Shown here: piece after piece, positions 1 to 38,775 of the stretch
Numbering within the stretch: position 1 is the first letter of the stretch
How the letters are laid out: the number at the start of each line of letters is the position of its first letter
From: Patescibacteria group bacterium
GTDB lineage: Bacteria > Patescibacteriota > Minisyncoccia > Portnoybacterales > GWB1-42-6
Direction of reading: 5' to 3'
DNA length: 38,775 bases
Assembly: GCA_018818145.1 (NCBI GenBank)
Contig: JAHIST010000087.1
Coordinates: forward strand, 1 to 38,775
Position numbers and translations under genes: made by a program
The notes under the pieces: model-generated
What the model saw: only the letters and a program-made list of their open reading frames with translations
Told to the model about the DNA's origin: nothing
The model's database searches: none

Positions 1-1053
1 AAGGTTATTTTAATGTCGCATTTGGGCAAACCATTGGAAAATCAAAGATTTATCCCGAGCGGAGCCGAGGGAGTAAATAGTAAAAATCAAAAAGAAAAAT
101 TCAGCCTATCGCCAATAGCCAAAAGGCTATCCGAGCTGTCGGGCGCTCAAGTATTTTTTGTCGCCGATTGCGTCGGATCGGAAGTTGAAAGGAGGGTCAG
201 CGAATTAAAGCCCGGTGAAGTTTTGTTACTAGAGAATCTAAGATTTCACAAAGAGGAGGAGTTAAATGATGAAGCTTTTGCCCAAAATCTGGCGCGTCTG
301 GCCGAAATTTATGTCAATGACGCTTTTGGCACCTGCCATCGCAGCCATGCCTCGGTGGTCGCTGTCACGAAATTTTTGCCGAGTTATGCCGGCCTGTTAC
401 TTCAAAAAGAGGTAGAAAACTTGTCACGCGCCCGCGACAATCCCGACCATCCATTGACCGTGGTGATTGGCGGCGCCAAAATGTCAACCAAGATTAAATT
501 AATTCAGAGTTTTTTTGATAAAGCCGAAAATATAATTTTGGGCGGGGCGCTGGCTAATACCGTGCTGCACGCCAAAGGCATCGCGGTCGGCAAATCAATT
601 ATTGAAGAATCAATGGTGCCCGAAATCCAAAAATTCGAAATTACCAGCACCAAAGTCCATTTGCCTCTTGATGCTTTGCTTTGCACCGATAAGGATGATT
701 TGGCAACCTGTCACCCCGGGCCTATTGGTCTGATGCAGCCGGAAGATTCTATTTTAGATATTGGTCTGGACACGGAAAAACTTTTTGCCCGAGTTATGGA
801 GTTTTCTAAAATGGTTGTCTGGAACGGGCCGATGGGTTTGTTTGAAATAGACGCTTTCGCGCACGGCAGCAAAGCAATCGCCCGGGCGATTGCCCGGTCG
901 GGGGCCTATTCCATTGTTGGTGGAGGAGAAACGGTGGCCTTTTTAGAAAAAGCCGGTCTGATTGATAGCTTTTCTTTTGTGTCCACCGGCGGCGGCGCGA
1001 TGATGGAATTTTTAGCGGGGGATAAGCTGCCGGGGTTAACGGCGTTAGAATAA
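1..1053 (+). CDS. pgk: phosphoglycerate kinase, 5' end outside window
   Basis: The frame is open from nt 1 (KVILMSHLGKP...). PGK motifs seen: LENLRFHKEEE, NDAFGTCHR, VIGGAKMSTKI, VWNGPMGLFE, STGGGAMMEFL. Stop at 1051-1053. Confidence 0.9.
   Translation, partial: KVILMSHLGKPLENQRFIPSGAEGVNSKNQKEKFSLSPIAKRLSELSGAQVFFVADCVGSEVERRVSELKPGEVLLLENLRFHKEEELNDEAFAQNLARLAEIYVNDAFGTCHRSHASVVAVTKFLPSYAGLLLQKEVENLSRARDNPDHPLTVVIGGAKMSTKIKLIQSFFDKAENIILGGALANTVLHAKGIAVGKSIIEESMVPEIQKFEITSTKVHLPLDALLCTDKDDLATCHPGPIGLMQPEDSILDIGLDTEKLFARVMEFSKMVVWNGPMGLFEIDAFAHGSKAIARAIARSGAYSIVGGGETVAFLEKAGLIDSFSFVSTGGGAMMEFLAGDKLPGLTALE
38..91. repeat. In-frame 45-nt insertion in pgk flanked by a 9-bp direct repeat AAAATCAAA
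   Basis: AAAATCAAA occurs at 38-46 and 83-91, exactly 15 codons apart. Between them lies a GC-rich core TCCCGAGCGGAGCCGAGGGA. The extra peptide RFIPSGAEGVNSKNQ sits between the conserved SHLGKP and FSL, where E. coli PGK (from memory) has no counterpart. Confidence 0.6.
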
Positions 1054-1168
1054 ATTCAAAATCTAAAGCTCAAATGTCAAATCAAATCCAAAATCCGAAT
1101 GACTAAAAAAAGAATAAATTTTTGGATTTTAGGCTTTGAGCTTGATTTGACATTTGATTTTTTCTTTT

Positions 1169-2992
1169 ATGCTTTGGCAATTTAAACCTAATGCGCCGGA
1201 GGAATTCATCAGGCAGTTTCCTGAATATCAACCGATAGTTTTGCAGCTGCTTTACAATCGCGGCTTGAGAACGCAACAGCAAATTGATGAATTTTTCAAT
1301 CCGGATTTTGAGGGGGATCTTCTGGATCCTTTTTTGATGTTGGGTATTAGCCAAGCGGTTAAGCGAATAAATAAAGCGATAAAAAAGAAAGAAAAAATCG
1401 CTATTTTTGGCGATTACGACTGCGATGGTGTCTGCGGTGCGGTTATTTTAAAAACAATTTTGGAGGAGCTAGGAGCTGATTTGAGCGGCGGCGTTTATAT
1501 ACCCGATCGGATAATTGAAGGTTATGGCCTGAATAACGAAGCGATAGAGAAGCTGGGTAAAGAAAAAGTTAATCTGATTTTAACGGTTGATTGCGGCATT
1601 TCCGACGTGGCGGAAGTTAAGTTAGCCAATTCGCTTGGCGTAGAAGTCATTATTGTTGACCACCATCGTTTGGGCAAAAAATTACCATCAGCCAAGGTCA
1701 TAATTGACCCTTGGCAGCCAAAAGATAAGTATCCTTTTAAGGAATTAGCCGGAGCGGGCGTGGCGTTTAAATTAGCGCAAGCCCTTCGACAAGCTCAGGG
1801 TAAAGCCCTTCAAAAAAATCAGGGTAAGCCGGGTTTGGATAATAAAATTTCTGAAGGCTGGGAAAAATGGCTGCTGGATTTGGTGGCGCTGGCCACGGTG
1901 GCTGATTGCGTGCCGGTTTTGGGGGAAAACCGCACGTTGGTGCACTACGGTTTGATTGTACTGGCGCAGACAAAAAGAGTCGGTCTACAAGAGTTAATGA
2001 AAGTGGCGCGGTTAAATCCCGTTTTTGAAGCCGAAAATCTTAAGACTAATTTAGACACTTATTCTTTAGGTTTTATTTTGGCGCCGCGGCTTAACGCGGC
2101 CGGACGAATGGACCATGCCAGCTTGGCGTTTCGTTTGCTTATGACCCAAGACTATCAGGAAGCCAAAGTTCTGGCCGAAAAAATTAATGAGCAAAATCAG
2201 CAGCGGCAGAAACTAACCGATAAAATAGTGGCTGAAGTAGAAACCCGGATTAAAAATTATCAGGCAGATAAAAATCAGCCCGTTGTCGTGGAAACAGATA
2301 AAAACTGGTCGCCGGGCGTGGTCGGCTTGGTTGCCGGCAAAATTGCCGACCGTTATCACCGCCCAGTTTTTATTTTCAAGGAAGACGAAAAAGTCAGCCG
2401 CGGCTCTGCCCGCTCCATACCCACTTTTGATATTATTGAGGCCATAGGCCAGTGCAGCCAATTGCTTAAGGAATTTGGCGGGCATCCGGGCGCGGCCGGC
2501 GTATCATTAGAAAATAAAAATCTTTCCGCGTTCAAAGAAAAAATAAACCAGATTGCCAGAGAAAAATTGAAGCCCGAAGATTTAATTCCCGCCGCGCAAA
2601 TAGATTCGGAACTGGAGCCAGCGGAGGTTAATTGGGAGTTGTTTGACGAACTGGAGCATCTTGAGCCCTTTGGGCGGGGAAATGACCCGCCAGTTTTTTT
2701 GTTAAAAAATCTGGAAATCGCCAATTTGCGGGTTGTCGGCAACGGCTCAAAACATTTGAAATTGGAGTTGAAAAGTGATAAATTAGCCAATAAGGTTTTT
2801 CACGCTATTGGTTTTAATCTGGCCGCCCGCCTGTCATCGCCTGCGGCTCAGACTATTGGCGGGCAAGCCAAAAACGGTAATGACAATTTAAAAACAGGCG
2901 ATAAAATTGATATTATTTTTGAACTGATAGCGGATGAGTGGAACGGGACGAGGAATTTACAGCTGAAAATAATAGATATAAAAAAATTATGA
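1169..2992 (+). CDS. recJ: single-stranded-DNA-specific exonuclease RecJ (DHH/DHHA1)
   Basis: Motifs DYDCDGVCG, VDCG, VDHH and GGHPGAAG. ATG 1169 (MLWQFKPNAPEEF) is preferred over the TTG 1154 of the ORF track. The stop TGA overlaps the ATG at 2989 (ATGA junction). Confidence 0.9.
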   Translation: MLWQFKPNAPEEFIRQFPEYQPIVLQLLYNRGLRTQQQIDEFFNPDFEGDLLDPFLMLGISQAVKRINKAIKKKEKIAIFGDYDCDGVCGAVILKTILEELGADLSGGVYIPDRIIEGYGLNNEAIEKLGKEKVNLILTVDCGISDVAEVKLANSLGVEVIIVDHHRLGKKLPSAKVIIDPWQPKDKYPFKELAGAGVAFKLAQALRQAQGKALQKNQGKPGLDNKISEGWEKWLLDLVALATVADCVPVLGENRTLVHYGLIVLAQTKRVGLQELMKVARLNPVFEAENLKTNLDTYSLGFILAPRLNAAGRMDHASLAFRLLMTQDYQEAKVLAEKINEQNQQRQKLTDKIVAEVETRIKNYQADKNQPVVVETDKNWSPGVVGLVAGKIADRYHRPVFIFKEDEKVSRGSARSIPTFDIIEAIGQCSQLLKEFGGHPGAAGVSLENKNLSAFKEKINQIAREKLKPEDLIPAAQIDSELEPAEVNWELFDELEHLEPFGRGNDPPVFLLKNLEIANLRVVGNGSKHLKLELKSDKLANKVFHAIGFNLAARLSSPAAQTIGGQAKNGNDNLKTGDKIDIIFELIADEWNGTRNLQLKIIDIKKL

Positions 2993-3024
2993 AAGTAACA
3001 ATTTTTACCGACGGCGGTTCGTGA
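2989..3024 (+). pseudogene. Relic 5' end of rnhA (11 codons then TGA)
   Basis: It encodes MKVTIFTDGGS*, against MKLVIFTDGGSRGNPG at 4159. 28 of 33 nt are identical, including a perfect 17-nt core ATTTTTACCGACGGCGG. Confidence 0.65.
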
Positions 3025-3234
3025 AGTCTGTTGGAGTCTGACTTCGGCAAGCCGTCTTATGAGAAAATCTAACGGCTCAACGGCGTTGAGCCGTTGAAGA
3101 TTGTTGCTTAATCTGAAAGTTTAAGATAACATCCCAACATTCTCAAGTTTGTAAGGATACTATGCCGACGCTGTATTGTTTAATTCGTACGAATGGGTAA
3201 ATGCAGTAAGGGGTTTGTAGTTGGGTGTAAATTA

Positions 3235-3263
3235 TTGTAAATATAGAGTTTTTATAGTATCAT
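3235..3263 (+). promoter_or_regulatory. Candidate sigma70-type promoter of the TA operon
   Basis: TTGTAA (3235-3240), a 17-nt spacer, then TATCAT (3258-3263), about 27 nt upstream of ATG 3290. AAGGTG lies 6 nt before the ATG. Confidence 0.3.
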
Positions 3264-3289
3264 TTAAGCAGTAGTAAAAGGTGATAAAT

Positions 3290-3787
3290 ATGGCTAAAAT
3301 CAACGAAAAAAAGTATAAAAATACCGTGCTTTTCTTTGCGAATAAGATCTGTAACGGCACCTTGGGGAAGCTTAAATTAATGAAGCTTCTCTACTATTTG
3401 GATTTTGATTTTTTTGAAAAATATGGCCGATCAATCACGGGCGACGAATATCTGCGTTTTGAGCACGGGCCTGTCCCGCGCATGGGAGAGAAGATTTTGA
3501 AGCAGATGCAGGGCAAAGAAATAAAAATTGTCAGCCGCAAGATGTCAAAAGGGTACAACAATCAGCAGCATATTGAGGCGACTAGAGAATTTAATCCGGC
3601 AGTTTTTACTAATGAGGAAATTTTGATGCTGGAAGAGATTGCTAACAAATGGGAAAGGTTCACTGGCGCGGAAATGAAAACGGCTAGTCACGGCGAAGCT
3701 CCTTGGATTGCCACAAAGCCCAATCAAGTCATTGATTATAATCTTACATACTATCGTAATAAATATGCCGAGATGGAGCGGCTCTAA
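3290..3787 (+). CDS. Panacea / DUF4065 (SocA-GepA-like) antitoxin-domain protein
   Basis: GKLKLMKLLYYLDFDFFEKYGRSITGDEYLRFEHGPVP matches the remembered DUF4065 signature (K-L-x-K-L-L-Y, Y-x-x-x-x-G-P-V). ATG 3290 with an SD-like AAGGTG is preferred over GTG 3281. Confidence 0.7.
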   Translation: MAKINEKKYKNTVLFFANKICNGTLGKLKLMKLLYYLDFDFFEKYGRSITGDEYLRFEHGPVPRMGEKILKQMQGKEIKIVSRKMSKGYNNQQHIEATREFNPAVFTNEEILMLEEIANKWERFTGAEMKTASHGEAPWIATKPNQVIDYNLTYYRNKYAEMERL

Positions 3788-3793
3788 TATGTT

Positions 3794-4135
3794 ATGGAAA
3801 TTTCTCGGCACCCTGATATTGAAAAAGATTTTCGCGCGTTGAAGCGTTTTGTCGCCCCAAAAGAGTCGCTTGAAGCATGGGAGCGACTTTTTTGTTTAAA
3901 AGGTCTGCGGGAAACTCCTGCCATTGACCAATTTCCCGGTTTTGGGCATCGAAAAATATTCAAAGGCCGCATTGTCCCTTTAAGAGAAAATGTTGGAAAA
4001 TCAAAAGGGCATCACGTCGTTTTTGAGATAGGTAGCGAAGACAAGTGCGTTGTTCTTGTGTTTTCTCGCCATGGTATATATCATAATGAGGCGGAATTAA
4101 TTGCATTAGCAAAAGACAGAATTGATTTAATTTGA
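3794..4135 (+). CDS. RelE/ParE-fold toxin-like protein (113 aa)
   Basis: It starts 6 nt after the upstream stop. GKSKGHHVVFEIGSEDKCVVLVFSRHGIYHNEAEL resembles the G-K-x-G-G-Y-R-V-I-Y ... K-x-E core of RelE/HigB-type toxins. Size and position fit a type II toxin. Confidence 0.5.
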   Translation: MEISRHPDIEKDFRALKRFVAPKESLEAWERLFCLKGLRETPAIDQFPGFGHRKIFKGRIVPLRENVGKSKGHHVVFEIGSEDKCVVLVFSRHGIYHNEAELIALAKDRIDLI

Positions 4136-4158
4136 TAAAGTTATAAGAAAAATTTGAT

Positions 4159-4590
4159 ATGAAATTAGTCATTTTTACCGACGGCGGGTCGCGCGGCAAT
4201 CCGGGGCCATCGGCCATTGGCGTCGTGATTGCCAACGAATCAGACGAGACCATCAAAAAATACAGTCAGGCAATTGGCGAAGCCACCAACAACGAAGCCG
4301 AATATCAGGCGGTGATTTTTGCGCTCAAAAAAACAAAAGCGCTTTTTGGCAAAGCTAAGGTAAAAGAAATGGAAATTGAAATCAGGACGGATTCAGAATT
4401 AATAGTCAGCCAGCTTAATCACCAGTTTAAAATTATGGAAAAAAATCTCCAGCCGCTTTTTTTGCAGGTCTGGAATTTAATGCTGGATTTTGGGCCGATA
4501 AAATTTACGGCAATTCCCCGCGAGCAAAACCGCGAAACAGACAGACTGGTCAATCGGGCGCTGGACGCCCAGCAACCGTTTTTGCTTTAG
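4159..4590 (+). CDS. rnhA: ribonuclease HI
   Basis: DEDD residues sit in typical contexts: FTDGGSRGNPG, NNEAEYQAVIFAL, IRTDSELIV, NRETDRLVNRAL. Confidence 0.85.
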   Translation: MKLVIFTDGGSRGNPGPSAIGVVIANESDETIKKYSQAIGEATNNEAEYQAVIFALKKTKALFGKAKVKEMEIEIRTDSELIVSQLNHQFKIMEKNLQPLFLQVWNLMLDFGPIKFTAIPREQNRETDRLVNRALDAQQPFLL

Positions 4591-4734
4591 GTTTAGGTTA
4601 GCCTTGCAACTAAAAATGCGTTGATGTATTATACACGTATTAAAAGGCAAATAAGCAAATTAAAGGGTTTACCGTAGAGAGTCTCTTTTAGGAAATTTTT
4701 AAAAGAATACTCTTGACAGTTAGCTAAAAATATT

Positions 4735-6141
4735 ATGATAAGGACAAAATATTTACCCCTACATCAGAGAGCCACAGGCGTAAGCCCGTGGTATGGGGGT
4801 TTAGTTTCTGGAGCCGGTTCAGCTTTTTTATTGGCAGCGGTTTTATTAATCGGGGGCGTATTTGCTCAAACTGCCGATACAACCGCGCCCTCTGCTATAG
4901 CTGATTTAGCCGTTTCTGCAACAACGGTTTCTTCGGTAGCCATGACCTGGACGGCGCCGGGAAACGATGGCGCGGTCGGCACTTCCACTAGCTATGATTT
5001 GCGCTATGCAACCTCGGTCATCACCGAAAGCACCTGGGCTTCTTCTACCCAGGCCGTTGGCGAGCCAACGCCTAAAATCGCCGGTAGCGTTGAAACAACG
5101 ATGGTTTCGGGTCTGTCTTCGTCCACGACTTACTATTTTGCCATAAAATCAAAGGACGAGGCGGGGAACGAGTCAGCTTTTTCCAATATAGCCAGCGGAA
5201 CAACTTTGGCTCCGCCTGCGCCTACTCCCACTCCAACACCTGCTTCAACGTCTGGCCTGACCTTTGAAATGAAAGTCACGCCCCGCACCCTAAACTTATC
5301 CAGCGAAGGCAAGTGGGTAACCGTACAACTGTATCTACCTTTTCTTTATAAGGCGAATCAAGTTGATATTTCTTCAGTAAGACTGAATGGCGTTTTTCCG
5401 CCTGATCCAAAATTCAGAGGCACTGATAATATTAATGATAATGACGATAAAAAACACGAAAAGAAAAAATCTTCTAATTTAGTTTTGAAATTTTCCCGCG
5501 AAGGCGTACAGGGTTTGGCTGATAGCTCTGCCAACAGCTCAGCCTTGGTTTTAACCCTAACCGGAAAGGTGAGTGATAAAGATTTTTCTGCCAGTGACAC
5601 CATTGTTGTTTTCAAAAGGATTGAGTTGGACGATGACGACGACGAAGATGATGAAGGAGATTTGGTTCAGGCAACCAGCTCTCCGAAAGTCTATATTATC
5701 CACAAGGGTCATAAACGCCATATTCCTTCTCCTCAGGCATTTGAACGCTTGAGGCTGCGATGGGAAAATATCAAAATAGTTGCTGAACAGGTGCTTAACG
5801 CTTTTCGGGAAGAAAATTTATTTAGAGCCAGCAATAGTCCGGATGTTTATCTCATAATTGGCGGGATGAAACGACATATTCTTTCTCCGGCGATTTTCGC
5901 TTCATATGGTTTTGACTGGGACGATATTACTATTGTCAGCTCGGCTGATTTGGCCGACTACCCCGACGTAAGCTTAATTCGCGCGGCCGGCGATGAAAAA
6001 GTTTATTTATTGAGCGGCGGTAAAAAACACTGGATTTCTTCATTGGCCGTTTTCAGCAAACACGGCTATAACTGGAACTCGGTTGTTATTATTAATTCAA
6101 CCGAAAAAGACGCCATTCCCGAGGGAGACAACGTTCAATAA
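4735..6141 (+). CDS. Secreted or anchored protein: FN3 domain, Pro/Thr linker, acidic tract, three C-terminal ~45-aa repeats
   Basis: There is an N-terminal hydrophobic segment (AFLLAAVLLIGGVFA). An FN3-like region runs VSSVAMTWTAPGNDG...YYFAIKSKDEAGNES. Further features are PPAPTPTPTP, DDDDDEDDEGD and three repeats of the type VYxIxxGxKRHIxSPxxFxxxGxxWxxIxIV. Confidence 0.7.
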   Translation: MIRTKYLPLHQRATGVSPWYGGLVSGAGSAFLLAAVLLIGGVFAQTADTTAPSAIADLAVSATTVSSVAMTWTAPGNDGAVGTSTSYDLRYATSVITESTWASSTQAVGEPTPKIAGSVETTMVSGLSSSTTYYFAIKSKDEAGNESAFSNIASGTTLAPPAPTPTPTPASTSGLTFEMKVTPRTLNLSSEGKWVTVQLYLPFLYKANQVDISSVRLNGVFPPDPKFRGTDNINDNDDKKHEKKKSSNLVLKFSREGVQGLADSSANSSALVLTLTGKVSDKDFSASDTIVVFKRIELDDDDDEDDEGDLVQATSSPKVYIIHKGHKRHIPSPQAFERLRLRWENIKIVAEQVLNAFREENLFRASNSPDVYLIIGGMKRHILSPAIFASYGFDWDDITIVSSADLADYPDVSLIRAAGDEKVYLLSGGKKHWISSLAVFSKHGYNWNSVVIINSTEKDAIPEGDNVQ

Positions 6142-6172
6142 AGTTAGCAAAAAAATCAGCAAGGATTTTTAT

Positions 6173-6201
6173 CCCCACACCTTTTTAAGGTGCGGGGTTT
6201 T
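6173..6201 (+). terminator. Intrinsic terminator after the FN3 gene
   Basis: CCCCACACC tttttaa GGTGCGGGG followed by TTTT, with one mismatch in a 9-bp stem. Confidence 0.5.
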
Positions 6202-6303
6202 ATCTCTCCGTTTTCAAACGGGGGGATTTTTGCCTTTTGGCTTTTATGGATTGTCCAAAGCTAAAAAGAGAGTTAAGATTAAGTTATAAATTCAGGCGAA
6301 AAC

Positions 6304-6984
6304 ATGAAAAAGCGACTTTTAATTTTTTTCCTTTGCGCAATTTCTTTTCTGGCGCTTTTTGAATTTTATATTTTATATCTTTATCCGCAGGATATTTCTT
6401 TGGGCGGTTATTTTTCCAGTATTTTGCAGTCATTGGTTGGCGGAGAATCAAACAAGCTTATAAGAATAAATCTTTACAATTACGCCATTGTTTTGTATGA
6501 AGATGGTAATTTTATTAAACAAGCCAGAATCTCCGGTATGGGAAATCCTAAATTTTCACCCACGCCCCAAGGAAGTTTTAAAATTTTATCAAAAGAAGTA
6601 AGGCATATTTCAGGTATCAACGGCGTAATTATGCCCTTAAGCCTTCGTTTTTATAGGGGTTATTATCTTCATGGTCTTCCTTTTACCCGTTCAGGCCAGC
6701 CGGTCAACACTGTCTATTCGCTGGGTTGTGTTAGATTAGGGCCCGGTCTGGATGAGGACGTTTATAACTGGGCGGAAATTGGTACTAAAGTAGAAATTTA
6801 TAAAGCGCGGTTGGTTAAGTCAGCCGAAGAGCCGGCAGTCTTTCTTTTGACGGAAGAGGGTTTTAAAGAGTGGATTCCAAATCCCGAAACATTTAATAAT
6901 CGGGGCTTTTTCTGGAAAGACATAGCTATTGTGCCCTTAGCGGAGATAAATAATTATCCCGAAGTTAGCGCTACAAAACTATAA
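6304..6984 (+). CDS. L,D-transpeptidase (YkuD domain) with a C-terminal repeat module
   Basis: An N-terminal TM segment is present. The catalytic signature is YYLHGLP...YSLGCVRLG (H-G ... S-x-G-C-x-R). The C-terminal VFLLTEEGFKEWIPNPETFNNRGFFWKDIAIV matches the repeats of the upstream gene. Confidence 0.85.
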   Translation: MKKRLLIFFLCAISFLALFEFYILYLYPQDISLGGYFSSILQSLVGGESNKLIRINLYNYAIVLYEDGNFIKQARISGMGNPKFSPTPQGSFKILSKEVRHISGINGVIMPLSLRFYRGYYLHGLPFTRSGQPVNTVYSLGCVRLGPGLDEDVYNWAEIGTKVEIYKARLVKSAEEPAVFLLTEEGFKEWIPNPETFNNRGFFWKDIAIVPLAEINNYPEVSATKL

Positions 6985-7001
6985 ATTCTGTTAAGAATTT
7001 G

Positions 7002-7868
7002 ATGAAAAAAATCTCGGTAATTTTAATTTTACTGATTTTTGTTGGGCTGGGTTTTTATTTCAGGGCCGACCTTTTAAATTTTTACGACCACTTGACGAAA
7101 AATTTTTCCGATATTGAAAAAATATCACTGGATCAGTTAGTCAAGGACATTCAAAAGCAGGTATCCGCGCCGCCGCCCCTGCGGCTAAATCAGGAAGAGT
7201 CGCTGGCGACTTTAACTAAATCAGTCGTTATTAAATGGACTAATCTTCAGCGCGCGGCCAACGGCGGGCTTTTGCCCCTGGCCTCAAACACCAAGCTCGA
7301 CGCCGCGGCTTTGGCTAAAGTCCAAGAGATGTTTAAAAATCAGTATTTTGAACATGTTTCTCCTGCGGGCGCCGGACCGGAGGATTTAGCAAAAAAATTC
7401 AGCTACAGCTTTGTCGCTTTTGGCGAAAATTTAGCATTGGGAAATTTTAAAGATGAGGAGGCTCTGGTTCAGGCTTGGATGGACAGCCCCGGCCACCGAG
7501 CCAACATTTTAAATACGCGTTATCGGGAAATAGGCGTAGCAGTGCTCAAGGGCGTTTTTGAAGGCCGGACAACTTGGATAGCTGTGCAGGAATTCGGTTT
7601 TCCGCTTGCAGCCTGTCCGCAACCGGACGCGGCGCTCAAAAGCCAGATTGAGTTTTATAAAAAGCAGGCTGACGATTTAATCTTGCTAATTGATGAGAAA
7701 CGCAAAGAAATTGAAAATACACGGTTTGACAGCCGCCGCCAATATAATCAGGCTGTGAGCCAATATAATGATTTAGTAGGCCAATATAATAATTTAGTTT
7801 CGCAGATTAAATTACTCATCAATAGCTACAACAGCCAAGTTTCTCAATTTAACTCTTGCGCCAGATAA
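7002..7868 (+). CDS. CAP/SCP (YkwD-like) domain protein with a coiled-coil tail
   Basis: An N-terminal TM segment is present. Motifs: FEHVSPAG, GENLALGN, AWMDSPGHRANILNTRYREIGVAV. The tail has a 3 x 21-nt tandem repeat (QYNQAVS / QYNDLVG / QYNNLVS) at 7738-7800. Confidence 0.8.
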   Translation: MKKISVILILLIFVGLGFYFRADLLNFYDHLTKNFSDIEKISLDQLVKDIQKQVSAPPPLRLNQEESLATLTKSVVIKWTNLQRAANGGLLPLASNTKLDAAALAKVQEMFKNQYFEHVSPAGAGPEDLAKKFSYSFVAFGENLALGNFKDEEALVQAWMDSPGHRANILNTRYREIGVAVLKGVFEGRTTWIAVQEFGFPLAACPQPDAALKSQIEFYKKQADDLILLIDEKRKEIENTRFDSRRQYNQAVSQYNDLVGQYNNLVSQIKLLINSYNSQVSQFNSCAR

Positions 7869-7869
7869 G

Positions 7870-7971
7870 CCCCGTTAGAAATTATTGAATAATTTATTTT
7901 AGTACGCTAATTTATCTTAAGAACGGAGCGCTTTTATTGGATAATAAATTACTTGATAATTTCTAACGGGG
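7870..7971. repeat. ~100-nt imperfect palindrome closed by CCCCGTTAGAAATT / AATTTCTAACGGGG
   Basis: The 14-nt ends (7870-7883 and 7958-7971) are perfect reverse complements, and the inner arms are partly complementary. It starts 2 nt after the CAP gene stop. Confidence 0.6.
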
Positions 7972-7980
7972 TAAATAATT

Positions 7981-9159
7981 ATGATTCAGCGCGGAATTGC
8001 CACATTTGGTTTGGATTACGGCACCTGCCCCCGGTGGCTTTTTGAACGCATGGTAAAATTGGGCAGAGAAATGGCGCAGGTGATTGTGGCGGAGGAAGGG
8101 CCGGATGAGTTTATCCGCCGGCTCGGAGACCCGGCGTGGTTTCAGTCTTTGGGCACAGTTTTGGCGTTTGACTGGAATGCTTCGGGCCTGACCACAATTT
8201 TAACCGCCGCGCTCAAAGAAGCTATTCGCGGCCAGGAATACGATCTAGGCATTTTTATTTGCGGCGGCAAAGGTAAAACTTCGCTTAAAACGCCGCAAGA
8301 AATTCAGACCTGGAGCGAGCGGATAAATTTTGCGCCTTCGGCTGCGAACGCCTTAATTTATAATTCCCGCATGGCCGCCAAAGTGGACAGCGCGCTGGTG
8401 CAGGACGGTTTTCAAATTTACCACCACGCATTTTTTTTCACCAAAAAGGGCGCCTGGACAGTAGTACAGCAGGGCATGAACGCGGTTAATCAAACCGCGC
8501 GCCGCTATCACTGGCATTCAAAAAATATTAAAGATTTGGTTTGCGAACCGCACTCGGGCATTGCCTCGCAGGCCAAAGTCAGAAACATTCTGGATTTAAC
8601 TGCGCAAAAAAGCGCGACCAATCGCCAGGCCAGCGCAGAGTTGGTTCTGCAGGGGTTTAGCGCTTTGATGAAAGATTTGGTGTTGTTAAGCAAGCATTAC
8701 ACGCCTTTGTCGCAGACGGCGGAGGTAGCCAAGGAAACATCCTTTGGCCAGCAGCGGTTGAAATTATTGAATCTGGTTAGCGTAGAATTTAAATCACATC
8801 CAACAGTTGGCGAGGATTTTTCCAAAAGCAAATATTTGCAAAAAATTCTTTGGAAGATTTGCGACCAGCAGCCGGCTAATTATGAAAAATTGCTGGCAAT
8901 GGAGGGAGTGGGGCCAAAAACAATGAGGGCGCTGGCGCTGGTGGCAGAAGTTCTTTACGGCGCCCGGCCCTCCTATGAGGATCCGGCGCGCTACAGCTTT
9001 GCCCACGGGGGAAAAGACGGTACGCCCTATCCGGTTGACCGGCCGACCTACGACCAGACTATCGCCGCGATGAAAAAATATGTCAGTCGGGCCAAACTGT
9101 CGCCAGGCGACAAATCGCGGGCTTTGCGGTCTTTGGTTAAAAGCGGCGAGCCTTTTTAA
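7981..9159 (+). CDS. DUF763-like protein with a helix-hairpin-helix motif
   Basis: The N-terminal GLDYGTCPRWLFERMVKLGREMA resembles my memory of the DUF763 family opening. An HhH-like MEGVGPKTMRALALVAE is present. No function is inferred. Confidence 0.45.
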   Translation: MIQRGIATFGLDYGTCPRWLFERMVKLGREMAQVIVAEEGPDEFIRRLGDPAWFQSLGTVLAFDWNASGLTTILTAALKEAIRGQEYDLGIFICGGKGKTSLKTPQEIQTWSERINFAPSAANALIYNSRMAAKVDSALVQDGFQIYHHAFFFTKKGAWTVVQQGMNAVNQTARRYHWHSKNIKDLVCEPHSGIASQAKVRNILDLTAQKSATNRQASAELVLQGFSALMKDLVLLSKHYTPLSQTAEVAKETSFGQQRLKLLNLVSVEFKSHPTVGEDFSKSKYLQKILWKICDQQPANYEKLLAMEGVGPKTMRALALVAEVLYGARPSYEDPARYSFAHGGKDGTPYPVDRPTYDQTIAAMKKYVSRAKLSPGDKSRALRSLVKSGEPF

Positions 9160-9245
9160 AAATCGCTAAATGGTTTTTGCGGCTGTGGATGACAATTTTG
9201 CTCTATTTGTTATAATAATCTTAAATAATCCAGCCTTACAATCTT

Positions 9246-9347
9246 ATGAAAGTAAAAAGTATTATTGGGATAATTATTATTATATTAATTGCCGCGGCGG
9301 TTATAGCTGCTTTTTATTATTTCTTGGGCAAACAATTACCCCGTTAG
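9246..9347 (+). CDS. Possible 33-aa single-TM peptide
   Basis: MKVKSIIGIIIIILIAAAVIAAFYYFLGKQLPR*. It is followed by the terminator at 9381-9411 and is below the ORF-track size cut-off. Confidence 0.3.
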   Translation: MKVKSIIGIIIIILIAAAVIAAFYYFLGKQLPR

Positions 9348-9380
9348 TTATTCATATATAAACCATCTGTTTCTTATTTT

Positions 9381-9411
9381 AAAACCCCCATTTATTCAAC
9401 AGGGGTTTTTA
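9381..9411. terminator. Bidirectional intrinsic terminator (small ORF on plus, rnpB on minus)
   Basis: AAAACCCC ... GGGGTTTT stem with a T-run on both strands. It lies about 20 nt beyond the 3' end of rnpB. Confidence 0.6.
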
Positions 9412-9432
9412 TTGTCCGATTTTTAATCAGAG

Positions 9433-10069
9433 AATCAGCTTTCTAATGGGGCAAGCAAGTCTATAAGCCGAATTCTGTCCTTCGGCTCACTTCGTTTCGC
9501 CTCAGGATAAATTCCTAAAAGGGTTTACCCTGAGCTTGCAAAGCAAGCGAAGGGATAATCATCTGTCTGGGTCCCGCATTGCTGCGGGACTCAAGCGATC
9601 TACTTTTCTTATGAGATTCAAATTTTCAATCTCATAGTTTGATCTTGCACCCGGTAAGGATTTTGCCGTTTCACTCCCAAAGTTATCCTTTGGGACTCGC
9701 CCTATCTCCGTTTTTGCGGAGCGGGCGTCCCGACTTTTTCAAGTTGCGGGGCGTCTCTGTTCGCACCTCTATCCCGCCCGCTTCGCCAAGCTTTAGCGAG
9801 GCGAGTATTTGCGGGACGACGGCCGTTAGCCGCTACCTTTTTACCCCTCACTTGGATCACTGGAGATGAAATAATATATTTATTTTATTCTTGTTCATCT
9901 GCAAGGAACCAAGTGAGGGGGAGTGTTCGGACTTTCCTCCCCCCACTTGCTATTAGTCTAGTTTATATTGTTTTAAGATCAACAATATTTTTTGGAAAAA
10001 TCTTATTACTTGACTGATAGCAAGTGGGGGGCGATTACCCGACTTACTTGCCCTATTAGAAAGCTGATT
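9433..10069 (-). ncRNA. rnpB: RNase P RNA, bacterial type A, unusually long
   Basis: The minus strand carries GGAGGAAAGTCCGAAC (P4 5' strand) and ACAGAATTCGGCTTATAG (P4 3' strand), with covariation relative to E. coli. It also has GCTAACGGCC, GCGAACAGAGACG, AGTGAAACGGC, CCGGGTGCAAGATCAAA, GCTTGAG and CAGACAGATGATTATCC. The terminal 29 nt pair with each other (9433-9461 with 10041-10069). Mature ends may be internal to this extended P1. Confidence 0.9.
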
Positions 10070-10116
10070 TTAAAGGAGCGGGACATTAATATTATTAGCT
10101 TATTTTTGCTGCTTGT

Positions 10117-10233
10117 CAACCCCGTTAGAGATTTTCCAAAGAAGCTGGTATTTTATTAACAATAGCCGTAGGCGGAATCGCGATATAAATTAAAGGATAA
10201 AATAAACATAGCTGAATCTCTAACAGGGTCAAC
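10117..10233. repeat. ~115-nt palindromic element closed by CCCCGTTAGAGATT / AATCTCTAACAGGG
   Basis: The inverted ends (10120-10133 and 10215-10228) have one mismatch. The end motif is the same as at 7870-7971 and around tRNA-Thr. Confidence 0.5.
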
Positions 10234-10281
10234 CCCCTTGATATTAGACAGCCTTTAGAGTTAAAATGAATTTAAATTGGT

Positions 10282-11703
10282 ATGAAAAAGTCGGAATTAA
10301 TTTTTGCCACAATTTCCGTGCCGGTTGATTATCTGATGCTGCTTCTGGCCGGGCTAGCCGCCTATGCTTTGCGAACCAGCGAACTTATCGCGCAATGGCG
10401 GCCGGTGCTTTTTAGCCTGAATTTGCCCTTTGAGCGTTACTTTGAGCTGGTAGCAATCATCGGTATTTTTTGGGTGGTAATTTTTGCACTGGCCGGGCTT
10501 TACGAAATCAGACGGGCCAATCGGCTGTGGGAAGACTTTGTCCGGATTGTCATTGCCACTTCTGCCGGCCTGATAGGCATTATTATTTATATCTTCGTAC
10601 AGCGGGAATTTTTTGATTCGCGTTTTTTGATTTTAGCCGCCTGGATCTTAGCAATATTTTTTGTCAGTTGGGGTAGGTTGGTGTTGCGGGGCATCCAATC
10701 TTATTTAATCAGTCATTACCGGTTAGGCAGTCATAATGTTTTGGTGGTCGGCGGCGATGGGATTTCCGAGGAGATAATTCAGGAGATTAAAAATCATCCC
10801 GCAGCGGGCTATCACCTGGTAAAATATTTTCCGAGTTTGGATTTGGCGGAAATAAAAAATACAGTAAATGCCCGGGCGATAGACGATATTATCTTAGCCA
10901 ATCCCGATTTTTCGCGCCAGCTCGTTTTGGAACTGGTTGATTTTTGCGAAGAAAAACATCTGAATTTTAAATTTGTGCCCAATCTTTTTCAAACCCTGAC
11001 CAGCAATGTTCAATTTGATACGGTCGGCGCGATTCCTTTGATTGAGCTTAGGCGCACGGCGCTTGACGGGTGGGGGAAAATTATTAAAAGAGCAATGGAT
11101 ATTCTGGGCGCAATTTTTGGCCTGATAATTTTCTCGCCGATAATGGCTGTGGTGGCAATTTTAATCCGGCTGGATTCGCCCGGGCCGGTTATTTACAAAA
11201 ACGAACGGGTGGGACAGAAAGGAGTTTTTAATACTTATAAGTTTCGGTCAATGAAAATTGAATATTGTACCGGTTCTGAATACGATCAATCCGGCCAAGC
11301 GAGCCTCCTGGAGGACGAGTTGGCGGCCAAACAGAGCGGCCGCCGGGGGCCGGTATTTAAGATTGTCAACGATCCGCGCCGGACAAAATTAGGCGCTTTT
11401 TTGGAAAAAACCAGCTTGGATGAGCTGCCGCAGTTTTTTAATGTTTTGTTGGGCGATATGAGCCTGGTTGGACCCAGGCCTCATATGCCAAAAGAAGTGG
11501 CTAGATACGAAAAATGGCACAAAAAAGTTTTTAATATCAAACCCGGCATCACGGGCCTGGCGCAAATTTCGGGGCGCTCGGAAATTGATTTTGACGAAGA
11601 AGTAAAATTGGACACTTTTTATATTGAAAATTGGTCGCTGGGTTTAGATTTGAAAATTTTGCTAAAAACGCCTCTGGCGGTTTTGTTCAGGAAAACGCGC
11701 TGA
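10282..11703 (+). CDS. Polyprenyl-phosphate glycosyl-1-phosphate transferase (WbaP/EpsB-type bacterial sugar transferase)
   Basis: Multiple N-terminal TM segments. The C-terminal signature is KFRSM...RRTKLGAFLEKTSLDELPQFFNVLLGDMSLVGPRP. Confidence 0.9.
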   Translation: MKKSELIFATISVPVDYLMLLLAGLAAYALRTSELIAQWRPVLFSLNLPFERYFELVAIIGIFWVVIFALAGLYEIRRANRLWEDFVRIVIATSAGLIGIIIYIFVQREFFDSRFLILAAWILAIFFVSWGRLVLRGIQSYLISHYRLGSHNVLVVGGDGISEEIIQEIKNHPAAGYHLVKYFPSLDLAEIKNTVNARAIDDIILANPDFSRQLVLELVDFCEEKHLNFKFVPNLFQTLTSNVQFDTVGAIPLIELRRTALDGWGKIIKRAMDILGAIFGLIIFSPIMAVVAILIRLDSPGPVIYKNERVGQKGVFNTYKFRSMKIEYCTGSEYDQSGQASLLEDELAAKQSGRRGPVFKIVNDPRRTKLGAFLEKTSLDELPQFFNVLLGDMSLVGPRPHMPKEVARYEKWHKKVFNIKPGITGLAQISGRSEIDFDEEVKLDTFYIENWSLGLDLKILLKTPLAVLFRKTR

Positions 11704-11754
11704 CATATATAATTTTTTGTTCCGCTCCGGAGGAAAGCGGCTGATTGAGAAAAT

Positions 11755-12837
11755 ATGCGAGTGGCTTTGGTACACGATTATCTAAATCAATACGGAGGGG
11801 CGGAGCGCGTGCTTGAGGCATTTTGCGAAATTTGGCCGGAGGCGCCGATTTTTACTTTAATTTATGACGAGCGCCGCACCGGAGGAGCTTTCGCCGGCAG
11901 GAAGATCAAAACATCATTTTTGCAGAAAGTTCCTTTAGTGAAAAAACACCACCGGCCTTTTTTAATGCTGATGCCTCTGGCCATTGAGCAATTTGATTTG
12001 TCAAAATATGATCTGGTAATTTCTGATTCCGCTAGCTTTGCCAAAGGAGTGATAACAAGACCCAAAACACTGCATATCTGCTATTGCCACACCCCGACCC
12101 GCTATGTCTGGGACGACAGCCATAAATATATTGAAGAATTCAATTACCCGGCGCTGGTCAAAAAAATTATTCCGCCGTTTCTGAATTATTTGCGTCTTTG
12201 GGACGAGGCGGCTTCCTCCCGTCCTGATAAATATTTGGCCAATTCTCATTTTGTCGCCTCGCGCATTAGAAAATATTATCAGCAGGAGGCCACGGTTATC
12301 CACCCGCCGGTCAAAACCAGTTTTTTCTATATTGGCCAGCCCCAGGATTATTTTTTGGTTGTGGCCAGATTTTTGCCTTATAAAAAAATTGATTTGGCCA
12401 TCAGGGCATTTAACGAACTTGGCTGGCCCTTAAAAATTATCGGTGACGGGCCGGAAAAAAAGCGGCTTCAGAAAATTGCCGGTTCCAACATAGAATTTGT
12501 CGGGCTGGTTAATGAAGACTTGCTGAAAGATTACTACGCCCGCTGCTGTGCCTTTATATTCGCGCAGGAAGAGGATTTTGGTATCAGCGCGGTCGAGGCC
12601 ATGGGAGCCGGCCGGCCGGTGATTGCCTATCAGAGTGGCGGGGCGCTGGAAATTATAAAGGATGGGGAAACCGGGATTTTTTTTAAAGAGCAAACAGTTG
12701 ATTCTTTGGTCAGCGCGCTGAAAAAATTCCGCGATCAGGAATTTAATCCGGAAGTCATCCGTCAGCACGCTCTTCAATTTGATAAAGAAATTTTTAAAAA
12801 TAAAATAAAAGAATTCGTAAATCAATGCCAAAAATAA
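11755..12837 (+). CDS. Glycosyltransferase family 4
   Basis: EDFGISAVEAMGAGRPVIAYQSGGALEIIKDGETG is the E-x7-E GT4 motif region. Confidence 0.85.
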   Translation: MRVALVHDYLNQYGGAERVLEAFCEIWPEAPIFTLIYDERRTGGAFAGRKIKTSFLQKVPLVKKHHRPFLMLMPLAIEQFDLSKYDLVISDSASFAKGVITRPKTLHICYCHTPTRYVWDDSHKYIEEFNYPALVKKIIPPFLNYLRLWDEAASSRPDKYLANSHFVASRIRKYYQQEATVIHPPVKTSFFYIGQPQDYFLVVARFLPYKKIDLAIRAFNELGWPLKIIGDGPEKKRLQKIAGSNIEFVGLVNEDLLKDYYARCCAFIFAQEEDFGISAVEAMGAGRPVIAYQSGGALEIIKDGETGIFFKEQTVDSLVSALKKFRDQEFNPEVIRQHALQFDKEIFKNKIKEFVNQCQK

Positions 12838-13463
12838 ACGCGTCGCTTGGCGACAAAAAAATAGAATTTAATATTAAAGAATTTTTAGCAAAGCACAAAT
12901 TAATTTGGGTTTTTGCCCTGCTTGTGGCCGCGGCTGCCGGCATTTTCAGCTGGCGGGCAACGCAAAACTACACCGGCTCATTAGCCCTCACCATCAGTCG
13001 TTCCGGCACCCAAAACGCCATTGATTACAAATTTGACAGTTACTATGCGCTTAAGGCAACCGATGAATTTGGCAGCACGGTCGTCGGCTGGTTCAAAACT
13101 CCCGAAATTGCCAGCGTCATTAACGCGCGCCTGGGCATAGATTCCTCGGGCTGGTCGCTTAGCGCCTTAAGCGGTAAATTTAAGGCAGCCAAAATTTCTC
13201 CTAATTTGGTTGAGGTCAGATACGGGGCCACAAGCCAGGATGATGTCAAAAAAATTGCTTCAGCGGTCAGCCAGGTTATCGCGGAAAAAGTTAATTTGCT
13301 TAATTCTTCTTCCGGCCAGGGACTGGCTTTCGTTGTCATTGCCGGCGAGCCCGTGGCGGTTAAAAACACCTATAATTTATTGCTGGGCGTTTTGGCGGGA
13401 TTTTTGGTCGGGCTGGTTTTTGGGTTTTTTATTATGGTAGCGAGAGATTATTTTTATCGCTAA
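12825..13463 (+). CDS. Wzz-like polysaccharide co-polymerase (short form)
   Basis: It has N- and C-terminal TM helices. The opening is IEFNIKEFLAKHKLIWVFALLVAAAAG...YTGSLALTI and the C-terminal is LLLGVLAGFLVGLVFGFFIMVARDYF. It overlaps the upstream GT4 by 13 nt. Confidence 0.55.
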   Translation: MPKINASLGDKKIEFNIKEFLAKHKLIWVFALLVAAAAGIFSWRATQNYTGSLALTISRSGTQNAIDYKFDSYYALKATDEFGSTVVGWFKTPEIASVINARLGIDSSGWSLSALSGKFKAAKISPNLVEVRYGATSQDDVKKIASAVSQVIAEKVNLLNSSSGQGLAFVVIAGEPVAVKNTYNLLLGVLAGFLVGLVFGFFIMVARDYFYR

Positions 13464-13532
13464 TAATTATGAATTTGAGCGCAAGTCTCGCAAATTCATT
13501 CGTGAGATTTGTGGCTAAATTTGTGAGAATTT

Positions 13533-14675
13533 GTGATTGTAGGCGTTGATATCCGAGTTTTAGCTCGCGGCACGCGTACGGGGATAGAAGAATACACCCT
13601 TAATCTTCTGTCCCGTCTTTTGTCTTTGGGCAAAAACATAAAATTCAAGCTTTTTTATAATGCTTTTAATAAAAGTGAACTGGATTACGATTGGTTGAAT
13701 TTGCCCAACGTTGAGCTAAAAGAATTTTCATTTCCCAATCGCTTAATTTTCGACCCGTTGGCTAAATTTTTAAAGCTGCCAAAAATAGACAAGTTGTTGG
13801 GCGGTGCAGATGTATTTTTTGCCCCACATTTTTTATTGAGTCCGGTTTCTGATAGATGCCGAAAAATTATTACTTTTCACGATTTGTCATTTGAATATTT
13901 TCCGGAATTTTTCCCTTGGCGCAAGCGGCTGTGGCACGATTTTTTGAATCCGCGGGCCCGGGCGCGCCAGGCGGATAAAATTATTGCGGTATCTGGCTCA
14001 ACCAAGAATGACTTGACTGGTTGGTACAGCGTGCCGGGAAAAAACGTCAGAGTGATTTATTCTGGCGTAGGGGAAGAGTTTAAAAAATTGGAAATTGGAA
14101 ATTGGAAACTGGAAATTTCTGGCAAATATAATTTGCCAGGCAAGTTTATTTTATATTTCGGCACGATTGAGCCGCGCAAAAATATCAATGGCCTGGTCCG
14201 AGCTTATGAAATTTTAAGGCAGGACTACAAAATTAACGATTTTAAGTTAGTAATTGCGGGCAGTCGTGGGTGGCTGGACGAGCAAATATTCGCCAATGTC
14301 AAAAAATCAATCTACGGGGCGGATATAATTTTTACCGGTTTTGTCAGGCCACAGGATAAAATTTATTTGTATAATTTGAGTTCGCTTTTTGTTTATCCAA
14401 GTTTTTTTGAGGGTTTTGGTTTTCCGCCGCTGGAAGCGATGGCCTGCGGTGCGCCGGTTATTTGTTCCAACACCTCTTCATTTCCGGAAATAGCCGGCGA
14501 GGCGGCCTTAATGGTTGACCCTTATAATTTTGGCGAAATTGCCTGGGCGATGGCCGAAGTTTTAAAAGACTCGCGACTACAAGGGAATTTGGTCAATAAA
14601 GGGTTTGAACAAATTAAAAAATTTTCCTGGGACAAATGCGCGCGAGAAACACTGGATTTCATAACTAACAACTAA
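13533..14675 (+). CDS. Glycosyltransferase family 4 (GTG start)
   Basis: Motifs [19 protein letters not shown] and [32 protein letters not shown]. It contains an in-frame word repeat TTGGAAATTGGAAATTGGAAACTGGAAATTT at 14088-14119 ([12 protein letters not shown]). Confidence 0.85.
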
Positions 14676-14697
14676 AAACTACTAACTAAAAACTGAT

Positions 14698-15894
14698 ATG
14701 CGAATCGGTATTGACGCCCGCTTCTTTGGCCCGCGGGGCAAGGGGCTTGGGCGTTATACGCAAAAATTAATTGAATCGCTTCAAGAAATTGATAATCAGA
14801 ACGATTATGTGATTTTTTTGCGCCGCGAAAATTTTAATGAATTCCAGCCGCAAAACCCGCGCTTCAAAAAAGTTTTGGCTGACTACCGCTGGTACAGCGT
14901 GGCGGAACAGATTTTTTTACCATTTGTTATTTACAGGCAAAAAATAGATTTAATGCATTTTCCCCATTTTAATGTGCCGGTTTTATATTTTAAGCCGTTT
15001 GTTGTAACTATCCATGATTTGATTTTACGCCATTTTGCCACGCGCCGCGCCTCAACACTGGGATCGGTTAAGTATTGGTTTAAAAATCTGGCCTACCGGG
15101 CGGTTTTTCGGTTGGCTATCAGTCGGGCGAAAAAAATAATCACAGTTTCGCAATATGTCAGAAACGATATTATAAAATGTTTTAAAATAAAACCAGAAAA
15201 AATAGTGATGACTCACGAAGGAGTGCCGCAAAAAAATTCAAAATTCAAAAAGGCCACACCACCCCTTTTCCCTTCGGCAAAAGCCTACCAAAATTCAAAA
15301 GTAATTTTAGAAAAATACGGAATAAATAAACTATACCTGCTTTACGTGGGCAATGCTTATCCTCATAAAAATTTGGAGCGGCTATTGGGGGCTTTTAAAA
15401 TTTTAGTTGAAGATTTTAAAAAAGATATACAGCTTGTGCTGGCAGGCGAGGAGGATTATTTTTATCGCCGCTTGGAATCGTGTAATATTCTCATACTTCG
15501 GAGTATGGGAATATTACACGGAGAGCAATACGGTAGGGTAATTTTCACTGGTTTTGTGCCCGATGAAGAATTAGCTGGATTTTATAAAAACGCCAGCGCC
15601 TATGTTTTTCCCTCGCTTTGTGAAGGGTTTGGCTTACCATCGCTGGAAGCGATGAGTCAGGGCGTGCCGGTGGTTTCGTCCGGCGCCACCTGTCTGCCGG
15701 AAATTTTGGGCGAAGCGGCAGTTTATTTTGACCCTTTGAATCCGCGCGATATGGCGGAGAAAATAAATCAAGTTTTGGCAGATGAAAATCTGCGGCGCGG
15801 TTTGATAAGTAAAGGCTTTGAGCAAATAAAAAAATATTCTTGGCGGAAGATGGGGGAAGAAACATTAAATATATATTCAAATGTAAATATTTGA
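14698..15894 (+). CDS. Glycosyltransferase family 4
   Basis: Motifs MRIGIDARFF, YVGNAYPHKN and LCEGFGLPSLEAMSQGVPVVSSGATCLPEILG. It carries two atypical in-frame inserts (15234-15300 and 15480-15519). Confidence 0.85.
   Translation: MRIGIDARFFGPRGKGLGRYTQKLIESLQEIDNQNDYVIFLRRENFNEFQPQNPRFKKVLADYRWYSVAEQIFLPFVIYRQKIDLMHFPHFNVPVLYFKPFVVTIHDLILRHFATRRASTLGSVKYWFKNLAYRAVFRLAISRAKKIITVSQYVRNDIIKCFKIKPEKIVMTHEGVPQKNSKFKKATPPLFPSAKAYQNSKVILEKYGINKLYLLYVGNAYPHKNLERLLGAFKILVEDFKKDIQLVLAGEEDYFYRRLESCNILILRSMGILHGEQYGRVIFTGFVPDEELAGFYKNASAYVFPSLCEGFGLPSLEAMSQGVPVVSSGATCLPEILGEAAVYFDPLNPRDMAEKINQVLADENLRRGLISKGFEQIKKYSWRKMGEETLNIYSNVNI
15480..15519. repeat. Perfect 18-bp hairpin inside the GT4 coding sequence
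   Basis: GTGTAATATTCTCATACT tcgg AGTATGGGAATATTACAC forms 18 pairs including one G-U. It encodes SCNILILRSMGILH. Confidence 0.7.
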
Positions 15895-15966
15895 ATAGGA
15901 TGGGCGGAGCAATCCGTCTTTTTTCTGTGGATTAAAACAATTTCCAGTCGTGATATAATTTAATTA

Positions 15967-18681
15967 ATGGCTTATCGCAATGTTTTCAGCCAGATGTTTG
16001 ATGTACGTCCGTGTACGCAACTGGGCGGTTTAGATTTGGAACGGATAGAAAAAATCCAGCGCGTTTTAGATTTGGCACAAACAAAAGCGGGGCAGGAGCC
16101 GCAATTAAAAAGCGAGAAAGAATACGAAGCCAGGCGAGTTGTTGATTTGCGTGAAAAAATTGCCAAAAAGCTCCTGTTGGGAAATGCCGGAAAGCCGGTT
16201 CAGCCGCTTTCGCCCGACGAGCAAATTTTAAAATATCTGATTCCAGAAAAATCCATAGAGCCCCCTTCCTATAATCCCGAGATTTTGGAAAATTCTTATC
16301 CCACGCGCGAGGAAATTTTGGCGCAGTTGGAAGAAATTGAGCGGATTAATATTTATTTGCAAGAGCATAATTTTATTGATGAAGAAACAAAAGAACAGGT
16401 TGCGGAAGCAATAGACGAATCGCAAGACGAACTACTGAATATTTTGGCCCGGGTTAGCCCGGCGGATTTTGTAGAAGAACAGCAGATATCAAAAGTCATT
16501 GAAGAGGAGCCGGAAGAAATTGCTGTTTTCCGGCCAGTTCTGCCGTCTGAACCCTTGGCGGCCGAAGTTACGGTATCTGAAATTTCTGAATTGTTGCCAG
16601 CGGATCTGGCTGAACCCGGAAGCGCGCCCGAAAATAATATTTTTCAAGACGAGGCCGCGACGGAAATACCCGAACCATTAATTGCGCAAGAGCGAGATCA
16701 AAAACCGGAAGTCTGGGGATTTAGGCGCTCGGCCGTTGCCTTTATTAGCGCCGGCTGTTTGATATTTTTGGTAATTTTCGGTCTATCCTTAACCGGCCGG
16801 GGCTTGTCGGCAAAAGACAATATTTTAAGCTCCGGGCTTGAGGCTTACCGCGCAATGCTCGTTGGCAAGGAATCGGCCAGCCGGCTTGATTTTTCCGCGG
16901 CGCAGGCAAGCTTTTCTGCCGCTTATAGTAATTTTTTGCAGGCTGATCAGGAATTGGATAAAATGGGGCGCGCTCTTATTGTCGTGCTTGAACAGCTGCC
17001 CGGCGGCTCGCCGGTTGAATCTGGCTCTGCGTTAATTTCTGCCGGCAAAGATTTAGCTCAGGCGGCGCAGAGTTTTTCACGCATCGGCAGCTTAGTGGCA
17101 GTGCAAAAAATCGGAGACTATTTTTCTGGAAGCGGCGAATCTCTAACCCAAAAAGTCGCCCAAGCGCAAGGCGAACTTAAAATTGCGCAGGCTTATTTAG
17201 TTTCGGCTAACAATAATTTAAATAAAGTTAATGTTTCCGATTTGCCTTCTGATTTAGCACCTTCTGTTAGTTCGCTGAAAGAAAAATTGCCGGCAGTGGC
17301 AGCCGCAACCGCCGAGCTTGACCGCTGGAGCGGCGTTTTTTTGCAGGCCTTCGGGCATGAGCGCGTTCAAAAATACCTGCTTATCTTTCAAAATAACGCC
17401 GAAGCTCGAGCCACCGGTGGCTTTATCGGCACCTACGGCATTTTGGATTTGGACCAAGGACGGATAAAAAATCTTTTTATTGACGGCATTTTTAATTTAG
17501 ACGGCCAGCTTGACGAGAAGGTCGTGCCGCCTCGCCCAATCCAGAAAATTTCCACCGCCTGGTCAACGCACGACGCCAACTGGTTTCCCGATTGGCCGAC
17601 CTCAGCCAAAAAAATCATGGGTTTTTACGAAGCGGCCGGCGGCGGCGAAACCGTTGATGGCGTGATTTCTTTAACGCCTACGGTGGTGGAGCAGTTGCTG
17701 GCGCTGACCGGGCCGATAGATGTGCCGGAATTTAATTTGGCGCTGGACAAGGATAATTTTTCCGAGCTCATTCAGTATAAAGTGGAGTCTGACTATGATA
17801 AAGAGCTTAATCAGCCCAAAAAAATCTTGGCTGACTTTACGCCAAAATTTTTGGAGAAGCTCTGGGAAATCTGGCCGCAAAAATACGACGAAATTATTAC
17901 TATTGCCAGCAACGCTCTGGCCGAAAAACAAATCTTATTTTATTTTTCCGACCCGGCGCTGCAAGAAACTTTTGTGGAGCAGGGCTGGGCGGGCGAGGTG
18001 CTGCAAACCGACAAAGACTATTTGAGCGTGATTAATACCAACATCAATGGTTTCAAGACCGATAAAATGATTGAGCAGAAAATTTATCATAGCTCACAGG
18101 TTCAAAGCGACGGCTCAATTATTGATACGGTAAAAATTGTCAGAACGCACACGGGCGGCAAAAGCCTCTATGACTGGTATAACAAAGTCAACGCTAATTA
18201 TTTGCGAGTCTATGTGCCTCAAGGAAGCCAGCTTTTGTCGGCACAAGGCCACACGCGCGAGACCTACAGCGCGCCGGCTGATTATCAAAAATTGAATTTT
18301 AAAACCGATCCGGATGTAGCCGCCGAGGAGCAAGGAATGACGATTGATTCAAATTCGGGGACTCAAATTTTCACCGAATCTGGCAAAACCGTTTTTGGCA
18401 ACTGGGTTTATGTCAGCCCGAGCAAAACGGTTGAGGTAACTTATAGATATCTGCTGCCTTTTAAACTGAATTTGGGCGCTGACAGCTTCAGCTATAGTTT
18501 GCTGGCGCAAAAACAAGCGGGGAGTATAATGGATAGCGGTTTTGAAAGTATTTTAGAATTGCCGCAGGAATTCAAGATTGGCTGGCAGTATCCGGAAAAC
18601 TTGCAAATCTCCGGCTCACAAATTAAATTCAGCGGGAGCTTGAAGACGGATAAGTTTTATGGAGTGGTGTTTGCCAGGTAG
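15967..18681 (+). CDS. DUF4012 domain protein (904 aa, membrane-anchored, acidic N-terminal region)
   Basis: There is a TM segment (AVAFISAGCLIFLVIFGLSL). FQNNAEARATGGFIGTYGILDLDQGRI matches the remembered DUF4012 signature (QNNAE-x-R-x-x-GG). Confidence 0.7.
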   Translation: MAYRNVFSQMFDVRPCTQLGGLDLERIEKIQRVLDLAQTKAGQEPQLKSEKEYEARRVVDLREKIAKKLLLGNAGKPVQPLSPDEQILKYLIPEKSIEPPSYNPEILENSYPTREEILAQLEEIERINIYLQEHNFIDEETKEQVAEAIDESQDELLNILARVSPADFVEEQQISKVIEEEPEEIAVFRPVLPSEPLAAEVTVSEISELLPADLAEPGSAPENNIFQDEAATEIPEPLIAQERDQKPEVWGFRRSAVAFISAGCLIFLVIFGLSLTGRGLSAKDNILSSGLEAYRAMLVGKESASRLDFSAAQASFSAAYSNFLQADQELDKMGRALIVVLEQLPGGSPVESGSALISAGKDLAQAAQSFSRIGSLVAVQKIGDYFSGSGESLTQKVAQAQGELKIAQAYLVSANNNLNKVNVSDLPSDLAPSVSSLKEKLPAVAAATAELDRWSGVFLQAFGHERVQKYLLIFQNNAEARATGGFIGTYGILDLDQGRIKNLFIDGIFNLDGQLDEKVVPPRPIQKISTAWSTHDANWFPDWPTSAKKIMGFYEAAGGGETVDGVISLTPTVVEQLLALTGPIDVPEFNLALDKDNFSELIQYKVESDYDKELNQPKKILADFTPKFLEKLWEIWPQKYDEIITIASNALAEKQILFYFSDPALQETFVEQGWAGEVLQTDKDYLSVINTNINGFKTDKMIEQKIYHSSQVQSDGSIIDTVKIVRTHTGGKSLYDWYNKVNANYLRVYVPQGSQLLSAQGHTRETYSAPADYQKLNFKTDPDVAAEEQGMTIDSNSGTQIFTESGKTVFGNWVYVSPSKTVEVTYRYLLPFKLNLGADSFSYSLLAQKQAGSIMDSGFESILELPQEFKIGWQYPENLQISGSQIKFSGSLKTDKFYGVVFAR

Positions 18682-18715
18682 GGATGCCGTTTAGCGGGGT
18701 TACTACCTGGTTTGT

Positions 18716-20356
18716 ATGTTAATGTGGAAATTTTTTAATAATAAAATTCTCAACGGTCTCAACGGCCAGTCGCAGACCATAACCTCGGCTGCGATAATTT
18801 TGGCGGTGGCTTCGCTGGCCAGCCGGTTTTTGGGTTTGATTCGCGACCGGCTGCTGGCCGGCCAGTTTGGCGCGGGCGACACATTAGATATTTACTACGC
18901 CGCTTTTCGCATTCCCGATTTGGTTTATAATCTTCTGATTTTAGGCGCGCTATCGGCTGGTTTTATTCCGGTTTTTGTCAGCCTGTGGCAAAAGGGCGAG
19001 CGCGATGAAAAAGCTTGGCAATTTGTGAACAGCATTTTGAATATTTTGCTGGTGGGACTCATCATTTTGGGCGGACTTTTTTTTATTTTCGCGCCCTACT
19101 TGATGAAGCTAATCACGCCCGGATTTAGCGGAGAAAAATTTAATTTGACCGTGCAGCTGACCCGGATTATGTTTTTGAGCCCTTTGCTTTTAGGGATCAG
19201 CGGGATTTGGGGAGGGGTTTTACAAAGTTTAAAAAGATTTTTCGTTTTTTCACTCGCCCCGATTTTTTATAATTTAGGCATAATTTTTGGCATTTTGTTT
19301 TTGGTGCCGCGTTTTGGGATTTACGGATTGGCTTATGGCGTAGTTTTGGGCGCATTTTTGCATATGGTGATTCAACTGCCAACGCTTTTAAGCTTAGGTT
19401 TCCGTTGGCGGCCGGTTTTCAACTGGGCCGACGAAGGAATGCGGCGGCTGACAAAACTTATGGTGCCCCGCACTTTAACCCTGGCTGTTTCGCAGTTGAA
19501 TTTCGTGGCTATCACTATTTTGGCTTCAGGCCTGGCGGCCGGCAGTTTGGCGGTTTTTAATTTGTCTTTTAATATCTGGAGTTTTCCCTTGGGGATTTTA
19601 GCTGCCTCTCTGGCCATCGCCGCTTTTCCAATATTGTCGCAAAACGCGGCAACGAAAGACCGGCAGGCTTTTGCCAAAACTTTTTCGGTAACTTTTCGGC
19701 AAATTTTATTTTTAATTATTCCGGCCAGCGCTCTATTTATTGTGTTGCGCGCCCAAATCGTGCGCGTTGTTTTGGGAACGGGTAAGTTTGACTGGACAGA
19801 TACTATTTTAACTTTTCAGTCTTTGCAATATTTGACTTTGGGGCTTTTTGCCGAAGCGTTGATTTTGCTTTTAATTCGCGGATTTTTTGCGCTGGAGGAC
19901 ACCAAAACGCCTTTCTGGTTGGGTTTATTTAGTTCGGCGGTGCGGATTTTTGGCGCCTGGATTTTTGCGGCCTATCTGGGTGTGCCCGGCCTGGCCCTGG
20001 GTTATGCGCTCGGCGGCGTGGCCTATCTGATTTTGCTTTGGATATTTTTGGAAAGAAAAGTGGGGGATTTGAATTTTAGGGAAATTTTAAACAGCGGGCT
20101 CAAAATATTTTTAGCTTCTTTTTTGGCCGGCATGGCTGCTTATTTAATGTTGCAAGTAATGGATAAATTTGTGAACACTCATAAGGTTTTGGGCATTTTT
20201 GCGCAAGGACTGGCAGCCGGCATAGTTGGAATAATTGTTTATTTTTTAGCCGGTCTGATTTTGCGCTCGCAGGAGATGTGGGCATTTTACCGTTCGCTCA
20301 AAAATCGCCTGCCTTTCAAAACCGTCGCGCCGGATAAGGAATTAATTCAGGAATAA
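18716..20356 (+). CDS. murJ: Lipid II flippase MurJ/MviN family
   Basis: SRFLGLIRDRLLAGQFGAGDTLDIYYAAFRIPDLVYNLLILGALSAGFIPVF is the canonical MurJ N-terminus. The protein is polytopic throughout. Confidence 0.85.
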   Translation: MLMWKFFNNKILNGLNGQSQTITSAAIILAVASLASRFLGLIRDRLLAGQFGAGDTLDIYYAAFRIPDLVYNLLILGALSAGFIPVFVSLWQKGERDEKAWQFVNSILNILLVGLIILGGLFFIFAPYLMKLITPGFSGEKFNLTVQLTRIMFLSPLLLGISGIWGGVLQSLKRFFVFSLAPIFYNLGIIFGILFLVPRFGIYGLAYGVVLGAFLHMVIQLPTLLSLGFRWRPVFNWADEGMRRLTKLMVPRTLTLAVSQLNFVAITILASGLAAGSLAVFNLSFNIWSFPLGILAASLAIAAFPILSQNAATKDRQAFAKTFSVTFRQILFLIIPASALFIVLRAQIVRVVLGTGKFDWTDTILTFQSLQYLTLGLFAEALILLLIRGFFALEDTKTPFWLGLFSSAVRIFGAWIFAAYLGVPGLALGYALGGVAYLILLWIFLERKVGDLNFREILNSGLKIFLASFLAGMAAYLMLQVMDKFVNTHKVLGIFAQGLAAGIVGIIVYFLAGLILRSQEMWAFYRSLKNRLPFKTVAPDKELIQE

Positions 20357-20430
20357 AATTATAATTAATATTAAAATTTTAAACATGCGGGTGGTGCAAA
20401 AGCAAAATTTTACATCATGCGTAAAAATAT

Positions 20431-23400
20431 ATGCCAAATCAAGATTTAAATAAATTTATAAAAGAAGCTTTAGCTTCCGGTAAAACGCTGGAAAATATCA
20501 AGACTGAGCTAACGGGCACGGGATGGGATGAAAAGGAAATTAGCGCCGCGACAAAAGAATTTATAAATCCAGCGGGCGATTTTTTTCATAAGAATAAAAA
20601 ATTACTTATATTTTTTGGGATAATCGCTGTACTTATCGCTGCGGGAATTTTAGGATGGTATCTTTATCCCAATTTTCAAAAACCAGCGCAGGCAAAATTT
20701 AGTCTTGAAGCGGTCAATGGCGACCAGGTTGGAATTGAACCCCAAACAACTTTTTTACTGAAAAGTTCGGAAAATATTTCTGAATCCGACGTGAAAAAAA
20801 TCGTGAAATTTGATCCGGAGATAGCCTTTAGCGTTAAAAAAATAAAATCGGTCCTAGGAGCTATTACCGAAACGATTCAGGCTAAAGCAGTCTATGAAAT
20901 AAAACCGCAGGATTCTTTGGCGCAAAGGCAGGTTTACCAGGTAAAAATTAATGACTCCGATTTTGCCGAGCACGAATACGGCTGGGCGTTTCAAACAAAG
21001 GCGGTTTTTCAGGTAACCCAAACGCATCCCAGAGACAAAGCGACAAGCGTTCCTTTAAATTCCGGCATTGAGATTATTTTTAACCGGGATAATCCGATCG
21101 GTCCAGAAAATAATTTTGAAATAAGTCCCAAAGTTGACGGTACCTTTGAAATAAACAGAAACAATACTTTAGTTTTCCTGCCAAAAAATTTGACTGCGGG
21201 AACGGTTTACACTATAACCATCAAGAAAGGATTAAGGGCTCAAAACACAGACGATACTTTGGTTGAAGATTTTTCTTTTGCTTTTGAGACCGGCTCTGGA
21301 AATTATGGAGAATATTCGTATTTCAGCTTTTCTGAAAATTTAATTGATTCTCTCCCGGAAATTAAACCGAGTCTTCAGATTTATTCCTATAATATTAATT
21401 TGGAAAATTTAAAGGCTAATGTTTATAGGTTCCCCGGGGCTGACGCATTCTTAAAATCTTATGTGGATAGCAGAAATTGGAATTGGTATTGGACAAATTA
21501 TTATTGGAAGGCTGGCAAAAACGATATCCCAAGTAACACTCAAAAAGTCGTATCTTTTAGGCCGGAAATTTCCACGGTTCAATATAATAATTTTTTTGAA
21601 ATTCCGCAGGTACTTGATGCGGGTTTTTACTTGGTAGATGTTGAATATTCCGGGGGACGACATGAACAGGCCTGGCTTCAGATAAATCCGCTTTCTCGTT
21701 ATTTTTCTGTAAGTCCAGATAAGAGTTTTGTCTGGATTCAGGATTTTAATAAAAAAGAGCCGCAAAAGGATGTAAAAATTAGCTATGTCGGCGGGGGCGA
21801 AGAAAAAAATTTAGGCGTGACCAATCAGGACGGATTGCTGGAATTTGCGACTCCCGATTCGCTAAAAAATCAGGACATAAAAGATTTTAAACCTAAATTC
21901 TTCAAAGCTCAAAAAAGCGGATTACCCGAGTTTCTAATCGCCATCACCGACCGCTGGGGGTATCGCTCAAGTGTTTCCCAGGGGAATCTTTACTGGAATT
22001 ATATTTCTACCGATCGCGCGGTATATCAGATATCGGATTCAATCAAATATTGGGGCGTAGCTAAGGGCCGCCAGTCTGACATAAAAGAAAAGATGGTGAA
22101 TGTCGGGCTTTACTCTTATGGATATTATTTTTATGGCTACGATTCTTCGCAAGATATCCCGGTTGTTTCGCAGGACGTTTTAGTTTCTCAATTTGATACG
22201 GTTGAAGGCGAGCTGAATTTTAAAGGGCTTTCCCCCGGCTATTATGTTTTGCAGGTTAAAAACGGCAAAAACATAATTTCATCCGTTTCGGTTGAGATTA
22301 TGACTTATACCAAGCCGGCTTATGAAATCAAAATTACCCCTTCTAAAGAGGCTGCGTATGCCGGCGAAAACATTATTTTCCGCGTTGCGGCCAATTTTTT
22401 TGACGGAACGCCAGTATCTAAGCTGCGTTTGAAATACTCCGGTTACTGGGATTCGTCTTTTAGCGGAGAATTAATATTAAATGGAAACGGCGAAGGGGAA
22501 GTGACTTATACGCCGCAATATATAGAAACAGACAGTTTTTATTATCCCAGAAGCCTTGAATTGACATTTCAGCCGGTTTTATCAGAGGAGGGAGAAATTT
22601 GGGGCAGCGCCAGCGTTTTGGTCTTTGGTCCGAATATTTATTTGCAGGCATTCCAAGAAAATCAGTCCGGAGACAATTATAAAATTACTGCCAAGACAAA
22701 CAGAATTGACATAATCAAGGGTTCAATTTCAGAAAATAATTATCAGCCGGAATATATCGGTGAGCCGGCTTCTAATTTTACGCTTTCGGCAGAGTTAATT
22801 AAAACGGTTTATGTCAGCCGGGAAACGGGTCAGTATTACGATCCGATTAATAAGGTTGTCAGAAAAATTTATGATTACAGCTCCTATGACCAAAGTATTG
22901 AGCAGTTTTCGGGGCAGACGAACAGCTCCGGCGAGTGGATTTTTACCAAAACCGTGCCGCAGGAACAAAATGCCAGCTATAGAATGATTTTTTCCGGGCA
23001 TGATAATCAGGGCAGAAGAGTCAAGCAAACTGTCTATTTTTACCGGCCATATTATAACGAATCTTCCGACTTCTCAATTTCCCTGAAGGGTAACAAGGCA
23101 GATAACGAGGAATATTCCATCGGTGAGAAGATAAATCTTGAGACAAAAATAGAGCGGGGCGACAAACCCGCTAATCCAAAGATTTTATATTACAGATTTA
23201 AAAACAGCATTGAAGAGGTTTTTGTTTCGGGCAATTATCAGATTCAGGAGGAATTTGGGACGGATTTTGTGCCTTCGGAACAATATATGGCGGTAATGCT
23301 TGGTCCCAGTGGTTTTGTGGAGACTAATTCTGTTATGATTCCTTTCAAAAAAAGCGACCGGAAGCTGAATATCCAAATCAACCCCGACAAAGAAAGCTAT

Positions 23401-25908
23401 CGGCCGGGCGATCAAATAAAAATTTCTTTAACAATAAAGGATAAAGACGGCAAACCGGTTTCGGCTCAAGTTAATGTCGCGGCAGTGGATGAAGCACTTT
23501 TTCATATTCTGTCTTATAACTGGCGCCAGGATATTCTAATCGGACTTTATCAGCGTATTTATAATATGCCTCTTTCTAATGGTTCTCAATACAATTTACT
23601 CAAAACTGAGGGTGCTGAAAGTGGCGGCTGTTTCGCCGCTGGCACGCAAGTTTTAATGGCGGACAAAAGCTCTAAGCCGATTGAAGAAATAAAAATCGGA
23701 GATAAAATTACCACCTTTACCAGCGAAAAAGATCATAATTTAAAGTCGGCAATCGTTCAGGGAATTTCTGTTCACAAGGTGGAGGGCTATCTGATTATTA
23801 ACGGTCGTCTCAAAGTCACGCCGGAACATAAAATATTTTTGAATGGCGCATGGAATTATGCCGGTGTGGCCAAGGCGGGCGACGAGCTAATTACGAGCAA
23901 AGGACAAAAAGAAAAAATTAATTTCCTTGTGTTTGAAAAAAAACAGACTTTTGTTTATAACATAGTGGTTGATTCGCACCATACCTATTTCGCTGACGGC
24001 CTTTATGTTCATAATGCCGAAAAAGGAGGCGCCAGGACGAATTTTGTTGATTTAGCTTTATTTCAAACGCTAAAAGCTGACGGCGGCCAGGCCCAGATAA
24101 GCTTTAAGGCTCCGGACAATATCACAAGCTGGCGTACAACTGTGCTGGCTTACGATTCGGACGGAATGAAGGCCGGTCAGTCGGAAAAATTAATTAAAGT
24201 TTCTTTGCCATATTTCGTGGATGCTGTCCTTGGCAGTTACTATCTTGAAGGCGATAATCCTTACTTGCGGCTGCGCTCTTTTGGCACCGATTATAATTTT
24301 TCAGAACCGGTTGATTATTCAATAACCTGTGAAGCTTTGTCTTTTAACCAAAGTCAGATAAGCAAGGACAATAGTGTTTATATTCCGCTTGGCAAACTGA
24401 AAGAGGGTGAATATGATTTTACGATTTCGGGAAAACAAAATAAGCTTCAGGACTCGCTGGTAAGAAGTATCAAAGTTCTGAAAACATTTTTTCAACAACC
24501 ACAAACTGCTGTTTATCCGCTTTCAGAAGACCTTTCTAATTTAGAAGGCAACAGCGACGGATTTACAAAGTTAGTTTTTATGGATCAGGGCAAGGGGAAA
24601 TTTTATAAATCTTTGCGCGAGAATTCTTATGGGGACGGAATCAGATCCGACCAGTCAACAGCGGCTTTTTTCTCTCAAAAAATATTAGCCGATTATTTTG
24701 ACCAAAAACCACCAGAGAACAATTTAGATTTGAGCGGCTATCAGGTGCCAGATGGCGGATTGGCTTTGTTTCCTTACGGCGATAGCGACCTTGAGCTTTC
24801 GGCAAAGCTTGCTGATTTGGCGCCTGACTATGTTTTTCAGGATCAGCTGGCAAAATATTTTTATGCTTCTTTGAACGACAAAAAAACCGATATTCACCGT
24901 ATCGCCAAAGCGCTTTACGGCTTAGCGGGATTAAGAGAGCCGGTTCTGAATAAAATTTATAGCGTCAAAGACAGCAGCGACTTGAATTTTGAAGATAAAA
25001 TTTATGTCGCTTTGGCTCTAGCCAGATTGGGAGATAAAGAAAATGCGCGCCAGATTTATGAAGCCCAAATTAGGCCGCAGGTGCGTTTTCAGGGGTCGGA
25101 AGCTTGGCTGGCGGAGGAAACTGACCAGACAAAGCAAGTTAAGCTTACTTCAGCTATTGCTGTTTTGGCCGCGCATCTAGATTCGGGCGACACTGATCCC
25201 CTGTGGAATTATATCTCCAAACACTACCCAATAAGGGATCTAAACATAATTGAACAAATTATTGTAGCTCAAAATGAGCTGCCAAAATTCCAAAAACAAC
25301 AAGCCGAGTTTTCGTACGAAGCCGGAAACAAAAAGGGACAGGTGAAACTTCAGAATGGAAAAACTTTTACACTCAATCTTTCCAAAGAAGAGCTTAATTC
25401 AATCAAATTTTCCGGAATAGAAGGGGACATCAGCGCAGCCAGTTTTTATGAAAAATACACTAATTCAGACGAGCTGACAAAAAATCGGGAACTGAGCTTA
25501 GACCGGCAGTACTTGGTTAACAGCGTTACGACCAATTCATTCCCAGAGGGCAGTATTGTGCTGGTCAGATTAACGCCGAAATTTGCAGCAACGGCTATGG
25601 ACGGTCCTTATCAGATAATTGATTATCTGCCGGTGGGCTTACGGCCGATTACCCAACTTTATAAAGCGGGATTAGGATACGGTTGGGATTTGTGCGATAC
25701 GACTTGGTATCCGACGAAGATTGTCAATAACGCCGTTTACTTTAATATTTCAAAAGATTTCAACGGTAAATGTTCCCAGCGGACCTTAAATTATTACGCC
25801 CGCGTCGTTTCCAAGGGGGATTTTCAGGCAAACCCGGCGATAATTCAATCATTAAAAGACTTGGAAAGCTTAAATGTTTCGGCCAAAGATGATGTAAGCA
25901 TAAAATAG
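20431..25908 (+). CDS. Alpha-2-macroglobulin-like giant surface protein (1825 aa), thioester-less, with an embedded Hint domain
   Basis: An N-terminal TM anchor follows a ~55-aa cytoplasmic head. Repeated beta-rich (MG-like) segments are present. VNVAAVDEALFHIL is the A2M_N_2-type motif. RTNFVDLALFQ...APDNITSWRTTVLAYDSDG is the A2M-domain motif (compare human RKYFPETWIW...PDTITEWKA). There is no CxEQ anywhere: the protein has only 4 Cys, none in a CxEQ context. Confidence 0.8.
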   Translation: MPNQDLNKFIKEALASGKTLENIKTELTGTGWDEKEISAATKEFINPAGDFFHKNKKLLIFFGIIAVLIAAGILGWYLYPNFQKPAQAKFSLEAVNGDQVGIEPQTTFLLKSSENISESDVKKIVKFDPEIAFSVKKIKSVLGAITETIQAKAVYEIKPQDSLAQRQVYQVKINDSDFAEHEYGWAFQTKAVFQVTQTHPRDKATSVPLNSGIEIIFNRDNPIGPENNFEISPKVDGTFEINRNNTLVFLPKNLTAGTVYTITIKKGLRAQNTDDTLVEDFSFAFETGSGNYGEYSYFSFSENLIDSLPEIKPSLQIYSYNINLENLKANVYRFPGADAFLKSYVDSRNWNWYWTNYYWKAGKNDIPSNTQKVVSFRPEISTVQYNNFFEIPQVLDAGFYLVDVEYSGGRHEQAWLQINPLSRYFSVSPDKSFVWIQDFNKKEPQKDVKISYVGGGEEKNLGVTNQDGLLEFATPDSLKNQDIKDFKPKFFKAQKSGLPEFLIAITDRWGYRSSVSQGNLYWNYISTDRAVYQISDSIKYWGVAKGRQSDIKEKMVNVGLYSYGYYFYGYDSSQDIPVVSQDVLVSQFDTVEGELNFKGLSPGYYVLQVKNGKNIISSVSVEIMTYTKPAYEIKITPSKEAAYAGENIIFRVAANFFDGTPVSKLRLKYSGYWDSSFSGELILNGNGEGEVTYTPQYIETDSFYYPRSLELTFQPVLSEEGEIWGSASVLVFGPNIYLQAFQENQSGDNYKITAKTNRIDIIKGSISENNYQPEYIGEPASNFTLSAELIKTVYVSRETGQYYDPINKVVRKIYDYSSYDQSIEQFSGQTNSSGEWIFTKTVPQEQNASYRMIFSGHDNQGRRVKQTVYFYRPYYNESSDFSISLKGNKADNEEYSIGEKINLETKIERGDKPANPKILYYRFKNSIEEVFVSGNYQIQEEFGTDFVPSEQYMAVMLGPSGFVETNSVMIPFKKSDRKLNIQINPDKESYRPGDQIKISLTIKDKDGKPVSAQVNVAAVDEALFHILSYNWRQDILIGLYQRIYNMPLSNGSQYNLLKTEGAESGGCFAAGTQVLMADKSSKPIEEIKIGDKITTFTSEKDHNLKSAIVQGISVHKVEGYLIINGRLKVTPEHKIFLNGAWNYAGVAKAGDELITSKGQKEKINFLVFEKKQTFVYNIVVDSHHTYFADGLYVHNAEKGGARTNFVDLALFQTLKADGGQAQISFKAPDNITSWRTTVLAYDSDGMKAGQSEKLIKVSLPYFVDAVLGSYYLEGDNPYLRLRSFGTDYNFSEPVDYSITCEALSFNQSQISKDNSVYIPLGKLKEGEYDFTISGKQNKLQDSLVRSIKVLKTFFQQPQTAVYPLSEDLSNLEGNSDGFTKLVFMDQGKGKFYKSLRENSYGDGIRSDQSTAAFFSQKILADYFDQKPPENNLDLSGYQVPDGGLALFPYGDSDLELSAKLADLAPDYVFQDQLAKYFYASLNDKKTDIHRIAKALYGLAGLREPVLNKIYSVKDSSDLNFEDKIYVALALARLGDKENARQIYEAQIRPQVRFQGSEAWLAEETDQTKQVKLTSAIAVLAAHLDSGDTDPLWNYISKHYPIRDLNIIEQIIVAQNELPKFQKQQAEFSYEAGNKKGQVKLQNGKTFTLNLSKEELNSIKFSGIEGDISAASFYEKYTNSDELTKNRELSLDRQYLVNSVTTNSFPEGSIVLVRLTPKFAATAMDGPYQIIDYLPVGLRPITQLYKAGLGYGWDLCDTTWYPTKIVNNAVYFNISKDFNGKCSQRTLNYYARVVSKGDFQANPAIIQSLKDLESLNVSAKDDVSIK
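23629..24015 (+). other. Hint / bacterial-intein-like domain (residues 1067-1195 of the A2M-like protein)
   Basis: Block A is CFAAGTQVLMADKS, block B is VTPEHKIF (T-x-x-H), and blocks F/G are VYNIVVDSHHTYFADGLYVHN. It is 129 aa with no endonuclease insert. The residue after HN is Ala. Confidence 0.8.
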
Positions 25909-25929
25909 AATTTTAGAATTTCCAATTTT

Positions 25930-26874
25930 TTGATAATTGTCAGAGGAAAAATAAAATGGAAAATTGCTGCGATTTTAATTATTGTTATTGCGGCAATTTC
26001 GTTTATCTTGGTTTTTTTGCGGCTGAATGGCAATTTTAAAATTGGCAAGAAAAATTCAAATTTGCCGGTCAGGCGAGATTCAGAAAATTTTGTTTCTTCG
26101 CAAGATTACATTGTTTTTGATTATGGAAATGCCAAAGATTATGTTGAAAAATATTTTAGAGATAATCCGGCCGGCAAGGTTAATGATTTTCAAATCGGTA
26201 TAACTTCTCATCATTTGCCGTCTGCCGCTTATTTTATAGGAGATTTTTATCAGAACCTCGGAAAGGCAAATGACAAGATTTTTGTGGTGGTCGGGCCGGA
26301 CCATTTTGAAAGTTGCGGCGGTATGCTCTTAACTACACAAAAATCCTTTCTGACTCCTTTTGGAATTTTGGAAAGCGATTCGGAAATTGTTAAAAAGATT
26401 ATTGAGAGCGGAGCAATTTTTAATGACACATGTTTCAGTAGAGAGCATTCTATCGCTGTCCAAGCCCTTTTTATAAAATTTCTTTTTCCCGACGCAAAAA
26501 TTGTTGCTTTGCTTCTTTCGGCGAATATTGACACAAATACACTTCAAAATTTAACAAATAGTCTGAAAGCATTTGGGAAAAAAATAGTCCTGATTGGCAG
26601 CGTTGACTTTTCGCATTATCGCCCCTATGAGATTGCCGCCAGCCTGGATGCAGAAAGCGAAAAAATGATTTTAAATTATGATGTTTCTGCGATTGATCTT
26701 GGCCACGTTGATTCTCCTCCGACAATAAAATTATTAGTTTCTTTGGCAAGAGAATGGAAACTGAAGCCGCGGATTTTAGGCAGGGCAAACTCTTTTAATT
26801 TTACCGGAAAAACTGAAGACACGACGGGCTATATTAATGCGATTTTTTATGCTCCGGTTGGGAGCCGAGATTGA
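25930..26874 (+). CDS. Memo-like / AmmeMemoRadiSam system protein B family, membrane-anchored
   Basis: Motifs ITSHHLPSA, VVVGPDHF, SREHSIAVQALFIKFLFP and GSVDFSHY. There is an N-terminal TM segment (KIAAILIIVIAAISFILVFL). It has a TTG start; no in-frame ATG is nearby. Confidence 0.65.
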   Translation: MIIVRGKIKWKIAAILIIVIAAISFILVFLRLNGNFKIGKKNSNLPVRRDSENFVSSQDYIVFDYGNAKDYVEKYFRDNPAGKVNDFQIGITSHHLPSAAYFIGDFYQNLGKANDKIFVVVGPDHFESCGGMLLTTQKSFLTPFGILESDSEIVKKIIESGAIFNDTCFSREHSIAVQALFIKFLFPDAKIVALLLSANIDTNTLQNLTNSLKAFGKKIVLIGSVDFSHYRPYEIAASLDAESEKMILNYDVSAIDLGHVDSPPTIKLLVSLAREWKLKPRILGRANSFNFTGKTEDTTGYINAIFYAPVGSRD

Positions 26875-26929
26875 AAAAATCTTAAATTTATGGCAAAATT
26901 AAACCATCTTGAAAGGATGGTTTTTGTTT

Positions 26930-28942
26930 ATGGAACAGCAAAAAAACATCAGAAATTTTTGTATCGTGGCGCATATTGACCATGGCAAGTCCACTTTAGC
27001 GGATCGTTTTTTGGAATTGACGCAAACAGTAGAAAAACGAAAAATGCGTGAGCAATTTCTGGACCAGATGGATTTGGAGAGGGAGCGAGGAATAACAATC
27101 AAGCTGCAGCCGGTCAGGATGGAATACGTTTTGAAAAATCCAAATAACAAAATCCAAAGTTTAAATAAATTTCAAAATCCAAATGACCAAAATGTTCCGC
27201 CCGCTTCGCCGCAGCTTCAACGAGGCGAGCAGGGCGGGACTGGATTAGAAATTAGAAATTCGGATTTAGAAATTGCAGATTCAAAATTTATTTTGAATCT
27301 GATTGATACTCCGGGGCATGTAGACTTCTCATATGAAGTATCAAGATCGCTGGCCGCGGTGGAAGGCGCGATTTTGCTGGTGGACGCGACCAAAGGAGTG
27401 CAGGCCCAAACTTTGGCTAATTTATATTTAGCCCAGCAGCAAAATTTAGTTATTATTTCGGCAATCAATAAAATTGACTTGCCGGGCGCCAGAGTTTCGG
27501 AAGTGGAAGATGAAATCAGGAATATTTTGGGCGAAAAAGGCGCGGCTACGGAAATTTTTAAAATTTCCGCCAAAGAAGGCACAGATGTTGAAAAATTATT
27601 GCAGGCGGTAATAACTCAAGTTCCGTTGCCCGAAGGCGATGCGCAAAAACCCTTGCGCGCTTTGGTTTTTGATTCTGCTTACGATTCTTACAAGGGCGTA
27701 ATTGCCTATGTGCGGTTAATAGACGGAGAGATAAAGCGGGAAGACAAAATTATTTTTATGGCTTCAAAAGCCCGTGCTGAAGCGCTTGAGGTAGGAGTTT
27801 TTAAGCCCGATTTGCGTCCGGTTCAAAAATTGTCGGCCGGTGAGATCGGCTATATTGCCACCGGCCTGAAAGACGTGGCGCTTTGTCGCGTAGGCGACAC
27901 TATAACTATATCAAATATCAAAAATCCCCGGCCTCGCCCGGGCTTGGCCGAGGGCGGGCAAAGATCAAATATTTCAGAGGTTAAACCATTATCAGGATAC
28001 CGTGAACCCAGGCCTATGATTTTTGCCAGTTTTTACACGGCTTCCGGGTCGGAGCGGGAAAATCAAGACTTTAATTTATTGCGCGACGCGCTGTCAAAAT
28101 TAAAATTAAGCGACGCTTCGCTGGTTTTTGAACCGGAAGCGTCGGAAGCCTTGGGCCGCGGCTTTAAATGCGGATTTTTGGGCATGCTGCATTTGGAAAT
28201 TGTCAGCGAAAGATTGCGGCGCGAATACGGTTTAAAATTGATTATTACCACGCCAAGCGTGGTTTATCAGCTCAAGGAAAAAAACAATCCCGAACAAAAA
28301 TTAATTTACTCGCCCCAGCATTTGCCCGACGCCAGTTGCACAGAAGAGATTAAGGAGCCCTGGATTAAGTTGGAAATTATCAGTCCCAACGAATATCTGG
28401 GAACAGTGATGAAGTTGCTACAGGGATTGGGTGGAATTTACGCCAACACCCAATATCTGGGCGCGCAGAGAGTCATAATCAGCTATGAAGCGCCGCTGCG
28501 AGAAATTATTGTTGATTTTTACGATAAATTAAAAGGCGCTACTTCCGGTTACGCCTCTATGAGCTATGAATTAATTGAATGGCGGGCGGGAGATTTGGTT
28601 TGTCTGGACATCCTTGTGGCCGGTGAAAAAGTAGAGGCATTTTCGCGGATTGTTCCGCGCGCCAAAGCATTGTCGGAAGGCCGGGCGATCGTGGAAAGAT
28701 TAAAAGATGTTTTGCCGGCCCAGCTTTTCACGGTCGCTTTGCAGGCGGCTGTAGGCGGCAAAATCCTGGCGCGCGAAACGATTAGGGCGCGCCGCAAAGA
28801 CGTGACCGGCTATTTATACGGCGGCGATGTAACGCGAAAGCGTAAATTATTAGAAAAGCAGAAAAAAGGCAAAAAGAAAATGCTGTCGCGCGGCCGCGTC
28901 AACATCCCGCAGGATGTGTTTTTGAAGGTATTAAAGAAGTAA
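26930..28942 (+). CDS. lepA: Translation elongation factor 4 (LepA)
   Basis: Motifs IRNFCIVAHIDHGKSTLADR, DTPGHVDF, NKIDL and the LepA_C tail GGDVTRKRKLLEKQKKGKKKM. ATG 26930 (MEQQKNIRNF) is preferred over TTG 26909. Confidence 0.95.
   Translation: MEQQKNIRNFCIVAHIDHGKSTLADRFLELTQTVEKRKMREQFLDQMDLERERGITIKLQPVRMEYVLKNPNNKIQSLNKFQNPNDQNVPPASPQLQRGEQGGTGLEIRNSDLEIADSKFILNLIDTPGHVDFSYEVSRSLAAVEGAILLVDATKGVQAQTLANLYLAQQQNLVIISAINKIDLPGARVSEVEDEIRNILGEKGAATEIFKISAKEGTDVEKLLQAVITQVPLPEGDAQKPLRALVFDSAYDSYKGVIAYVRLIDGEIKREDKIIFMASKARAEALEVGVFKPDLRPVQKLSAGEIGYIATGLKDVALCRVGDTITISNIKNPRPRPGLAEGGQRSNISEVKPLSGYREPRPMIFASFYTASGSERENQDFNLLRDALSKLKLSDASLVFEPEASEALGRGFKCGFLGMLHLEIVSERLRREYGLKLIITTPSVVYQLKEKNNPEQKLIYSPQHLPDASCTEEIKEPWIKLEIISPNEYLGTVMKLLQGLGGIYANTQYLGAQRVIISYEAPLREIIVDFYDKLKGATSGYASMSYELIEWRAGDLVCLDILVAGEKVEAFSRIVPRAKALSEGRAIVERLKDVLPAQLFTVALQAAVGGKILARETIRARRKDVTGYLYGGDVTRKRKLLEKQKKGKKKMLSRGRVNIPQDVFLKVLKK
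27137..27280. repeat. Composite dispersed-repeat insertion, in frame, between switch I and the DTPGH motif of lepA
   Basis: It has three parts. AAATCCAAATGACCAAAA is about 18/20 identical to 1089-1108. The GC hairpin CCGCCCGCTTCGCC...CGAGGCGAG...GCGGGAC (27197-27240) is about 85% identical to 9773-9817. GGATTAGAAATTAGAAATTCGGATTTAGAAATT is nearly identical to 33675-33707. Confidence 0.75.
27910..27972. repeat. Second in-frame lepA insertion (54-nt period) flanked by a 9-bp direct repeat ATCAAATAT
   Basis: ATCAAATAT occurs at 27910-27918 and 27964-27972. The GC-rich core is CCCCGGCCTCGCCCGGGCTTGGCCGAGGGCGGGC. Removing the 18 aa restores colinearity with E. coli LepA ([23 protein letters not shown], from memory). 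Confidence 0.65.
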
Positions 28943-28951
28943 AAGAATAGA

Positions 28952-28975
28952 AAAAACCGCTTCGGGCGGTTTCCA
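28952..28975. terminator. Bidirectional hairpin terminator (stronger T-run on the minus strand)
   Basis: AAACCGC ttcgg GCGGTTT. The minus-strand reading is followed by TTTTTT. Confidence 0.65.
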
Positions 28976-28996
28976 TTGAAAAAAGTCAGATTTCTG

Positions 28997-29107
28997 CTAA
29001 AATCTTATTAGCGGTGCGACGGTGAAGGCAAGCATGCTTAAAACCACCAAGCTAATAACGATTATCCAGGCGATTTTTAATTTTTTTCTATATTTGTCGG
29101 AAAACAT
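28997..29107 (-). CDS. Possible 36-aa single-TM peptide
   Basis: MFSDKYRKKLKIAWIIVISLVVLSMLAFTVAPLIRF*. It ends just before a hairpin plus T-run on its own strand and is below the ORF-track cut-off. Confidence 0.3.
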   Translation of the reverse strand: MFSDKYRKKLKIAWIIVISLVVLSMLAFTVAPLIRF

Positions 29108-29147
29108 AAAATTTAGTGATTAGTCTTTTTTTATATTATATCATAAA

Positions 29148-29549
29148 ATGCCGCCGATTAAAAGGCTTTTAGGCTCCAAGGTTTTTTTGTTTTTTTTACT
29201 GCTGGCCGTGATTTGGCTGGGCATAGTTTTGGTTAAAACGGCCTACCGGAGATATCAGCTGGACCAGGAAATTTCTTCTTTGAAAAGCGAGATAGAAAAA
29301 TTAGACAAAAAAGATAACGAATTATCGCAATTGATAAAATATTTTAATAACCAGAGCTTTTTAGAAAGAGAGGCGAAAGACAAGCTGAATTTAAAAAAAG
29401 AAGGGGAGAACGTGGTAATGGTGCCCGAAGCGGCCATCAGTCGGGAACTGTCGGAGAGTTCCGCCAGCAGCGCGCCGAAGGCCGAAGTTCAAAAGAAGCC
29501 GGCTGACAATAATTTTATTAAATGGTGGAAATATTTGTTTGGACATTAA
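29148..29549 (+). CDS. Septum formation initiator (FtsB/DivIC-like)
   Basis: An N-terminal TM segment is followed by a coiled coil (LDQEISSLKSEIEKLDKKDNEL) and ...FLEREAKDKLNLKKEGENVVMV, typical of DivIC/FtsB. Confidence 0.65.
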   Translation: MPPIKRLLGSKVFLFFLLLAVIWLGIVLVKTAYRRYQLDQEISSLKSEIEKLDKKDNELSQLIKYFNNQSFLEREAKDKLNLKKEGENVVMVPEAAISRELSESSASSAPKAEVQKKPADNNFIKWWKYLFGH

Positions 29550-29551
29550 AA

Positions 29552-29634
29552 TTTCCCCTCTTTTGTAAAGAGGGGTTAGGGGAGATTTAGATTTTTATAA
29601 AATCCACCCCAACCCTCCTTTAAAAAGGAGGGAG
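29552..29634. repeat. Double-hairpin repeat, copy A (immediately after a stop codon, upstream of tRNA-Gly)
   Basis: TTTCCCCTCTTTTGTAAAGAGGGGTTAGGGGAGATTT...CCCTCCTTTAAAAAGGAGGGAG aligns along its length with 31101-31180. Confidence 0.7.
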
Positions 29635-29638
29635 TCGG

Positions 29639-29709
29639 GCGGGATTAGTACAGTGGCAGTACGTCTGCTTCCCAAGCAGAGGACGCCAGTTCGATTCTGG
29701 TATCCCGCT
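29639..29709 (+). tRNA. tRNA-Gly (anticodon CCC)
   Basis: Manual cloverleaf: acceptor GCGGGAT/ATCCCGC, D arm GTAC-AGTGGCA-GTAC, anticodon arm TCTGC-TTCCCAA-GCAGA, T arm GCCAG-TTCGATT-CTGGT, discriminator T. No CCA is encoded. It is followed by a 12-bp palindrome at 29708-29733. Confidence 0.9.
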
Positions 29710-29814
29710 CAAAAATTGTTTACAATTTTTGAGCGAGGCTCGCCTAGCGGGCGGCCCGCTCCAAGATTAGTTTTTAGTTATTAGTTAAGAATTTAGAAAG
29801 ATTAATAAAAATCT

Positions 29815-31098
29815 ATGGAGAGAACATTAATTAGTCAGGTGAGTCAAAATATAAATAAAGAAATTTTAATCAAAGGCCGCGTGATTAATTTGCGTAAGAT
29901 GGGCGGAATTTCTTTCGCACTGATTCAAGATTATTCGGGTGTGATTCAGACTGTTTGGGAAAAAGAAAAGGAAATTAAAATGGGCGACGCGGTGGAAGTG
30001 AAGGGTAGCGCGCGCCAGGACGAGCGCGCCAAGGGTGGTTATGAAATAGTCGGCAGCGAAATCAAGGTTTTGGCGGCTAGTATTGAAGAATATCCGTTTG
30101 ATTTGTCAAAAAATATTCTCAATTTGCAGCTGACAACTTTGCTTGATAATCGCACGCTGTCTTTGCGCCATCCCAGCGTTCAGGCGATTTTTAAGCTTTA
30201 CAATATTTTGTTGCAGGGCTACGAAAGAGTGATGCGCCAGGAGGGATTTAGCGAGATTAAAACGCCAAAATTGCTGGGCGCGGCTTCGGAAGGCGGGGCG
30301 AATTTTTTCAAAGTTCAATATTATGACAAAAGTGCCTATCTGGCTCAAAGTCCCCAGCTTTACAAGCAAATAATGGTGGGCGCGCTGGAGCGGGTTTTTG
30401 AAATCGGTTCGGTTTTTCGCGCGGAGCCCTCTTTTACCACACGTCATTTAAGCGAATACATCAGTTTGGACGCGGAAATGGGATTTATTGCCGGCTGGCA
30501 CGACGTGACCGCGATGCTGACTAAAATTTTACGCGAAGTTTTTGGCCTGCTGGCCCGAGAGGGCGCGGAATATTTAAAATTGCACAACGCCGAAATTTCC
30601 CAAGTGCCCGAAGAAATTCCCCATCTTAAGCTGGCTGAAATGAAAAAAATTATTGCCAAAAAATATAAATATAATGTGTCCGAAGACACGGATATTGACC
30701 CGGAGGGCGAGCGGCTGGCATCGCAGTACGCCAAAGAGGAGTTTAACTCCGATTTTATATTTTTAACGCACTACCCCTGGGCTCATCGGCCGTTCTACAC
30801 CATGCCTGACCCGGAAAATTCGCAGGACACCTATGGTTTTGACTTAATTTTCAAAGGAGTGGAGCTGGTAACTGGTAGCCAGCGAATTCATCTTTACAAG
30901 CAGTTGGTTGATAATATGAAAAAGAAAGGCGTGAAACCGGCTGGCTTGGAATTTTATCTTGAAGTTTTCAAATTCGCTATGCCGCCCCACGGCGGTTGGG
31001 CGATCGGTTCGGAAAGATTAATCCAGCAGGTTTTAGGATTAAAAAATGTGAAAGAGGCGGTGTTGTTTCCGAGAGATGTGAAACGACTAAGCCCATAA
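29815..31098 (+). CDS. aspS: Aspartyl-tRNA synthetase, short archaeal/eukaryal type (class IIb)
   Basis: 427 aa. Motifs AQSPQLYKQ, FRAEPSFTTRHLSEYISLDAEMGF (motif 2), GSQRIH and PPHGGWAIGSERL (motif 3). Confidence 0.85.
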   Translation: MERTLISQVSQNINKEILIKGRVINLRKMGGISFALIQDYSGVIQTVWEKEKEIKMGDAVEVKGSARQDERAKGGYEIVGSEIKVLAASIEEYPFDLSKNILNLQLTTLLDNRTLSLRHPSVQAIFKLYNILLQGYERVMRQEGFSEIKTPKLLGAASEGGANFFKVQYYDKSAYLAQSPQLYKQIMVGALERVFEIGSVFRAEPSFTTRHLSEYISLDAEMGFIAGWHDVTAMLTKILREVFGLLAREGAEYLKLHNAEISQVPEEIPHLKLAEMKKIIAKKYKYNVSEDTDIDPEGERLASQYAKEEFNSDFIFLTHYPWAHRPFYTMPDPENSQDTYGFDLIFKGVELVTGSQRIHLYKQLVDNMKKKGVKPAGLEFYLEVFKFAMPPHGGWAIGSERLIQQVLGLKNVKEAVLFPRDVKRLSP

Positions 31099-31100
31099 AG

Positions 31101-31180
31101 TTTCCCCTCCTTTAGGAGGGGCGAGGGGAGATTTTAAAACTATTAAAATCCTCCCTATCCCTCCTTTAAAAAGGAGGGAG
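31101..31180. repeat. Double-hairpin repeat, copy B (immediately after the aspS stop, upstream of tRNA-Thr)
   Basis: TTTCCCCTCCTTTAGGAGGGGCGAGGGGAGATTTT...CCCTCCTTTAAAAAGGAGGGAG, the same family as 29552-29634. Confidence 0.7.
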
Positions 31181-31192
31181 AACGCCGGAGTA

Positions 31193-31264
31193 GTCCCGAT
31201 TTTTTCAAAATCTTTGATTTTGTGAAAAATCGAGGATCCTCGATTTCCTTTGGGAAATCGGGAC
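31193..31264. repeat. Palindromic element GTCCCGATT...AAATCGAGGATCCTCGATTT...AATCGGGAC, copy 1
   Basis: The ends GTCCCGAT / ATCGGGAC are inverted. The central AAATCGAGGATCC(T/A)CGAT is shared with 33531-33583. Confidence 0.6.
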
Positions 31265-31282
31265 TCAGCTTGCCCCGTTAGA

Positions 31283-31355
31283 GCCACCTTAGCTCAGCTG
31301 GTAGAGCAACGCACTCGTAACGCGTAGGTCCCCAGTTCGATTCTGGGAGGTGGCT
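31283..31355 (+). tRNA. tRNA-Thr (anticodon CGT)
   Basis: Acceptor GCCACCT/AGGTGGC, D arm GCTC-AGCTGGTA-GAGC, anticodon loop CTCGTAA, T arm CCCAG-TTCGATT-CTGGG, discriminator T. No CCA is encoded. Positions 31-39 form an A-C mismatch. Confidence 0.9.
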
Positions 31356-31589
31356 CTAACGGGGTGAAGTAGAGCAGGGCTTTTCCCGCTTGGCGGGATA
31401 AACTCCAAGCTCAGGCCGCTTGCCGGCCCATATTTGATGAAATCTTTGATGAAGTCTTTAGGGATCAATTTTCTTCCAAAAGGGAAAAATAGGGTGGAGT
31501 TTAGTAGCTCCCTAAAAGGGTAATTGTACCTCTCCGTCATAAGCGGACAAGGGCAGAACAAGAACCTATCCCCGTTTTCCTTTGTATGC

Positions 31590-31625
31590 CTCCGGCTGAG
31601 TTCAGCCGGAGCTTTTCTTTTTATC
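31590..31625 (+). terminator. Strong intrinsic terminator upstream of prfB
   Basis: CTCCGGCTGA gt TCAGCCGGAG followed by CTTTTCTTTTT. Confidence 0.7.
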
Positions 31626-31655
31626 TTTTTTATGCTAAATTAAAAAAAGAAACCT

Positions 31656-32778
31656 ATGTTAACTTACGGCGAATTTAGAAAAATATTAGACGCTTTAACC
31701 GACCGGGCTCAAAAGGCCAAGGACCGTCTTTGAGCTGTCTCGAAAAGCCAAAAGAATAGCGGAGATTGAACGACAGATGCAAGACGCCGATTTTTGGCAG
31801 AACCACGCAAAAGCCAATAAATTAAATCAGGAATTGGCGGAGTTGAAGGAAGAGAGGGAAAAATGGGAGAATATAGATTTGGAAATTGAGATATTGAAAG
31901 AAAAAATTGGGAAATTAGGAAATTTAGAAATTGAACAGCCAGAAGAGATAATAAAAAAAATAAATGAGACAGAGAAAAAGGTTAGTCAAGAAGAGTTAAA
32001 GATTTTTTTCTCCGGCCCTTACGACAAAAACAATGTCCTGCTGGCAATTTACAGCGGCGCGGGCGGCACCGAAGCGCAGGATTGGGCTGAAATGCTCCTG
32101 CGCATGTATTTGCGGTTTGCCGAGCGGCGCGGTTTTAAAGCTAAGGTGTTGCATATTCACGAAGGACAGGAGGCAGGCATTAAAAACGCCACAATTGAAA
32201 TTCAGGCATCTTTTGCTTACGGCACATTCAAAGGCGAGTCGGGCGTGCATCGTTTAGTTCGTCTTTCGCCCTTCAACGCCAATAATTTGCGCCATACCTC
32301 TTTTGCCTTAGTTGAAGTTTTGCCGGAAATGGAGGAAACAGGGGAGATAAAAATTAAACCGGAAGATTTAAGAGTTGACACCTATCGCTCTTCCGGACCG
32401 GGCGGGCAGTACGTTAATAAAACCGAATCAGCGGTGCGGCTCACCCATCTGCCAACCGGTCTCGCAGTGGCTTGCCAGTCCGAACGTTCGCAGGGCGCAA
32501 ACAAAGAGACCGCGATGAAGATGTTGATTAGCCGCCTTTACCAGCTGGAATTGAAAAAACAGCAAAAAGAGATTGCCGGCCTGCGGGCCGATATTCAAAC
32601 AAGCGAAGGAACGGCCGAATGGGGTTCGCAGATTCGCAATTATGTTTTGCATCCCTATAAGCTTGTCAAAGACCTGCGCACAGGCGTAGAATCTAAACAG
32701 CCCGACGAAGTGCTGGATGGGAAGCTGGATGAGTTCGTGGAAGCGGAAATTAAAAATCACAAAACAAAAAACACATAA
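31656..32778 (+). CDS. prfB: Peptide chain release factor 2 with programmed +1 frameshift: join(31656..31730,31732..32778)
   Basis: Frame 0 reads MLTYGEFRKILDALTDRAQKAKDRL and then hits TGA within CTT TGA G (31728-31734). The +1 frame continues ELSRKAKRIAEIERQMQDADFWQN... with SPF (VRLSPFNANN) and GGQ (SSGPGGQYVNKTESAVR). Confidence 0.9.
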
Positions 32779-32833
32779 CATGTAACAAAAAAGAGTCCAA
32801 TTGATTTGTTATATGTTTTATACTACGTGTTAT

Positions 32834-33511
32834 ATGATAATTTTTCAAAACATTTCCAAAATTTACGACGGCTGCACAGCGCTGGATAGGGTGAATTTTG
32901 CGATTAAGCCGAAAGAATTTATTTCTTTGGCCGGGCCTTCGGGCGCGGGCAAGTCAACTGTTTTTAAATTGCTTATCGGCGAGGAACAGCCCACCAAAGG
33001 CAAGATTTTTTTGGATAAACAAAATATTCATTTGATAAATAACAGCAATCTGCCGCAGCTGCGCCGCAAAATAGGCATGGTTTTTCAGGATTTTCGTTTA
33101 CTGTCGGACCGCACGGCTTATGAAAATGTCGCTTTTGCCATGGAAGTGGCCGGCGCTGCGGACAGGGAAATAGAACAGGATGTGCCGCAATTGCTGGAGC
33201 TCGTCGGTTTACTGGACAAGCTTAATCAGTTTCCCCATCAGCTGTCAGGCGGAGAAAAACAGCGCGTTGCCATCGCCCGCGCTTTGATTCATCGTCCGTC
33301 GGTTATTTTGGCGGACGAGCCGACAGGAAACCTGGATTTGCTTAACACTTGGGATATTATTCGGCTGTTGATGAAAATTAATGAACTGGGCACGACAGTA
33401 ATTTTAGCCACTCACGACCGGGAAGTTATCAATAATCTTGGCCGGCGGGTGATAACATTGGATAAAGGAAGAATTATCAGGGATGAGGAGGACGGAAGAT
33501 ACATACTTTAA
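32834..33511 (+). CDS. ftsE: Cell-division ABC transporter ATP-binding protein FtsE
   Basis: Walker A GPSGAGKST, signature LSGGEKQRVAIARAL, Walker B ILADEPTGNLD. It lies directly upstream of ftsX. ATG 32834 (MIIFQNISKIY) is preferred over TTG 32801. Confidence 0.85.
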   Translation: MIIFQNISKIYDGCTALDRVNFAIKPKEFISLAGPSGAGKSTVFKLLIGEEQPTKGKIFLDKQNIHLINNSNLPQLRRKIGMVFQDFRLLSDRTAYENVAFAMEVAGAADREIEQDVPQLLELVGLLDKLNQFPHQLSGGEKQRVAIARALIHRPSVILADEPTGNLDLLNTWDIIRLLMKINELGTTVILATHDREVINNLGRRVITLDKGRIIRDEEDGRYIL

Positions 33512-33530
33512 ATTTTCAATTTCCAATTTT

Positions 33531-33583
33531 TCCCGATTTATCATTGATAAATCGAGGATCCACGATGGCTTCGCCATCGGGAC
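33531..33583. repeat. Palindromic element TCCCGATTT...AAATCGAGGATCCACGAT...ATCGGGAC, copy 2
   Basis: Same ends and core as 31193-31264. Confidence 0.6.
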
Positions 33584-33598
33584 AATTTCCAATAATTG

Positions 33599-33707
33599 CC
33601 GCCTGCTCGCCTCGCTGCCGCCTTTTGCGAGCCTCGCCTCTGGCGGGAAGCTACGGCGAAGCGGGCGGCGGCATGGTTTAGAAATTAGAAATTAGGATTT
33701 AGAAATT
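33599..33707. repeat. Intergenic composite repeat: GC hairpin family plus the TTAGAAATTAGAAATT word run
   Basis: CCGCCTGCTCGCCTCG...GGCGAAGCGGGCGG is the reverse-complement relative of 27197-27240 and 9773-9817. It is followed by GGTTTAGAAATTAGAAATTAGGATTTAGAAATT. Confidence 0.7.
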
Positions 33708-33714
33708 ATATTTT

Positions 33715-34629
33715 ATGGTTATTTCAAAAACACTCCTTCGTATCTTAAAATCCGGCTTCCAGAGTTTTTGGCGAAATTATTGGTTAACTACTGCCACCGT
33801 TGCCATTATGATTTTGGCTTTGCTGGGGATCGCGGGTCTCGCACTTTTTAATGTGATGACGCAGGCAGTGGTGGCTAATCTGGAAAACCGGGTTGATATC
33901 AGCGTTTATTTCAACACCGACACCGACGAGGCAAAAATTTTGAGCATCAGGCAGGAGCTGGTGGAATTAAATGAGGTCAAAAGTGTTGACTATGTGTCGC
34001 AGGAAGAAGCGCTCAAGCGCTTCCAGGAAAGGCATAAAGACAATCCGGTTTTAATGCAAAGCCTGCAGGAGCTGGAGAGCAATCCTCTGGAGGCAAGTTT
34101 AAACATCAAGGCGCGCAACGCTACCCAGTACGAAGCGATTGCTAATTATTTAGCGCAGGACAGGTTTCAGGGGGCGATTGACAAGATAAATTTTAATCAA
34201 AATAAAGAAATAATCGCGCGCCTAACGCGGCTCACCGGCAATATTCAAAATGGGGGATTACTGATTTCCGTGTTTTTGGGACTGCTGGCAATGCTGGTTT
34301 CGTTTAATACAATTCGGCTGACAATGTTTAATTGGCGGGACGAAATTTCTGTTATGCGGCTGGTGGGCGCCAGCAATTGGTTTATCCGCGGCCCGTTTTT
34401 GGTTGAAGGTATAATTTATGGAGTGGTGTCGGCCGCCGCGACGCTGCTGTTAATTTATCCGATACTGTATGTTATTTCGCCCAAGGTGACGAGTTTTTTG
34501 TCGGGCGTTGATTTGCTTTATTTTTATCAGTCAAATTTCTGGCAATTTTTATTGCTGCTGCTGGGAGTGGGCGTGGCGCTGGGCGGAGTTTCCAGTTTGA
34601 TTGCGATAAGGCGATATTTGAGGTCATAG
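33715..34629 (+). CDS. ftsX: Cell-division permease-like protein FtsX
   Basis: 304 aa with TM1, an extracytoplasmic domain and 3 C-terminal TM segments. The motif is MRLVGASNWFIRGPFLVEG. Confidence 0.85.
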   Translation: MVISKTLLRILKSGFQSFWRNYWLTTATVAIMILALLGIAGLALFNVMTQAVVANLENRVDISVYFNTDTDEAKILSIRQELVELNEVKSVDYVSQEEALKRFQERHKDNPVLMQSLQELESNPLEASLNIKARNATQYEAIANYLAQDRFQGAIDKINFNQNKEIIARLTRLTGNIQNGGLLISVFLGLLAMLVSFNTIRLTMFNWRDEISVMRLVGASNWFIRGPFLVEGIIYGVVSAAATLLLIYPILYVISPKVTSFLSGVDLLYFYQSNFWQFLLLLLGVGVALGGVSSLIAIRRYLRS

Positions 34630-34687
34630 ATTTTAGTTTGTAAGTTTTTAAGTTTATCGGTTTATAATTTTTCTATTGTCATTCCCA

Positions 34688-34731
34688 CCCCGTATCTGTC
34701 ATTCCCGCGAAAGCGGGAATCCAGTACGGGG
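34688..34731. repeat. Nested hairpin repeat (CCCCGTATCTG ... ATTCCCGC gaaa GCGGGAAT ... CAGTACGGGG)
   Basis: The inner 8-bp stem has a GAAA loop. The outer ~10-bp stem has one bulge. GTCATTCCC and GCGGGAATCC are each repeated nearby. Confidence 0.6.
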
Positions 34732-34766
34732 TAAACTCCAGCGGGAATCCATTTAAGAAAAGATCT

Positions 34767-34840
34767 TGCGGGGTCTGCTAAGGGTAGGCAACATGCCTCT
34801 GAAGCATGGAATCTTGGTTCGAGTCCAAGCCCCGCAGCCA
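34767..34840 (+). tRNA. tRNA-Gln (anticodon CTG), CCA encoded
   Basis: Acceptor TGCGGGG/CCCCGCA (U1-A72), D arm TGCT-AAGGGTA-GGCA, anticodon arm CATGC-CTCTGAA-GCATG, T arm CTTGG-TTCGAGT-CCAAG, discriminator G, then CCA. Confidence 0.85.
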
Positions 34841-34914
34841 AATTGAGATAGGTTCGGAGTCAGAGTTCGTCATTATTTAACTTTTTAAGAATTAGAGTAT
34901 ATAATTATCAGGAC

Positions 34915-35457
34915 ATGGACTTATATATCATTTTTGCGGGTATCATTGAGCCAGCTTTTGGTAATCGTCTACTTCAGGCTATATTGACTGCTGAACAGAA
35001 GGGCACCCAGAAGATAAATCTTCTGTTTTCGTCTATTGGGGGGAATACCCAAGAAGGGTTTACCTTAGCAACCGCTATTCGTAATTCAAAGATCCCAGTT
35101 GCGATTCATGCAACCAATAATATAGATTCAATAGCCAACGTTATTTACTTGTCTGCAAAAGAAAGAACAGCGGAGTCTTATGCAAAATTTTATGTGCACG
35201 GCGCTAATACAACCGGTACTTTTGATGAGAAGCAGTTAAAAGAACAGTTACAGGCCGTTAAAACAGAAACAACTCGCATAGCGTATTATATTTCTGAGAA
35301 TTCAAATATTGGTCTACCTGAAGTCCAATCTATGATGGAGGCGGGGACCAGCCTTACTGCTCAAGAGGCACTTCAGCGCGGTATCGTACAGGGCATAAAA
35401 CATATGGAGGTTCCGCCCCAAGGTGTTATTAGAGAGGATATAGTTTTTATAAATTAA
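34915..35457 (+). CDS. ClpP-fold (S14-like) serine protease-like protein, 180 aa
   Basis: It aligns by eye to ClpP. INLLFSSIGGNTQEGFTLATAIRNSKIPV matches I-x-L-Y-I-N-S-P-G-G. NNIDSIANVIYLSA corresponds to G-x-A-A-S-M-G (Ser retained). KFYVHGA corresponds to M-I-H-Q-P (His retained). The ClpP Asp position appears not to be conserved (MEAGTSLTAQEA). Confidence 0.6.
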   Translation: MDLYIIFAGIIEPAFGNRLLQAILTAEQKGTQKINLLFSSIGGNTQEGFTLATAIRNSKIPVAIHATNNIDSIANVIYLSAKERTAESYAKFYVHGANTTGTFDEKQLKEQLQAVKTETTRIAYYISENSNIGLPEVQSMMEAGTSLTAQEALQRGIVQGIKHMEVPPQGVIREDIVFIN

Positions 35458-35462
35458 TATTT

Positions 35463-35687
35463 ATGGACAAAGAACAAGTACAGAAAAAAATAAAAGAAGT
35501 TCTGGAAAAAATGGGCTGTACCGATGTGATTTTCAAGGATGCTGAATCAGATTCATTTTTTGTGGCTTTCAATTCTAAAGAAGTAACAAGTTTTATTGCT
35601 GATGTGGGCAATTGGAAATACTCAGGTATCCAGTTGGATGTTTCTAGAGAACGTCAATACAAAATTGATTTTAAAAAGGTTTCATAA
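35463..35687 (+). CDS. Hypothetical 74-aa protein, translationally close to the ClpP-like gene
   Basis: It starts 5 nt after the upstream stop. No motif is recognised with confidence. The opening KKIKEVLEKMGCTDVIFKD is faintly reminiscent of Jag/KhpB-type small alpha-beta domains. Confidence 0.45.
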   Translation: MDKEQVQKKIKEVLEKMGCTDVIFKDAESDSFFVAFNSKEVTSFIADVGNWKYSGIQLDVSRERQYKIDFKKVS

Positions 35688-35711
35688 ATTTCCGAGGAGC
35701 ATCAAAGTTAA

Positions 35712-35765
35712 GATCAAAAAATCGCCAAAGCGTTAGATGTCAAGGTTGACGATTTAATCAAATAG
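35712..35765 (+). pseudogene. Relic C-terminal tail of an XRE-type HTH (R-M controller-like) gene
   Basis: DQKIAKALDVKVDDLIK* is preceded by in-frame stops and ends 3 nt before the methyltransferase ATG. IAKALxVxVDDLI is the typical last helix of XRE HTH domains. Confidence 0.4.
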
Positions 35766-35768
35766 TTT

Positions 35769-36608
35769 ATGGACTTTAAACTTTCAACAAAAATTATTAT
35801 TGGTGATAGCCGCGAGATGAAAGAGGTTCCCAATGATAGTGTTCATCTCGTTGTTACTTCTCCACCATATTTTAACGCTAAAACATATAGCGATGATTTT
35901 TCGGGAAAAGACTTAGGCAATATTAACGATTACAAAATATGGAAAGATGAGATAAAAAAAGTTTGGAGTGAATGTATAAGGGTTTTACAGCCCGGCCGAA
36001 GGTTGTTTATTAATATAATGAATCTACCCCTTAAATCAAATGGTAAAGATGTTTTTAGAACTTTAAATATCGTCGGGCATACAGTAGATATGTGTGAGGA
36101 TTTGGGATTTATTTTTAAGAGAGAAATTATTTGGCACAAAACCAATGGTGTTCGGGCGCATTTTGGCACCTATCCTTATCCAGGGGGGATTTTAATAAAT
36201 AATATGCACGAGCAGATTTTGGAATTTGAAAAACCCAAAGGGAATGGTTCAAAATATGACCATCTTTCAAGAGAAACAAAAGAAGCATCAAAAATAAATA
36301 AAGATTTCTGGCTATTATTAAAAAATACTGATGTTTGGTTAATGAAGCCTTATAAAAGCGGCACAAGAGAGCATTTGGCGCCATTTCCTGTTGAATTACC
36401 GGTAAGGCTTATAAAGGCTTATTCTTACATAACAGAAACAGTTTTAGATCCATTTGGTGGTATGGGGACAACCGCAAAAGCGGCAATTTCAGAAAAACGT
36501 AATTCAATAATTTACGAAATTAATAAATCATTTTTGCCGTTAATAAAATCTAGTATTAGCGATAATCTATTTAACAAAATAAAAAGAGAAATAATCTATC
36601 AAAAATAA
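35769..36608 (+). CDS. DNA methyltransferase, N4/N6 beta class (SPPY motif IV before motif I)
   Basis: VVTSPPYFN is motif IV; SPPY is more typical of N4-cytosine enzymes. Also LAPFPVELPVRLIKAYS and VLDPFGGMGTTAKAA (motif I). Confidence 0.9.
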   Translation: MDFKLSTKIIIGDSREMKEVPNDSVHLVVTSPPYFNAKTYSDDFSGKDLGNINDYKIWKDEIKKVWSECIRVLQPGRRLFINIMNLPLKSNGKDVFRTLNIVGHTVDMCEDLGFIFKREIIWHKTNGVRAHFGTYPYPGGILINNMHEQILEFEKPKGNGSKYDHLSRETKEASKINKDFWLLLKNTDVWLMKPYKSGTREHLAPFPVELPVRLIKAYSYITETVLDPFGGMGTTAKAAISEKRNSIIYEINKSFLPLIKSSISDNLFNKIKREIIYQK

Positions 36609-36609
36609 T

Positions 36610-37728
36610 ATGGACGCAAAAACAATTTATGCGCAATCTAGCGATATAAAATCCAGAACATACCTTGAATATCGGAAAGATATGAAGAAAAAAGCCATCG
36701 CAGAACTGGAAATACTTGATTGGCTGAAATCTAAATTATCAACTTTATATCCAAATCAAAAACTCGAAGTGTCTAAATCTGGCGGAGATGCCTTTTTGTG
36801 GTTTTTAAGAAAGGGAGGAGTAACCAGAGAACCGGATTATAGGGCAAAGATTGGTGATAAAGATTTTGATATTGAGTTTCAATATGCTGATAAAATAGGT
36901 TTGGATTATTTTGATTTTGCCGTCTCAAAGATCACTAAAAAGAATAGGAAAACTGGAAAAAGGGAATCGCATCAAGACAGGAAAATTTTATACATTTTGA
37001 AAAATAATCACTCATTCGCATTTTTTGATCCCGAATGGGTTTTAAAAAATGGGAAGATAGGATTTGTAGATGCGTGGAGAAAAGACGCCTATAGAATACC
37101 AAAAACAAAATTTCTAAAAGTATTAGAATCTGATCCTGCTCTAAAATCTGTTATTGAGATGATTGATATAAAAAATTATATTCTAAATTTCCAGCACGAC
37201 CTTATTGGGATTAATAAAGAAAAATTATCTTATTTATTACAGCAAATTATAGATGAACAAAAAATTGTCAAAATTATTCCAAATGATTTAGATAGTTTCT
37301 TCAAGGTTTGTTTTATTTTAGACAATTTAAATAAAGCTCCTCAAAACATAAATTTATGGTTGGTATATTTGTTAAGTTTTATTTCTGACAAAAATACAAC
37401 CGAAGATTTATCCAAAATAATTTACTGTATAGATTTTCTTTATTCAAAAACTGAACTAAAACAAAACGAATTGAAAAGTTTAATAGAGAAAATTAAGAAG
37501 TGTTTCAGATTATTAAAAAGTTTTGAACAAAAAGAAGGTTCTTTTAAATCCTCGGTAAATTTATCGCCCATTGATGAAACTAGGGATGCGATTTTTTCTA
37601 TTAATTTATTAGAGGATTTAACACAGGATTTAATTTTTTATTACAAAACGCAGGAGCTCAATCCAATTACAAAAATTTATCAAAGTTTAAATTTTATACA
37701 CAATACATATAATTTGATAAAAAGATAA
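36610..37728 (+). CDS. Orphan 372-aa protein; candidate restriction endonuclease partner
   Basis: It starts 1 nt after the methyltransferase stop and is very A+T-rich. The N-terminal region has ELEILDWL ... EPDYRAKIGDKDFDIEFQYADK, compatible with a PD-x(n)-(D/E)-x-(K/Q) nuclease core. No family was recognised. Confidence 0.4.
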   Translation: MDAKTIYAQSSDIKSRTYLEYRKDMKKKAIAELEILDWLKSKLSTLYPNQKLEVSKSGGDAFLWFLRKGGVTREPDYRAKIGDKDFDIEFQYADKIGLDYFDFAVSKITKKNRKTGKRESHQDRKILYILKNNHSFAFFDPEWVLKNGKIGFVDAWRKDAYRIPKTKFLKVLESDPALKSVIEMIDIKNYILNFQHDLIGINKEKLSYLLQQIIDEQKIVKIIPNDLDSFFKVCFILDNLNKAPQNINLWLVYLLSFISDKNTTEDLSKIIYCIDFLYSKTELKQNELKSLIEKIKKCFRLLKSFEQKEGSFKSSVNLSPIDETRDAIFSINLLEDLTQDLIFYYKTQELNPITKIYQSLNFIHNTYNLIKR

Positions 37729-37759
37729 TTTAATTTTAATCTTAATTTTTCTTAATTTT

Positions 37760-38416
37760 ATGGACAATAATATAGTTCAGACAGAGTTAGTGAATGACGA
37801 GCAGGAACATCAGCCAGAAGCTGATAAAAAATCAGTAAAAATTAGTTTGAGAAACGCCATTATTATTGTAGTGATTGTAGCGTTGGCCGTGCTGGCTTAT
37901 GTTTACAAGGGTTTGTTTATCGCGGCAACTGTTAATGGCAGTCCGATAAGCCGGCTGGCTATAATTCAGAAGTTAGAGAAGACGTCAGGCAAAAGTTTGC
38001 TGAATTCTCTTATTACCGAAAAGCTTGTGCAGAACGAGGCGAGCGCAAAGAAAATTGTTATAAGCGATGACGAAATTAGCGGGGAAATAAAAAAAATTGA
38101 AGATCAGATTGTCGCGCAGGGCGGCACGCTGGACGAAGCGCTCGGAGCGCAAAGCATGAGCAGGGATGATTTAAAAAAGCAAATTGTTTTCCAAAAGGAA
38201 ATGGAAGCATTGGTTGCAGACAAAATAAACGTTAGTGATGAAGAAGTGGCGCAGTATATTGAGGATAATAAAATTTCAATTCCAAAAGGGCAGGAAGCGG
38301 CGACTAACGAGCAGATAAAAAATAATTTAAGAAATCAAAAGCTGAATAAAGAAGCCACCACCTTGATAGACACCCTGAAGTCGCAAGCCAAGATTAACTA
38401 TTTTGTAAAATATTAA
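37760..38416 (+). CDS. SurA-N-terminal-like / PpiC-type chaperone domain protein, membrane-anchored
   Basis: A TM segment (IIIVVIVALAVLAYVY) is followed by ATVNGSPISRLAIIQKLEKTSGKSLLNSLITEKLVQNEA, typical of SurA_N-like domains. Confidence 0.6.
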   Translation: MDNNIVQTELVNDEQEHQPEADKKSVKISLRNAIIIVVIVALAVLAYVYKGLFIAATVNGSPISRLAIIQKLEKTSGKSLLNSLITEKLVQNEASAKKIVISDDEISGEIKKIEDQIVAQGGTLDEALGAQSMSRDDLKKQIVFQKEMEALVADKINVSDEEVAQYIEDNKISIPKGQEAATNEQIKNNLRNQKLNKEATTLIDTLKSQAKINYFVKY

Positions 38417-38536
38417 AATTTATCTTGCTTGATGTATCGGGCGGCCAAAATAAAAAATGCGACTTATTAAGCCGTATTTTTTATTTAGTTTAGTTGCACC
38501 AATTTTAAATATTAAAGCGTATTAAATAATAAAGGC

Positions 38537-38775
38537 ATGCCAATATTTCCAAACTTCAATTACGAATATATTGTGTCGGCATATCGTCAGCTTCGCGAAA
38601 AATATTTTTGCCAGCGTTATTGCATTATAGCGGCCGTTATTTTTTTAATATGTATAATAGGAATCCTATTTTTTATAATACAAAATGATGATGCTTCAAC
38701 GCGACAAAATATTGATGAAGTGCCAACGCAGACGTCGCCTCCTCTGCCCACAGAGATTGACCCGAATTTTTTAAG
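38537..38775 (+). CDS. Membrane-anchored hypothetical protein, 3' end outside window
   Basis: From ATG 38537 the frame is open to the window end (MPIFPNFNYEYIVSAYRQLREKYF...), with a TM segment IIAAVIFLICIIGILFFII. Confidence 0.4.
   Translation, partial: MPIFPNFNYEYIVSAYRQLREKYFCQRYCIIAAVIFLICIIGILFFIIQNDDASTRQNIDEVPTQTSPPLPTEIDPNFL

Follow-up and report, generated by a model that had tools for sequence, protein, structure and literature searches.

Integrative elements of the SXT/R391 type, in prfC, provide the gene they target with a new 5′ end, and cis-mobilizable elements are att-flanked remnants that lack an integrase. The locus described here resembles both: an insertion at a gene's 5′ end brings a new start, near-identical core repeats lie at both ends, and, as in cis-mobilizable elements, no integrase is encoded inside. 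It differs from both in that its left ends are inconstant among relatives, in its size of 1.17 kb, and in carrying a toxin–antitoxin (TA) pair as its only cargo. Unlike for SXT/R391-type elements, we know of no integrase or parent element for it.

At many hotspots of horizontal gene transfer no integrase is present, and turnover proceeds through recombination at the core genes on either side, above all in species capable of transformation (Oliveira et al. 2017, PMC5635113). As at these sites and at core defence hotspots (PMC10250203), the core genes studied here, recJ and rnhA, bracket nothing, a TA pair, a restriction-modification (RM) island plus TA, or single ORFs, with no mobility gene. 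A simple double crossover at such hotspots (PMC5635113, PMC10250203) differs from the present case, in which the crossover would fall within the first 33 nt of the flanking gene, a stub is duplicated, and the cargo brings its own gene start. A single crossover with a recircularized fragment duplicates the homologous segment (PMC3240628), and here too a direct duplication brackets the insert, with one copy joined to the host on each side; the duplication spans 33–34 nt with a 17-nt perfect core, however, vs. 109–950 bp in that Campbell-type system, and a circular donor would have to be inferred.

Homology-facilitated illegitimate recombination (HFIR) after natural transformation (de Vries & Wackernagel 2002; Prudhomme et al. 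2002, cited in PMC5361080 and PMC3240628) likewise has one conserved anchor—here rnhA—and a variable other end, and the constant right junction with variable left junctions among relatives fits this one-anchor pattern. The signature of HFIR is an insertion coupled to loss of recipient DNA, with 3–10 bp of microhomology at the illegitimate joint; insertion plus deletion is its usual outcome (PMC3240628). The locus departs from that signature, with a 33-nt duplication and no deletion. In T6SS effector/immunity and Rhs/CDI displacement arrays (PMC5361080), modules also recombine through a conserved gene part and orphaned stubs remain; those are 3′-end stubs with orphan immunity genes, whereas the stub here is the 5′ end of a housekeeping gene that is still functional.

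Architecture of the insert

The window—the whole stretch analysed, 38,775 nt (38.8 kb) from an uncultured groundwater bacterium (Ca. Portnoybacteria, CPR)—carries a foreign insert of ~1.17 kb, segment 3022–4191, inside the first 33 bases of rnhA. Upstream lies recJ (1169–2992), a single-strand DNA exonuclease gene called on assembly L001, with Pfam DHH, DHHA1, and RecJ_OB domains and 70% identity to the RecJ of relative L007. Downstream, rnhA (RNase HI; 4159–4590, 143 aa; Pfam RNase_H and RVT_3) is intact, and an rnhA transcript contig covers 4305–4518 in metatranscriptome X5. Genes and other stranded features given here are on the forward strand. The insert has four parts: a hairpin-rich noncoding element, a promoter-like leader, a PanA antitoxin with a HigB/RelE-fold toxin, and a 23-nt spacer with a substitute rnhA start.

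The initial annotation had described a duplicated rnhA start at 2989–3021 and 4159–4191. A repeat search recovered it, with the sequence as described, as part of the longest direct repeat in the region: 34 nt at 2988–3021 and 4158–4191, identical at 29 of 34 positions (85%) and spaced by 1170. The left copy reads ATGAAAGTAACAATTTTTACCGACGGCGGTTCG (2989–3021), then TGA; the right copy reads ATGAAATTAGTCATTTTTACCGACGGCGGGTCG (4159–4191). Their 17-nt perfect core, ATTTTTACCGACGGCGG, occurs exactly twice in the window (3001–3017 and 4171–4187), for which 0.22 chance matches are expected when up to three mismatches are allowed. The five mismatches between the copies fall at positions 7, 10, 11, 12, and 30, four of them inside 6 nt (p = 0.03 under uniform placement), and both copies have the lineage-specific ATTTTTACC in common.

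The left copy (2988–3021) is the resident rnhA start, now a dead 11-codon stub running from ATG 2989 to TGA 3022–3024. Its ATG overlaps the recJ stop, whose TGA falls within the ATGA, as at the empty sites of L007 and L175; this arrangement bears out the proposal that it is the original start. The right copy (4158–4191) is the imported, functional start: Its first 16 nt are those of the start found in L148-type loci, where L150, L145, L007, and the stub all differ. A read-level check had been proposed to expose the left repeat as an assembly error, and the repeat withstood its contig-level equivalent. Mismatch-free contigs cross the junctions in runs X1 (2810–3158 and 3129–4517), X2 (2965–3155 and 3129–5400), and X7 (3001–3236), which are independent and come from different runs and years, and the second assembly, L001, also crosses both.

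The antitoxin gene, PanA (3290–3787; 165 aa), encodes a Panacea/SocA domain (Pfam PF13274, E = 2.8e-20, residues 30–139) and has more than 500 homologs at 73–92% identity across CPR phyla. Six nucleotides further on lies the toxin gene (3794–4135; 113 aa), whose AlphaFold2 model (pLDDT 90.8) has a predicted HigB/RelE-type fold; its best Foldseek matches are HigB, YafQ, and YoeB (TM about 0.6, probability 1.0). The pair is kept, toxin behind PanA, in all loci examined. With a Panacea first gene and a co-oriented neighbour of predicted toxin fold, it has the make-up of a type II TA system, toxicity being predicted. As in PanA–PanT (Kurata et al. 2022, PMC8832971), a Panacea antitoxin stands directly upstream of a small toxin gene; unlike in PanA–PanT, the toxin matches no Pfam, NCBIfam, or PADLOC model, and its fold comes from predicted structure alone. 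The 23-nt spacer that separates the toxin stop from the start of rnhA (4136–4158) is 88–90% identical in L148, L143, L144, L145, and L146; the rnhA-specific right arm of the cassette starts at ~4103 and takes in this spacer.

Ahead of the pair, fold prediction delineates a hairpin-rich noncoding element (3022–3215) with hairpin A, an inverted repeat at 3023–3028/3040–3045, hairpin B (3071–3095), and further hairpins at ~3106–3125 and 3131–3158. Hairpin B, AACGGCTCAAC-GGC-GTTGAGCCGTT, had been noted as a perfect 11-bp hairpin and is real: Its arms (3071–3082 and 3084–3095) are 100% complementary and form a perfect 11–12 bp stem. The stem also occurs in more than 120 metagenome contigs, at a median of 40 nt past the stop codons of diverse genes, including housekeeping genes such as recA, ruvB, and rplT, and is lengthened there by nonconserved complementary bases. 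It is a generic palindrome after stops of all gene kinds and not an att- or attC-like site.

Sequencing depth over ~3035–3158 is raised 5–15x in runs X2, X3, X4, X6, X10, and X11, and the noncoding element is 92% identical to L152 5740–5861, upstream of another PanA–toxin pair. In one or two other copies, homology begins exactly at 3022–3023, and the left junction may therefore be a true element end. An Rfam search of the element gave no match, including at E up to 10, and nothing like RM, NYN, or S24 genes was found in 3022–3289. The conserved TA operon leader (3232–3289), shared with L146 and L152, holds a promoter-like site, TTGTAA-17-TATCAT (3235–3263), and a Shine–Dalgarno-like AGGTGA. 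The noncoding length of 256 nt given initially applies if the antitoxin starts at GTG 3281; from ATG 3290, the start used by homologs (MAKINEKK), it is 265 nt.

Several known element types were considered and rejected. An integron gene cassette does not fit, given the lack of Rfam hits up to E = 10, a 25-nt hairpin that lies 5′ of the genes and also follows housekeeping genes, and no integrase. For a transposon, IS, or MITE, there are no terminal inverted repeats at 3022/4191 and no transposase, and the 33-nt repeat is imperfect and lies in coding sequence. A group I or group II intron or known RNA element is set aside by the absence of an Rfam match and by a gene 5′ end that is duplicated rather than split.

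The recJ/rnhA junction is a variable, integrase-less hotspot

Synteny of recJ and rnhA is kept across Parcubacteria. The check suggested initially, for an empty recJ-ATGA-rnhA site in relatives, found it in two Ca. Portnoybacteria (CPR), L007 (recJ 6007–7764, rnhA 7761–8231) and L175 (103–1143 and 1140–1610), and a 362-nt X2 contig from the same sample joins the recJ end straight to an intact rnhA, about 87% identical. The ancestral state is thus recJ and rnhA overlapping by ATGA, and the segment in the window is an insertion.

Other relatives hold other cargo. In L148, the interval is a 5.6-kb island that starts at the last codons of recJ and comprises MmeI-like RM, HNH, Peptidase_S24, and NYN genes plus the TA pair; in L150/L151, a reverse-transcriptase-like ORF precedes rnhA, and a single unrelated ORF occupies the junction in each of L004, L008, L011, L013, and L014. 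The same TA–spacer–rnhA right junction recurs in five loci (L148, L143, L144, L145, and L146). The left boundary varies and lacks a stub, with an NYN gene in L148 and L144 (in L148 with the RM island) and a membrane-protein gene in L146. One 188-nt X2 contig does repeat the left junction, ..GACGGCGGTTCG passing into TGAAGTCTGTTGGAGTCTGACTTC, with another rnhA allele, ATTTACACT, before it and a different leader after it. In other genomes, the TA copies have neither the rnhA arm nor common ends, and their homology ends at about 4102–4125. A Pfam scan of all window ORFs of at least 110 aa, with precomputed Pfam hits on L001, found no recombinase or mobility gene, in agreement with the initial annotation, and none lies within 10 kb on either side in L148. 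The recJ/rnhA junction is a variable, integrase-less hotspot, with changing cargo between the same core genes and no mobility genes.

Divergence differs markedly between cargo and host genes. Across Portnoybacteria-like contigs, TA dS is 0.44–0.49 vs. 1.4–2.5 for host genes. Between the window and L148, PanA and the toxin both have a dS of 0.49, and pgk, recJ, rnhA, and Bac_transf have values of 1.64, 2.45, 1.43, and 1.41; between the window and L145, the toxin has a dS of 0.44 and rnhA one of 1.96. Identity is 80–95% over the toxin, spacer, and rnhA start and drops to 65–78% beyond. Over its first 16 nt, the live rnhA agrees 16 of 16 with the start that accompanies this TA pair in L148/L143/L144, and the rest of the gene is nearest to L150 (87% nt). 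The TA pair, spacer, and rnhA start moved between Portnoybacteria-like lineages after those lineages split, and the rest of rnhA has a separate history. Because the junction of TA pair, spacer, and first ~16 nt is common to relatives, TA dS is low, and the remainder of rnhA is nearest to another relative, the live start came with the cassette, as had been proposed.

Between the window and L150, rnhA has a lower dS (0.57) than its neighbours YkuD (1.17) and Bac_transf (1.33), pointing to recombination within this flanking core gene. In this small sample, rnhA bears two signs of recombination, low dS (0.57 vs. 1.2–1.3 in its neighbours) and a mosaic 5′ end, like the flanking core genes of integrase-less hotspots (PMC5635113); breakpoint statistics inside the gene are weak (Fisher p = 0.09–0.19). 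The core region 4171–4217 is nucleotide-conserved in many community rnhA genes, with 46–52x depth vs. 3.4–10x in its flanks.

Routes of acquisition

Host recombination within the conserved TDGGS-coding core, at a hotspot without an integrase, is the mechanism we consider most likely; that a horizontally acquired 3022–4191 recombined into the chromosome within the first 33 nt of the resident rnhA through host functions has, in our estimate, roughly an even chance of being correct. The donor DNA would likely have come from a relative already having the TA pair upstream of its own rnhA, would have paired with the recipient through the nucleotide-conserved stretch encoding IFTDGGSRGNPG, and could have been joined by the host's own recombination functions, with no need of a dedicated recombinase. 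One option would be a single crossover with a circularized fragment carrying about 33 nt of rnhA, a geometry that duplicates the common segment; another would be a one-sided, homology-anchored event whose nonhomologous end landed 33 nt into rnhA. The outcome is an 11-codon stub that is dead yet still coupled to recJ, with the live rnhA now read downstream of the TA operon. The pair, with its predicted toxicity, probably stabilizes the insert by addiction.

Several observations sit uneasily with host recombination. A stretch of 17–33 nt is very short for a RecA-dependent crossover, and classic HFIR yields deletions, not duplications (PMC3240628). The same left junction at another allele, in the 188-nt X2 contig, is exactly what a fixed-point recombinase predicts; homology of one or two other copies of the noncoding element starts exactly at 3022–3023, and the breakpoint statistics in rnhA are weak. 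This reading also presupposes a donor, a form for the incoming DNA, and a naturally competent host, all inferred rather than observed.

The initial annotation had favoured site-specific integration by an element, which in its fullest form would be a nonautonomous integrative cassette, like a cis-mobilizable element, whose attP mimics the rnhA start and whose recombinase is encoded elsewhere, the 17-nt core giving attL (the stub) and attR (the live start). We regard this as possible but rather unlikely. It accommodates the direct repeats with their perfect core flanked by allele-specific bases, the empty sites in L007, L175, and the X2 contig, the cassette-linked 5′ end common to L148-type loci, the second contig in which this left junction follows a different rnhA allele, and the noncoding-element copies whose homology starts exactly at 3022–3023. 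It is harder to reconcile with the absence of a recombinase from the 38.8 kb and from 10 kb on either side in L148, with the different left boundaries in L148/L144 (NYN gene, no stub) and L146, with TA copies elsewhere that lack the rnhA arm and common ends, and with the lack of inverted repeats or arm-type sites, the hairpin being generic. Site-specific integration is not demonstrated, given these variable left boundaries and armless copies. Such an element predicts a circular junction, ..GATATGAAATTAGTC-core-TTCGTGAAGTC..; a 1170-nt skip, the excision product, was absent among contigs, a data type in which rare variants drop out.

The cassette might also be what internal deletion left of a larger island, one resembling the 5.6-kb RM/HNH/S24/NYN/TA island of L148, the stub being its old left edge. 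In favour of this, turnover at the junction is evident, and the L148 locus shares the TA pair, spacer, and rnhA right edge and carries additional genes further left. The reading is improbable: The L148 island begins at the last recJ codons with no stub, the sole candidate remnant is a 9-nt match (p = 0.09, not significant), the window leader is unrelated to that of L148 and related to those of L146 and L152, and 3022–3289 has no RM, NYN, or S24 resemblance. Slighter still are the prospects of one ancient insertion inherited vertically in all TA–rnhA lineages, with gene conversion maintaining the similarity of stub and live start. The right junction common to several lineages and the lineage-specific bases shared by both window copies suit it, but TA dS lies three to five times below the host-gene values, that for rnhA among them, the site is empty or otherwise filled in relatives whose rnhA is at least as close, and a neutral stub of such age should have decayed. 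An assembly artefact or a chimera from the repeated rnhA core has a negligible chance; although that core is a conserved community repeat near which Logan contigs break, both junctions are crossed without mismatch by contigs of several independent runs and also by two assemblies.

Implications for CPR genomes

Patescibacteria (CPR) have tiny genomes in which few mobile elements can be recognised, and they are thought to rely on taking up DNA; to our knowledge, their acquisition of defence and addiction genes is poorly documented. The locus is a tidy case of an integrase-less gene-insertion hotspot and not a new kind of mobile element. It gives one acquisition route at base-pair resolution, with empty, TA-only, and island-filled states comparable at one core-gene junction, and its insert supplies a replacement start to a neighbouring housekeeping gene and leaves a datable stub. 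One PanA/HigB-like pair circulates among many CPR phyla at 73–92% protein identity, with no vector in sight. We offer, as a speculation that is rather unlikely to hold, that a family of recombinase-free TA cassettes in CPR homes to rnhA by using a short copy of its nucleotide-conserved start, with the TDGGS catalytic-motif codons, as a homology handle after DNA uptake; they would insert ahead of any related rnhA, replace the start, leave a stub, and persist by addiction. Such a handle, if true, would be a simple, recombinase-free means by which selfish cassettes target conserved genes.

The recJ–rnhA junction and its occupants

The gene order in the window is pgk, recJ, the insert (3022-4191), rnhA, and then genes for an fn3 protein, YkuD, CAP, DUF763, Bac_transf, and glycosyltransferases. 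In a repeat search, the region's longest direct repeat lies at 2988-3021 and 4158-4191 (29 of 34 positions identical). Its left copy, a stub of the resident rnhA start (2989-3021), reads ATGAAAGTAACAATTTTTACCGACGGCGGTTCG followed by TGA, and the stub ATG shares an ATGA with the recJ stop; the right copy, which supplies the live start (4159-4191), reads ATGAAATTAGTCATTTTTACCGACGGCGGGTCG and runs on into an intact gene for a 143-aa RNase HI (Pfam RNase_H/RVT_3). The 17-nt perfect core of the repeat occurs exactly twice in the window, and no further copy of it or of the non-coding DNA was found in the window or the recJ-relative loci. The duplicated rnhA start reported in the initial annotation is thus present as described, in its sequences, repeat, and ATGA overlap.

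Contigs of several independent runs span both insert junctions with zero mismatches, as does a second assembly of the locus (L001), which has 16 differences from the window across 14.5 kb. Because of these mismatch-free junctions, the left repeat is not an assembly artifact; the structure is real and is carried by at least three near-identical strains. RecJ relatives place the host lineage in Candidatus Portnoybacteria (CPR/Patescibacteria) from groundwater; a protein search for closer RecJ relatives reached 65% identity at best. A metatranscriptome of the same study (X5) has contigs that cover pgk, recJ, and rnhA (4305-4518) without a mismatch, showing transcription of this organism and of its rnhA; for the TA genes no metatranscriptome contig was found, and contigs alone cannot exclude their transcription. 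Runs X2 and X4 also include contigs in which the stub end (3021) is joined to 4297, codon 47 of rnhA. This join skips 1275 nt (1170 + 105) in frame and has a short side of only 21 nt; it may reflect either the alignment or a variant lacking 35 codons.

The insertion proposed at this site is borne out by empty junctions. At the related locus L007 (RecJ 70% identical), recJ (6007-7764) and rnhA (7761-8231) overlap by ATGA; a further locus, L175, is empty likewise, with the genes at 103-1143 and 1140-1610; and a 362-nt contig from X2 runs from the last 14 nt of recJ straight into an intact rnhA (..GGCGG GAGCCGTGGCAATCC..) that is ~87% identical to the window gene, the filled site also being present in X2. 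The recJ-then-rnhA order is kept across Parcubacteria (L004, L005, L008, and L010-L015), with a single unrelated ORF between the genes in L004, L008, L011, L013, and L014. The syntenic relative L148 reads tpiA, pgk, recJ, a set of MmeI-like RM enzyme, HNH, Peptidase_S24, NYN, PanA, and toxin genes, and then rnhA through to Bac_transf. In the closest rnhA relative (L150/L151), a reverse-transcriptase-like ORF with a 16-bp hairpin immediately precedes rnhA. This site is a general hotspot: some relatives have nothing there, others varied cargo.

The L148 set to the left of the TA pair spans 4.6 kb (4299-8862), and its Peptidase_S24 is LexA-like. In L150/L151 (L151 2-346 and 347-377; L150 1-118; 89% nucleotide identity), the upstream gene has an RT-like end (..QLHSDKIQIRKYHQGIDFLGYVV..), and the perfect hairpin (GCGACGTGCGACGTCC..GGACGTCGCACGTCGC) lies just before the rnhA ATG; an RT–RNase H pairing may be represented here. 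Downstream of recJ in the Portnoybacteria contig L003, a MITE-like unit (2389-2567) with inverted repeats CGTGTGATATGAAATTC / GAATTTCACATCACGCG is bracketed by the direct repeat TAATGCTCCAAA, with no rnhA within the next 800 nt.

Elsewhere in the window, an 1825-aa alpha-2-macroglobulin-like protein (20431-25908) carries, in residues 1062-1195, an intein-like Hint/PT-HINT domain. At 35769-37728, a gene for an N6/N4 DNA methylase and, after it, a 372-aa ORF without a Pfam match may form a restriction-modification pair. Short intergenic repeats (7865-7975) that lie downstream of the CAP-domain gene recur at 91-96% identity in the unrelated contig L152 (10692-10802), where they adjoin a Phage_integrase gene. 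A 1.1-kb stretch (9160-10281) lacks any ORF of at least 110 aa; within it, portions at 9452-9845 are 82-96% conserved in L150/L151 on the opposite strand.

Components of the cassette

The insert opens with a non-coding element (3022-3215) that is predicted to fold into a hairpin-rich structure and has no Rfam match; a scan of 3022-3289 for a known RNA element or intron gave just two chance-level Rfam hits. In six metagenome runs drawn from different studies, depth over ~3035-3158 is 5-15x that of the flanks, an excess that stems from many related, non-identical contigs. A 92%-identical copy of 3085-3206 lies upstream of another PanA–toxin pair in L152 (5740-5861), in unrelated context. Many metagenomes, from groundwater, biofilm, and sediment, contain relatives of this ~120-190-nt element, and a related copy is present in one metatranscriptome; searches of IMG/VR returned chance hairpin matches only.

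Within the element, hairpin B (3071-3095; AACGGCTCAA..TTGAGCCGTT) is perfect, and the same palindrome appears in >120 metagenome contigs that have the stem alone in common, the loop and extended stem being variable. It lies a median of 40 nt downstream of stop codons, after genes of every kind (recA, ruvB, L20, sigma-70, and some TA genes), and its stem is prolonged by at least 4 bp of non-conserved complementary bases in 29% of cases vs. 2% of controls. Hairpin B is a widespread, generic terminator-like or REP-like element and not cassette-specific. A role as an attC-like or cassette-boundary site was rejected, the hairpin being found after housekeeping and accessory genes alike; four copies between TA and defence-like genes in contig L079 (78-103, 864-889, 3086-3110, and 4075-4106) were suggestive of a cassette marker, but the pattern is not general.

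A conserved leader (3232-3289) with a promoter-like site in a promoter scan precedes the TA pair. The antitoxin gene (3290-3787) encodes a Panacea/SocA domain (Pfam), and the 113-aa putative toxin (3794-4135) has no family match in Pfam, NCBIfam, or PADLOC; its AlphaFold2 model (pLDDT 90.8) structurally resembles the HigB, YafQ, and YoeB toxins. The right arm joins a 23-nt spacer to the second rnhA start.

Homologues of PanA (>500 at 73-92% identity) and of the toxin (>370 at 64-84%) are found in Uhrbacteria, Giovannonibacteria, Komeilibacteria, Taylorbacteria, Niyogibacteria, and others, where RecJ is 33-47% identical. In contigs L137, L138, L140, L147, and L152, only the two TA genes (from ~3232-3287 to ~4102-4125) have nucleotide homology to the window, and the flanks are unrelated. 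On this distribution, the TA pair moves among CPR lineages. No PanA relatives were found on IMG/VR viral contigs, and no direct repeats surround the TA copies in L137 or L140. In the Uhrbacteria contig L138, direct repeats flank a second TA segment: a 30-nt repeat (29/30; 2572-2601 and 4886-4915) encloses a 235-aa ORF and a PanA–toxin pair, and a ~190-nt repeat (2350-2545 and 3735-3925) precedes both gene units.

Divergence of the TA pair and the live rnhA start

TA pair, spacer, and rnhA start follow one another in L148/L142, L143, L144, L145, and L146, which share with the window a toxin C-terminus ..DRI(D/N)LI, the 23-nt spacer, and an rnhA start after the TA pair. Synonymous divergence (dS) between the window and L148 is 1.64 for pgk, 2.45 for recJ, 1.43 for rnhA, and 1.41 for Bac_transf, and 0.49 for both PanA and the toxin; against L145 it is 0.44 for the toxin and 1.96 for rnhA. 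Because TA dS lies far below host-gene dS, the cassette was exchanged between these lineages long after their split, yet it occupies the same location.

The initial annotation also held that the functional rnhA uses a start brought in by the insert, and this gains support. Identity is 80-95% through the toxin, spacer, and rnhA start and 65-78% thereafter; over its first 16 nt the live rnhA is identical to the L148-type start, unlike the stub, L150, L145, and L007, and the remainder is nearest to L150 (87% nucleotide identity). Four of the five repeat mismatches cluster in codons 3-4 (P = 0.03), whereas breakpoint tests within the 33 nt of rnhA, although in the expected direction, are suggestive and not significant (P = 0.09-0.19). 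Because dS to L150 is 0.57 for rnhA vs. 1.17 and 1.33 for neighboring genes, rnhA itself shows signs of recombination. Both window copies carry ATTTTTACC, found in no relative, which suggests that the event in this lineage was recent or that stub and live gene have exchanged sequence by gene conversion.

Routes of insertion

The likeliest mechanism, to which we give about an even chance, is insertion driven by host recombination at an integrase-less hotspot, anchored on the conserved rnhA core. Positions 4171-4217 can serve as a homology anchor across lineages because they are nucleotide-conserved in many rnhA genes of the community, and a single crossover with a circularized fragment would be expected to leave a duplication bracketing the insert. 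The locus fits a described class of integrase-less hotspots whose content changes through recombination at the core genes beside them, a process commoner in transformable bacteria (PMC5635113); classical homology-facilitated illegitimate recombination usually removes recipient DNA (PMC3240628).

The main rival is a site-specific recombinase acting in trans, which we consider less likely. A 188-nt X2 contig aligns with 3010-3045 over the left junction, with 2 mismatches. Upstream of the joint it carries ATTTACACT, from a different (L148-like, IYT) rnhA allele, and it continues into an L146-like leader, not the window's non-coding element. Such a joint behind a second allele is what one would expect of a fixed cutting point; later homologous exchange of the recJ-side flank would also yield it. 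Also, the homology of one or two further copies of the non-coding element begins exactly at 3022-3023; others diverge at 3028, 3035, or 3040. The left boundary is inconstant, with an NYN gene and no stub in L148/L144 and a membrane-protein gene in L146, and the L148 island begins at the last recJ codons. A decayed stub at that edge was rejected (9-nt match, P = 0.09, not significant; no 33-mer relative). The window lacks a recombinase, as the initial annotation had stated, and none lies within 10 kb on either side of the L148 locus; the junction accepts unrelated cargo in relatives; and the recombination in rnhA, with its potential anchor, also speaks for the host-driven route. With left ends that vary, no nearby recombinase, and a general hotspot, the dedicated site-specific element envisaged earlier is not established. 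If the element excises, the circle junction would read from the toxin end and spacer through ATGAAATTAGTC-core-TTCG into TGAAGTC.

Should the 188-nt and 362-nt X2 contigs share one rnhA allele, the insertion would be polymorphic within one population, with the crossover in GACGGCGG. Hotspot turnover and 5'-end-replacing insertion are kinds already known, and the locus is not a categorically new system; it merits a note in CPR genome biology.

Follow-up and report, generated by a model that had tools for sequence, protein, structure and literature searches.

STRR repeats reportedly occur inside helix P12 of the RNase P RNA of heterocyst-forming cyanobacteria, and the 23S rRNA of Salmonella, Leptospira and other bacteria carries intervening sequences that are excised by RNase III. 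For CPR bacteria, Lui, Nielsen and Arkin (2021, PLoS Comput Biol, PMC8172020) found that 10 of 35 circular genomes seemed to be without an RNase P RNA until the search thresholds were lowered. In the passages of that paper drawn on here, large extensions or losses of helices mark most of these CPR genes; many of them have lost P13/P14, and the UGG motif is absent in two thirds.

The gene described here lies on a contig of 38,775 nucleotides (JAHIST010000087.1 of assembly GCA_018818145.1), the whole of which was analysed and is called the window below. Its host is an 866-kb, 99-contig groundwater Parcubacteria (CPR) MAG with an estimated completeness of 95%. We put the probability at roughly 0.85 that the locus is the single working, type-A-derived rnpB of this bacterium, with its core intact and its peripheral tips lengthened, once by the capture of a repeat.

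The rnpB gene, its core and its host genome

An earlier note on this DNA had read the locus as an oversized RNase P RNA gene of ~637 nt on the minus strand. Covariance-model (CM) alignment with RF00010 (bacterial RNase P class A) succeeded over model positions 1-367, which is the full length of the model, at 85.2 bits and an E-value of 4.2e-26, and it upheld both the identity and the size of the gene. The match is 603 nt long, and with the extended terminal helix the gene reaches 637 nt (Table 1), ~200 bases above the length typical of its relatives. RF00010 was also the best match of the locus within the RNase P clan, and the minimum free energy (MFE) fold of the 637 nt, at -280.8 kcal/mol, had a z-score of -15.3 against shuffles. 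The locus is confirmed as a genuine RNase P RNA gene.

The whole model was matched, though with a score below the curated cut-off. The gathering score of RF00010 is 100 bits, so that at 85.2 bits the gene is missed by a default Rfam scan; with gathering thresholds, such a scan of the window listed three tRNAs only, and rnpB was found only with E-value thresholds. The E-value scan also returned microRNA, snoRNA and CRISPR-DR matches, all far under their own cut-offs, which were set aside as chance matches to plain hairpins. No intron family was matched in that scan, and group I or group II introns were rejected as an account of the inserts, the interiors of which, at 53-63 nt, are too small.

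The gene is flanked by candidate signals for transcription. A sigma-70-like promoter, graded strong, lies ~15 nt ahead of the extended P1. The TTGACA box also precedes rnpB in relatives, where it mostly stands directly before a short P1; the distance from the -10 box to the start of P1 is ~7 nt in most of them. On the 3' side of rnpB, a hairpin followed by a U-run is the likely intrinsic terminator; its loop exceeds the range of the terminator scanner. The 76-aa ORF within the gene, which had been called an artefact of the RNA gene, was rightly dismissed, as it has no Pfam match and lies antisense inside rnpB. A second antisense ORF, at 9992-10159 (+), overlaps rnpB and has no Pfam match either.

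Table 1. Features of the rnpB locus, in window coordinates
Feature	Position	Strand	Basis or remark
rnpB (RNase P RNA) including extended terminal helix	9433..10069	-	MFE fold; CM match inside
Full-length RF00010 match	9448..10050	-	CM; sole rnpB match in the 866-kb genome
Promoter-like site TTGACA-17-AATAAT	10091..10119	-	11/12 consensus matches
P1 5' strand; 10051-10069 is a 19-nt extension relative to P1 of relatives	10041..10069	-	Pairs with 9433-9461
P3, enlarged to a 93-nt hairpin with A+T-rich interior (GC 0.34)	9939..10031	-	z -9.2
J3/4 and P4 5' strand, AGGAAAGUCCGAAC (last base also opens P5)	9925..9938	-	Identical to RF00010 consensus core
Hairpin between P5 and P7 (P5.1 position), 77 nt	9844..9920	-	12-bp base, z -7.4
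P9, enlarged; 9770-9819 is a copy of a dispersed GC-rich hairpin repeat	9771..9817	-	Repeat match; short P9 in relatives
P19-position insert, 74 nt, branched	9479..9552	-	Between P2 3' strand (9553-9560) and P4 3' strand
P4 3' strand region, ACAGAAUUCGGCUUAUA	9462..9478	-	Matches RF00010 consensus ACAGAACCCGGCUUA
P1 3' strand	9433..9461	-	Pairing with 10041-10069
Likely intrinsic terminator: AAAACCCC, 12-nt loop, GGGGGUUUU	9381..9410	-	Read from sequence
Spurious 76-aa ORF antisense to rnpB	9639..9869	+	No Pfam family; wholly inside RNA gene

Both sides of the P4 pseudoknot (GAGGAAAGUCCG... / ACAGAA..CGGCUUA) are present in the window rnpB, the P4 strands being GAGGAAAGUCCGAA and ACAGAAUUCGGCUUA. 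As read from the sequence, the AGGAAAGUCCGAAC region pairs with UUCGGCUU at 9465-9472 and leaves the canonical bulged U. The core also retains P8, the J5/15 GCAAG, P18 and an 8-bp P2 (GGGUAAUC/GAUUAUCC), which together with P1 joins the 5' and 3' ends. The statement of the earlier note that all universally conserved type-A elements are present thus holds for the core, but P13/P14 and the GGU of L15 are missing. P13/P14 are absent from the window rnpB and from every family member in the alignment, all of which are without the ~36 columns that hold these helices in the sister family f6. In L15, AAAAGUAG stands at the position of the consensus CGGGUAGG, with AGU in place of the type-A GGU, as in the alignment of the family. 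The lost L15 motif agrees with the small number of tRNA genes that encode their 3' CCA, at most 10 of 42 in the host genome. Despite a hairpin at the P5.1 position, the gene is not of type B (Bacillus type), which was defined by the presence of P5.1, P10.1 and P15.1 and the absence of P6, P16 and P17: the P15-P17 arm of type A is kept.

A further pairing involves one strand of P4. A 10-bp hairpin (window 9461-9488, minus strand), which competes with the catalytic P4 helix and is used in the MFE fold, can form between GUGAGCCGAA at the 3' end of the P19 insert and the P4 3' strand, UUCGGCUUAU; a relative (G012) retains a pairing of this type via a wobble change. Judged from the modelled fold, this hairpin may serve as a folding trap or a switch by sequestering the P4 3' strand.

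The protein partner is encoded in the same genome, as an rnpA gene with a PF00825 match of 87.4 bits in an open frame of 114 aa (G000:C18:2701-3012), and the RNA would work with this RnpA protein from elsewhere in the genome. That the locus is instead a decaying pseudogene or an assembly chimera, as might be suspected from a score under the Rfam cut-off and from a MAG of 99 contigs, we find hardly credible. The core strands are intact and complementary, one rnpB match and no second was found in the 866-kb genome, and 5 of the 12 other family genes also scored under or near the cut-off (50-104 bits). Moreover, the same DNA is found in runs of three studies. Contigs of an independent run from another study (X2) reproduce the insert-bearing stretch with zero differences, and those of a run from a third study (X3) are near-identical, their listed pieces leaving 9945-9972 in the P3 hairpin uncovered. 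Since independent DNA runs reproduce them, the inserts are not an assembly artefact. An RNA-library contig that differs at a single position, described below, likewise argues against decay or chimerism.

Two wider searches covered other sequence collections. A contig search with the neighbouring DUF763 protein gave 80 loci, none with the rnpB core motif; the closest relatives of this protein lie in MAGs of Portnoybacteria, Parcubacteria and Paceibacteria, which places the host among the CPR bacteria. A metagenome search with a 20-mer from P9 gave 21 contigs, none with rnpB motifs nearby, and these were discarded as chance or repeat matches in GC-rich DNA.

Extension sites and the repeat in P9

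The extra length sits in five places, namely P1, P3, a hairpin between P5 and P7, P9, and P19. Four of these had been named in the earlier note and all four are real, with corrections of detail. The P3 hairpin stands on a perfect 15-bp base (CCCCCCACUUGCUAU/AUAGCAAGUGGGGGG) with a predicted -40.7 kcal/mol, and its A+T-rich interior measures 63 nt, where ~70 nt had been given. The second A+T-rich hairpin exists but had been placed right after P4, whereas it follows the P5 5' strand CACUC and precedes P7. The insert of ~75 nt between the P2 and P4 3' strands was described correctly; the fold of 9483-9562, which holds most of it, has a z-score of -4.0. The terminal helix does extend over 29 positions, which make 28 pairs (27 Watson-Crick and one G-U) and one A-C mismatch. 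The source of length that the note did not list is P9, with ~30 extra nt.

Homologues from related genomes carry shorter helices at the extension sites. In 30 such genomes 24 rnpB genes were found, with the same core and a length of 343-477 nt. All but one of the 24 have a much shorter P3, the remaining match (G019) being cut off there, and P9 is short in the alignment. Nearly all relatives have a short hairpin between P5 and P7, with one long A+T-rich version (G007) whose stem begins CCCCACUUGC. Short P19 hairpins are present in many, and that of G012, at ~60 nt, resembles the P19 of the window. Because relatives carry short hairpins at P5/P7 and P19, the versions in the window are enlargements and not new insertions.

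In a sample of 150 genomes of the class, 141 gave a match and 125 a full-length match. The full-length genes have a median of 409 nt, a 95th percentile of 593 nt and a maximum of 749 nt; five of the 125 are 603 nt or longer, which puts the window rnpB in the top 4%. RF00010 scores under 100 bits were obtained for 37 of the 141 matched genomes. In an alignment of eight of the longest class genes (598-749 nt), extensions lie in P12, P16/17, P3 and P19, with a P3 extension in G063 that has the stem CCCCCCACUCAGC..., and the P5/P7 hairpin was seen again in most of the eight. The window rnpB is long without being exceptional: growth of this kind is widespread in its class, and the gene stands in the upper part of the length range. 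Other family members carry single extensions of their own. In L025 (G001), P9 is a 92-nt A+T-rich hairpin closed by a GC clamp (CCCCCACCAUUA.../UAAUGGUGGGGG), and a segment of P18 is duplicated; L015 (G003) has a 45-nt insert in P8.

The interiors of the P3, P5/P7 and P19 extensions matched only short A+T-rich words when compared by BLAST with their own genome, and those of P3 and P5/P7 gave only short A+T-rich chance matches in 300 class genomes. A 15-nt identity between the P19 insert and recJ (window 1790-1804; E 0.045) is no more than chance would give. The P3 and P5/P7 hairpins, the folds of which are thermodynamic predictions, are present only in this genome among those searched, and these two A+T-rich extensions are lineage-specific sequences.

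The tip of P9 belongs to a hairpin repeat that is dispersed through the genome. BLAST of the tip against its own genome found several loci with 91-94% identity over 31-35 nt, among them C48:13571-13605, which is identical to it at 33 of 35 positions. The matching loci define a ~50-nt GC-rich hairpin repeat with the core TCGCCTCGCTnnAGCTnnGGCGAAGCGGGC, which the P9 tip contains and of which there are 13 copies in the host genome. A leave-one-out profile, made without the rnpB copy, recovers the P9 tip at an E-value of 1.2e-8. Thirteen of the 16 family genomes contain the core, often letter for letter, and none contains the reversed control pattern. Copies of the repeat are also found between genes, and one lies within lepA (ORF 26903-28939, plus strand), where it is placed in frame in the G domain (27192-27244) between A+T-rich flanking arms. 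TIGR01393 matches this LepA at 797 bits in two stretches around the repeat insert, which is translated.

Some copies of the repeat occur in more complex arrangements. The LepA insert as a whole (window 27130-27300) is a composite palindromic element just before the DTPGH motif and is translated as ...NPNDQNVPPASPQLQRGEQGGTGLEIRNSDLEI.... At window 33588-33674 and at G000:C84:11025-11112 the GC-rich repeat is longer and nested, one copy enclosing another, and both loci are flanked by A+T-rich repeats of the TTAGAAATT type. Similar sequence rich in GAAAUUC/GGAUUU fills the P12 and P16/17 extensions of CPR rnpB genes in G057 and G095. A cluster of GC-rich intergenic palindromes, for which no Rfam match was found, occupies G000:C40:200-360 and includes a P9-type copy at 268-312.

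An origin from repeats might also be proposed for the A+T-rich hairpins, in that P3 and P5/P7 would hold a palindromic mobile element (MITE- or REP-like) that inserted recently, instead of hairpins grown in place. The P9 tip shows that hairpin repeats enter this rnpB, and the stem bases of the P3 and P5/P7 hairpins share the motif CCCC(C/U)CACUUG. The same 11-mer forms a tight palindrome, CCCCTCACTTG-CACG-CAAGTGAGGGG, at G000:C40:319-344, directly after the P9-type copy, and the stem of this palindrome is that of the rnpB P5/P7 hairpin; the arrangement is suggestive of a hairpin module, and not more than suggestive. The long A+T-rich P5/P7 hairpin of G007, with its stem CCCCACUUGC, would also fit a mobile element. 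However, the C-run of the shared motif is native P3 and P5 sequence, and beyond the 11-12 nt of the stem base the two hairpins are unlike (67 of 500 shuffles score as well), so that they were rejected as copies of each other. In addition, no target-site duplication is evident, and the BLAST comparisons of the interiors gave no other copy in the host genome and only chance matches in the 300 class genomes. We judge a mobile-element origin of these two hairpins to be rather unlikely.

In the preferred reading, that of a type-A-derived rnpB with lengthened tips, the 603-637 nt of this RNA, compared with ~400, would result from hairpins that grew on the tips of peripheral helices, at P1, P3, the P5/P7 hairpin, P9 and P19. 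At least one of them, the P9 tip, arose from a copy of the small dispersed GC-rich repeat that entered the helix. We take the sites concerned (P1, the P3 loop, the P5/P7 junction hairpin, the P9 loop and P19) to be outer, variable positions of RNase P. Going by the established structure of RNase P, the extended tips would face outwards, away from the active site and from the side that binds tRNA, much like the expansion segments of rRNA.

RNA-library contigs and the fate of the extensions

The RNA evidence consists of assembled contigs of RNA libraries, which are of low depth, and RNA libraries can contain DNA. A contig from a 2019 groundwater metatranscriptome (X10), with a depth of 2.9, matches the 214 nt of 9637-9850 at all but one position, and an RNA contig from a 2025 study (X12) covers 9654-9847 at ~96% identity. 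The two contigs pass through the copy of the repeat in P9, so that the P9 extension is present in RNA-library molecules. Most X12 contigs and joints represent rnpB genes of other organisms, with short hairpins. No RNA-library contig lies over 9855-9904 or 9955-10120, and the P1, P3, P5/P7 and P19 extensions are uncovered; in contigs that are assembled and of low depth, such gaps say nothing about excision.

Excision would mean that RNase III removes the A+T-rich P3 and P5/P7 hairpins, and perhaps the extended P1, from the transcript as intervening sequences and leaves a ribozyme in two or three base-paired pieces. The stems of both hairpins are long (12-15 bp and more) and almost perfectly paired, and resemble RNase III substrates; an RNase III gene is encoded in the host genome (G000:C47:2963-3355). 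Like the intervening sequences of 23S rRNA, the two hairpins are long, near-perfect A+T-rich stem-loops in place of a peripheral helix tip of an essential RNA; excision is known there, whereas the hairpins here are deduced from the DNA. The X10 and X12 contigs end within 3 nt of each other, at 9850 and 9847, in the 3' arm of the P5/P7 hairpin, where the DNA contigs continue. These common ends are a weak hint of excision at most, as assemblies also break off where strains differ or where depth is low, such as the 2.9 of X10, which explains the ends equally well, and the X12 contig comes from a ~96% identical strain that may carry a different hairpin. A joint across an excised insert was not seen for the host organism among the RNA contigs. 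Our literature search found no fragmented bacterial RNase P RNA, and we know of none.

Excision is, in our view, very unlikely. If it did occur, the bacterium would run on a naturally fragmented RNase P RNA of several pieces and, more broadly, structural RNAs of CPR bacteria would gain length through captured hairpin repeats and have these trimmed afterwards. If, as we prefer, the gene encodes a single rnpB RNA with lengthened tips, the extensions other than the P9 tip would be tolerated passengers, probably retained in the mature RNA, and this RNA would be active.

Comparison with described RNase P RNAs

The window rnpB resembles the type-A RNAs (RF00010; E. coli M1 RNA, Thermotoga maritima) in its P1-P4 core, the P4 pseudoknot, P5, P7-P12, the P15-P17 arm, P18 and the optional P19. 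It differs from them in its length, 603-637 nt against ~350-400 nt, in being without P13/P14 and the L15 GGU, and in the added hairpin between P5 and P7. In the portion of PMC2858038 that we cite, a table assigns a helix at that site (P5.1) to type-B RNAs only. A hairpin at the P5.1 position is present in nearly all sampled class rnpB genes (L002-L025, L123-L130), with or without P13/P14, and the literature texts examined, in the parts consulted, gave no description of the P5/P7 hairpin of this class.

The gene also has a feature in common with the reported cyanobacterial STRR case, in that a genome-dispersed repeat sits in a peripheral rnpB helix and lengthens it. The STRRs are said to be tandem heptamers in P12, whereas P9 here holds one GC-rich hairpin repeat of ~50 nt. 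Unlike the STRR insertions, the extensions of P3 and P5/P7 in the window rnpB, which are larger than that of P9, are not repeat copies. By its P9 extension, the gene links the spread of a repeat, which has also entered protein-coding sequence, with the growth of a structural RNA, and this is the part worth collecting across genomes.

As far as the cited passages of PMC8172020 extend, the window rnpB fits the published description of CPR RNase P RNAs on every point. It is derived from type A, scores below the RF00010 threshold, carries helix extensions, and is without P13/P14 and without the UGG/GGU of L15, and its host, like the hosts described there, is a small groundwater CPR genome. The helices concerned differ: those passages illustrate an extended P15 and a missing P12 or P15, whereas the window rnpB extends P1, P3, P5/P7, P9 and P19 and keeps P12, P15 and P18. 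No extension is traced to a genomic repeat in that part of the text, and the P9 tip of the window rnpB is. For annotation, the case means that CPR genomes like this one can wrongly appear to be without RNase P RNA at the default Rfam threshold. Judged against the same passages, the phenomenon is already published and existing knowledge is left unchanged; the locus is one more well-delimited case of an ultra-small CPR genome that enlarges an essential ribozyme. What it adds is modest, namely the delimitation of five extension sites and the repeat origin of the P9 tip.

Follow-up and report, generated by a model that had tools for sequence, protein, structure and literature searches.

Rickettsia palindromic elements (RPEs; Ogata et al. 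2000, 2002) are repeats of 100-150 bp, confined to Rickettsiales, that form a long stem-loop from terminal inverted repeats. Two accounts (Delihas 2008, PMC2229807; Blanc et al. 2007, PMC1779305) place them in protein genes, in tmRNA and in M1 RNA. Two RPE families, RPE-4 and RPE-6, have been equated with the CGTC-tagged REPs (Di Nocera, De Gregorio, Rocco 2013, PMC3733652), which are defined by a CGTC (or TGTC/CCTC) tag, an 8-9-bp stem beginning with AT, a 4-5-nt loop and a CCA tail; Patescibacteria are not among the phyla reported there. How small palindromic repeats spread without a transposase of their own has been an open question since RPEs and CGTC-type REPs became known. The SDR1-8 repeats of heterocyst-forming cyanobacteria, attributed to Elhai and colleagues in 2008, are reportedly hairpin units of 21-27 nt that appear to be mobile. 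One account (PMC5861425) mentions SDRs only in Nostocaceae.

A short repeat in a Patescibacteria genome is a new example of the kind of element known from Rickettsia. The stretch of DNA analyzed here (the window) comprises 38,775 nt of this genome, which we label G000 (866 kb, 95% complete); other G numbers denote other genomes and C numbers denote contigs. The first-pass annotation of the window described the same ~45-nt repeat in rnpB, in lepA and in an intergenic spacer. All three copies are found where it placed them, with the four identical blocks that it listed, but the length of 45 nt does not hold, and the conserved repeat is a discrete imperfect palindrome of 29-30 nt. Its consensus is CCCGCTTCGCC-RRAGCTYCAG-CGAGGCGAG (30 nt, or 29 nt in rnpB), usually with an R...Y bracket. 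The palindrome is centered on AGCT, and its strands can be told apart because of a fixed C.A mismatch and a T.G pair. In the window, the conserved boundaries lie at 9777-9805, 27200-27229 and 33606-33665. Position-specific conservation stops at -3 (R, with G or A in 99 of 103 copies) and at +29 (Y), and the outer GCGGGAC block lies outside the unit and belongs to the host stem. Exactly 30 nt are present in 28 of the 33 copies found in the order, and genome G051 has a tandem 2x30 copy. The unit sits within other hairpins, where it adjoins the 5' arm. Roughly half of the copies have CCSG (CCCG or CCGG) as the 5' flank, which is thus not fixed and suggests a loose target specificity. Conservation across phyla extends over both stems and the loop core A-G-C-T..A-G. 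Such strong conservation of the AGCT core in the loop would fit a sequence-specific function too.

The unit is dispersed within this genome and far beyond it. The pattern CGCTTCGCC-N3-60-CGAGGCGAG, with at most one mismatch per half, has 20 matches in the 866-kb genome versus 0-1 in each of ten shuffles, and ~13 of the 20 are true family members, so that the genome-wide count proposed by the first-pass annotation does yield further copies. Of the 59 genomes of the order, 18 have the exact unit pattern, with between 1 and 8 copies apiece, and the other 41 have none. Among the matches listed are many other Patescibacteria, WOR-3 and Bacteroidota MAGs and cultured Chelativorans (Alphaproteobacteria), all nearly letter-perfect, and five genomes outside the CPR that we checked carry 5 to 29 copies. 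The genomes richest in copies include a WOR-3 MAG with 29, C. xinjiangense with 25 and a Lentimicrobiaceae MAG with 24. A reversed-pattern control gave no match anywhere, including all 59 genomes of the order. Searches of plasmids and phages gave no more than partial, chance matches, which fell in G+C-rich genomes. Across phyla, 38% of 110 copies lie in long open frames compared with 69% of random positions, a depletion of about twofold, and the copies in genes use all six reading frames (9, 8, 4, 8, 7 and 6). Given this six-frame use and coding depletion, the unit behaves as a DNA-level selfish sequence. The repeat in the window is likely to represent a palindromic insertion module that is very small (30 nt), non-coding and of a selfish type. 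No two copies in G000 have an identical loop, so this genome gives no indication of recent activity.

If the unit were instead functional and selected at each site, it could be an AGCT-centered site for protein binding or DNA modification, or an RNA hairpin that stabilizes or terminates transcripts, and the rnpB and lepA copies would be adaptive. The conserved stems and loop core are compatible with this, as are the enrichment of copies outside genes and the view that many REP-type repeats act as RNA elements (PMC3733652). However, related genomes differ from 0 to 29 copies (with none in 41 of the 59 in the order), the unit is read in six frames within unrelated proteins, it is absent from all examined relatives' rnpB and from most relatives' LepA loop, and paralogous host hairpins are found both filled and empty. 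We regard a selected function as quite improbable.

A filled site is exactly 30 nt longer than its empty counterpart, and no target duplication is present in any of three kinds of empty/filled pair. In G000, eight CGTC REPs (TTCCCGCGAAAGCGGGAA) are empty and one is filled with exactly 30 nt inside MiaA. A shell-and-arm composite is empty at C42:4032 and filled at C84:11033 and at position 33599 of the window. In Chelativorans xinjiangense, the host palindrome GGGACCCATT...TTCCGG^AATGGGTCCC is present in 42 empty and ~24 filled copies, and its loop variants are shared between the empty and the filled ones. Between sister Chelativorans species, a larger composite element of that genus differs as well, along with an extra spacer. 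Some of the change in copy number there is consequently movement of the composite rather than of the unit, and because the whole composite and spacer differ, the orthologous sites provide no clean unit-level junction. With empty counterparts for all three site kinds, and with the additional copies in G000 and in many other genomes, the original reading of a dispersed, tolerated element that lands in rnpB, protein genes and spacers is supported.

In this genome, the commonest host hairpin of the unit is a CGTC-type REP. An empty example in the window (TGTCA-TTCCCGC-GAAA-GCGGGAA-TCCAG; 34697..34724, plus strand) fits the published definition (PMC3733652), and the general form, (C/T)GTC-ATTCCCGC-GAAA-GCGGGAAT-CCA, has the tag, an 8-bp stem starting with AT, a 4-nt loop and the CCA tail. 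Like the unit, CGTC REPs are found inside genes and in several phyla without a dedicated transposase, and no Y1 gene is flanked by CGTC REPs. The unit differs from them in that it has no CGTC or GTAG tag (GTAG is present in only one loop variant, GTAGCTTTAG), has a conserved 10-nt loop, and acts as a guest in REP loops. The host hairpin TGTCATTCCCGCGAAAGCGGGAATCCAG has the features of a CGTC REP and the unit has none, which makes the host a member of this class and the guest not.

The unit appears as a clean 30-nt insertion without target duplication. Its usual place is immediately 3' of CCCG or CCGG, where the loop of a pre-existing hairpin joins the stem. Its hosts include CGTC-type REPs, GTCCCGC hairpins and the native P9 of RNase P RNA, and repeated insertions would produce nested hairpin layers. 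In support of nesting, the flanks of the unit are mutually more complementary than permuted flanks (-7.4 versus -5.6 +/- 0.5 kcal/mol). Copies within genes would be transcribed and translated along with their hosts, and they may persist in permissive surface loops because 30 nt corresponds to ten codons and is stop-free in most frames.

The rnpB gene (9448..10050, minus strand) encodes a type-A RNase P RNA of 603 nt that matches Rfam RF00010 over model positions 1-367 (85 bits, E = 3e-26). Its large inserts bring this score under the gathering threshold, so a search at that threshold found no rnpB and a permissive search was needed. The type-A core features are present (conserved P4 strands, J11/12, P15 and the GGAAAGUCCG / ACAGAAUUCGGCUUA core). 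The gene is single-copy, and the gene for the protein, rnpA, is on contig C18. In a manual helix map, on which the helix assignments depend, the RNA is oversized because of inserts in P3, J5/7, P9 and J2/4 (a P19-like insert). The first copy of the unit, the 29-nt variant CCCGCTTCGCC-AAGCTTTAG-CGAGGCGAG (9777..9805, plus strand; the RNA has the complement), fills the loop of P9. The extended P9 hairpin (9771..9817, minus strand) lies between P8 (GCGGCUAACGGCCGU) and GAGGUGCGAACAGAGA (J11/12) and is made up of a native GUCCCG/CGGGAU stem, a remnant of the loop and the unit. It is predicted to fold into a long, nearly perfect helix (-24 kcal/mol, z = -3.3).

In relatives from the same family, P9 is either a 12-13-nt GNRA hairpin or a hairpin of 17-47 nt, for example GUCCCG-loop-CGGGAUA. 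A metagenome search with the exact flanks of this P9 gave no match, and a looser, family-level pattern gave relatives. The unit is absent from all 30 metagenome relatives that were picked for a 17-47-nt P9, and 6 of these 30 have a stem of the GUCCCG.../...CGGGAUA type. Because relatives without the unit have this stem, the outer P9 stem is native. Without the 29 nt, the hairpin would read GUCCCG-CAAAUA-CGGGAUA, which is a plausible native P9. A native helix was the alternative that the first-pass annotation itself had raised, and it is correct for the outer stem and incorrect for the inner 29 nt, which none of the examined relatives has in its rnpB.

A broader version of this alternative, in which the whole segment is the lineage's own P9 and resembles other G+C-rich hairpins by composition or chance, draws on that native outer stem in metagenome relatives and on the conservation of P18 (GUCCCGC...GCGGGAC). 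It is contradicted for the inner 29 nt, which match the 30-mer in at least hundreds of places against no control matches, recur as an identical 29-mer outside rnpB in G024 (another family of the same order), and are not found in the rnpB of relatives. We give it almost no credence. P18 was itself considered as a further copy of the repeat and was rejected, since relatives conserve it. In the likely reading given above, the unit lengthens P9, a peripheral helix that is capped by a GNRA tetraloop in close relatives.

The lepA gene (EF4; 26930..28942, plus strand) encodes 670 amino acids, compared with ~596-600 in uninserted relatives, and matches solved EF4 structures with E = 1e-182. Alignment to these structures places both of its inserts in loops. 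The first is a layered insert of 46 codons (27143..27280, plus strand) that an alignment of 30 LepA sequences locates in a G-domain loop between VRMEY and FILNLIDTPGH. This loop has 6-11 residues and no insert in 17 of 29 relatives, and 14 to 57 residues in the other 12, where it is mostly built of different hairpin families. The second copy of the unit (27200..27229, plus strand) contributes ten codons, read as PASPQLQRGE, and it is stop-free and, as had been noted at first pass, in frame. Around it are a shell hairpin, GTTCCG...CAGGGCGGGAC (27194..27240, plus strand; an inverted repeat with a predicted fold of -29.2 kcal/mol), and A+T-rich arms (27168..27274, plus strand) in which 27168-27184 pairs with 27258-27274 (88%) and the right arm consists of repeated TTAGAAA heptamers. 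LepA of G013 has the unit in the same loop and the same frame, with the flanks TTATCG|unit|CATATAG and no shell. In G000, the unit would lengthen the hairpin loop that separates switch I from the DTPGH motif. Because the positions in LepA and in RNase P RNA are both away from the catalytic cores, the two copies are probably tolerated passengers rather than functional parts.

The second lepA insert (27910..27972, plus strand) is a 45-nt hairpin that is flanked by the 9-bp direct repeats ATCAAATAT and belongs to a different family (ATCCCCGGCCTCGCC...GGGCGGGCAAAGAT). The same family is also present in the first LepA loop of G005. Additional in-frame units occur in G000 in MiaA and in an RluD-like pseudouridine synthase, and a divergent copy occurs in MnmA; the domains recognized in these host genes are IPPT (MiaA), PseudoU_synth_2 and tRNA_Me_trans (MnmA).

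We infer that the unit is retained in the mature RNase P RNA and in the lepA mRNA. The opposite possibility is that it is removed as an intervening sequence, either by RNase III cutting of the long P9 stem or by splicing, leaving a fragmented or shortened RNase P RNA. RNase III is known to cut intervening sequences from rRNA, insertions in the rRNA genes of Patescibacteria were reportedly described by Brown and colleagues in 2015, and the extended P9 is indeed a long and nearly perfect helix. In protein genes, however, the 30-nt unit is open and the reading frames on either side of it are unbroken, and the 30 nt hold no intron-like core. Contexts that resemble a split gene occur no more often than at random positions (3 of 110 copies versus 4.7%), and the 29-nt variant is non-coding in 7 of 8 copies. 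This frame pattern is predicted by translation through the unit and is not required by removal at the RNA level, which we judge to be very improbable.

The third copy of the unit is intergenic (33606..33665, minus strand). The first-pass annotation had reported a reverse-complement relative at 33599-33668, and the minus strand does carry the unit there, with its loop split by a second 30-nt module (33617-33646, CCGCCAGAGGCGAGGCTCGCAAAAGGCGGC). This module is also present alone at C49:9531, C49:8980, C1:1177 and C13:17835. The repeat at 33599-33668 is 98% identical over 64 nt to C84:11033-11096, and an adjacent TTAGAAA heptamer arm (33674..33707, plus strand) is 94% identical to 27241-27274 in lepA. 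The shell-and-arm composite of lepA is shared with C42:4032 (empty) and C84:11033 (filled). Within this one composite, the unit in lepA has the opposite orientation from the units in C84 and at 33599, which argues for separate insertion events.

A second motif was said to recur between the P19-like insert of rnpB and recJ. The two do share an exact 15-nt match, CAAGCTCAGGGTAAA, but recJ carries a member of a different family, CCCTTCGACAAGCTCAGGGTAA, which is represented in rnpB by a partial and interrupted copy. The recJ copy (1781..1828, plus strand) is in frame at the end of the DHH domain (ALRQAQGK...), and this family has at least seven copies in G000. The P19-like insert in J2/4 (9478..9552, minus strand), where relatives have different hairpins or none, holds the partial copy, and GCTTGCTTTGCAAGC is located within it.

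Template switching offers another explanation for the spread of the unit. A stalled replication end could anneal through a shared short stem (CCCG...CGGG) to another hairpin, copy its interior and return, so that gene conversion would occur without any transposition. Under this process the unit could pass only from one hairpin to another with the same stem, and outer stems would grow by mirror-image copying of neighboring sequence. This mechanism is a documented maker of RNA hairpins (Monttinen and Loytynoja 2022, PMC8794818), and it would account for mirror-image stems such as the extended rnpB helices and a perfect 12+12 palindrome, CAGATTCAAAAT-TT-ATTTTGAATCTG, at the edge of the first LepA insert (27276..27301, plus strand). 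The right half of this palindrome consists of the conserved host codons I-L-N-L and the left half is their mirror image, and it is one of three perfect tight inverted repeats of at least 11 nt in the window, versus 0-1 in shuffles. The presence of GCTTGCTTTGCAAGC inside the P19-like copy and the lack of any transposase link to the unit are also compatible with template switching. About one third of the copies in the order have a CCCG|unit|CG..GCGGG shell, in which the first four bases of the unit repeat the target CCCG. Many other copies, however, have neither a shell nor flanking homology, for example in G013 lepA and at loci L078, L079, L101 and L105. The Chelativorans flanks, TTCCGG|AATGGG, are unlike the CPR shells, yet the 30-mer is the same. 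Template switching is a local process that leaves one 30-mer across unrelated loci and phyla unexplained, and identity across phyla requires a vehicle for transfer in any case. As the sole cause it is unlikely. It probably adds the locus-specific outer stems after the unit has inserted.

We infer that the unit itself moves as DNA through an enzyme acting in trans. With REP/REPIN-RAYT and IS200/IS605-derived elements it appears to share an imperfect hairpin with strand-defining mismatches, a short preferred sequence, clean empty sites and no target duplication. It differs from these systems in having no GTAG tag, no RAYT that it flanks and no constant left flank, and G000, G005 (with eight copies of the unit) and C. 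alearense have no Y1 gene. In G000, neither a Y1 transposase (PF01797) nor TnpB was found. Y1 genes are about equally common in genomes of the order without the unit (22 of 41) and with it (12 of 18), and only 1 of 32 Y1 loci in relatives and other host genomes has a unit within 1.5 kb, which is about the chance rate. C. xinjiangense has one short Y1 remnant beside a peptidase gene. Mobilization by Y1 or RAYT was rejected on its absence from G000 and the lack of co-occurrence and adjacency. Neither a dedicated adjacent transposase nor a parent IS was found in the genomes examined. The absence of a parent IS and of target duplication also distinguishes the unit from MITEs, although the second lepA insert (27910-27972) does have its 9-bp direct repeats. 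Our leading guess for the mover is a hairpin-recognizing single-strand DNA nuclease or transposase that is not a neighboring RAYT.

The first-pass annotation considered it unusual for an element to be tolerated in a ribozyme gene and in protein genes alike. The situation does have a precedent, since the RPE literature cited above (PMC2229807) reports RPEs in protein genes, tmRNA and M1 RNA. Compared by description, RPEs and the unit are both palindromic and non-coding, lie between genes, in frame within conserved protein genes and also in genes for RNAs, RNase P RNA among them, seem neutral or slightly harmful, have no known transposase, and occur in small genomes. They differ in that the unit is 29-30 nt, nested in hairpins and found in several phyla; only its layered composites reach ~140 nt. 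The unit is also hairpin-shaped, nested, and present or absent at comparable sites in the manner of SDRs, which are reportedly likewise tiny hairpins that sit within other repeats (HIP1, heptamer tandem repeats and mini-transposons) and are present or absent at orthologous sites. SDRs would differ in sequence and host phylum; the unit crosses phyla, and its TTAGAAA heptamer arms are translated inside lepA.

More tentatively, the unit may be one of the smallest self-contained mobile modules known, shared by Patescibacteria, WOR-3, Bacteroidota and Chelativorans, that integrates and excises precisely at hairpin-loop bases without target duplication by means of a trans-acting enzyme that is not a neighboring RAYT. 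We put this stronger reading forward as possible but somewhat doubtful. If it is true, it would provide one route for the layer-by-layer build-up of orphan REP-like repeats (CGTC REPs and RPEs), and a route for the growth of ribozyme peripheral helices and of loops in essential proteins. Apart from this stronger reading, the copies indicate that the odd length of Patescibacteria RNase P RNA and housekeeping proteins is in part probably layered selfish DNA rather than lineage-specific function. How such repeats spread can be tested at the bench because Chelativorans xinjiangense (strain lm93) is cultured and non-pathogenic and offers both filled and empty host sites; C. alearense UJN715 is cultured too. 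The finding bears on annotation, as the miss of this rnpB at the Rfam gathering score illustrates, and also on how insertions in CPR proteins are interpreted. A literature search found no paper that joins palindromic elements with Patescibacteria.

Two smaller observations concern G000. The P3 and J5/7 hairpins of rnpB have a common stem, CCCC(C/U)CACUUG, that is also present in one hairpin at C40:320, and no repeat family was called because three loci are too few. The genome also carries two reverse transcriptase genes, on C50 and C47.

The window holds three related stretches, in rnpB, in lepA and in one spacer, which the first-pass annotation described as copies of a dispersed repeat of about 45 nt. 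All three are present at their coordinates with the identical blocks intact, and the dispersed repeat is borne out, but alignment of copies reduces its conserved extent to 29-30 nt. The source genome (866 kb in 99 contigs, 42% G+C) contains 20 matches to CGCTTCGCC...CGAGGCGAG, against 0-1 in shuffled genomes. Copies aligned from 18 of 59 genomes of the order give the sharply bounded consensus CCCGCTTCGCC-RRAGCTYCAG-CGAGGCGAG, with a length of exactly 30 nt in 28 of 33 copies and 29 nt in the other 5; one genome carries a head-to-tail 2x30 copy, and the reversed pattern, scanned as a control, matches in no genome of the order. Across 103 copies, the last conserved bases are a purine at the third position upstream and a pyrimidine immediately downstream; the two usually base-pair. 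Around a central AGCT the unit forms an imperfect palindrome, and a fixed C.A mismatch and a T.G pair in its 10-position stem make the two strands distinguishable. Within the window it occupies 9777-9805 in rnpB (29 nt), 27200-27229 in lepA (30 nt) and 33606-33665 on the minus strand, where the loop holds a second 30-nt module (33617-33646) that occurs alone at four further places in the genome.

The sequences flanking the unit pair with each other better than permuted flanks do (-7.4 versus -5.6 +/- 0.5 kcal/mol), and the hairpins that they form can be found both with and without it. The commonest host, TGTC-ATTCCCGC-GAAA-GCGGGAAT-CCAG, matches CGTC-tagged REPs as PMC3733652 defines them. Eight copies of this host in the source genome are empty, including one at 34697-34724 of the window, and one is filled by exactly 30 nt after CCCG, within the MiaA reading frame. 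A second host type, which combines a TTAGAAA-heptamer arm with a GTCCCGC hairpin, is empty at C42:4032 (contig:position) and filled at C84:11033 and at 33599 in the window. No target duplication accompanies the empty/filled pairs of either host in this genome. The lepA copy also lies in a host of the second type but in the opposite orientation to these two filled sites, which speaks for separate insertion events. A pair of 65-nt repeats at 29570-29634 and 31116-31180 (82% identical, GAGGGG..AGGGGAGATTT...CCCTCCTTTAAAAAGGAGGGAG) each adjoins a tRNA gene, just upstream of it, and hairpins of this type hold a nested unit at C81:11267 and C76:1486.

The rnpB gene (9448-10050, minus strand, 603 nt) aligns to positions 1-367 of the Rfam type-A model with E=3e-26. 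Its large inserts keep the score at 85 bits against a gathering threshold of 100, so that a default search misses it. It is single-copy in the assembly, which also encodes the protein subunit gene rnpA. A helix-by-helix map places the unit within the P9 hairpin, which has P8 (GCGGCUAACGGCCGU) on one side and the GAGGUGCGAACAGAGA stretch on the other. In relatives of the family P9 is 12-13 nt long with a GNRA loop (as in CAUC-GUAA-GAUG and CGCC-GCGA-GGCG), the exception being GUCCCGC-AUUUU-GCGGGAC in G013, another genome of the order. Among 30 metagenome relatives chosen for a P9 of 17-47 nt, variants such as GUCCCG-loop-CGGGAUA occur and none contains the unit. Without the 29 nt, the hairpin would read GUCCCG-CAAAUA-CGGGAUA, which is ordinary for a P9 in this group. 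The rival reading of this segment as a conserved native helix thus holds for the outer stem, but not for the inner 29 nt, which has no counterpart in the rnpB of the relatives examined and is a guest. Among about 110 unit copies sampled from many genomes, this is the only one in rnpB. Because P9 lies at the periphery of type-A RNase P RNAs, we infer that the unit is tolerated there. The P9 GNRA loop, which was reportedly described by Massire, Jaeger and Westhof in 1998 as making a stabilising tertiary contact with P1, is missing from this RNA. The remaining excess length comprises a 93-nt P3, a 77-nt J5/7 hairpin and a 75-nt P19-like insert in J2/4; at this last site relatives have different hairpins or none. 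P3 (9939-10031) and the J5/7 hairpin (9844-9920) have A+T-rich interiors and share the stem CCCC(C/U)CACUUG; this 11-bp stem also forms a small hairpin at C40:320, directly beside a unit copy.

In lepA (26930-28942) the repeat (27197-27240) keeps the reading frame and introduces no stop. In an alignment of 30 LepA proteins, the loop that runs from VRMxY to LNLIDTPGH has 6-11 residues in 17 relatives and 14 to 57 in the other twelve, where the additions come mostly from different hairpin families, such as CGTC REPs (LDSRFRGND) and hairpins of the GTCATCCTGA type. The G013 loop contains the unit itself in the same frame, read as PASPELQRGE. The proposed mapping onto solved EF4 structures puts the first insert at a hairpin tip after switch I (T. 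thermophilus residues 72-75), and a second insert falls in a domain-II loop. The first insert spans 46 codons and is layered, with the unit inside a GTTCCG/GGGCGGGAC shell, A+T-rich arms of 17 nt (88% complementary) and an edge palindrome. This edge (27276-27301) is a perfect 12+12 palindrome; its right half encodes the conserved host residues I-L-N-L, and its left half, read as DSK, is the mirror image of those codons. The 38.8-kb window contains only three perfect tight palindromes of this kind, against none or one in shuffled sequence. This points to template-switch copying as the probable source of the outer, locus-specific stems, and the 12+12 palindrome resembles such a footprint (compare PMC8794818). 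At the second insert (27910-27972), a 45-nt hairpin from another family lies between copies of the 9-bp direct repeat ATCAAATAT; in contrast to the 30-nt unit, it has the look of an insertion that duplicated its target. A member of that family occupies the first LepA loop in G005, a further genome of the order. Across the order, hairpin inserts seem to have landed in LepA repeatedly. The proteins of two other genomes reach 746 aa (G014, L050) and 699 aa (G017, L058), with extra hairpin-derived inserts in other loops, such as PLPPLNLRGGE.

A cross-phylum pattern scan with one genome per species extends the range of the unit. Among the matches listed are many Patescibacteria classes, MAGs of WOR-3, Omnitrophota and Lentimicrobiaceae, low-G+C MAGs labelled Gammaproteobacteria, a Bdellovibrionales MAG and two cultured Chelativorans species, and the loop consensus is unchanged throughout these taxa. 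The highest counts per genome are 29 in WOR-3, 25 in C. xinjiangense, 24 in Lentimicrobiaceae and 13 in a 1-Mb MAG, and the control pattern has no match in them. Of the 110 copies collected from every source, 38% fall within long open frames, whereas the figure for random positions in those loci is 69%, and all six frames are used. This deficit and the indifference to frame suggest that the unit is selected against in genes and, where it persists, is translated without a preferred peptide. The 29-nt variant is non-coding in 7 of 8 copies. Contexts resembling split genes are not enriched (3/110 copies versus 4.7% of random positions).

In Chelativorans the unit sits within a larger nested palindrome, CGTCATCCCGG...GTCCGGGACCCATT...TTCCGG|unit|AATGGGTCCCGGAC...CCGGGATGACG. 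The inner host palindrome is empty at 42 sites and filled at ~24 in C. xinjiangense, and empty at 18 and filled at 5 in C. alearense; its loop variants are common to both states, which differ by exactly 30 nt. At two intergenic C. xinjiangense sites a composite palindrome of ~165 nt with the CGTCATCCCGG...CCGGGATGACG outer arms is present, and the orthologous C. alearense sites lack the whole composite between flanks that are 93-96% identical. The composite is a repeat with recent activity in cultured bacteria.

Several traits of the unit suggest, as a possible mode of spread, the single-strand hairpin transposition carried out by Y1 (HUH) enzymes: empty and filled sites differ cleanly by 30 nt, no duplication is seen, CCSG is preferred on the left, and mismatches tell the strands apart. 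A RAYT-type partner finds no support in Y1 presence, co-occurrence or adjacency. The source genome has neither Y1 nor TnpB genes, Y1 is carried by 12/18 genomes with the unit and 22/41 without it, G005 lacks Y1 despite eight unit copies, 1/32 Y1 loci has a unit nearby (about the chance rate), and Chelativorans retains only a Y1 remnant. CGTC REPs likewise have no dedicated transposase (PMC3733652). Conversion between hairpins that share a stem could explain part of the pattern, but does not account for unit copies without any shell. Plasmids and phages of cultured hosts yielded no copy of the unit.

In size and nesting the unit resembles the cyanobacterial SDRs reportedly described by Elhai in 2008. 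Its closest precedent is the Rickettsia palindromic elements (RPEs), which lie in frame within protein genes and are also present in tmRNA and M1 RNA (PMC2229807, PMC1779305). CGTC-type REPs are the identity of its host hairpins (PMC3733652), not of the unit. Since it differs from RPEs in defining length and lacks the tags of GTAG and CGTC REPs, the flanking RAYT of REPtrons and the TIR plus TSD of MITEs, we file it under "small palindromic selfish repeats" with no named family. A full-text search found no paper pairing "palindromic elements" with "Patescibacteria". New are the rnpB case, supported by controls at empty sites, the demarcation of the unit at exactly 30 nt, and its occurrence in Chelativorans that have been cultured. 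Genome-wide copies and empty sites uphold the original reading of a dispersed element in rnpB, coding genes and a spacer, with corrected boundaries; the unit is real and ordinary in kind, yet a clear and useful example.

Several other repeats share this genome. Its commonest repeated word, CCCCGTTAGA/TCTAACGGGG, has ~65 or more occurrences (including 7870-7971 in the window) and forms terminator-like intergenic hairpins such as CCCCGTTAGAAATT...AATTTCTAACGGGG. Another widespread repeat, CCCTTCGACAAGCTCAGGGTAA, is found at least 7 times genome-wide, several times within open frames; its copy in recJ (1781-1828) is in frame, reads as ALRQAQGK and is followed by half of a further copy. Two reverse-transcriptase genes (RVT_1) are located at C50:1973-2302 and C47:759-1478. 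Additional in-frame G+C-rich hairpin modules occur in proteins at C49:8641-9678, C1:1059-2270, C48:11157-12485 and C84:29330-30361, which, judged tentatively from sequence, are prepilin-peptidase-like (with two inserts), glycosyltransferase-like, MiaB-like and sugar-kinase-like.

Follow-up and report, generated by a model that had tools for sequence, protein, structure and literature searches.

A Hint domain of the bacterial intein-like type at the predicted bait loop of a patescibacterial alpha-2-macroglobulin homologue

The host gene and its protein

The window, a stretch of 38,775 nucleotides from a Patescibacteria group bacterium (assembly GCA_018818145.1, contig JAHIST010000087.1), carries on its plus strand, as do all features described here, a gene at 20431..25908 for an 1825-aa membrane-anchored homologue of the alpha-2-macroglobulin (A2M)/thioester-protein family, which hosts a 129-aa Hint domain. 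The gene was delineated from the open reading frame list, its translation, Pfam matches and an AF2 model. Pfam recognizes Big_5, A2M_BRD, A2M and bMG10 in the protein, with MG2, bMG3 and bMG10 matching weakly, and chance was excluded as the source of these matches. The AF2 model of aa 641-1825 (pLDDT 86) retrieved ECAM (5A42, E=1e-39), Salmonella A2M (4U48), C5, C3 and CD109 as the top Foldseek matches, and E-values for ECAM, Salmonella A2M, C3, C5, CD109 and TEP1 range from 1e-39 to 1e-30, at a sequence identity to ECAM of ~13%. The host is a member of the A2M/thioester-containing protein superfamily, with an MG body, a bait-region domain (BRD), a TED-like helical domain and a C-terminal MG domain.

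The only hydrophobic stretch of the protein is an N-terminal transmembrane helix at aa 58-76 (LLIFFGIIAVLIAAGILGW; 20602..20658; mean Kyte-Doolittle value 2.67). A cytoplasmic tail of 45 aa and HKNKK stand ahead of it, and by the positive-inside rule the remainder of the protein is probably extracellular. The bait-region domain (aa 889-1025; 23095..23505; PF07703, 4e-10) ends with the strand VDEALFHIL, which pairs with AVDSGVLNI (aa 898-906) in the alignment with ECAM. The MG domain behind the bait begins with RTNFVDLALFQ...PDNITSWR (24034..24255) and is the MG7 or "A2M" domain, as the sequence-only reading had assumed: PF00207 matches at aa 1215-1275 (30.9 bits against a cut-off of 21), and the motif RxxFxDtAxF...PDNxTSW is kept in all homologues, with and without the Hint domain alike. 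It is followed by the helical TED-like domain (aa ~1388-1619; 24592..25287; helices at model residues 748-979) and by a C-terminal MG domain of the bMG10/CTMG kind (aa 1691-1807; 25501..25851), which matches PF17973 weakly, is beta-rich in the model and aligns to the ECAM C-terminus.

The thioester-equivalent site, Y1400-S1409 (24628-24657), reads YGDGIRSDQS where ECAM has YPYGCLEQTA, with Ile or Arg at the position of the thioester Cys, and no C.EQ was found in the whole 1825-aa protein, in agreement with what had been read from the sequence. This absence is compatible with superfamily membership, as the known YfaS/MagD class likewise has no CxEQ.

The host shares with bacterial A2Ms (ECAM/YfhM, Salmonella A2M, YfaS/MagD) its succession of MG domains, BRD, TED-like helical domain and C-terminal MG domain, the membrane anchoring, and a disordered bait loop ahead of the conserved RxxFxDxAxW...PDNxTxW domain. 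It differs from them by the folded candidate autoprocessing domain in the bait loop, by an N-terminal Big_5 region, and by anchoring through a type-II transmembrane helix rather than a lipobox. Its partner gene is also different, being neither pbpC nor part of a mag operon: the next gene (25930..26874) encodes a 314-aa membrane-anchored Memo-like protein (PF01875, E=1.4e-21) with a hydrophobic N-terminal helix in its translation. In 37 of 67 related loci a Memo-like gene follows directly in the same orientation, and one also adjoins the Hint-less homologue P0031; this partner is not Hint-specific.

The Hint domain and its site of insertion

The Hint domain occupies aa 1067-1195 (23629..24015), as defined by Pfam, profile, AF2 model and orthologues. 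All its motifs, CFAAGTQV, VTPEHKIF and VVDSHHTYFADGLYVHN, are found in the host reading frame, with the nucleophile Cys1067 at 23629-23631 (tgt), block B T1130-P-E-H1133 at 23818-23829 and H1194-N1195 at 24010-24015 (cat aat). The +1 residue, Ala1196 (gcc), is not a nucleophile, and the domain contains no homing endonuclease. In the profile search proposed by the sequence-only reading, Hint and A2M families both scored above cut-off; PT-HINT (PF07591) matched aa 1081-1195 with 37.8 bits (cut-off 27.7) and Vint matched aa 1066-1149 with 32 bits (cut-off 27), which upholds the description of a complete Hint domain.

By its fold, block A nucleophile and block B TxxH, the segment is a member of the Hint superfamily, and its closest relatives in both sequence and structure are characterized bacterial intein-like domains (BILs), not inteins. 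A profile of 25 such Hints matched PDB entry 2LWY, a "bacterial intein-like domain", at E=1.6e-15, followed by BIL2 of the Tetrahymena thermophila BUBL1 locus (6TMM/6Y75), while a RecA mini-intein was matched at only 1.6e-9. The AF2 model of the Hint domain (pLDDT 97.5) gives TM scores of 0.75-0.90 across BILs, inteins and Hedgehog. The joint-best fold matches are 2LWY (TM 0.90, rmsd 1.8 Å, 30% identity) and BIL2, the top Foldseek match (TM 0.89-0.90, 27% identity); the RecA mini-inteins come next in sequence and fold, mini-inteins scoring ~0.80, and Hedgehog (1AT0) scores 0.75. The domain is assigned to type-A BILs because it is small, ends in His-Asn, has neither a +1 nucleophile nor an endonuclease, and sits in a surface protein.

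Type-A BILs, among them BIL4 of Clostridium thermocellum (2LWY; Aranko et al. 2013), were described in works that PMC4031507 cites (Amitai et al. 2003; Dassa et al. 2004). They share with the window domain the ~130-aa Hint fold, Cys1, TxxH in block B, the C-terminal His-Asn and the location in a variable part of a bacterial protein that is secreted or displayed at the surface. In contrast to them, the window domain is found at one fixed position in an A2M bait loop, and appears to be inherited vertically across a superphylum together with a conserved C-flanking Lys at +2 or +3. The kind of Hint and the A2M family are already known; the host and the site are new. To our knowledge, the BILs described so far reside in hypervariable, non-conserved hosts, and none has been tied to a functionally defined loop. 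Our literature search found no paper on a Hint domain in an A2M bait loop, as the sequence-only reading had also held for A2Ms of this architecture.

Modelling and the ECAM alignment together place the Hint domain in the predicted bait loop of the host, where the loop is disordered; in A2Ms, a protease cut in the bait loop normally sets off trapping. On its N-side lies a linker at aa 1050-1066 (NMPLSNGSQYNLLKTEGAESGG; 23578..23628; pLDDT below 50 at model residues 410-426) that ends in AExGG with Gly at -1; on its C-side lies AEKGGA (aa 1196-1201; 24016..24033; pLDDT below 50 at model residues 556-559), which begins with the +1 Ala and includes the conserved Lys1198 (24022-24024). These six residues separate the Hint domain from RTNF, so its location just before that motif was rightly described and the spacing of five was not. 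The site corresponds to ECAM 950-955, just past R923-L942, the segment missing in elastase-cleaved ECAM. The C-flank pairs with ECAM K955-R956-G-G-K, and K955/R956 belong to the bait segment that, once proteolysis has untethered it, binds to the C-terminal MG domain. At the same place Hint-less, thioester-less relatives keep a short loop, AExGG followed by GDGD or EGGD, and other homologues have loops of variable length or different insertions. The flanks GAESGG and AEKGGA, noted earlier as near-duplicates, are correct in their letters; they correspond to the AExGG-GDGD/EGGD loop of the Hint-less relatives.

A folded domain at this place has a precedent in complement C3, C4 and C5, where the small ANA domain precedes RSEFPESWLW...DSITTW, the equivalent of RTNFVDLALFQ...PDNITSW of the window, and where cuts on either side of ANA control maturation and activation. 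ANA is, however, not a Hint domain, and it is removed by external proteases (furin and the convertases), whereas the cuts in the window protein would be autocatalytic; the likeness is one of analogy only.

Distribution and inheritance

A Hint domain at the same site was found in at least 77 species-level genomes of Patescibacteria (77 of 80 GTDB loci, in many CPR classes); it is apparently a widespread and ancient feature of this superphylum. Its length is 128-131 aa in 75 of the 77. C1, F2, T6, H67, H128 and N129 (Hint numbering) are invariant in 25 orthologues, T64 of block B is likewise kept, and C1 with the terminal HN is present in 32/32 sequences of a profile-based set found without requiring catalytic residues. 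Conservation of HN is unbiased only in these two sets (25/25 and 32/32), since VHN was part of the pattern used to scan the 80 GTDB loci and HN conservation there is partly built in. The junctions are conserved as well: Gly stands at -1 in 74/77 and at -2 in 71/77, and Lys follows at +2 or +3 in 75/77. The +1 residue is mostly Glu (27), Gln (19), Asp (19) or Ala (9) among the 77. It is other than Cys, Ser or Thr in 24/24, 76/77 and 31/32 orthologues; Ser occurs in 0/25, 1/77 (locus L046) and 1/32, and Cys or Thr in none, so that the BIL-type pattern suspected from Ala1196 alone is borne out by the family.

The dN/dS ratio of the Hint domain, 0.06-0.21, is like that of the host and indicates purifying selection. 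Pairwise identities of Hint and host are strongly correlated (Mantel r=0.89; 0/5000 permutations as high), with a mean identity of 47% for the Hint domain and 37% for the host, and the GC content of the Hint domain equals that of its flanks, with no compositional anomaly. These comparisons point to vertical inheritance at one fixed site across the whole superphylum. In a rough neighbour-joining tree the lineages with and without the domain interleave; because Hint-less relatives nest among Hint-bearing ones, the domain seems expendable in some lineages.

The canonical thioester motif YPYGCxEQ occurs 222-229 aa past the Hint domain in 16 of the 77 GTDB species-genome A2Ms and in P0053, and many close relatives have neither Hint nor CxEQ (P0018, P0026-P0052, P0229 and P0259-P0263). 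The presence of the Hint domain and the loss of the thioester are therefore independent.

Probable excision from the bait loop and competing explanations

The explanation we consider the most probable, by homology with characterized type-A BILs, is that the domain is an active, long-resident type-A BIL that removes itself from the A2M bait loop, either by splicing or by cleavage at both ends, being neither a substitute for CxEQ nor a canonical mobile intein. It is likely to be catalytically competent, because C1, the block B Thr and His, and HN are invariant (25/25 and 32/32) and selection on it resembles that on its host. After export and folding, the Gly1066-Cys1067 bond would be converted into a thioester by an N-S acyl shift, cyclization of Asn1195 would cut the Hint domain from Ala1196, and a freed amine of the C-flank, alpha on Ala1196 or epsilon on Lys1198, would attack the thioester. 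Should ligation fail, the thioester would be hydrolysed, and the Hint domain would leave the bait loop either way. The product would be a religated Gly-rich loop, like AExGG-GDGD of the Hint-less relatives, or an A2M nicked into two chains.

Thioester formation, Asn cyclization and aminolysis are the steps by which type-A BILs splice, with cleavage products dominating (PMC4031507). BIL2, which is activated by zinc, likewise splices although no nucleophile stands at +1, and an isopeptide bond then connects its N-flank with the epsilon-amine of a Lys (PMC8616854); the conserved +2/+3 Lys may be such an acceptor here. Unlike the window domain, BIL2 is a eukaryotic conjugation device with ubiquitin-like flanks; the window domain lies between Gly-rich A2M linkers, with Lys1198 as the putative acceptor. 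Conservation of both sets of junction residues fits full excision better than a single cut. Two considerations count the other way: excision would take place extracellularly, with Cys1 exposed to possible oxidation, and conservation of the domain could simply mean that a mutant unable to excise harms the host protein. The computed evidence agrees equally with splicing, with double cleavage and with a Hint domain that remains in the loop until a trigger arrives.

Another reading, which we regard as rather unlikely, makes the domain a bait that fires by itself: autocatalytic cleavage at its N-terminus, C-terminus or both, perhaps under the control of thiols, metal ions or pH, would nick the loop and untether AEKGGAR, with an A2M conformational switch or a mature two-chain form as the outcome and no attacking protease involved. 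The dominance of cleavage products in type-A BILs and the activation of BIL2 by zinc agree with this, as do the pairing of the C-flank with ECAM K955/R956, the retention of the domain across the CPR in a loop from which it should be easily deleted, its presence in CxEQ-bearing paralogues, in which bait cleavage activates the thioester, and the analogy of furin and convertase processing on both sides of ANA. However, constitutive self-cleavage would use up the protease trap early, Hint-less relatives appear functional with a plain loop, an ECAM-like switch in this thioester-less class is conjectural, and splicing explains the conservation of both junctions equally well.

Tentatively, and well short of an even chance in our estimate, the domain could be an integral device that, independently of any protease, triggers the A2M switch or acts as its ligase, by self-baiting or by resolution of the thioester onto the +2/+3 Lys. 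In the former case, autocleavage of the bait loop would fire or mature the conformational change of the A2M, and the CxEQ-bearing paralogues would be self-activating thioester proteins that could attach covalently to the surfaces of the cells hosting these episymbionts. In the latter case, the bait loop would become isopeptide-branched, a splice product undescribed for any bacterial protein.

The sequence-only reading had proposed that the Cys1067 thioester takes the place of bait and CxEQ. Nucleophilic attack from outside, for instance by Lys of a protease or of the host-cell surface or by a cell-wall amine, would then link the membrane-anchored N-part covalently to the target. In Hedgehog the Hint thioester is resolved by cholesterol, and the GG|CF junction of the window is like the G|CF of Hedgehog. 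External nucleophiles can indeed resolve Hint thioesters, BIL2 joining its N-flank to Lys of other proteins (PMC8616854), and the window protein has no CxEQ. The proposal nevertheless did not hold up and is improbable: CxEQ stands intact beside the Hint domain in 16/77 and P0053, relatives with neither are common, so that the two are not complementary in distribution, the invariant C-terminal HN would be unneeded for capture on the N-side, and a bait-like linker (aa 1050-1066) is still there.

We give little credence also to a silent structural insert, in which the domain would stay in place as a folded module for binding or recognition and keep its catalytic residues for folding. The A2M/complement fold can accommodate a folded domain in this loop, as with ANA, and the Hint domain is slightly better conserved than its host, but strict invariance of C1, TxxH and HN with a conserved Gly at -1 (74/77) is a sign of chemistry rather than of a scaffold, and the nearest solved relatives are active BILs. 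An ordinary selfish mini-intein, with canonical four-step splicing and horizontal spread, is scarcely tenable and was rejected: blocks A, B, F and G and the fold are common to inteins, RecA mini-inteins rank next among the matches and one orthologue (L046) has Ser at +1, but the census of +1 residues, the absence of a homing endonuclease, a site that is no conserved active site but a variable, disordered loop in a secreted protein that evolves fast, the congruent divergence of Hint and host, and the uniform composition all contradict it. Canonical inteins need Cys, Ser or Thr at +1 for transesterification, are horizontally mobile and sit at highly conserved sites of essential proteins.

Other families of Hint domains were considered as well. 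A Hedgehog/Hog domain was rejected since the window domain lacks a sterol-recognition region, ends, unlike Hog, in His-Asn, is followed by an MG domain 6 aa on and matches 1AT0 with a TM of only 0.75. The pretoxin HINT of polymorphic toxins (PF07591) is the best Pfam model for these Hints (37.8-44.3 bits), but a pretoxin module was rejected, since the A2M body, with MG, TED-like and CTMG domains and no toxin domain, follows and the next gene is Memo-like, whereas a pretoxin Hint stands directly before a C-terminal toxin domain, as a rule with an immunity gene behind it. Some orthologues are named "polymorphic toxin-type HINT domain-containing protein" by NCBI, a label that is misleading for Hint-bearing A2Ms.

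The Hint domain and its place in the host protein

The gene of the A2M-like protein (1825 aa) occupies positions 20431-25908 of the forward strand, and its translation places the Hint domain between Cys1067 (tgt, 23629-23631), which is Hint residue 1, and a C-terminal His-Asn pair (aa 1194-1195, cat aat, 24010-24015), with T-P-E-H at aa 1130-1133 and Ala as residue 1196. Pfam matched PT-HINT (aa 1081-1195, 37.8 bits, cut-off 27.7) and Vint (aa 1066-1149, 32 bits, cut-off 27) here, preceded by the bait-region domain A2M_BRD (aa 889-1025, E = 4e-10) and followed by the MG domain called A2M (aa 1215-1275, 30.9 bits, cut-off 21); MG2, bMG3 and bMG10 gave weaker matches in the same protein. The sequence-only reading was thus right on the extent of the domain (129 aa, no endonuclease) and on its location between the bait-region and MG domains, whereas the five residues that it counted from His-Asn to RTNF are in fact six (AEKGGA).

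A profile of 25 orthologous Hint domains (alignment A1), run against the PDB sequences, matched the bacterial intein-like (BIL) domain 2LWY of Clostridium thermocellum (E = 1.6e-15), Tetrahymena BIL2 (6TMM/6Y75, about 1e-14) and 8W20, and RecA mini-inteins at about 1e-9. The structural model of the Hint alone (pLDDT 97.5) has TM-scores of 0.89-0.90 to BIL2 and 2LWY (rmsd 1.8-2.3 Å, 27-30% identity), about 0.80 to mini-inteins and about 0.75 to Hedgehog. It ends in His-Asn, has neither a +1 nucleophile nor an endonuclease, and is carried by a surface protein in a loop that varies; these are all the sequence-level features that PMC4031507 summarises for type-A BILs, to which we therefore assign it.

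Modelled with AlphaFold2 from 52 homologues, aa 641-1825 (mean pLDDT 86) contain a C-terminal MG domain as well as a helical thioester-domain-like region (aa ~1388-1619). Foldseek ranked native E. coli A2M (5A42, E = 1e-39) and Salmonella A2M (4U48) highest for this model, followed by protease-activated ECAM (the E. coli protein YfhM), human A2ML1 and A2M, C5, C3, CD109 and TEP1. Around the Hint, confidence is low over longer stretches only in its two flanks, aa 1050-1066 and 1196-1199. The claim that the host is thioester-less was upheld by alignment with YfhM (sequence from NC_000913.3), which sets YGDGIRSDQS against YPYGCLEQTA, and by a search for C.EQ across the whole protein, which found none. 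The host has four cysteines in all and a single hydrophobic helix (aa 58-76) behind a short basic N-terminal tail; from its sequence we infer a membrane anchor of type II, which would place the A2M body, Hint included, outside the cell. The cytoplasmic tail MPNQDLNKFIKEALASGKTLENIKTELTGTGWDEKEISAATKEF (20431-20565, aa 1-45) is a recognisable small module that recurs N-terminally, before the transmembrane helix, in the orthologues P0002, P0017 and P0259.

A2M-family proteins, from ECAM to complement C3, are spring-loaded and are fired by an external protease cutting one loop; the ANA domain of complement holds the same topological position in the fold as the Hint does here. In the multiple alignment with ECAM the Hint is inserted between G949/D950 and K955, 7-12 residues beyond R923-L942 on the C-terminal side, a stretch of bait that elastase-cleaved ECAM lacks, and directly before R956, which touches the C-terminal MG domain once the bait is cleaved (PMC4498604). 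The motif RxxFxDxAx(F/W)...PDNxTSW downstream of the loop is common to all homologues. Hint-less homologues have 84-123 residues from VDEA to PDNxTSW, variable in length and composition, and P0037 and P0048 carry other insertions within the same loop, so that comparison of the homologous sequences confirms the Hint site as the hypervariable bait position. Long Ala/Ser/Met-rich stretches or different insertions were also seen at exactly this loop in the group of P0040, P0042, P0044, P0046 and P0047.

Distribution and inheritance

The Hint stands in the same column in 25 of the 55 whole-protein homologues, with the junction consensus GAE(G/K/M)GG before CF...VHN and (A/Q/E/D/N/G)(E)KGG after it. 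Scanning GTDB at one genome per species gave 93 confirmed copies, of which 80 were kept, 77 of them in A2M context. The loci come from Portnoy-, Pace-, Uhr-, Specht-, Moran-, Magasanik-, Falkow-, Doudna-, Shapiro-, Levy-, Woese-, Collier-, Ames- and Dojkabacteria, WWE3, Peregrini-, Gracili- and Saccharibacteria. Among the 77 loci, Gly precedes the domain in 74 and Lys follows at +2 or +3 in 75; the +1 residue is Glu (27), Gln (19), Asp (19), Ala (9) or another, with Ser in one, and the absence of a +1 nucleophile, first noted from the Ala of the window protein, extends to nearly all of its orthologues. The count of His-Asn in this set is partly circular, as VHN was in the scan pattern; in two unbiased sets Cys1 and His-Asn are present in 25/25 whole-protein Hint homologues and in all 32 representatives with A2M context that a profile search retrieved from 1.84 billion proteins.

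Pairwise identities of the Hint and the host are strongly correlated (Mantel r = 0.89, with 0 of 5000 permutations as high), mean conservation is slightly higher in the Hint (47% vs 37%), and the dN/dS of the Hint, 0.06-0.21 in the five unsaturated pairs (pS > 0.75 in the remaining ones), is similar to that of the host. Recent horizontal acquisition is ruled out by this congruent divergence together with a GC content uniform over the Hint and its flanks. The domain is old, vertically transmitted and under purifying selection, and it is conserved in at least 77 species-level genomes, in most Patescibacteria classes and in several A2M paralogue types.

Several observations lie outside this pattern. 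L032, L040 and L077 are loci with the Hint in short non-A2M proteins. Many GTDB records carry the CPR-type gene under the titles uncultured Gammaproteobacteria/Pseudomonadales (L012, L015, L026-L028, L031 and others) or under archaeal ones (L018, Nanoarchaeia; L064, Methanoperedens; L032 and L077), and are probably mislabelled or mis-binned MAGs. The strongest matches of the Hint profile were proteins with 2-12 tandem copies and no A2M context (P0056-P0130), for example P0057 (1285 aa, 12 matched stretches), P0078 (4119 aa) and P0148, the copies being at times just 1-3 residues apart (VHN-SGG-CF, VHN-K-CF).

Proposed chemistry and rival readings

In structure the Hint is a full BIL, and its junction residues are all conserved; the loop around it is disordered and belongs to an A2M predicted to be extracytoplasmic. 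By analogy with characterised type-A BILs (PMC4031507), an N-S acyl shift at Gly1066-Cys1067 would form a thioester, cyclisation of Asn1195 would free Ala1196, and an amine of the C-flank could attack the thioester, ligating the flanks; should ligation fail, hydrolysis of the thioester would leave a nicked two-chain protein. Complete self-excision is favoured over a single cut, since both junctions are invariant; computation does not separate splicing from double or conditional cleavage. The C-flank Lys is near-fixed (75/77), unlike the x residue of AExGG, which varies both in the N-flank (Gly 39, Lys 21, Met 7, others) and in Hint-less loops (M/G/K/Q/R/S), and in BIL2, the closest structural relative, the thioester is resolved by transfer to the epsilon-amine of a Lys (PMC8616854). 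Lys1198 is thus a specific candidate acceptor; alternatively, it is the counterpart of ECAM K955/R956, in the stretch that binds again once the bait is cut.

A rival reading is a self-firing bait, with cleavage itself as the function, like the furin/convertase cuts around ANA; we regard this as rather unlikely. Much less probable is a capture warhead for an external nucleophile, the domain standing in for bait and CxEQ as the sequence-only reading proposed, because the complementary distribution of Hint and CxEQ that this predicts was not seen: the two co-occur, and many relatives have neither. YPYGCxEQT lies 222-229 aa downstream of the Hint, with the C-terminal LMY/EMY motif also kept, in 16 of the 77 GTDB proteins (loci L019, L026, L028, L044, L045, L047, L049, L051, L059, L064, L065, L072, L076, L078, L080 and L081) and in P0053; P0295-P0303 likewise carry Hint and YPYGCxEQ. 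With lengths of 1660-2300 aa, these proteins form a second A2M class in Patescibacteria, in which the canonical YPYGCxEQ goes together with the BIL at the identical place in the bait loop; neither CxEQ nor the GxRxDQ motif occurs in a third class (L027, L031, L061). The nearest neighbour of a CxEQ-type host's Hint is another such Hint in 16 of 17 cases, from which it follows that the domain is inherited inside each paralogue class.

Both Hint and CxEQ are absent from the clostridial-type clade P0026-P0052 and from P0018, P0229 and P0259-P0263. In a rough NJ tree of the hosts with the Hint removed, Hint-bearing and Hint-less lineages are interleaved; P0229, P0259, P0261 and P0263, which are 37-44% identical to the window protein, branch within groups of Hint-bearing proteins, and P0259 shares the CPR-type N-terminal tail. 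Taken with the congruence of Hint and host, the sequence comparison suggests repeated loss of the domain. These relatives also answer the search for insert-free alleles, reading GGGAEKGG-GDGD-xxR at the site. The likeness of the two flanks, described earlier as near-duplication, is real but probably echoes the AExGG + (E/D)GG(D) motif of the loop; a target-site duplication left by DNA-level insertion was considered, but AExGG followed by G/E/D-GG-D is already present in Hint-less relatives, and an ancestral loop motif would explain the repeat more simply.

An inert structural insert appears, if anything, slightly more improbable than the warhead. A canonical mobile mini-intein is hardly credible, as canonical inteins need Cys, Ser or Thr at +1, where this protein has Ala1196, and the signals are of vertical inheritance.

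Naming, significance and neighbouring genes

Full-text literature searches yielded no paper that connects BILs, Hints or inteins to A2M or thioester proteins, in line with the sequence-only reading, which knew of no described A2M with this architecture. The Vampirococcus paper (PMC8080830) discusses CPR A2M-domain membrane proteins as a possible defence against host proteases and leaves the Hint unmentioned. Databases detect parts of the Hint-A2M proteins automatically (JGI labels some orthologues "YfaS (alpha-2-macroglobulin family)"), and we found no interpretation of the architecture. The NCBI label of others (P0222, P0239), "polymorphic toxin-type HINT domain-containing protein", is misleading, since the toxin domain is absent, and our finding corrects this habit of automatic naming.

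What is new is the context of this type-A BIL, which is functionally loaded and stable in phylogeny: a putatively autocatalytic domain for cutting and ligation occupies exactly the protease-trigger loop of an A2M; this is less radical than replacement of the thioester. If the Hint only splices, it would still be, of the vertically inherited BIL lineages in these searches, the largest and the most ancient, and we know of no earlier BIL linked to a defined functional site. Should it cleave, or ligate via Lys1198, an A2M or thioester protein would mature or fire independently of proteases, which would bear on defence or attachment of ultra-small episymbiotic bacteria. The family is also a natural series of extracellular, nucleophile-independent BILs of ~129 aa with Gly-rich flanks, which may serve as protein-ligation tools.

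Upstream of the A2M gene lies a cell-envelope cluster (11755-20356) of three GT4 glycosyltransferases, a 904-aa DUF4012 protein and MurJ. When one GT4, DUF4012 and MurJ were sought in 80 related loci, DUF4012 was found in one (L037) and MurJ and GT4 in none; a conserved upstream neighbourhood is ruled out, and only the downstream neighbour is kept. This gene (25930-26874, forward strand), directly downstream of the A2M gene, encodes a membrane-anchored Memo-like protein (PF01875), and such a gene follows on the same strand in 37 of 67 related loci from Patescibacteria (noted in L002-L080 and at L083:10116-11147). It also adjoins the Hint-less homologue P0031 and is therefore not tied to the Hint. 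From gene order, A2M-Memo looks like a conserved two-gene unit older than the Hint, and may be a parallel to yfhM-pbpC of E. coli.

Follow-up and report, generated by a model that had tools for sequence, protein, structure and literature searches.

An in-frame, hairpin-forming repeat insert in the LepA G domain of a Portnoybacteria-like bacterium: a probable analogue of Rickettsia palindromic elements

Why does the G domain of one LepA (EF4) carry a long in-frame segment at a place where the closest relative has only a short turn, and where did this DNA come from? The question is raised by a window of 38,775 nt, by which we mean the whole stretch of DNA that was analysed. The host is a Portnoybacteria-like CPR bacterium from groundwater. 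We favor the explanation, to which we give a probability of about 0.7, that the segment at 27128-27286 is a non-autonomous, hairpin-forming repeat composite, selfish or neutral, which became fixed in frame at a permissive LepA loop in a manner resembling the palindromic elements of Rickettsia (RPEs). The evidence comes from the build of the insert, from copies of its parts in other places and from the relatives that have or lack it.

The lepA gene and its loop insert

The gene and the segment under study are as follows.

26930..28942, + strand: lepA / EF4, 670 aa from the ATG at 26930, identified by Pfam and by its match to a solved LepA
27128..27286, + strand: whole in-frame variable segment, 159 nt, 53 codons (VLKNPNN...LEIADSK); L081 has the empty site

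This is a genuine LepA/EF4, with a G domain that has G1-G4 and a LepA-specific C-terminal domain. The reading frame is open from 26909/26930 to 28942, the motifs AHIDHGKST, RGITIK, DTPGH and NKID are all intact, the precomputed Pfam matches are PF00009, PF03144, PF00679 and PF06421 (LepA_C), and the match to the solved LepA 2ywe has an E value of 8e-72. The spacing from GITIK to DTPGH is 67 residues, against 20 in the closest relative (P0002/L081) and 16-20 in other CPR LepAs. The 53 codons stand for the six-codon turn NFAGDD of L081, a net gain of 47 aa. The first-pass annotation of this DNA had proposed an insertion of about 46 aa at 27137-27280; the insertion and its approximate size hold, while the bounds are slightly wider than it had placed them.

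The insert occupies the tip of the G domain's 'interswitch' hairpin, formed by beta2 and beta3 between switch I and DTPGH. The AlphaFold2 model of the window LepA shows a coil of pLDDT < 50 bounded by the strands 62-67 and 119-125, and the solved LepAs 2ywe, 4w2e and 3cb4 have a short turn with no counterpart of query residues ~71-119. The insert is predicted from these models to form a disordered, solvent-exposed surface loop. Tryptic peptides encoded by the region are FQNPNDQNVPPASPQLQR, GEQGGTGLEIR and NSDLEIADSK.

The insert is not an assembly artefact, since Logan contigs from three independent DNA runs cover its whole length with zero differences. The single RNA run found, metatranscriptome X8, has exact lepA contigs at 26752-27061 and 28724-28901, a coverage that excludes the insert.

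A nested palindrome built from dispersed repeats

Three parts make up the insert, a nested palindrome: arms that are rich in AT and composed of heptamer-like words, a GC hairpin, and a hairpin at the 3' junction.

27128..27193, + strand: left AT-rich arm with AAATCC / AAATTTC-type words, an imperfect complement of the right arm
27194..27240, + strand: GC-rich imperfect hairpin, outer stem GTTCCGC...GCGGGAC
27241..27275, + strand: right AT-rich arm, containing the 30-mer TTAGAAATTAGAAATTCGGATTTAGAAATT at 27245-27274
27276..27301, + strand: junction hairpin, formed by the 3' end of the insert (left arm, CAGATTCAAAAT) and the ILNL codons of beta3 (right arm, ATTTTGAATCTG)

The region folds far more stably than shuffled sequences (z = -4.6 (-4.59)). 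Three pairings between the AT arms (I1, I3 and I4) extend over 17-24 nt at 71-88% complementarity. At least two layers went into the insert, with the GC hairpin nested in a short older hairpin of an AT-rich element. The inner 33 nt of the GC hairpin (27201-27233) correspond to AGA alone in L084 (GTCCCGCAGAGCGGGAC) and L082, and because these two genes have just AGA there, the GC core is a nested insertion of +10 codons. A metagenome variant has the AT arms without the GC core (joint 27192->27245), and the lepA loop of L168 has the GC core by itself (33/35 nt identical), with the AT arms absent. Part of the left arm (27167-27193) matches L082 lepA with 2 mismatches, and an AT-rich inverted-repeat element is common to other Portnoybacteria LepAs at the same site.

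At the 3' end, the insert forms a hairpin of 11-12 bp with the host gene: the left arm reads as the reverse complement of the conserved ILNL codons that follow (pairing I6, 12 nt, 100%). A junction stem of 8-14 bp is present in 12 of the 28 insert-bearing loci and in 0/129 insert-free loci. Five of its 11 pairs covary and 96.7% are paired, a result found in 0/500 shuffles. In L094 the same junction palindrome is read in another frame. At the 5' end, direct reading of sequences and folds gave nothing convincing for a matching hairpin with the QPVRMEY codons. Neither the pairing with the ILNL codons nor the layered build is described in the first-pass annotation.

That annotation had described the extra DNA as a mosaic of dispersed repeats of intergenic type, and this description is borne out: copies lie at other sites of the window and in the same metagenomes, and the nucleotide identity of the insert is much higher than that of the host gene. 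Copies within the genome were counted in 38.8 kb of host genome, and three sites outside lepA are needed here.

33510..33714, + strand: sibling composite element that fills the ftsE-ftsX spacer (FtsE and FtsX identified)
9773..9817, + strand: third GC hairpin copy, outer stem TCCCGC...GCGGGA, within the RNase P RNA gene
1065..1162, + strand: intergenic long AT-rich hairpin with AAATCC / GGATTT words, of the AAATCCAAA family

The run reported at 33675-33707 is indeed repeated in lepA, as the 30-mer of 27245-27274 is found again at 33678-33707 with 1 mismatch (0 expected from shuffles). For the GC arm CCGCCCGCTTCGCCG there are three occurrences (27197, 9774 and 33654(-)) where 0.02 are expected. 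The word AAAATCCAAA has 5 occurrences against 0.9 expected, but 3/5 are within the insert. In the ftsE-ftsX composite, an AT-rich left arm is accompanied by small hairpins, by a GC hairpin that spans 33599-33670 and by the right arm at 33678-33707. It folds at -89 kcal/mol with its arms paired to each other, and the ftsE-ftsX gap in relatives is about 4-35 nt. The GC hairpin and right arm had been said to stand here as they do in lepA; both copies are real, but the hairpin has the opposite orientation to that in lepA and exceeds it by about 30 nt. Likewise, the copy at 9773-9817 is genuine but not intergenic as first thought, because it interrupts an RNase P RNA gene (RNaseP_bact_a, minus strand, 9448-10050). 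A candidate further GC copy at 9571-9590 (GTCCCGC...GCGGGAC) was rejected as a native helix of that RNA. The proposed kinship of the left arm with 1085-1110 is present but weak: over 1071-1111 the two match at about 77-82%, in sequence of low complexity.

Beyond the window, the 30-mer is 30/30 identical in the lepA of L086, whose protein is ~60% identical, and copies of insert modules are found in the lepA genes of L086, L112, L084 and L168. The depth of the 30-mer is 170-660 against 7-10 for the genome (runs X1-X3), which marks it as high-copy in the community, and the GC core is also on at least 4 other contigs of run X1. Another intergenic repeat of the window, D6, lies in frame inside the LepA of L087. 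Thus, both modules belong to dispersed repeat families that occur in spacers, in an RNA gene and in other organisms of the same aquifers. Neither the 30-mer nor the GC core has an exact match among viral contigs. For the insert peptide, a word-index search gave no candidate in other protein families, and exhaustive phmmer against 1.84 billion representatives gave none at E <= 0.001, a result that is uninformative for so short and low-complexity a query.

Filled and empty sites among relatives

Filled and empty sites face each other in two sister pairs, P0001 vs P0002 and P0003 vs P0008/P0009, and the empty sites have the canonical NxNFxGQDY loop that is also present in distant relatives. Between the window and L086, 26/27 codons of the insert are identical where 13.8 are expected (P < 1e-6), and third-position identity is 100% at aa 101-120 vs 45-55% in the flanks. 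Synonymous sites are conserved more in the insert than elsewhere in lepA. Identity of the flanks is not raised vs L086, L082 or L084 and is ordinary vs the empty-site sister L081, so that no recombination tract is seen in these comparisons. Since the closest relative is empty and the arms outconserve the synonymous sites of the gene, the insert is not a vertically inherited ancestral loop. An alignment of orthologues had been proposed at the outset for just this point; it recovers homologous AT arms in relatives, but with the closest relative empty the ancestral loop is disfavoured.

LepA-seeded scans of genomes and metagenomes, which returned mostly distant CPR relatives among the matches listed, fed a census of the site. 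All 166 of 166 lepA loci among the matches listed are in frame and free of stops, in keeping with the open frame first reported for the window; 32 have an expanded loop, which in 28 is at least 30 residues long. The AT arms have stops in 2/3 reading frames, yet every locus is open. Unrelated repeat-derived inserts occupy the loop in 60/116 close LepAs among the matches listed, all in frame. The beta2-beta3 loop of LepA is thus a hot spot where insertions recur across the lineage. In P0088/L155 an entire PF13366 domain (PD-(D/E)XK) is in frame at the same site, and across CPR the site tolerates from 4 up to about 150 residues. The length of LepA in the 116 close relatives analysed ranges from 587 to 758 aa because of these loop inserts.

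Origin of the insert

RPEs (Ogata et al. 2000, 2002) are palindromic repeats of ~100-150 bp that occur in intergenic and coding DNA, according to two later summaries (PMC10969869, PMC3184786). They share several features with the lepA insert: they too lie in frame in housekeeping genes, which are unrelated to one another, and they keep the ORF and leave filled and empty sites among relatives. RPEs are regarded as tolerated on protein surfaces, and the lepA insert is modelled as a low-confidence coil at a hairpin tip. The insert belongs to a family dispersed over coding and non-coding DNA, is palindromic with a long hairpin, and is in frame opposite an empty site. The likeness drawn in the first-pass annotation (in frame, dispersed, hairpin-forming) therefore stands, and is extended by the filled and empty sister LepAs. 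The differences are also clear. The host is a member of CPR/Patescibacteria and the sequence is another one; the build is modular, with nested AT arms and an independent GC core; a single loop has been struck repeatedly by many repeat families; the junction palindrome is formed with host codons; and one module copy sits inside a ribozyme gene. Homology to the RPE-1 to RPE-10 consensus is not expected, because the host is a CPR bacterium. By analogy, we would class the insert as an RPE analogue and not as an RPE member.

Other known systems fit in part. Some MITEs carry ORFs that are fused in frame to host genes, among them ERIC, BOX, RUP, Nezha and the Anabaena MITEs (PMC3184786, PMC10969869). 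Like them, the insert is short and non-autonomous, with imperfect terminal inverted repeats (the AT arms, which also bound the ftsE-ftsX composite), a long stem-loop and an in-frame extension or interruption of an ORF. Unlike defined TIRs, its arms are low-complexity heptamer arrays, and it has neither a consistent target-site duplication nor a cognate IS or transposase in the 10 of ~28 window ORFs scanned. Defined element ends were likewise not found for the insert. TTTTGAA (27129, 27291) was rejected as a target-site duplication; it occurs in the window only, and L082, L084, L086, L087 and L170 have no matching direct repeat. The GC core resembles REP/BIME sequences (PMC3733652) in being a GC-rich imperfect palindrome of 33-47 nt with many copies, often nested with hairpins. 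It differs in that three copies read directly have no common GTAG/CGTC head and that 2/3 copies are inside genes. No RAYT gene was seen within the 38.8-kb window. Insertions in CPR rRNA genes (PMC11270868) come from the same organism group and also add sequence at permissive places of essential translation-machinery genes, with a comparable interruption in the RNase P RNA gene of the window, but they are mostly introns or ORF-bearing and are removed from the RNA, whereas the frame runs on through the lepA insert, which is most likely translated. Literature on CPR together with in-frame or palindromic insertions yielded nothing specific.

Quasi-palindrome template-switch mutagenesis is established from the genetics of E. 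coli and phage T4. It is a process and not an element, and it would make both 11-bp junction arms change together without selection. We suggest the following course of events. The DNA would have arrived after the split from the closest relative, either by insertion of an element or through a short patch transferred from a filled allele. The palindromic junction with the ILNL codons may have been produced while the DNA was replicated or repaired, by hairpin or template-switch chemistry. Selection would have served as a filter alone, passing inserts with one open frame and a length divisible by three. The insert would then be transcribed and translated as a disordered, exposed loop, by which EF4 is probably neither helped nor seriously harmed.

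A bolder extension, which we consider unlikely although worth stating, is that the lepA loop is the visible outcome of a site-directed process in CPR, in which recurrent breaks or stalled forks are followed by fold-back (hairpin-primed) repair and capture of abundant palindromes. A nuclease such as the PD-(D/E)XK domain of P0088/L155 could be a source of the breaks. If true, this would explain the inverted ILNL copy, which covaries with the codon usage of each host, as well as the nested hairpins and the recurrence of the same repeats in spacers, protein loops and RNase P RNA. Such a process would generate new loops of protein and RNA quite generally in these reduced genomes.

The strict conservation of the 30-mer and the covariation at the junction could mean that a function of the nucleic acid is under selection, and not that the insert is neutral. 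In that case the selected element would comprise the right arm of 30 nt and the junction hairpin, with the in-frame peptide as a by-product; it might act in the mRNA, as a structure that adjusts the translation or stability of lepA, or be a widely re-used DNA motif (protein-binding, uptake or termination). The 30-mer, identical between such divergent LepAs and so abundant in the community, is consistent with this, as are the highly paired junction, its occurrence in a different frame in L094, and comparable AT hairpins that sit 3' of a tRNA gene and between genes in a terminator-like way. However, about half of the insert-bearing loci have no junction hairpin, and there is no U-tract or other recognisable signal. 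Covariation in a quasi-palindrome can arise without selection, by template-switch correction or by independent fold-back origin. Moreover, the closest relative and most CPR LepAs are without the whole element, so it is dispensable for lepA. We therefore regard selection for a nucleic-acid element as improbable.

An ancestral, lineage-specific extension of the EF4 G domain, selected as protein (e.g., for contacts with the CPR ribosome) and repeatedly lost, is already disfavoured and, in our judgement, very improbable. Related peptides (LEIRNSDLEI, NPKSEIRNPKQ) do occur at the same site in many CPR LepAs, and the frame is kept in every locus. Against this, the synonymous sites of the insert are the most conserved of the gene, the same DNA is also in non-coding places, sister taxa have canonical short loops, the inserts at this site come from many unrelated repeat families, and the loop is predicted to be disordered. 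Least probable of all is removal or skipping of the insert (intron-like, or a bypass 'hop' like that of T4 gene 60 or mitochondrial byps) to leave a short protein loop: stable hairpins do lie exactly at the insert and its 3' junction, and CPR rRNA genes are known for insertions (PMC11270868) while the RNase P RNA gene of the window is interrupted too, but in-frame, stop-free sequence at 166/166 loci among the matches listed is unexpected for untranslated DNA, Rfam gives no intron family (only tRNAs at gathering score), the joined form is absent from RNA or DNA contigs of the organism (the RNA contigs stop short of the insert), and a take-off/landing codon pair with a stop is lacking.

The preferred reading, a repeat composite fixed in frame, makes the lepA insert a fresh variant of an already known phenomenon, selfish DNA in coding genes. 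To our knowledge, in-frame palindromic 'selfish DNA' has been regarded as almost peculiar to Rickettsia. Here the same outcome is met in an unrelated, uncultured radiation with tiny genomes, and in an essential translation GTPase beside its switch regions. The LepA loop inserts offer a natural experiment on the amount of foreign sequence that a G-domain loop can accept, bear on the origin of new protein segments from non-coding repeats, and connect insertions in protein genes with those in the rRNA and RNase P RNA genes of CPR. In practice, they should warn anyone who annotates CPR genomes or uses them for phylogenomics and marker-gene alignments. The covarying junction hairpin provides a concrete, testable clue to the mechanism of insertion. 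Further in-frame cases are seen at site 3 of lepA and in a GT4 gene at 15478-15521.

The lepA gene and its insert

Going by the names of its best LepA matches, the window belongs to a bacterium of the CPR (Patescibacteria) close to Candidatus Portnoybacteria. Its lepA gene carries the in-frame insertion proposed in the first-pass annotation, and this is confirmed. The gene and the parts of the insert are as follows.

Features of lepA and of the insert in the beta2-beta3 loop
26930-28942: lepA, intact, with G1 AHIDHGKST, switch-I RGITIK, G3 DTPGH, G4 NKID and the LepA C-terminal domain
27128-27286: insert, an open 53-codon segment bounded by QPVRMEY and FILNLIDTPGH
27128-27193: left AT-rich arm, AAATCC / TTAGAAA-type words
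27194-27240: GC-rich imperfect hairpin between the AT arms
27241-27275: right AT-rich arm, AAATCC / TTAGAAA-type words, pairing imperfectly with the left arm
27276-27287: left arm of the junction hairpin, CAGATTCAAAAT, the last 12 nt of the insert and the exact reverse complement of 27290-27301

The closest relative found (protein P0002, locus L081), with 85% DNA and 89% protein identity to the window lepA over aligned columns, has six codons (NFAGDD) in place of the 53. The same canonical turn occurs in many more distant relatives, and solved LepA structures have only a short turn at this position. The DNA of the insert is real, as the full segment is covered with zero differences by Logan contigs of groundwater DNA from three independent runs. 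Fold and inverted-repeat analysis resolves it into nested palindromes, and the fold energy of the 181-nt region is -50 kcal/mol, compared with -32.5 in shuffles (z = -4.6).

The insert is a nested palindromic repeat insertion in frame, resembling the Rickettsia palindromic elements (RPE), and the analogy drawn earlier with these elements is essentially supported. It does not belong to the Rickettsia RPE families but is analogous to them. It lacks the consistent target-site duplication of a MITE, and its GC hairpin lacks the GTAG/CGTC head of a REP. In-frame repeat fusions are reported in Rickettsia and a few other bacteria (PMC10969869, PMC3184786); in the literature searched we found no description of them in CPR bacteria, which does not prove their absence. 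The interest of the insert lies chiefly in the hot spot that it occupies, its nesting, its nucleotide identity across lineages and its covarying junction hairpin.

AlphaFold2, run on a 36-sequence alignment, predicts strands at residues 62-67 and 119-125, with residues 68-118 as coil of pLDDT < 50. Together with the huge length variation at the site, this low-pLDDT coil points to a loop that is probably exposed and dispensable. Between GITIK and DTPGH, each of the 166 complete loci keeps the frame and has no stop, and the AT arms carry stops in two of three frames. That every locus stays open despite stops in the other frames argues that the inserts are translated, with the single open frame filtered by selection. 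The recurrent peptides LEIRNSDLEI (forward) and FLISN / NPKSEI (reverse) would follow from this filter. In the one metatranscriptome found, exact contigs match both lepA ends, and none spans the insert.

Dispersed copies of the insert modules

The insert had been described as a mosaic of three intergenic repeat families, and two of its modules are dispersed repeats. The 30-mer TTAGAAATTAGAAATTCGGATTTAGAAATT has a second copy at 33678-33707 with one mismatch (chance expectation none), and the GC arm has further copies at 9774 and, inverted, at 33654 (chance expectation 0.02). Similarity to the AAATCCAAA word family at 1065-1162 is real, but weak. Both modules recur in the ftsE-ftsX spacer, the GC arm there being inverted. 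This spacer is 203 nt long in the window, compared with about 4-35 nt usual in relatives, and is wholly occupied by a composite of the insert's design, AT arms paired round GC hairpins. In L001, the closest relative in the genome collection, the spacer (L001:15257-15530) is ~260 nt and packed with different nested GC hairpins. Since it is expanded there too, with a different hairpin set, the ftsE-ftsX spacer is also a repeat hot spot.

At least four other contigs of the source metagenomes carry the GC core between differing flanks, often nested in another well-known hairpin, TGTCATTC...GCGGGAATCC. The 30-mer behaves as a high-copy repeat does: its depth is 20-60x that of the host genome, and it fragments into unitigs of k-mer size. 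The stretch 34681-34750, directly upstream of tRNA-Gln, also has nested GC hairpins, the widespread GTCATTCCCGCGAAAGCGGGAATCC element among them, and metagenome contigs elsewhere have the lepA GC core nested within hairpins of the GTCATTCCCGCGAAAGCGGGAATCC kind.

The GC hairpin at 9773-9817, previously called intergenic, lies within an RNA gene.

9448-10050, minus strand: class-A RNase P RNA gene, ~600 nt (85 bits, E 3.6e-26)

The score is below the Rfam gathering score of 100 because of several large insertions; these, 33-92 nt long, replace or interrupt several helices, and the hairpin copy lies in one of them. The 29-nt inverted repeat 9433-9461 / 10041-10069 is the P1 stem.

The loop as a hot spot and the inheritance of the insert

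The orthologue comparison took in 116 close LepAs and 166 CPR loci. The loop is expanded at the insert site in 60 of the 116 closest LepAs and in 32/165 broader CPR loci, and the LepA beta2-beta3 loop is an insertion hot spot. The inserts come from many unrelated repeat families. AT arms homologous to those of the window are found in P0003, P0004, P0007, P0083, P0103, P0112 and other LepAs. At two loci (L084, L082) the same arms surround a 17-nt hairpin, GTCCCGC-AGA-GCGGGAC, and 33 nt stand in the window where these have the AGA, a nested +10-codon insertion. Locus L086 has the arms but lacks the GC core, a metagenome variant has them around a different 19-nt centre, and in L168 a short armless loop contains the GC core, 33/35 nt identical and read in the same frame. 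Each module therefore moves or arises on its own.

Vertical inheritance does not account for the insert. In the LepA tree, built without the hot-spot columns, sisters differ in having a filled or an empty site (P0001/P0002; P0003 versus P0008 and P0009). The nucleotide identity also exceeds that of the host gene. The window and L086 proteins are 63% identical, and outside the insert 40% of identical residues also share the codon, compared with 26/27 inside (13.8 expected; P < 1e-6 by simulation). Third positions agree at 100% along the right arm but at 45-55% in the flanks beside it, and no recombination tract is visible. This distribution would reflect either repeated insertion, or very-short-patch spread of filled alleles, or constraint on the DNA itself.

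Two CPR LepAs (P0088, L155:1173-1682) have a ~150-residue in-frame insert at exactly the same loop. That of P0088 contains a PD-(D/E)XK nuclease-like domain (precomputed PF13366), which may be a mobile nuclease, and these inserts may be relevant to why the loop is a hot spot. A divergent reverse-transcriptase gene (RVT_1; L082:3-638) is the immediate upstream neighbour of the lepA that encodes P0003 with its insert. Downstream of lepA in L086, a small ORF (4086-4530; MKEKLYCIYILSNK...) is by eye a candidate GIY-YIG-type nuclease. GC hairpins flank it on both sides; they are of the "...CATTGCGAGG / CCTCGCAATGAC" family, which also occurs in frame in the LepA loops of P0091, P0115 and L096.

The junction hairpin and in-frame repeats elsewhere

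The right arm of the junction hairpin, 27290-27301, is formed by the codons for the conserved ILNL of strand beta3. Of the 28 insert-bearing loci, 12 have a perfect stem of 8-14 bp joining the insert 3' end to these codons; of the 129 insert-free loci none has one, and their longest stem is 6 bp. Among 11 distinct sequences, 5/11 pairs show changes on both sides, and pairing is 96.7%; no shuffle equals this, and slid registers drop to 20-50%. Changes in the left arm alter residues of the insert (K/R, D/N/S), those in the right arm are synonymous, and L094 has the same palindrome in a different reading frame; thus the constraint on the stem is at the nucleic-acid level. The covariation could come from selection on the structure of the RNA or DNA, from templated quasi-palindrome correction, or from an independent fold-back origin in each lineage.

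At the level of sequence, in-frame palindromic repeats extend beyond the insert site.

27908-27985: second palindromic in-frame lepA insert, ISNIKNPRPRPGLAEGGQRSNISEVK, a GC hairpin within AT-rich flanks
15478-15521: near-perfect 20-bp AT-rich hairpin with one G:T pair, in frame in a GT4 glycosyltransferase gene (14698-15894)

The second lepA insert comes after CRVGDTIT, is common to L081 and is missing from most other LepAs. Compared with the neighbouring paralogue (13533-14675), the glycosyltransferase hairpin corresponds to an insertion of 10 residues (SCNILILRSMGILHG region). The linker of that paralogue contains tandem in-frame AAATTGG heptamers (x3-4; 14084-14117), whose peptide resembles the LEIENWKL / LEIGNWDLEI arms of relatives' LepA inserts. 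A 65-nt repeat with an CCCTCCTTTAAAAAGGAGGG hairpin (29570-29634 and 31116-31180, 82% identical) lies directly upstream of tRNA-Gly and tRNA-Thr, and a match to its part 29597-29634 (33/38 nt identical) lies in frame in the L087 LepA, at hot spot 2 (KIPPNPPFTKGGE...). In another CPR genome (L093:14823-14852), an arm-like AATTTCTAATTTCTAATTCCGAATTTCTAA is in frame (KFLISNSEF) in isoleucyl-tRNA synthetase, immediately preceding the conserved WTTTPWTLP motif.
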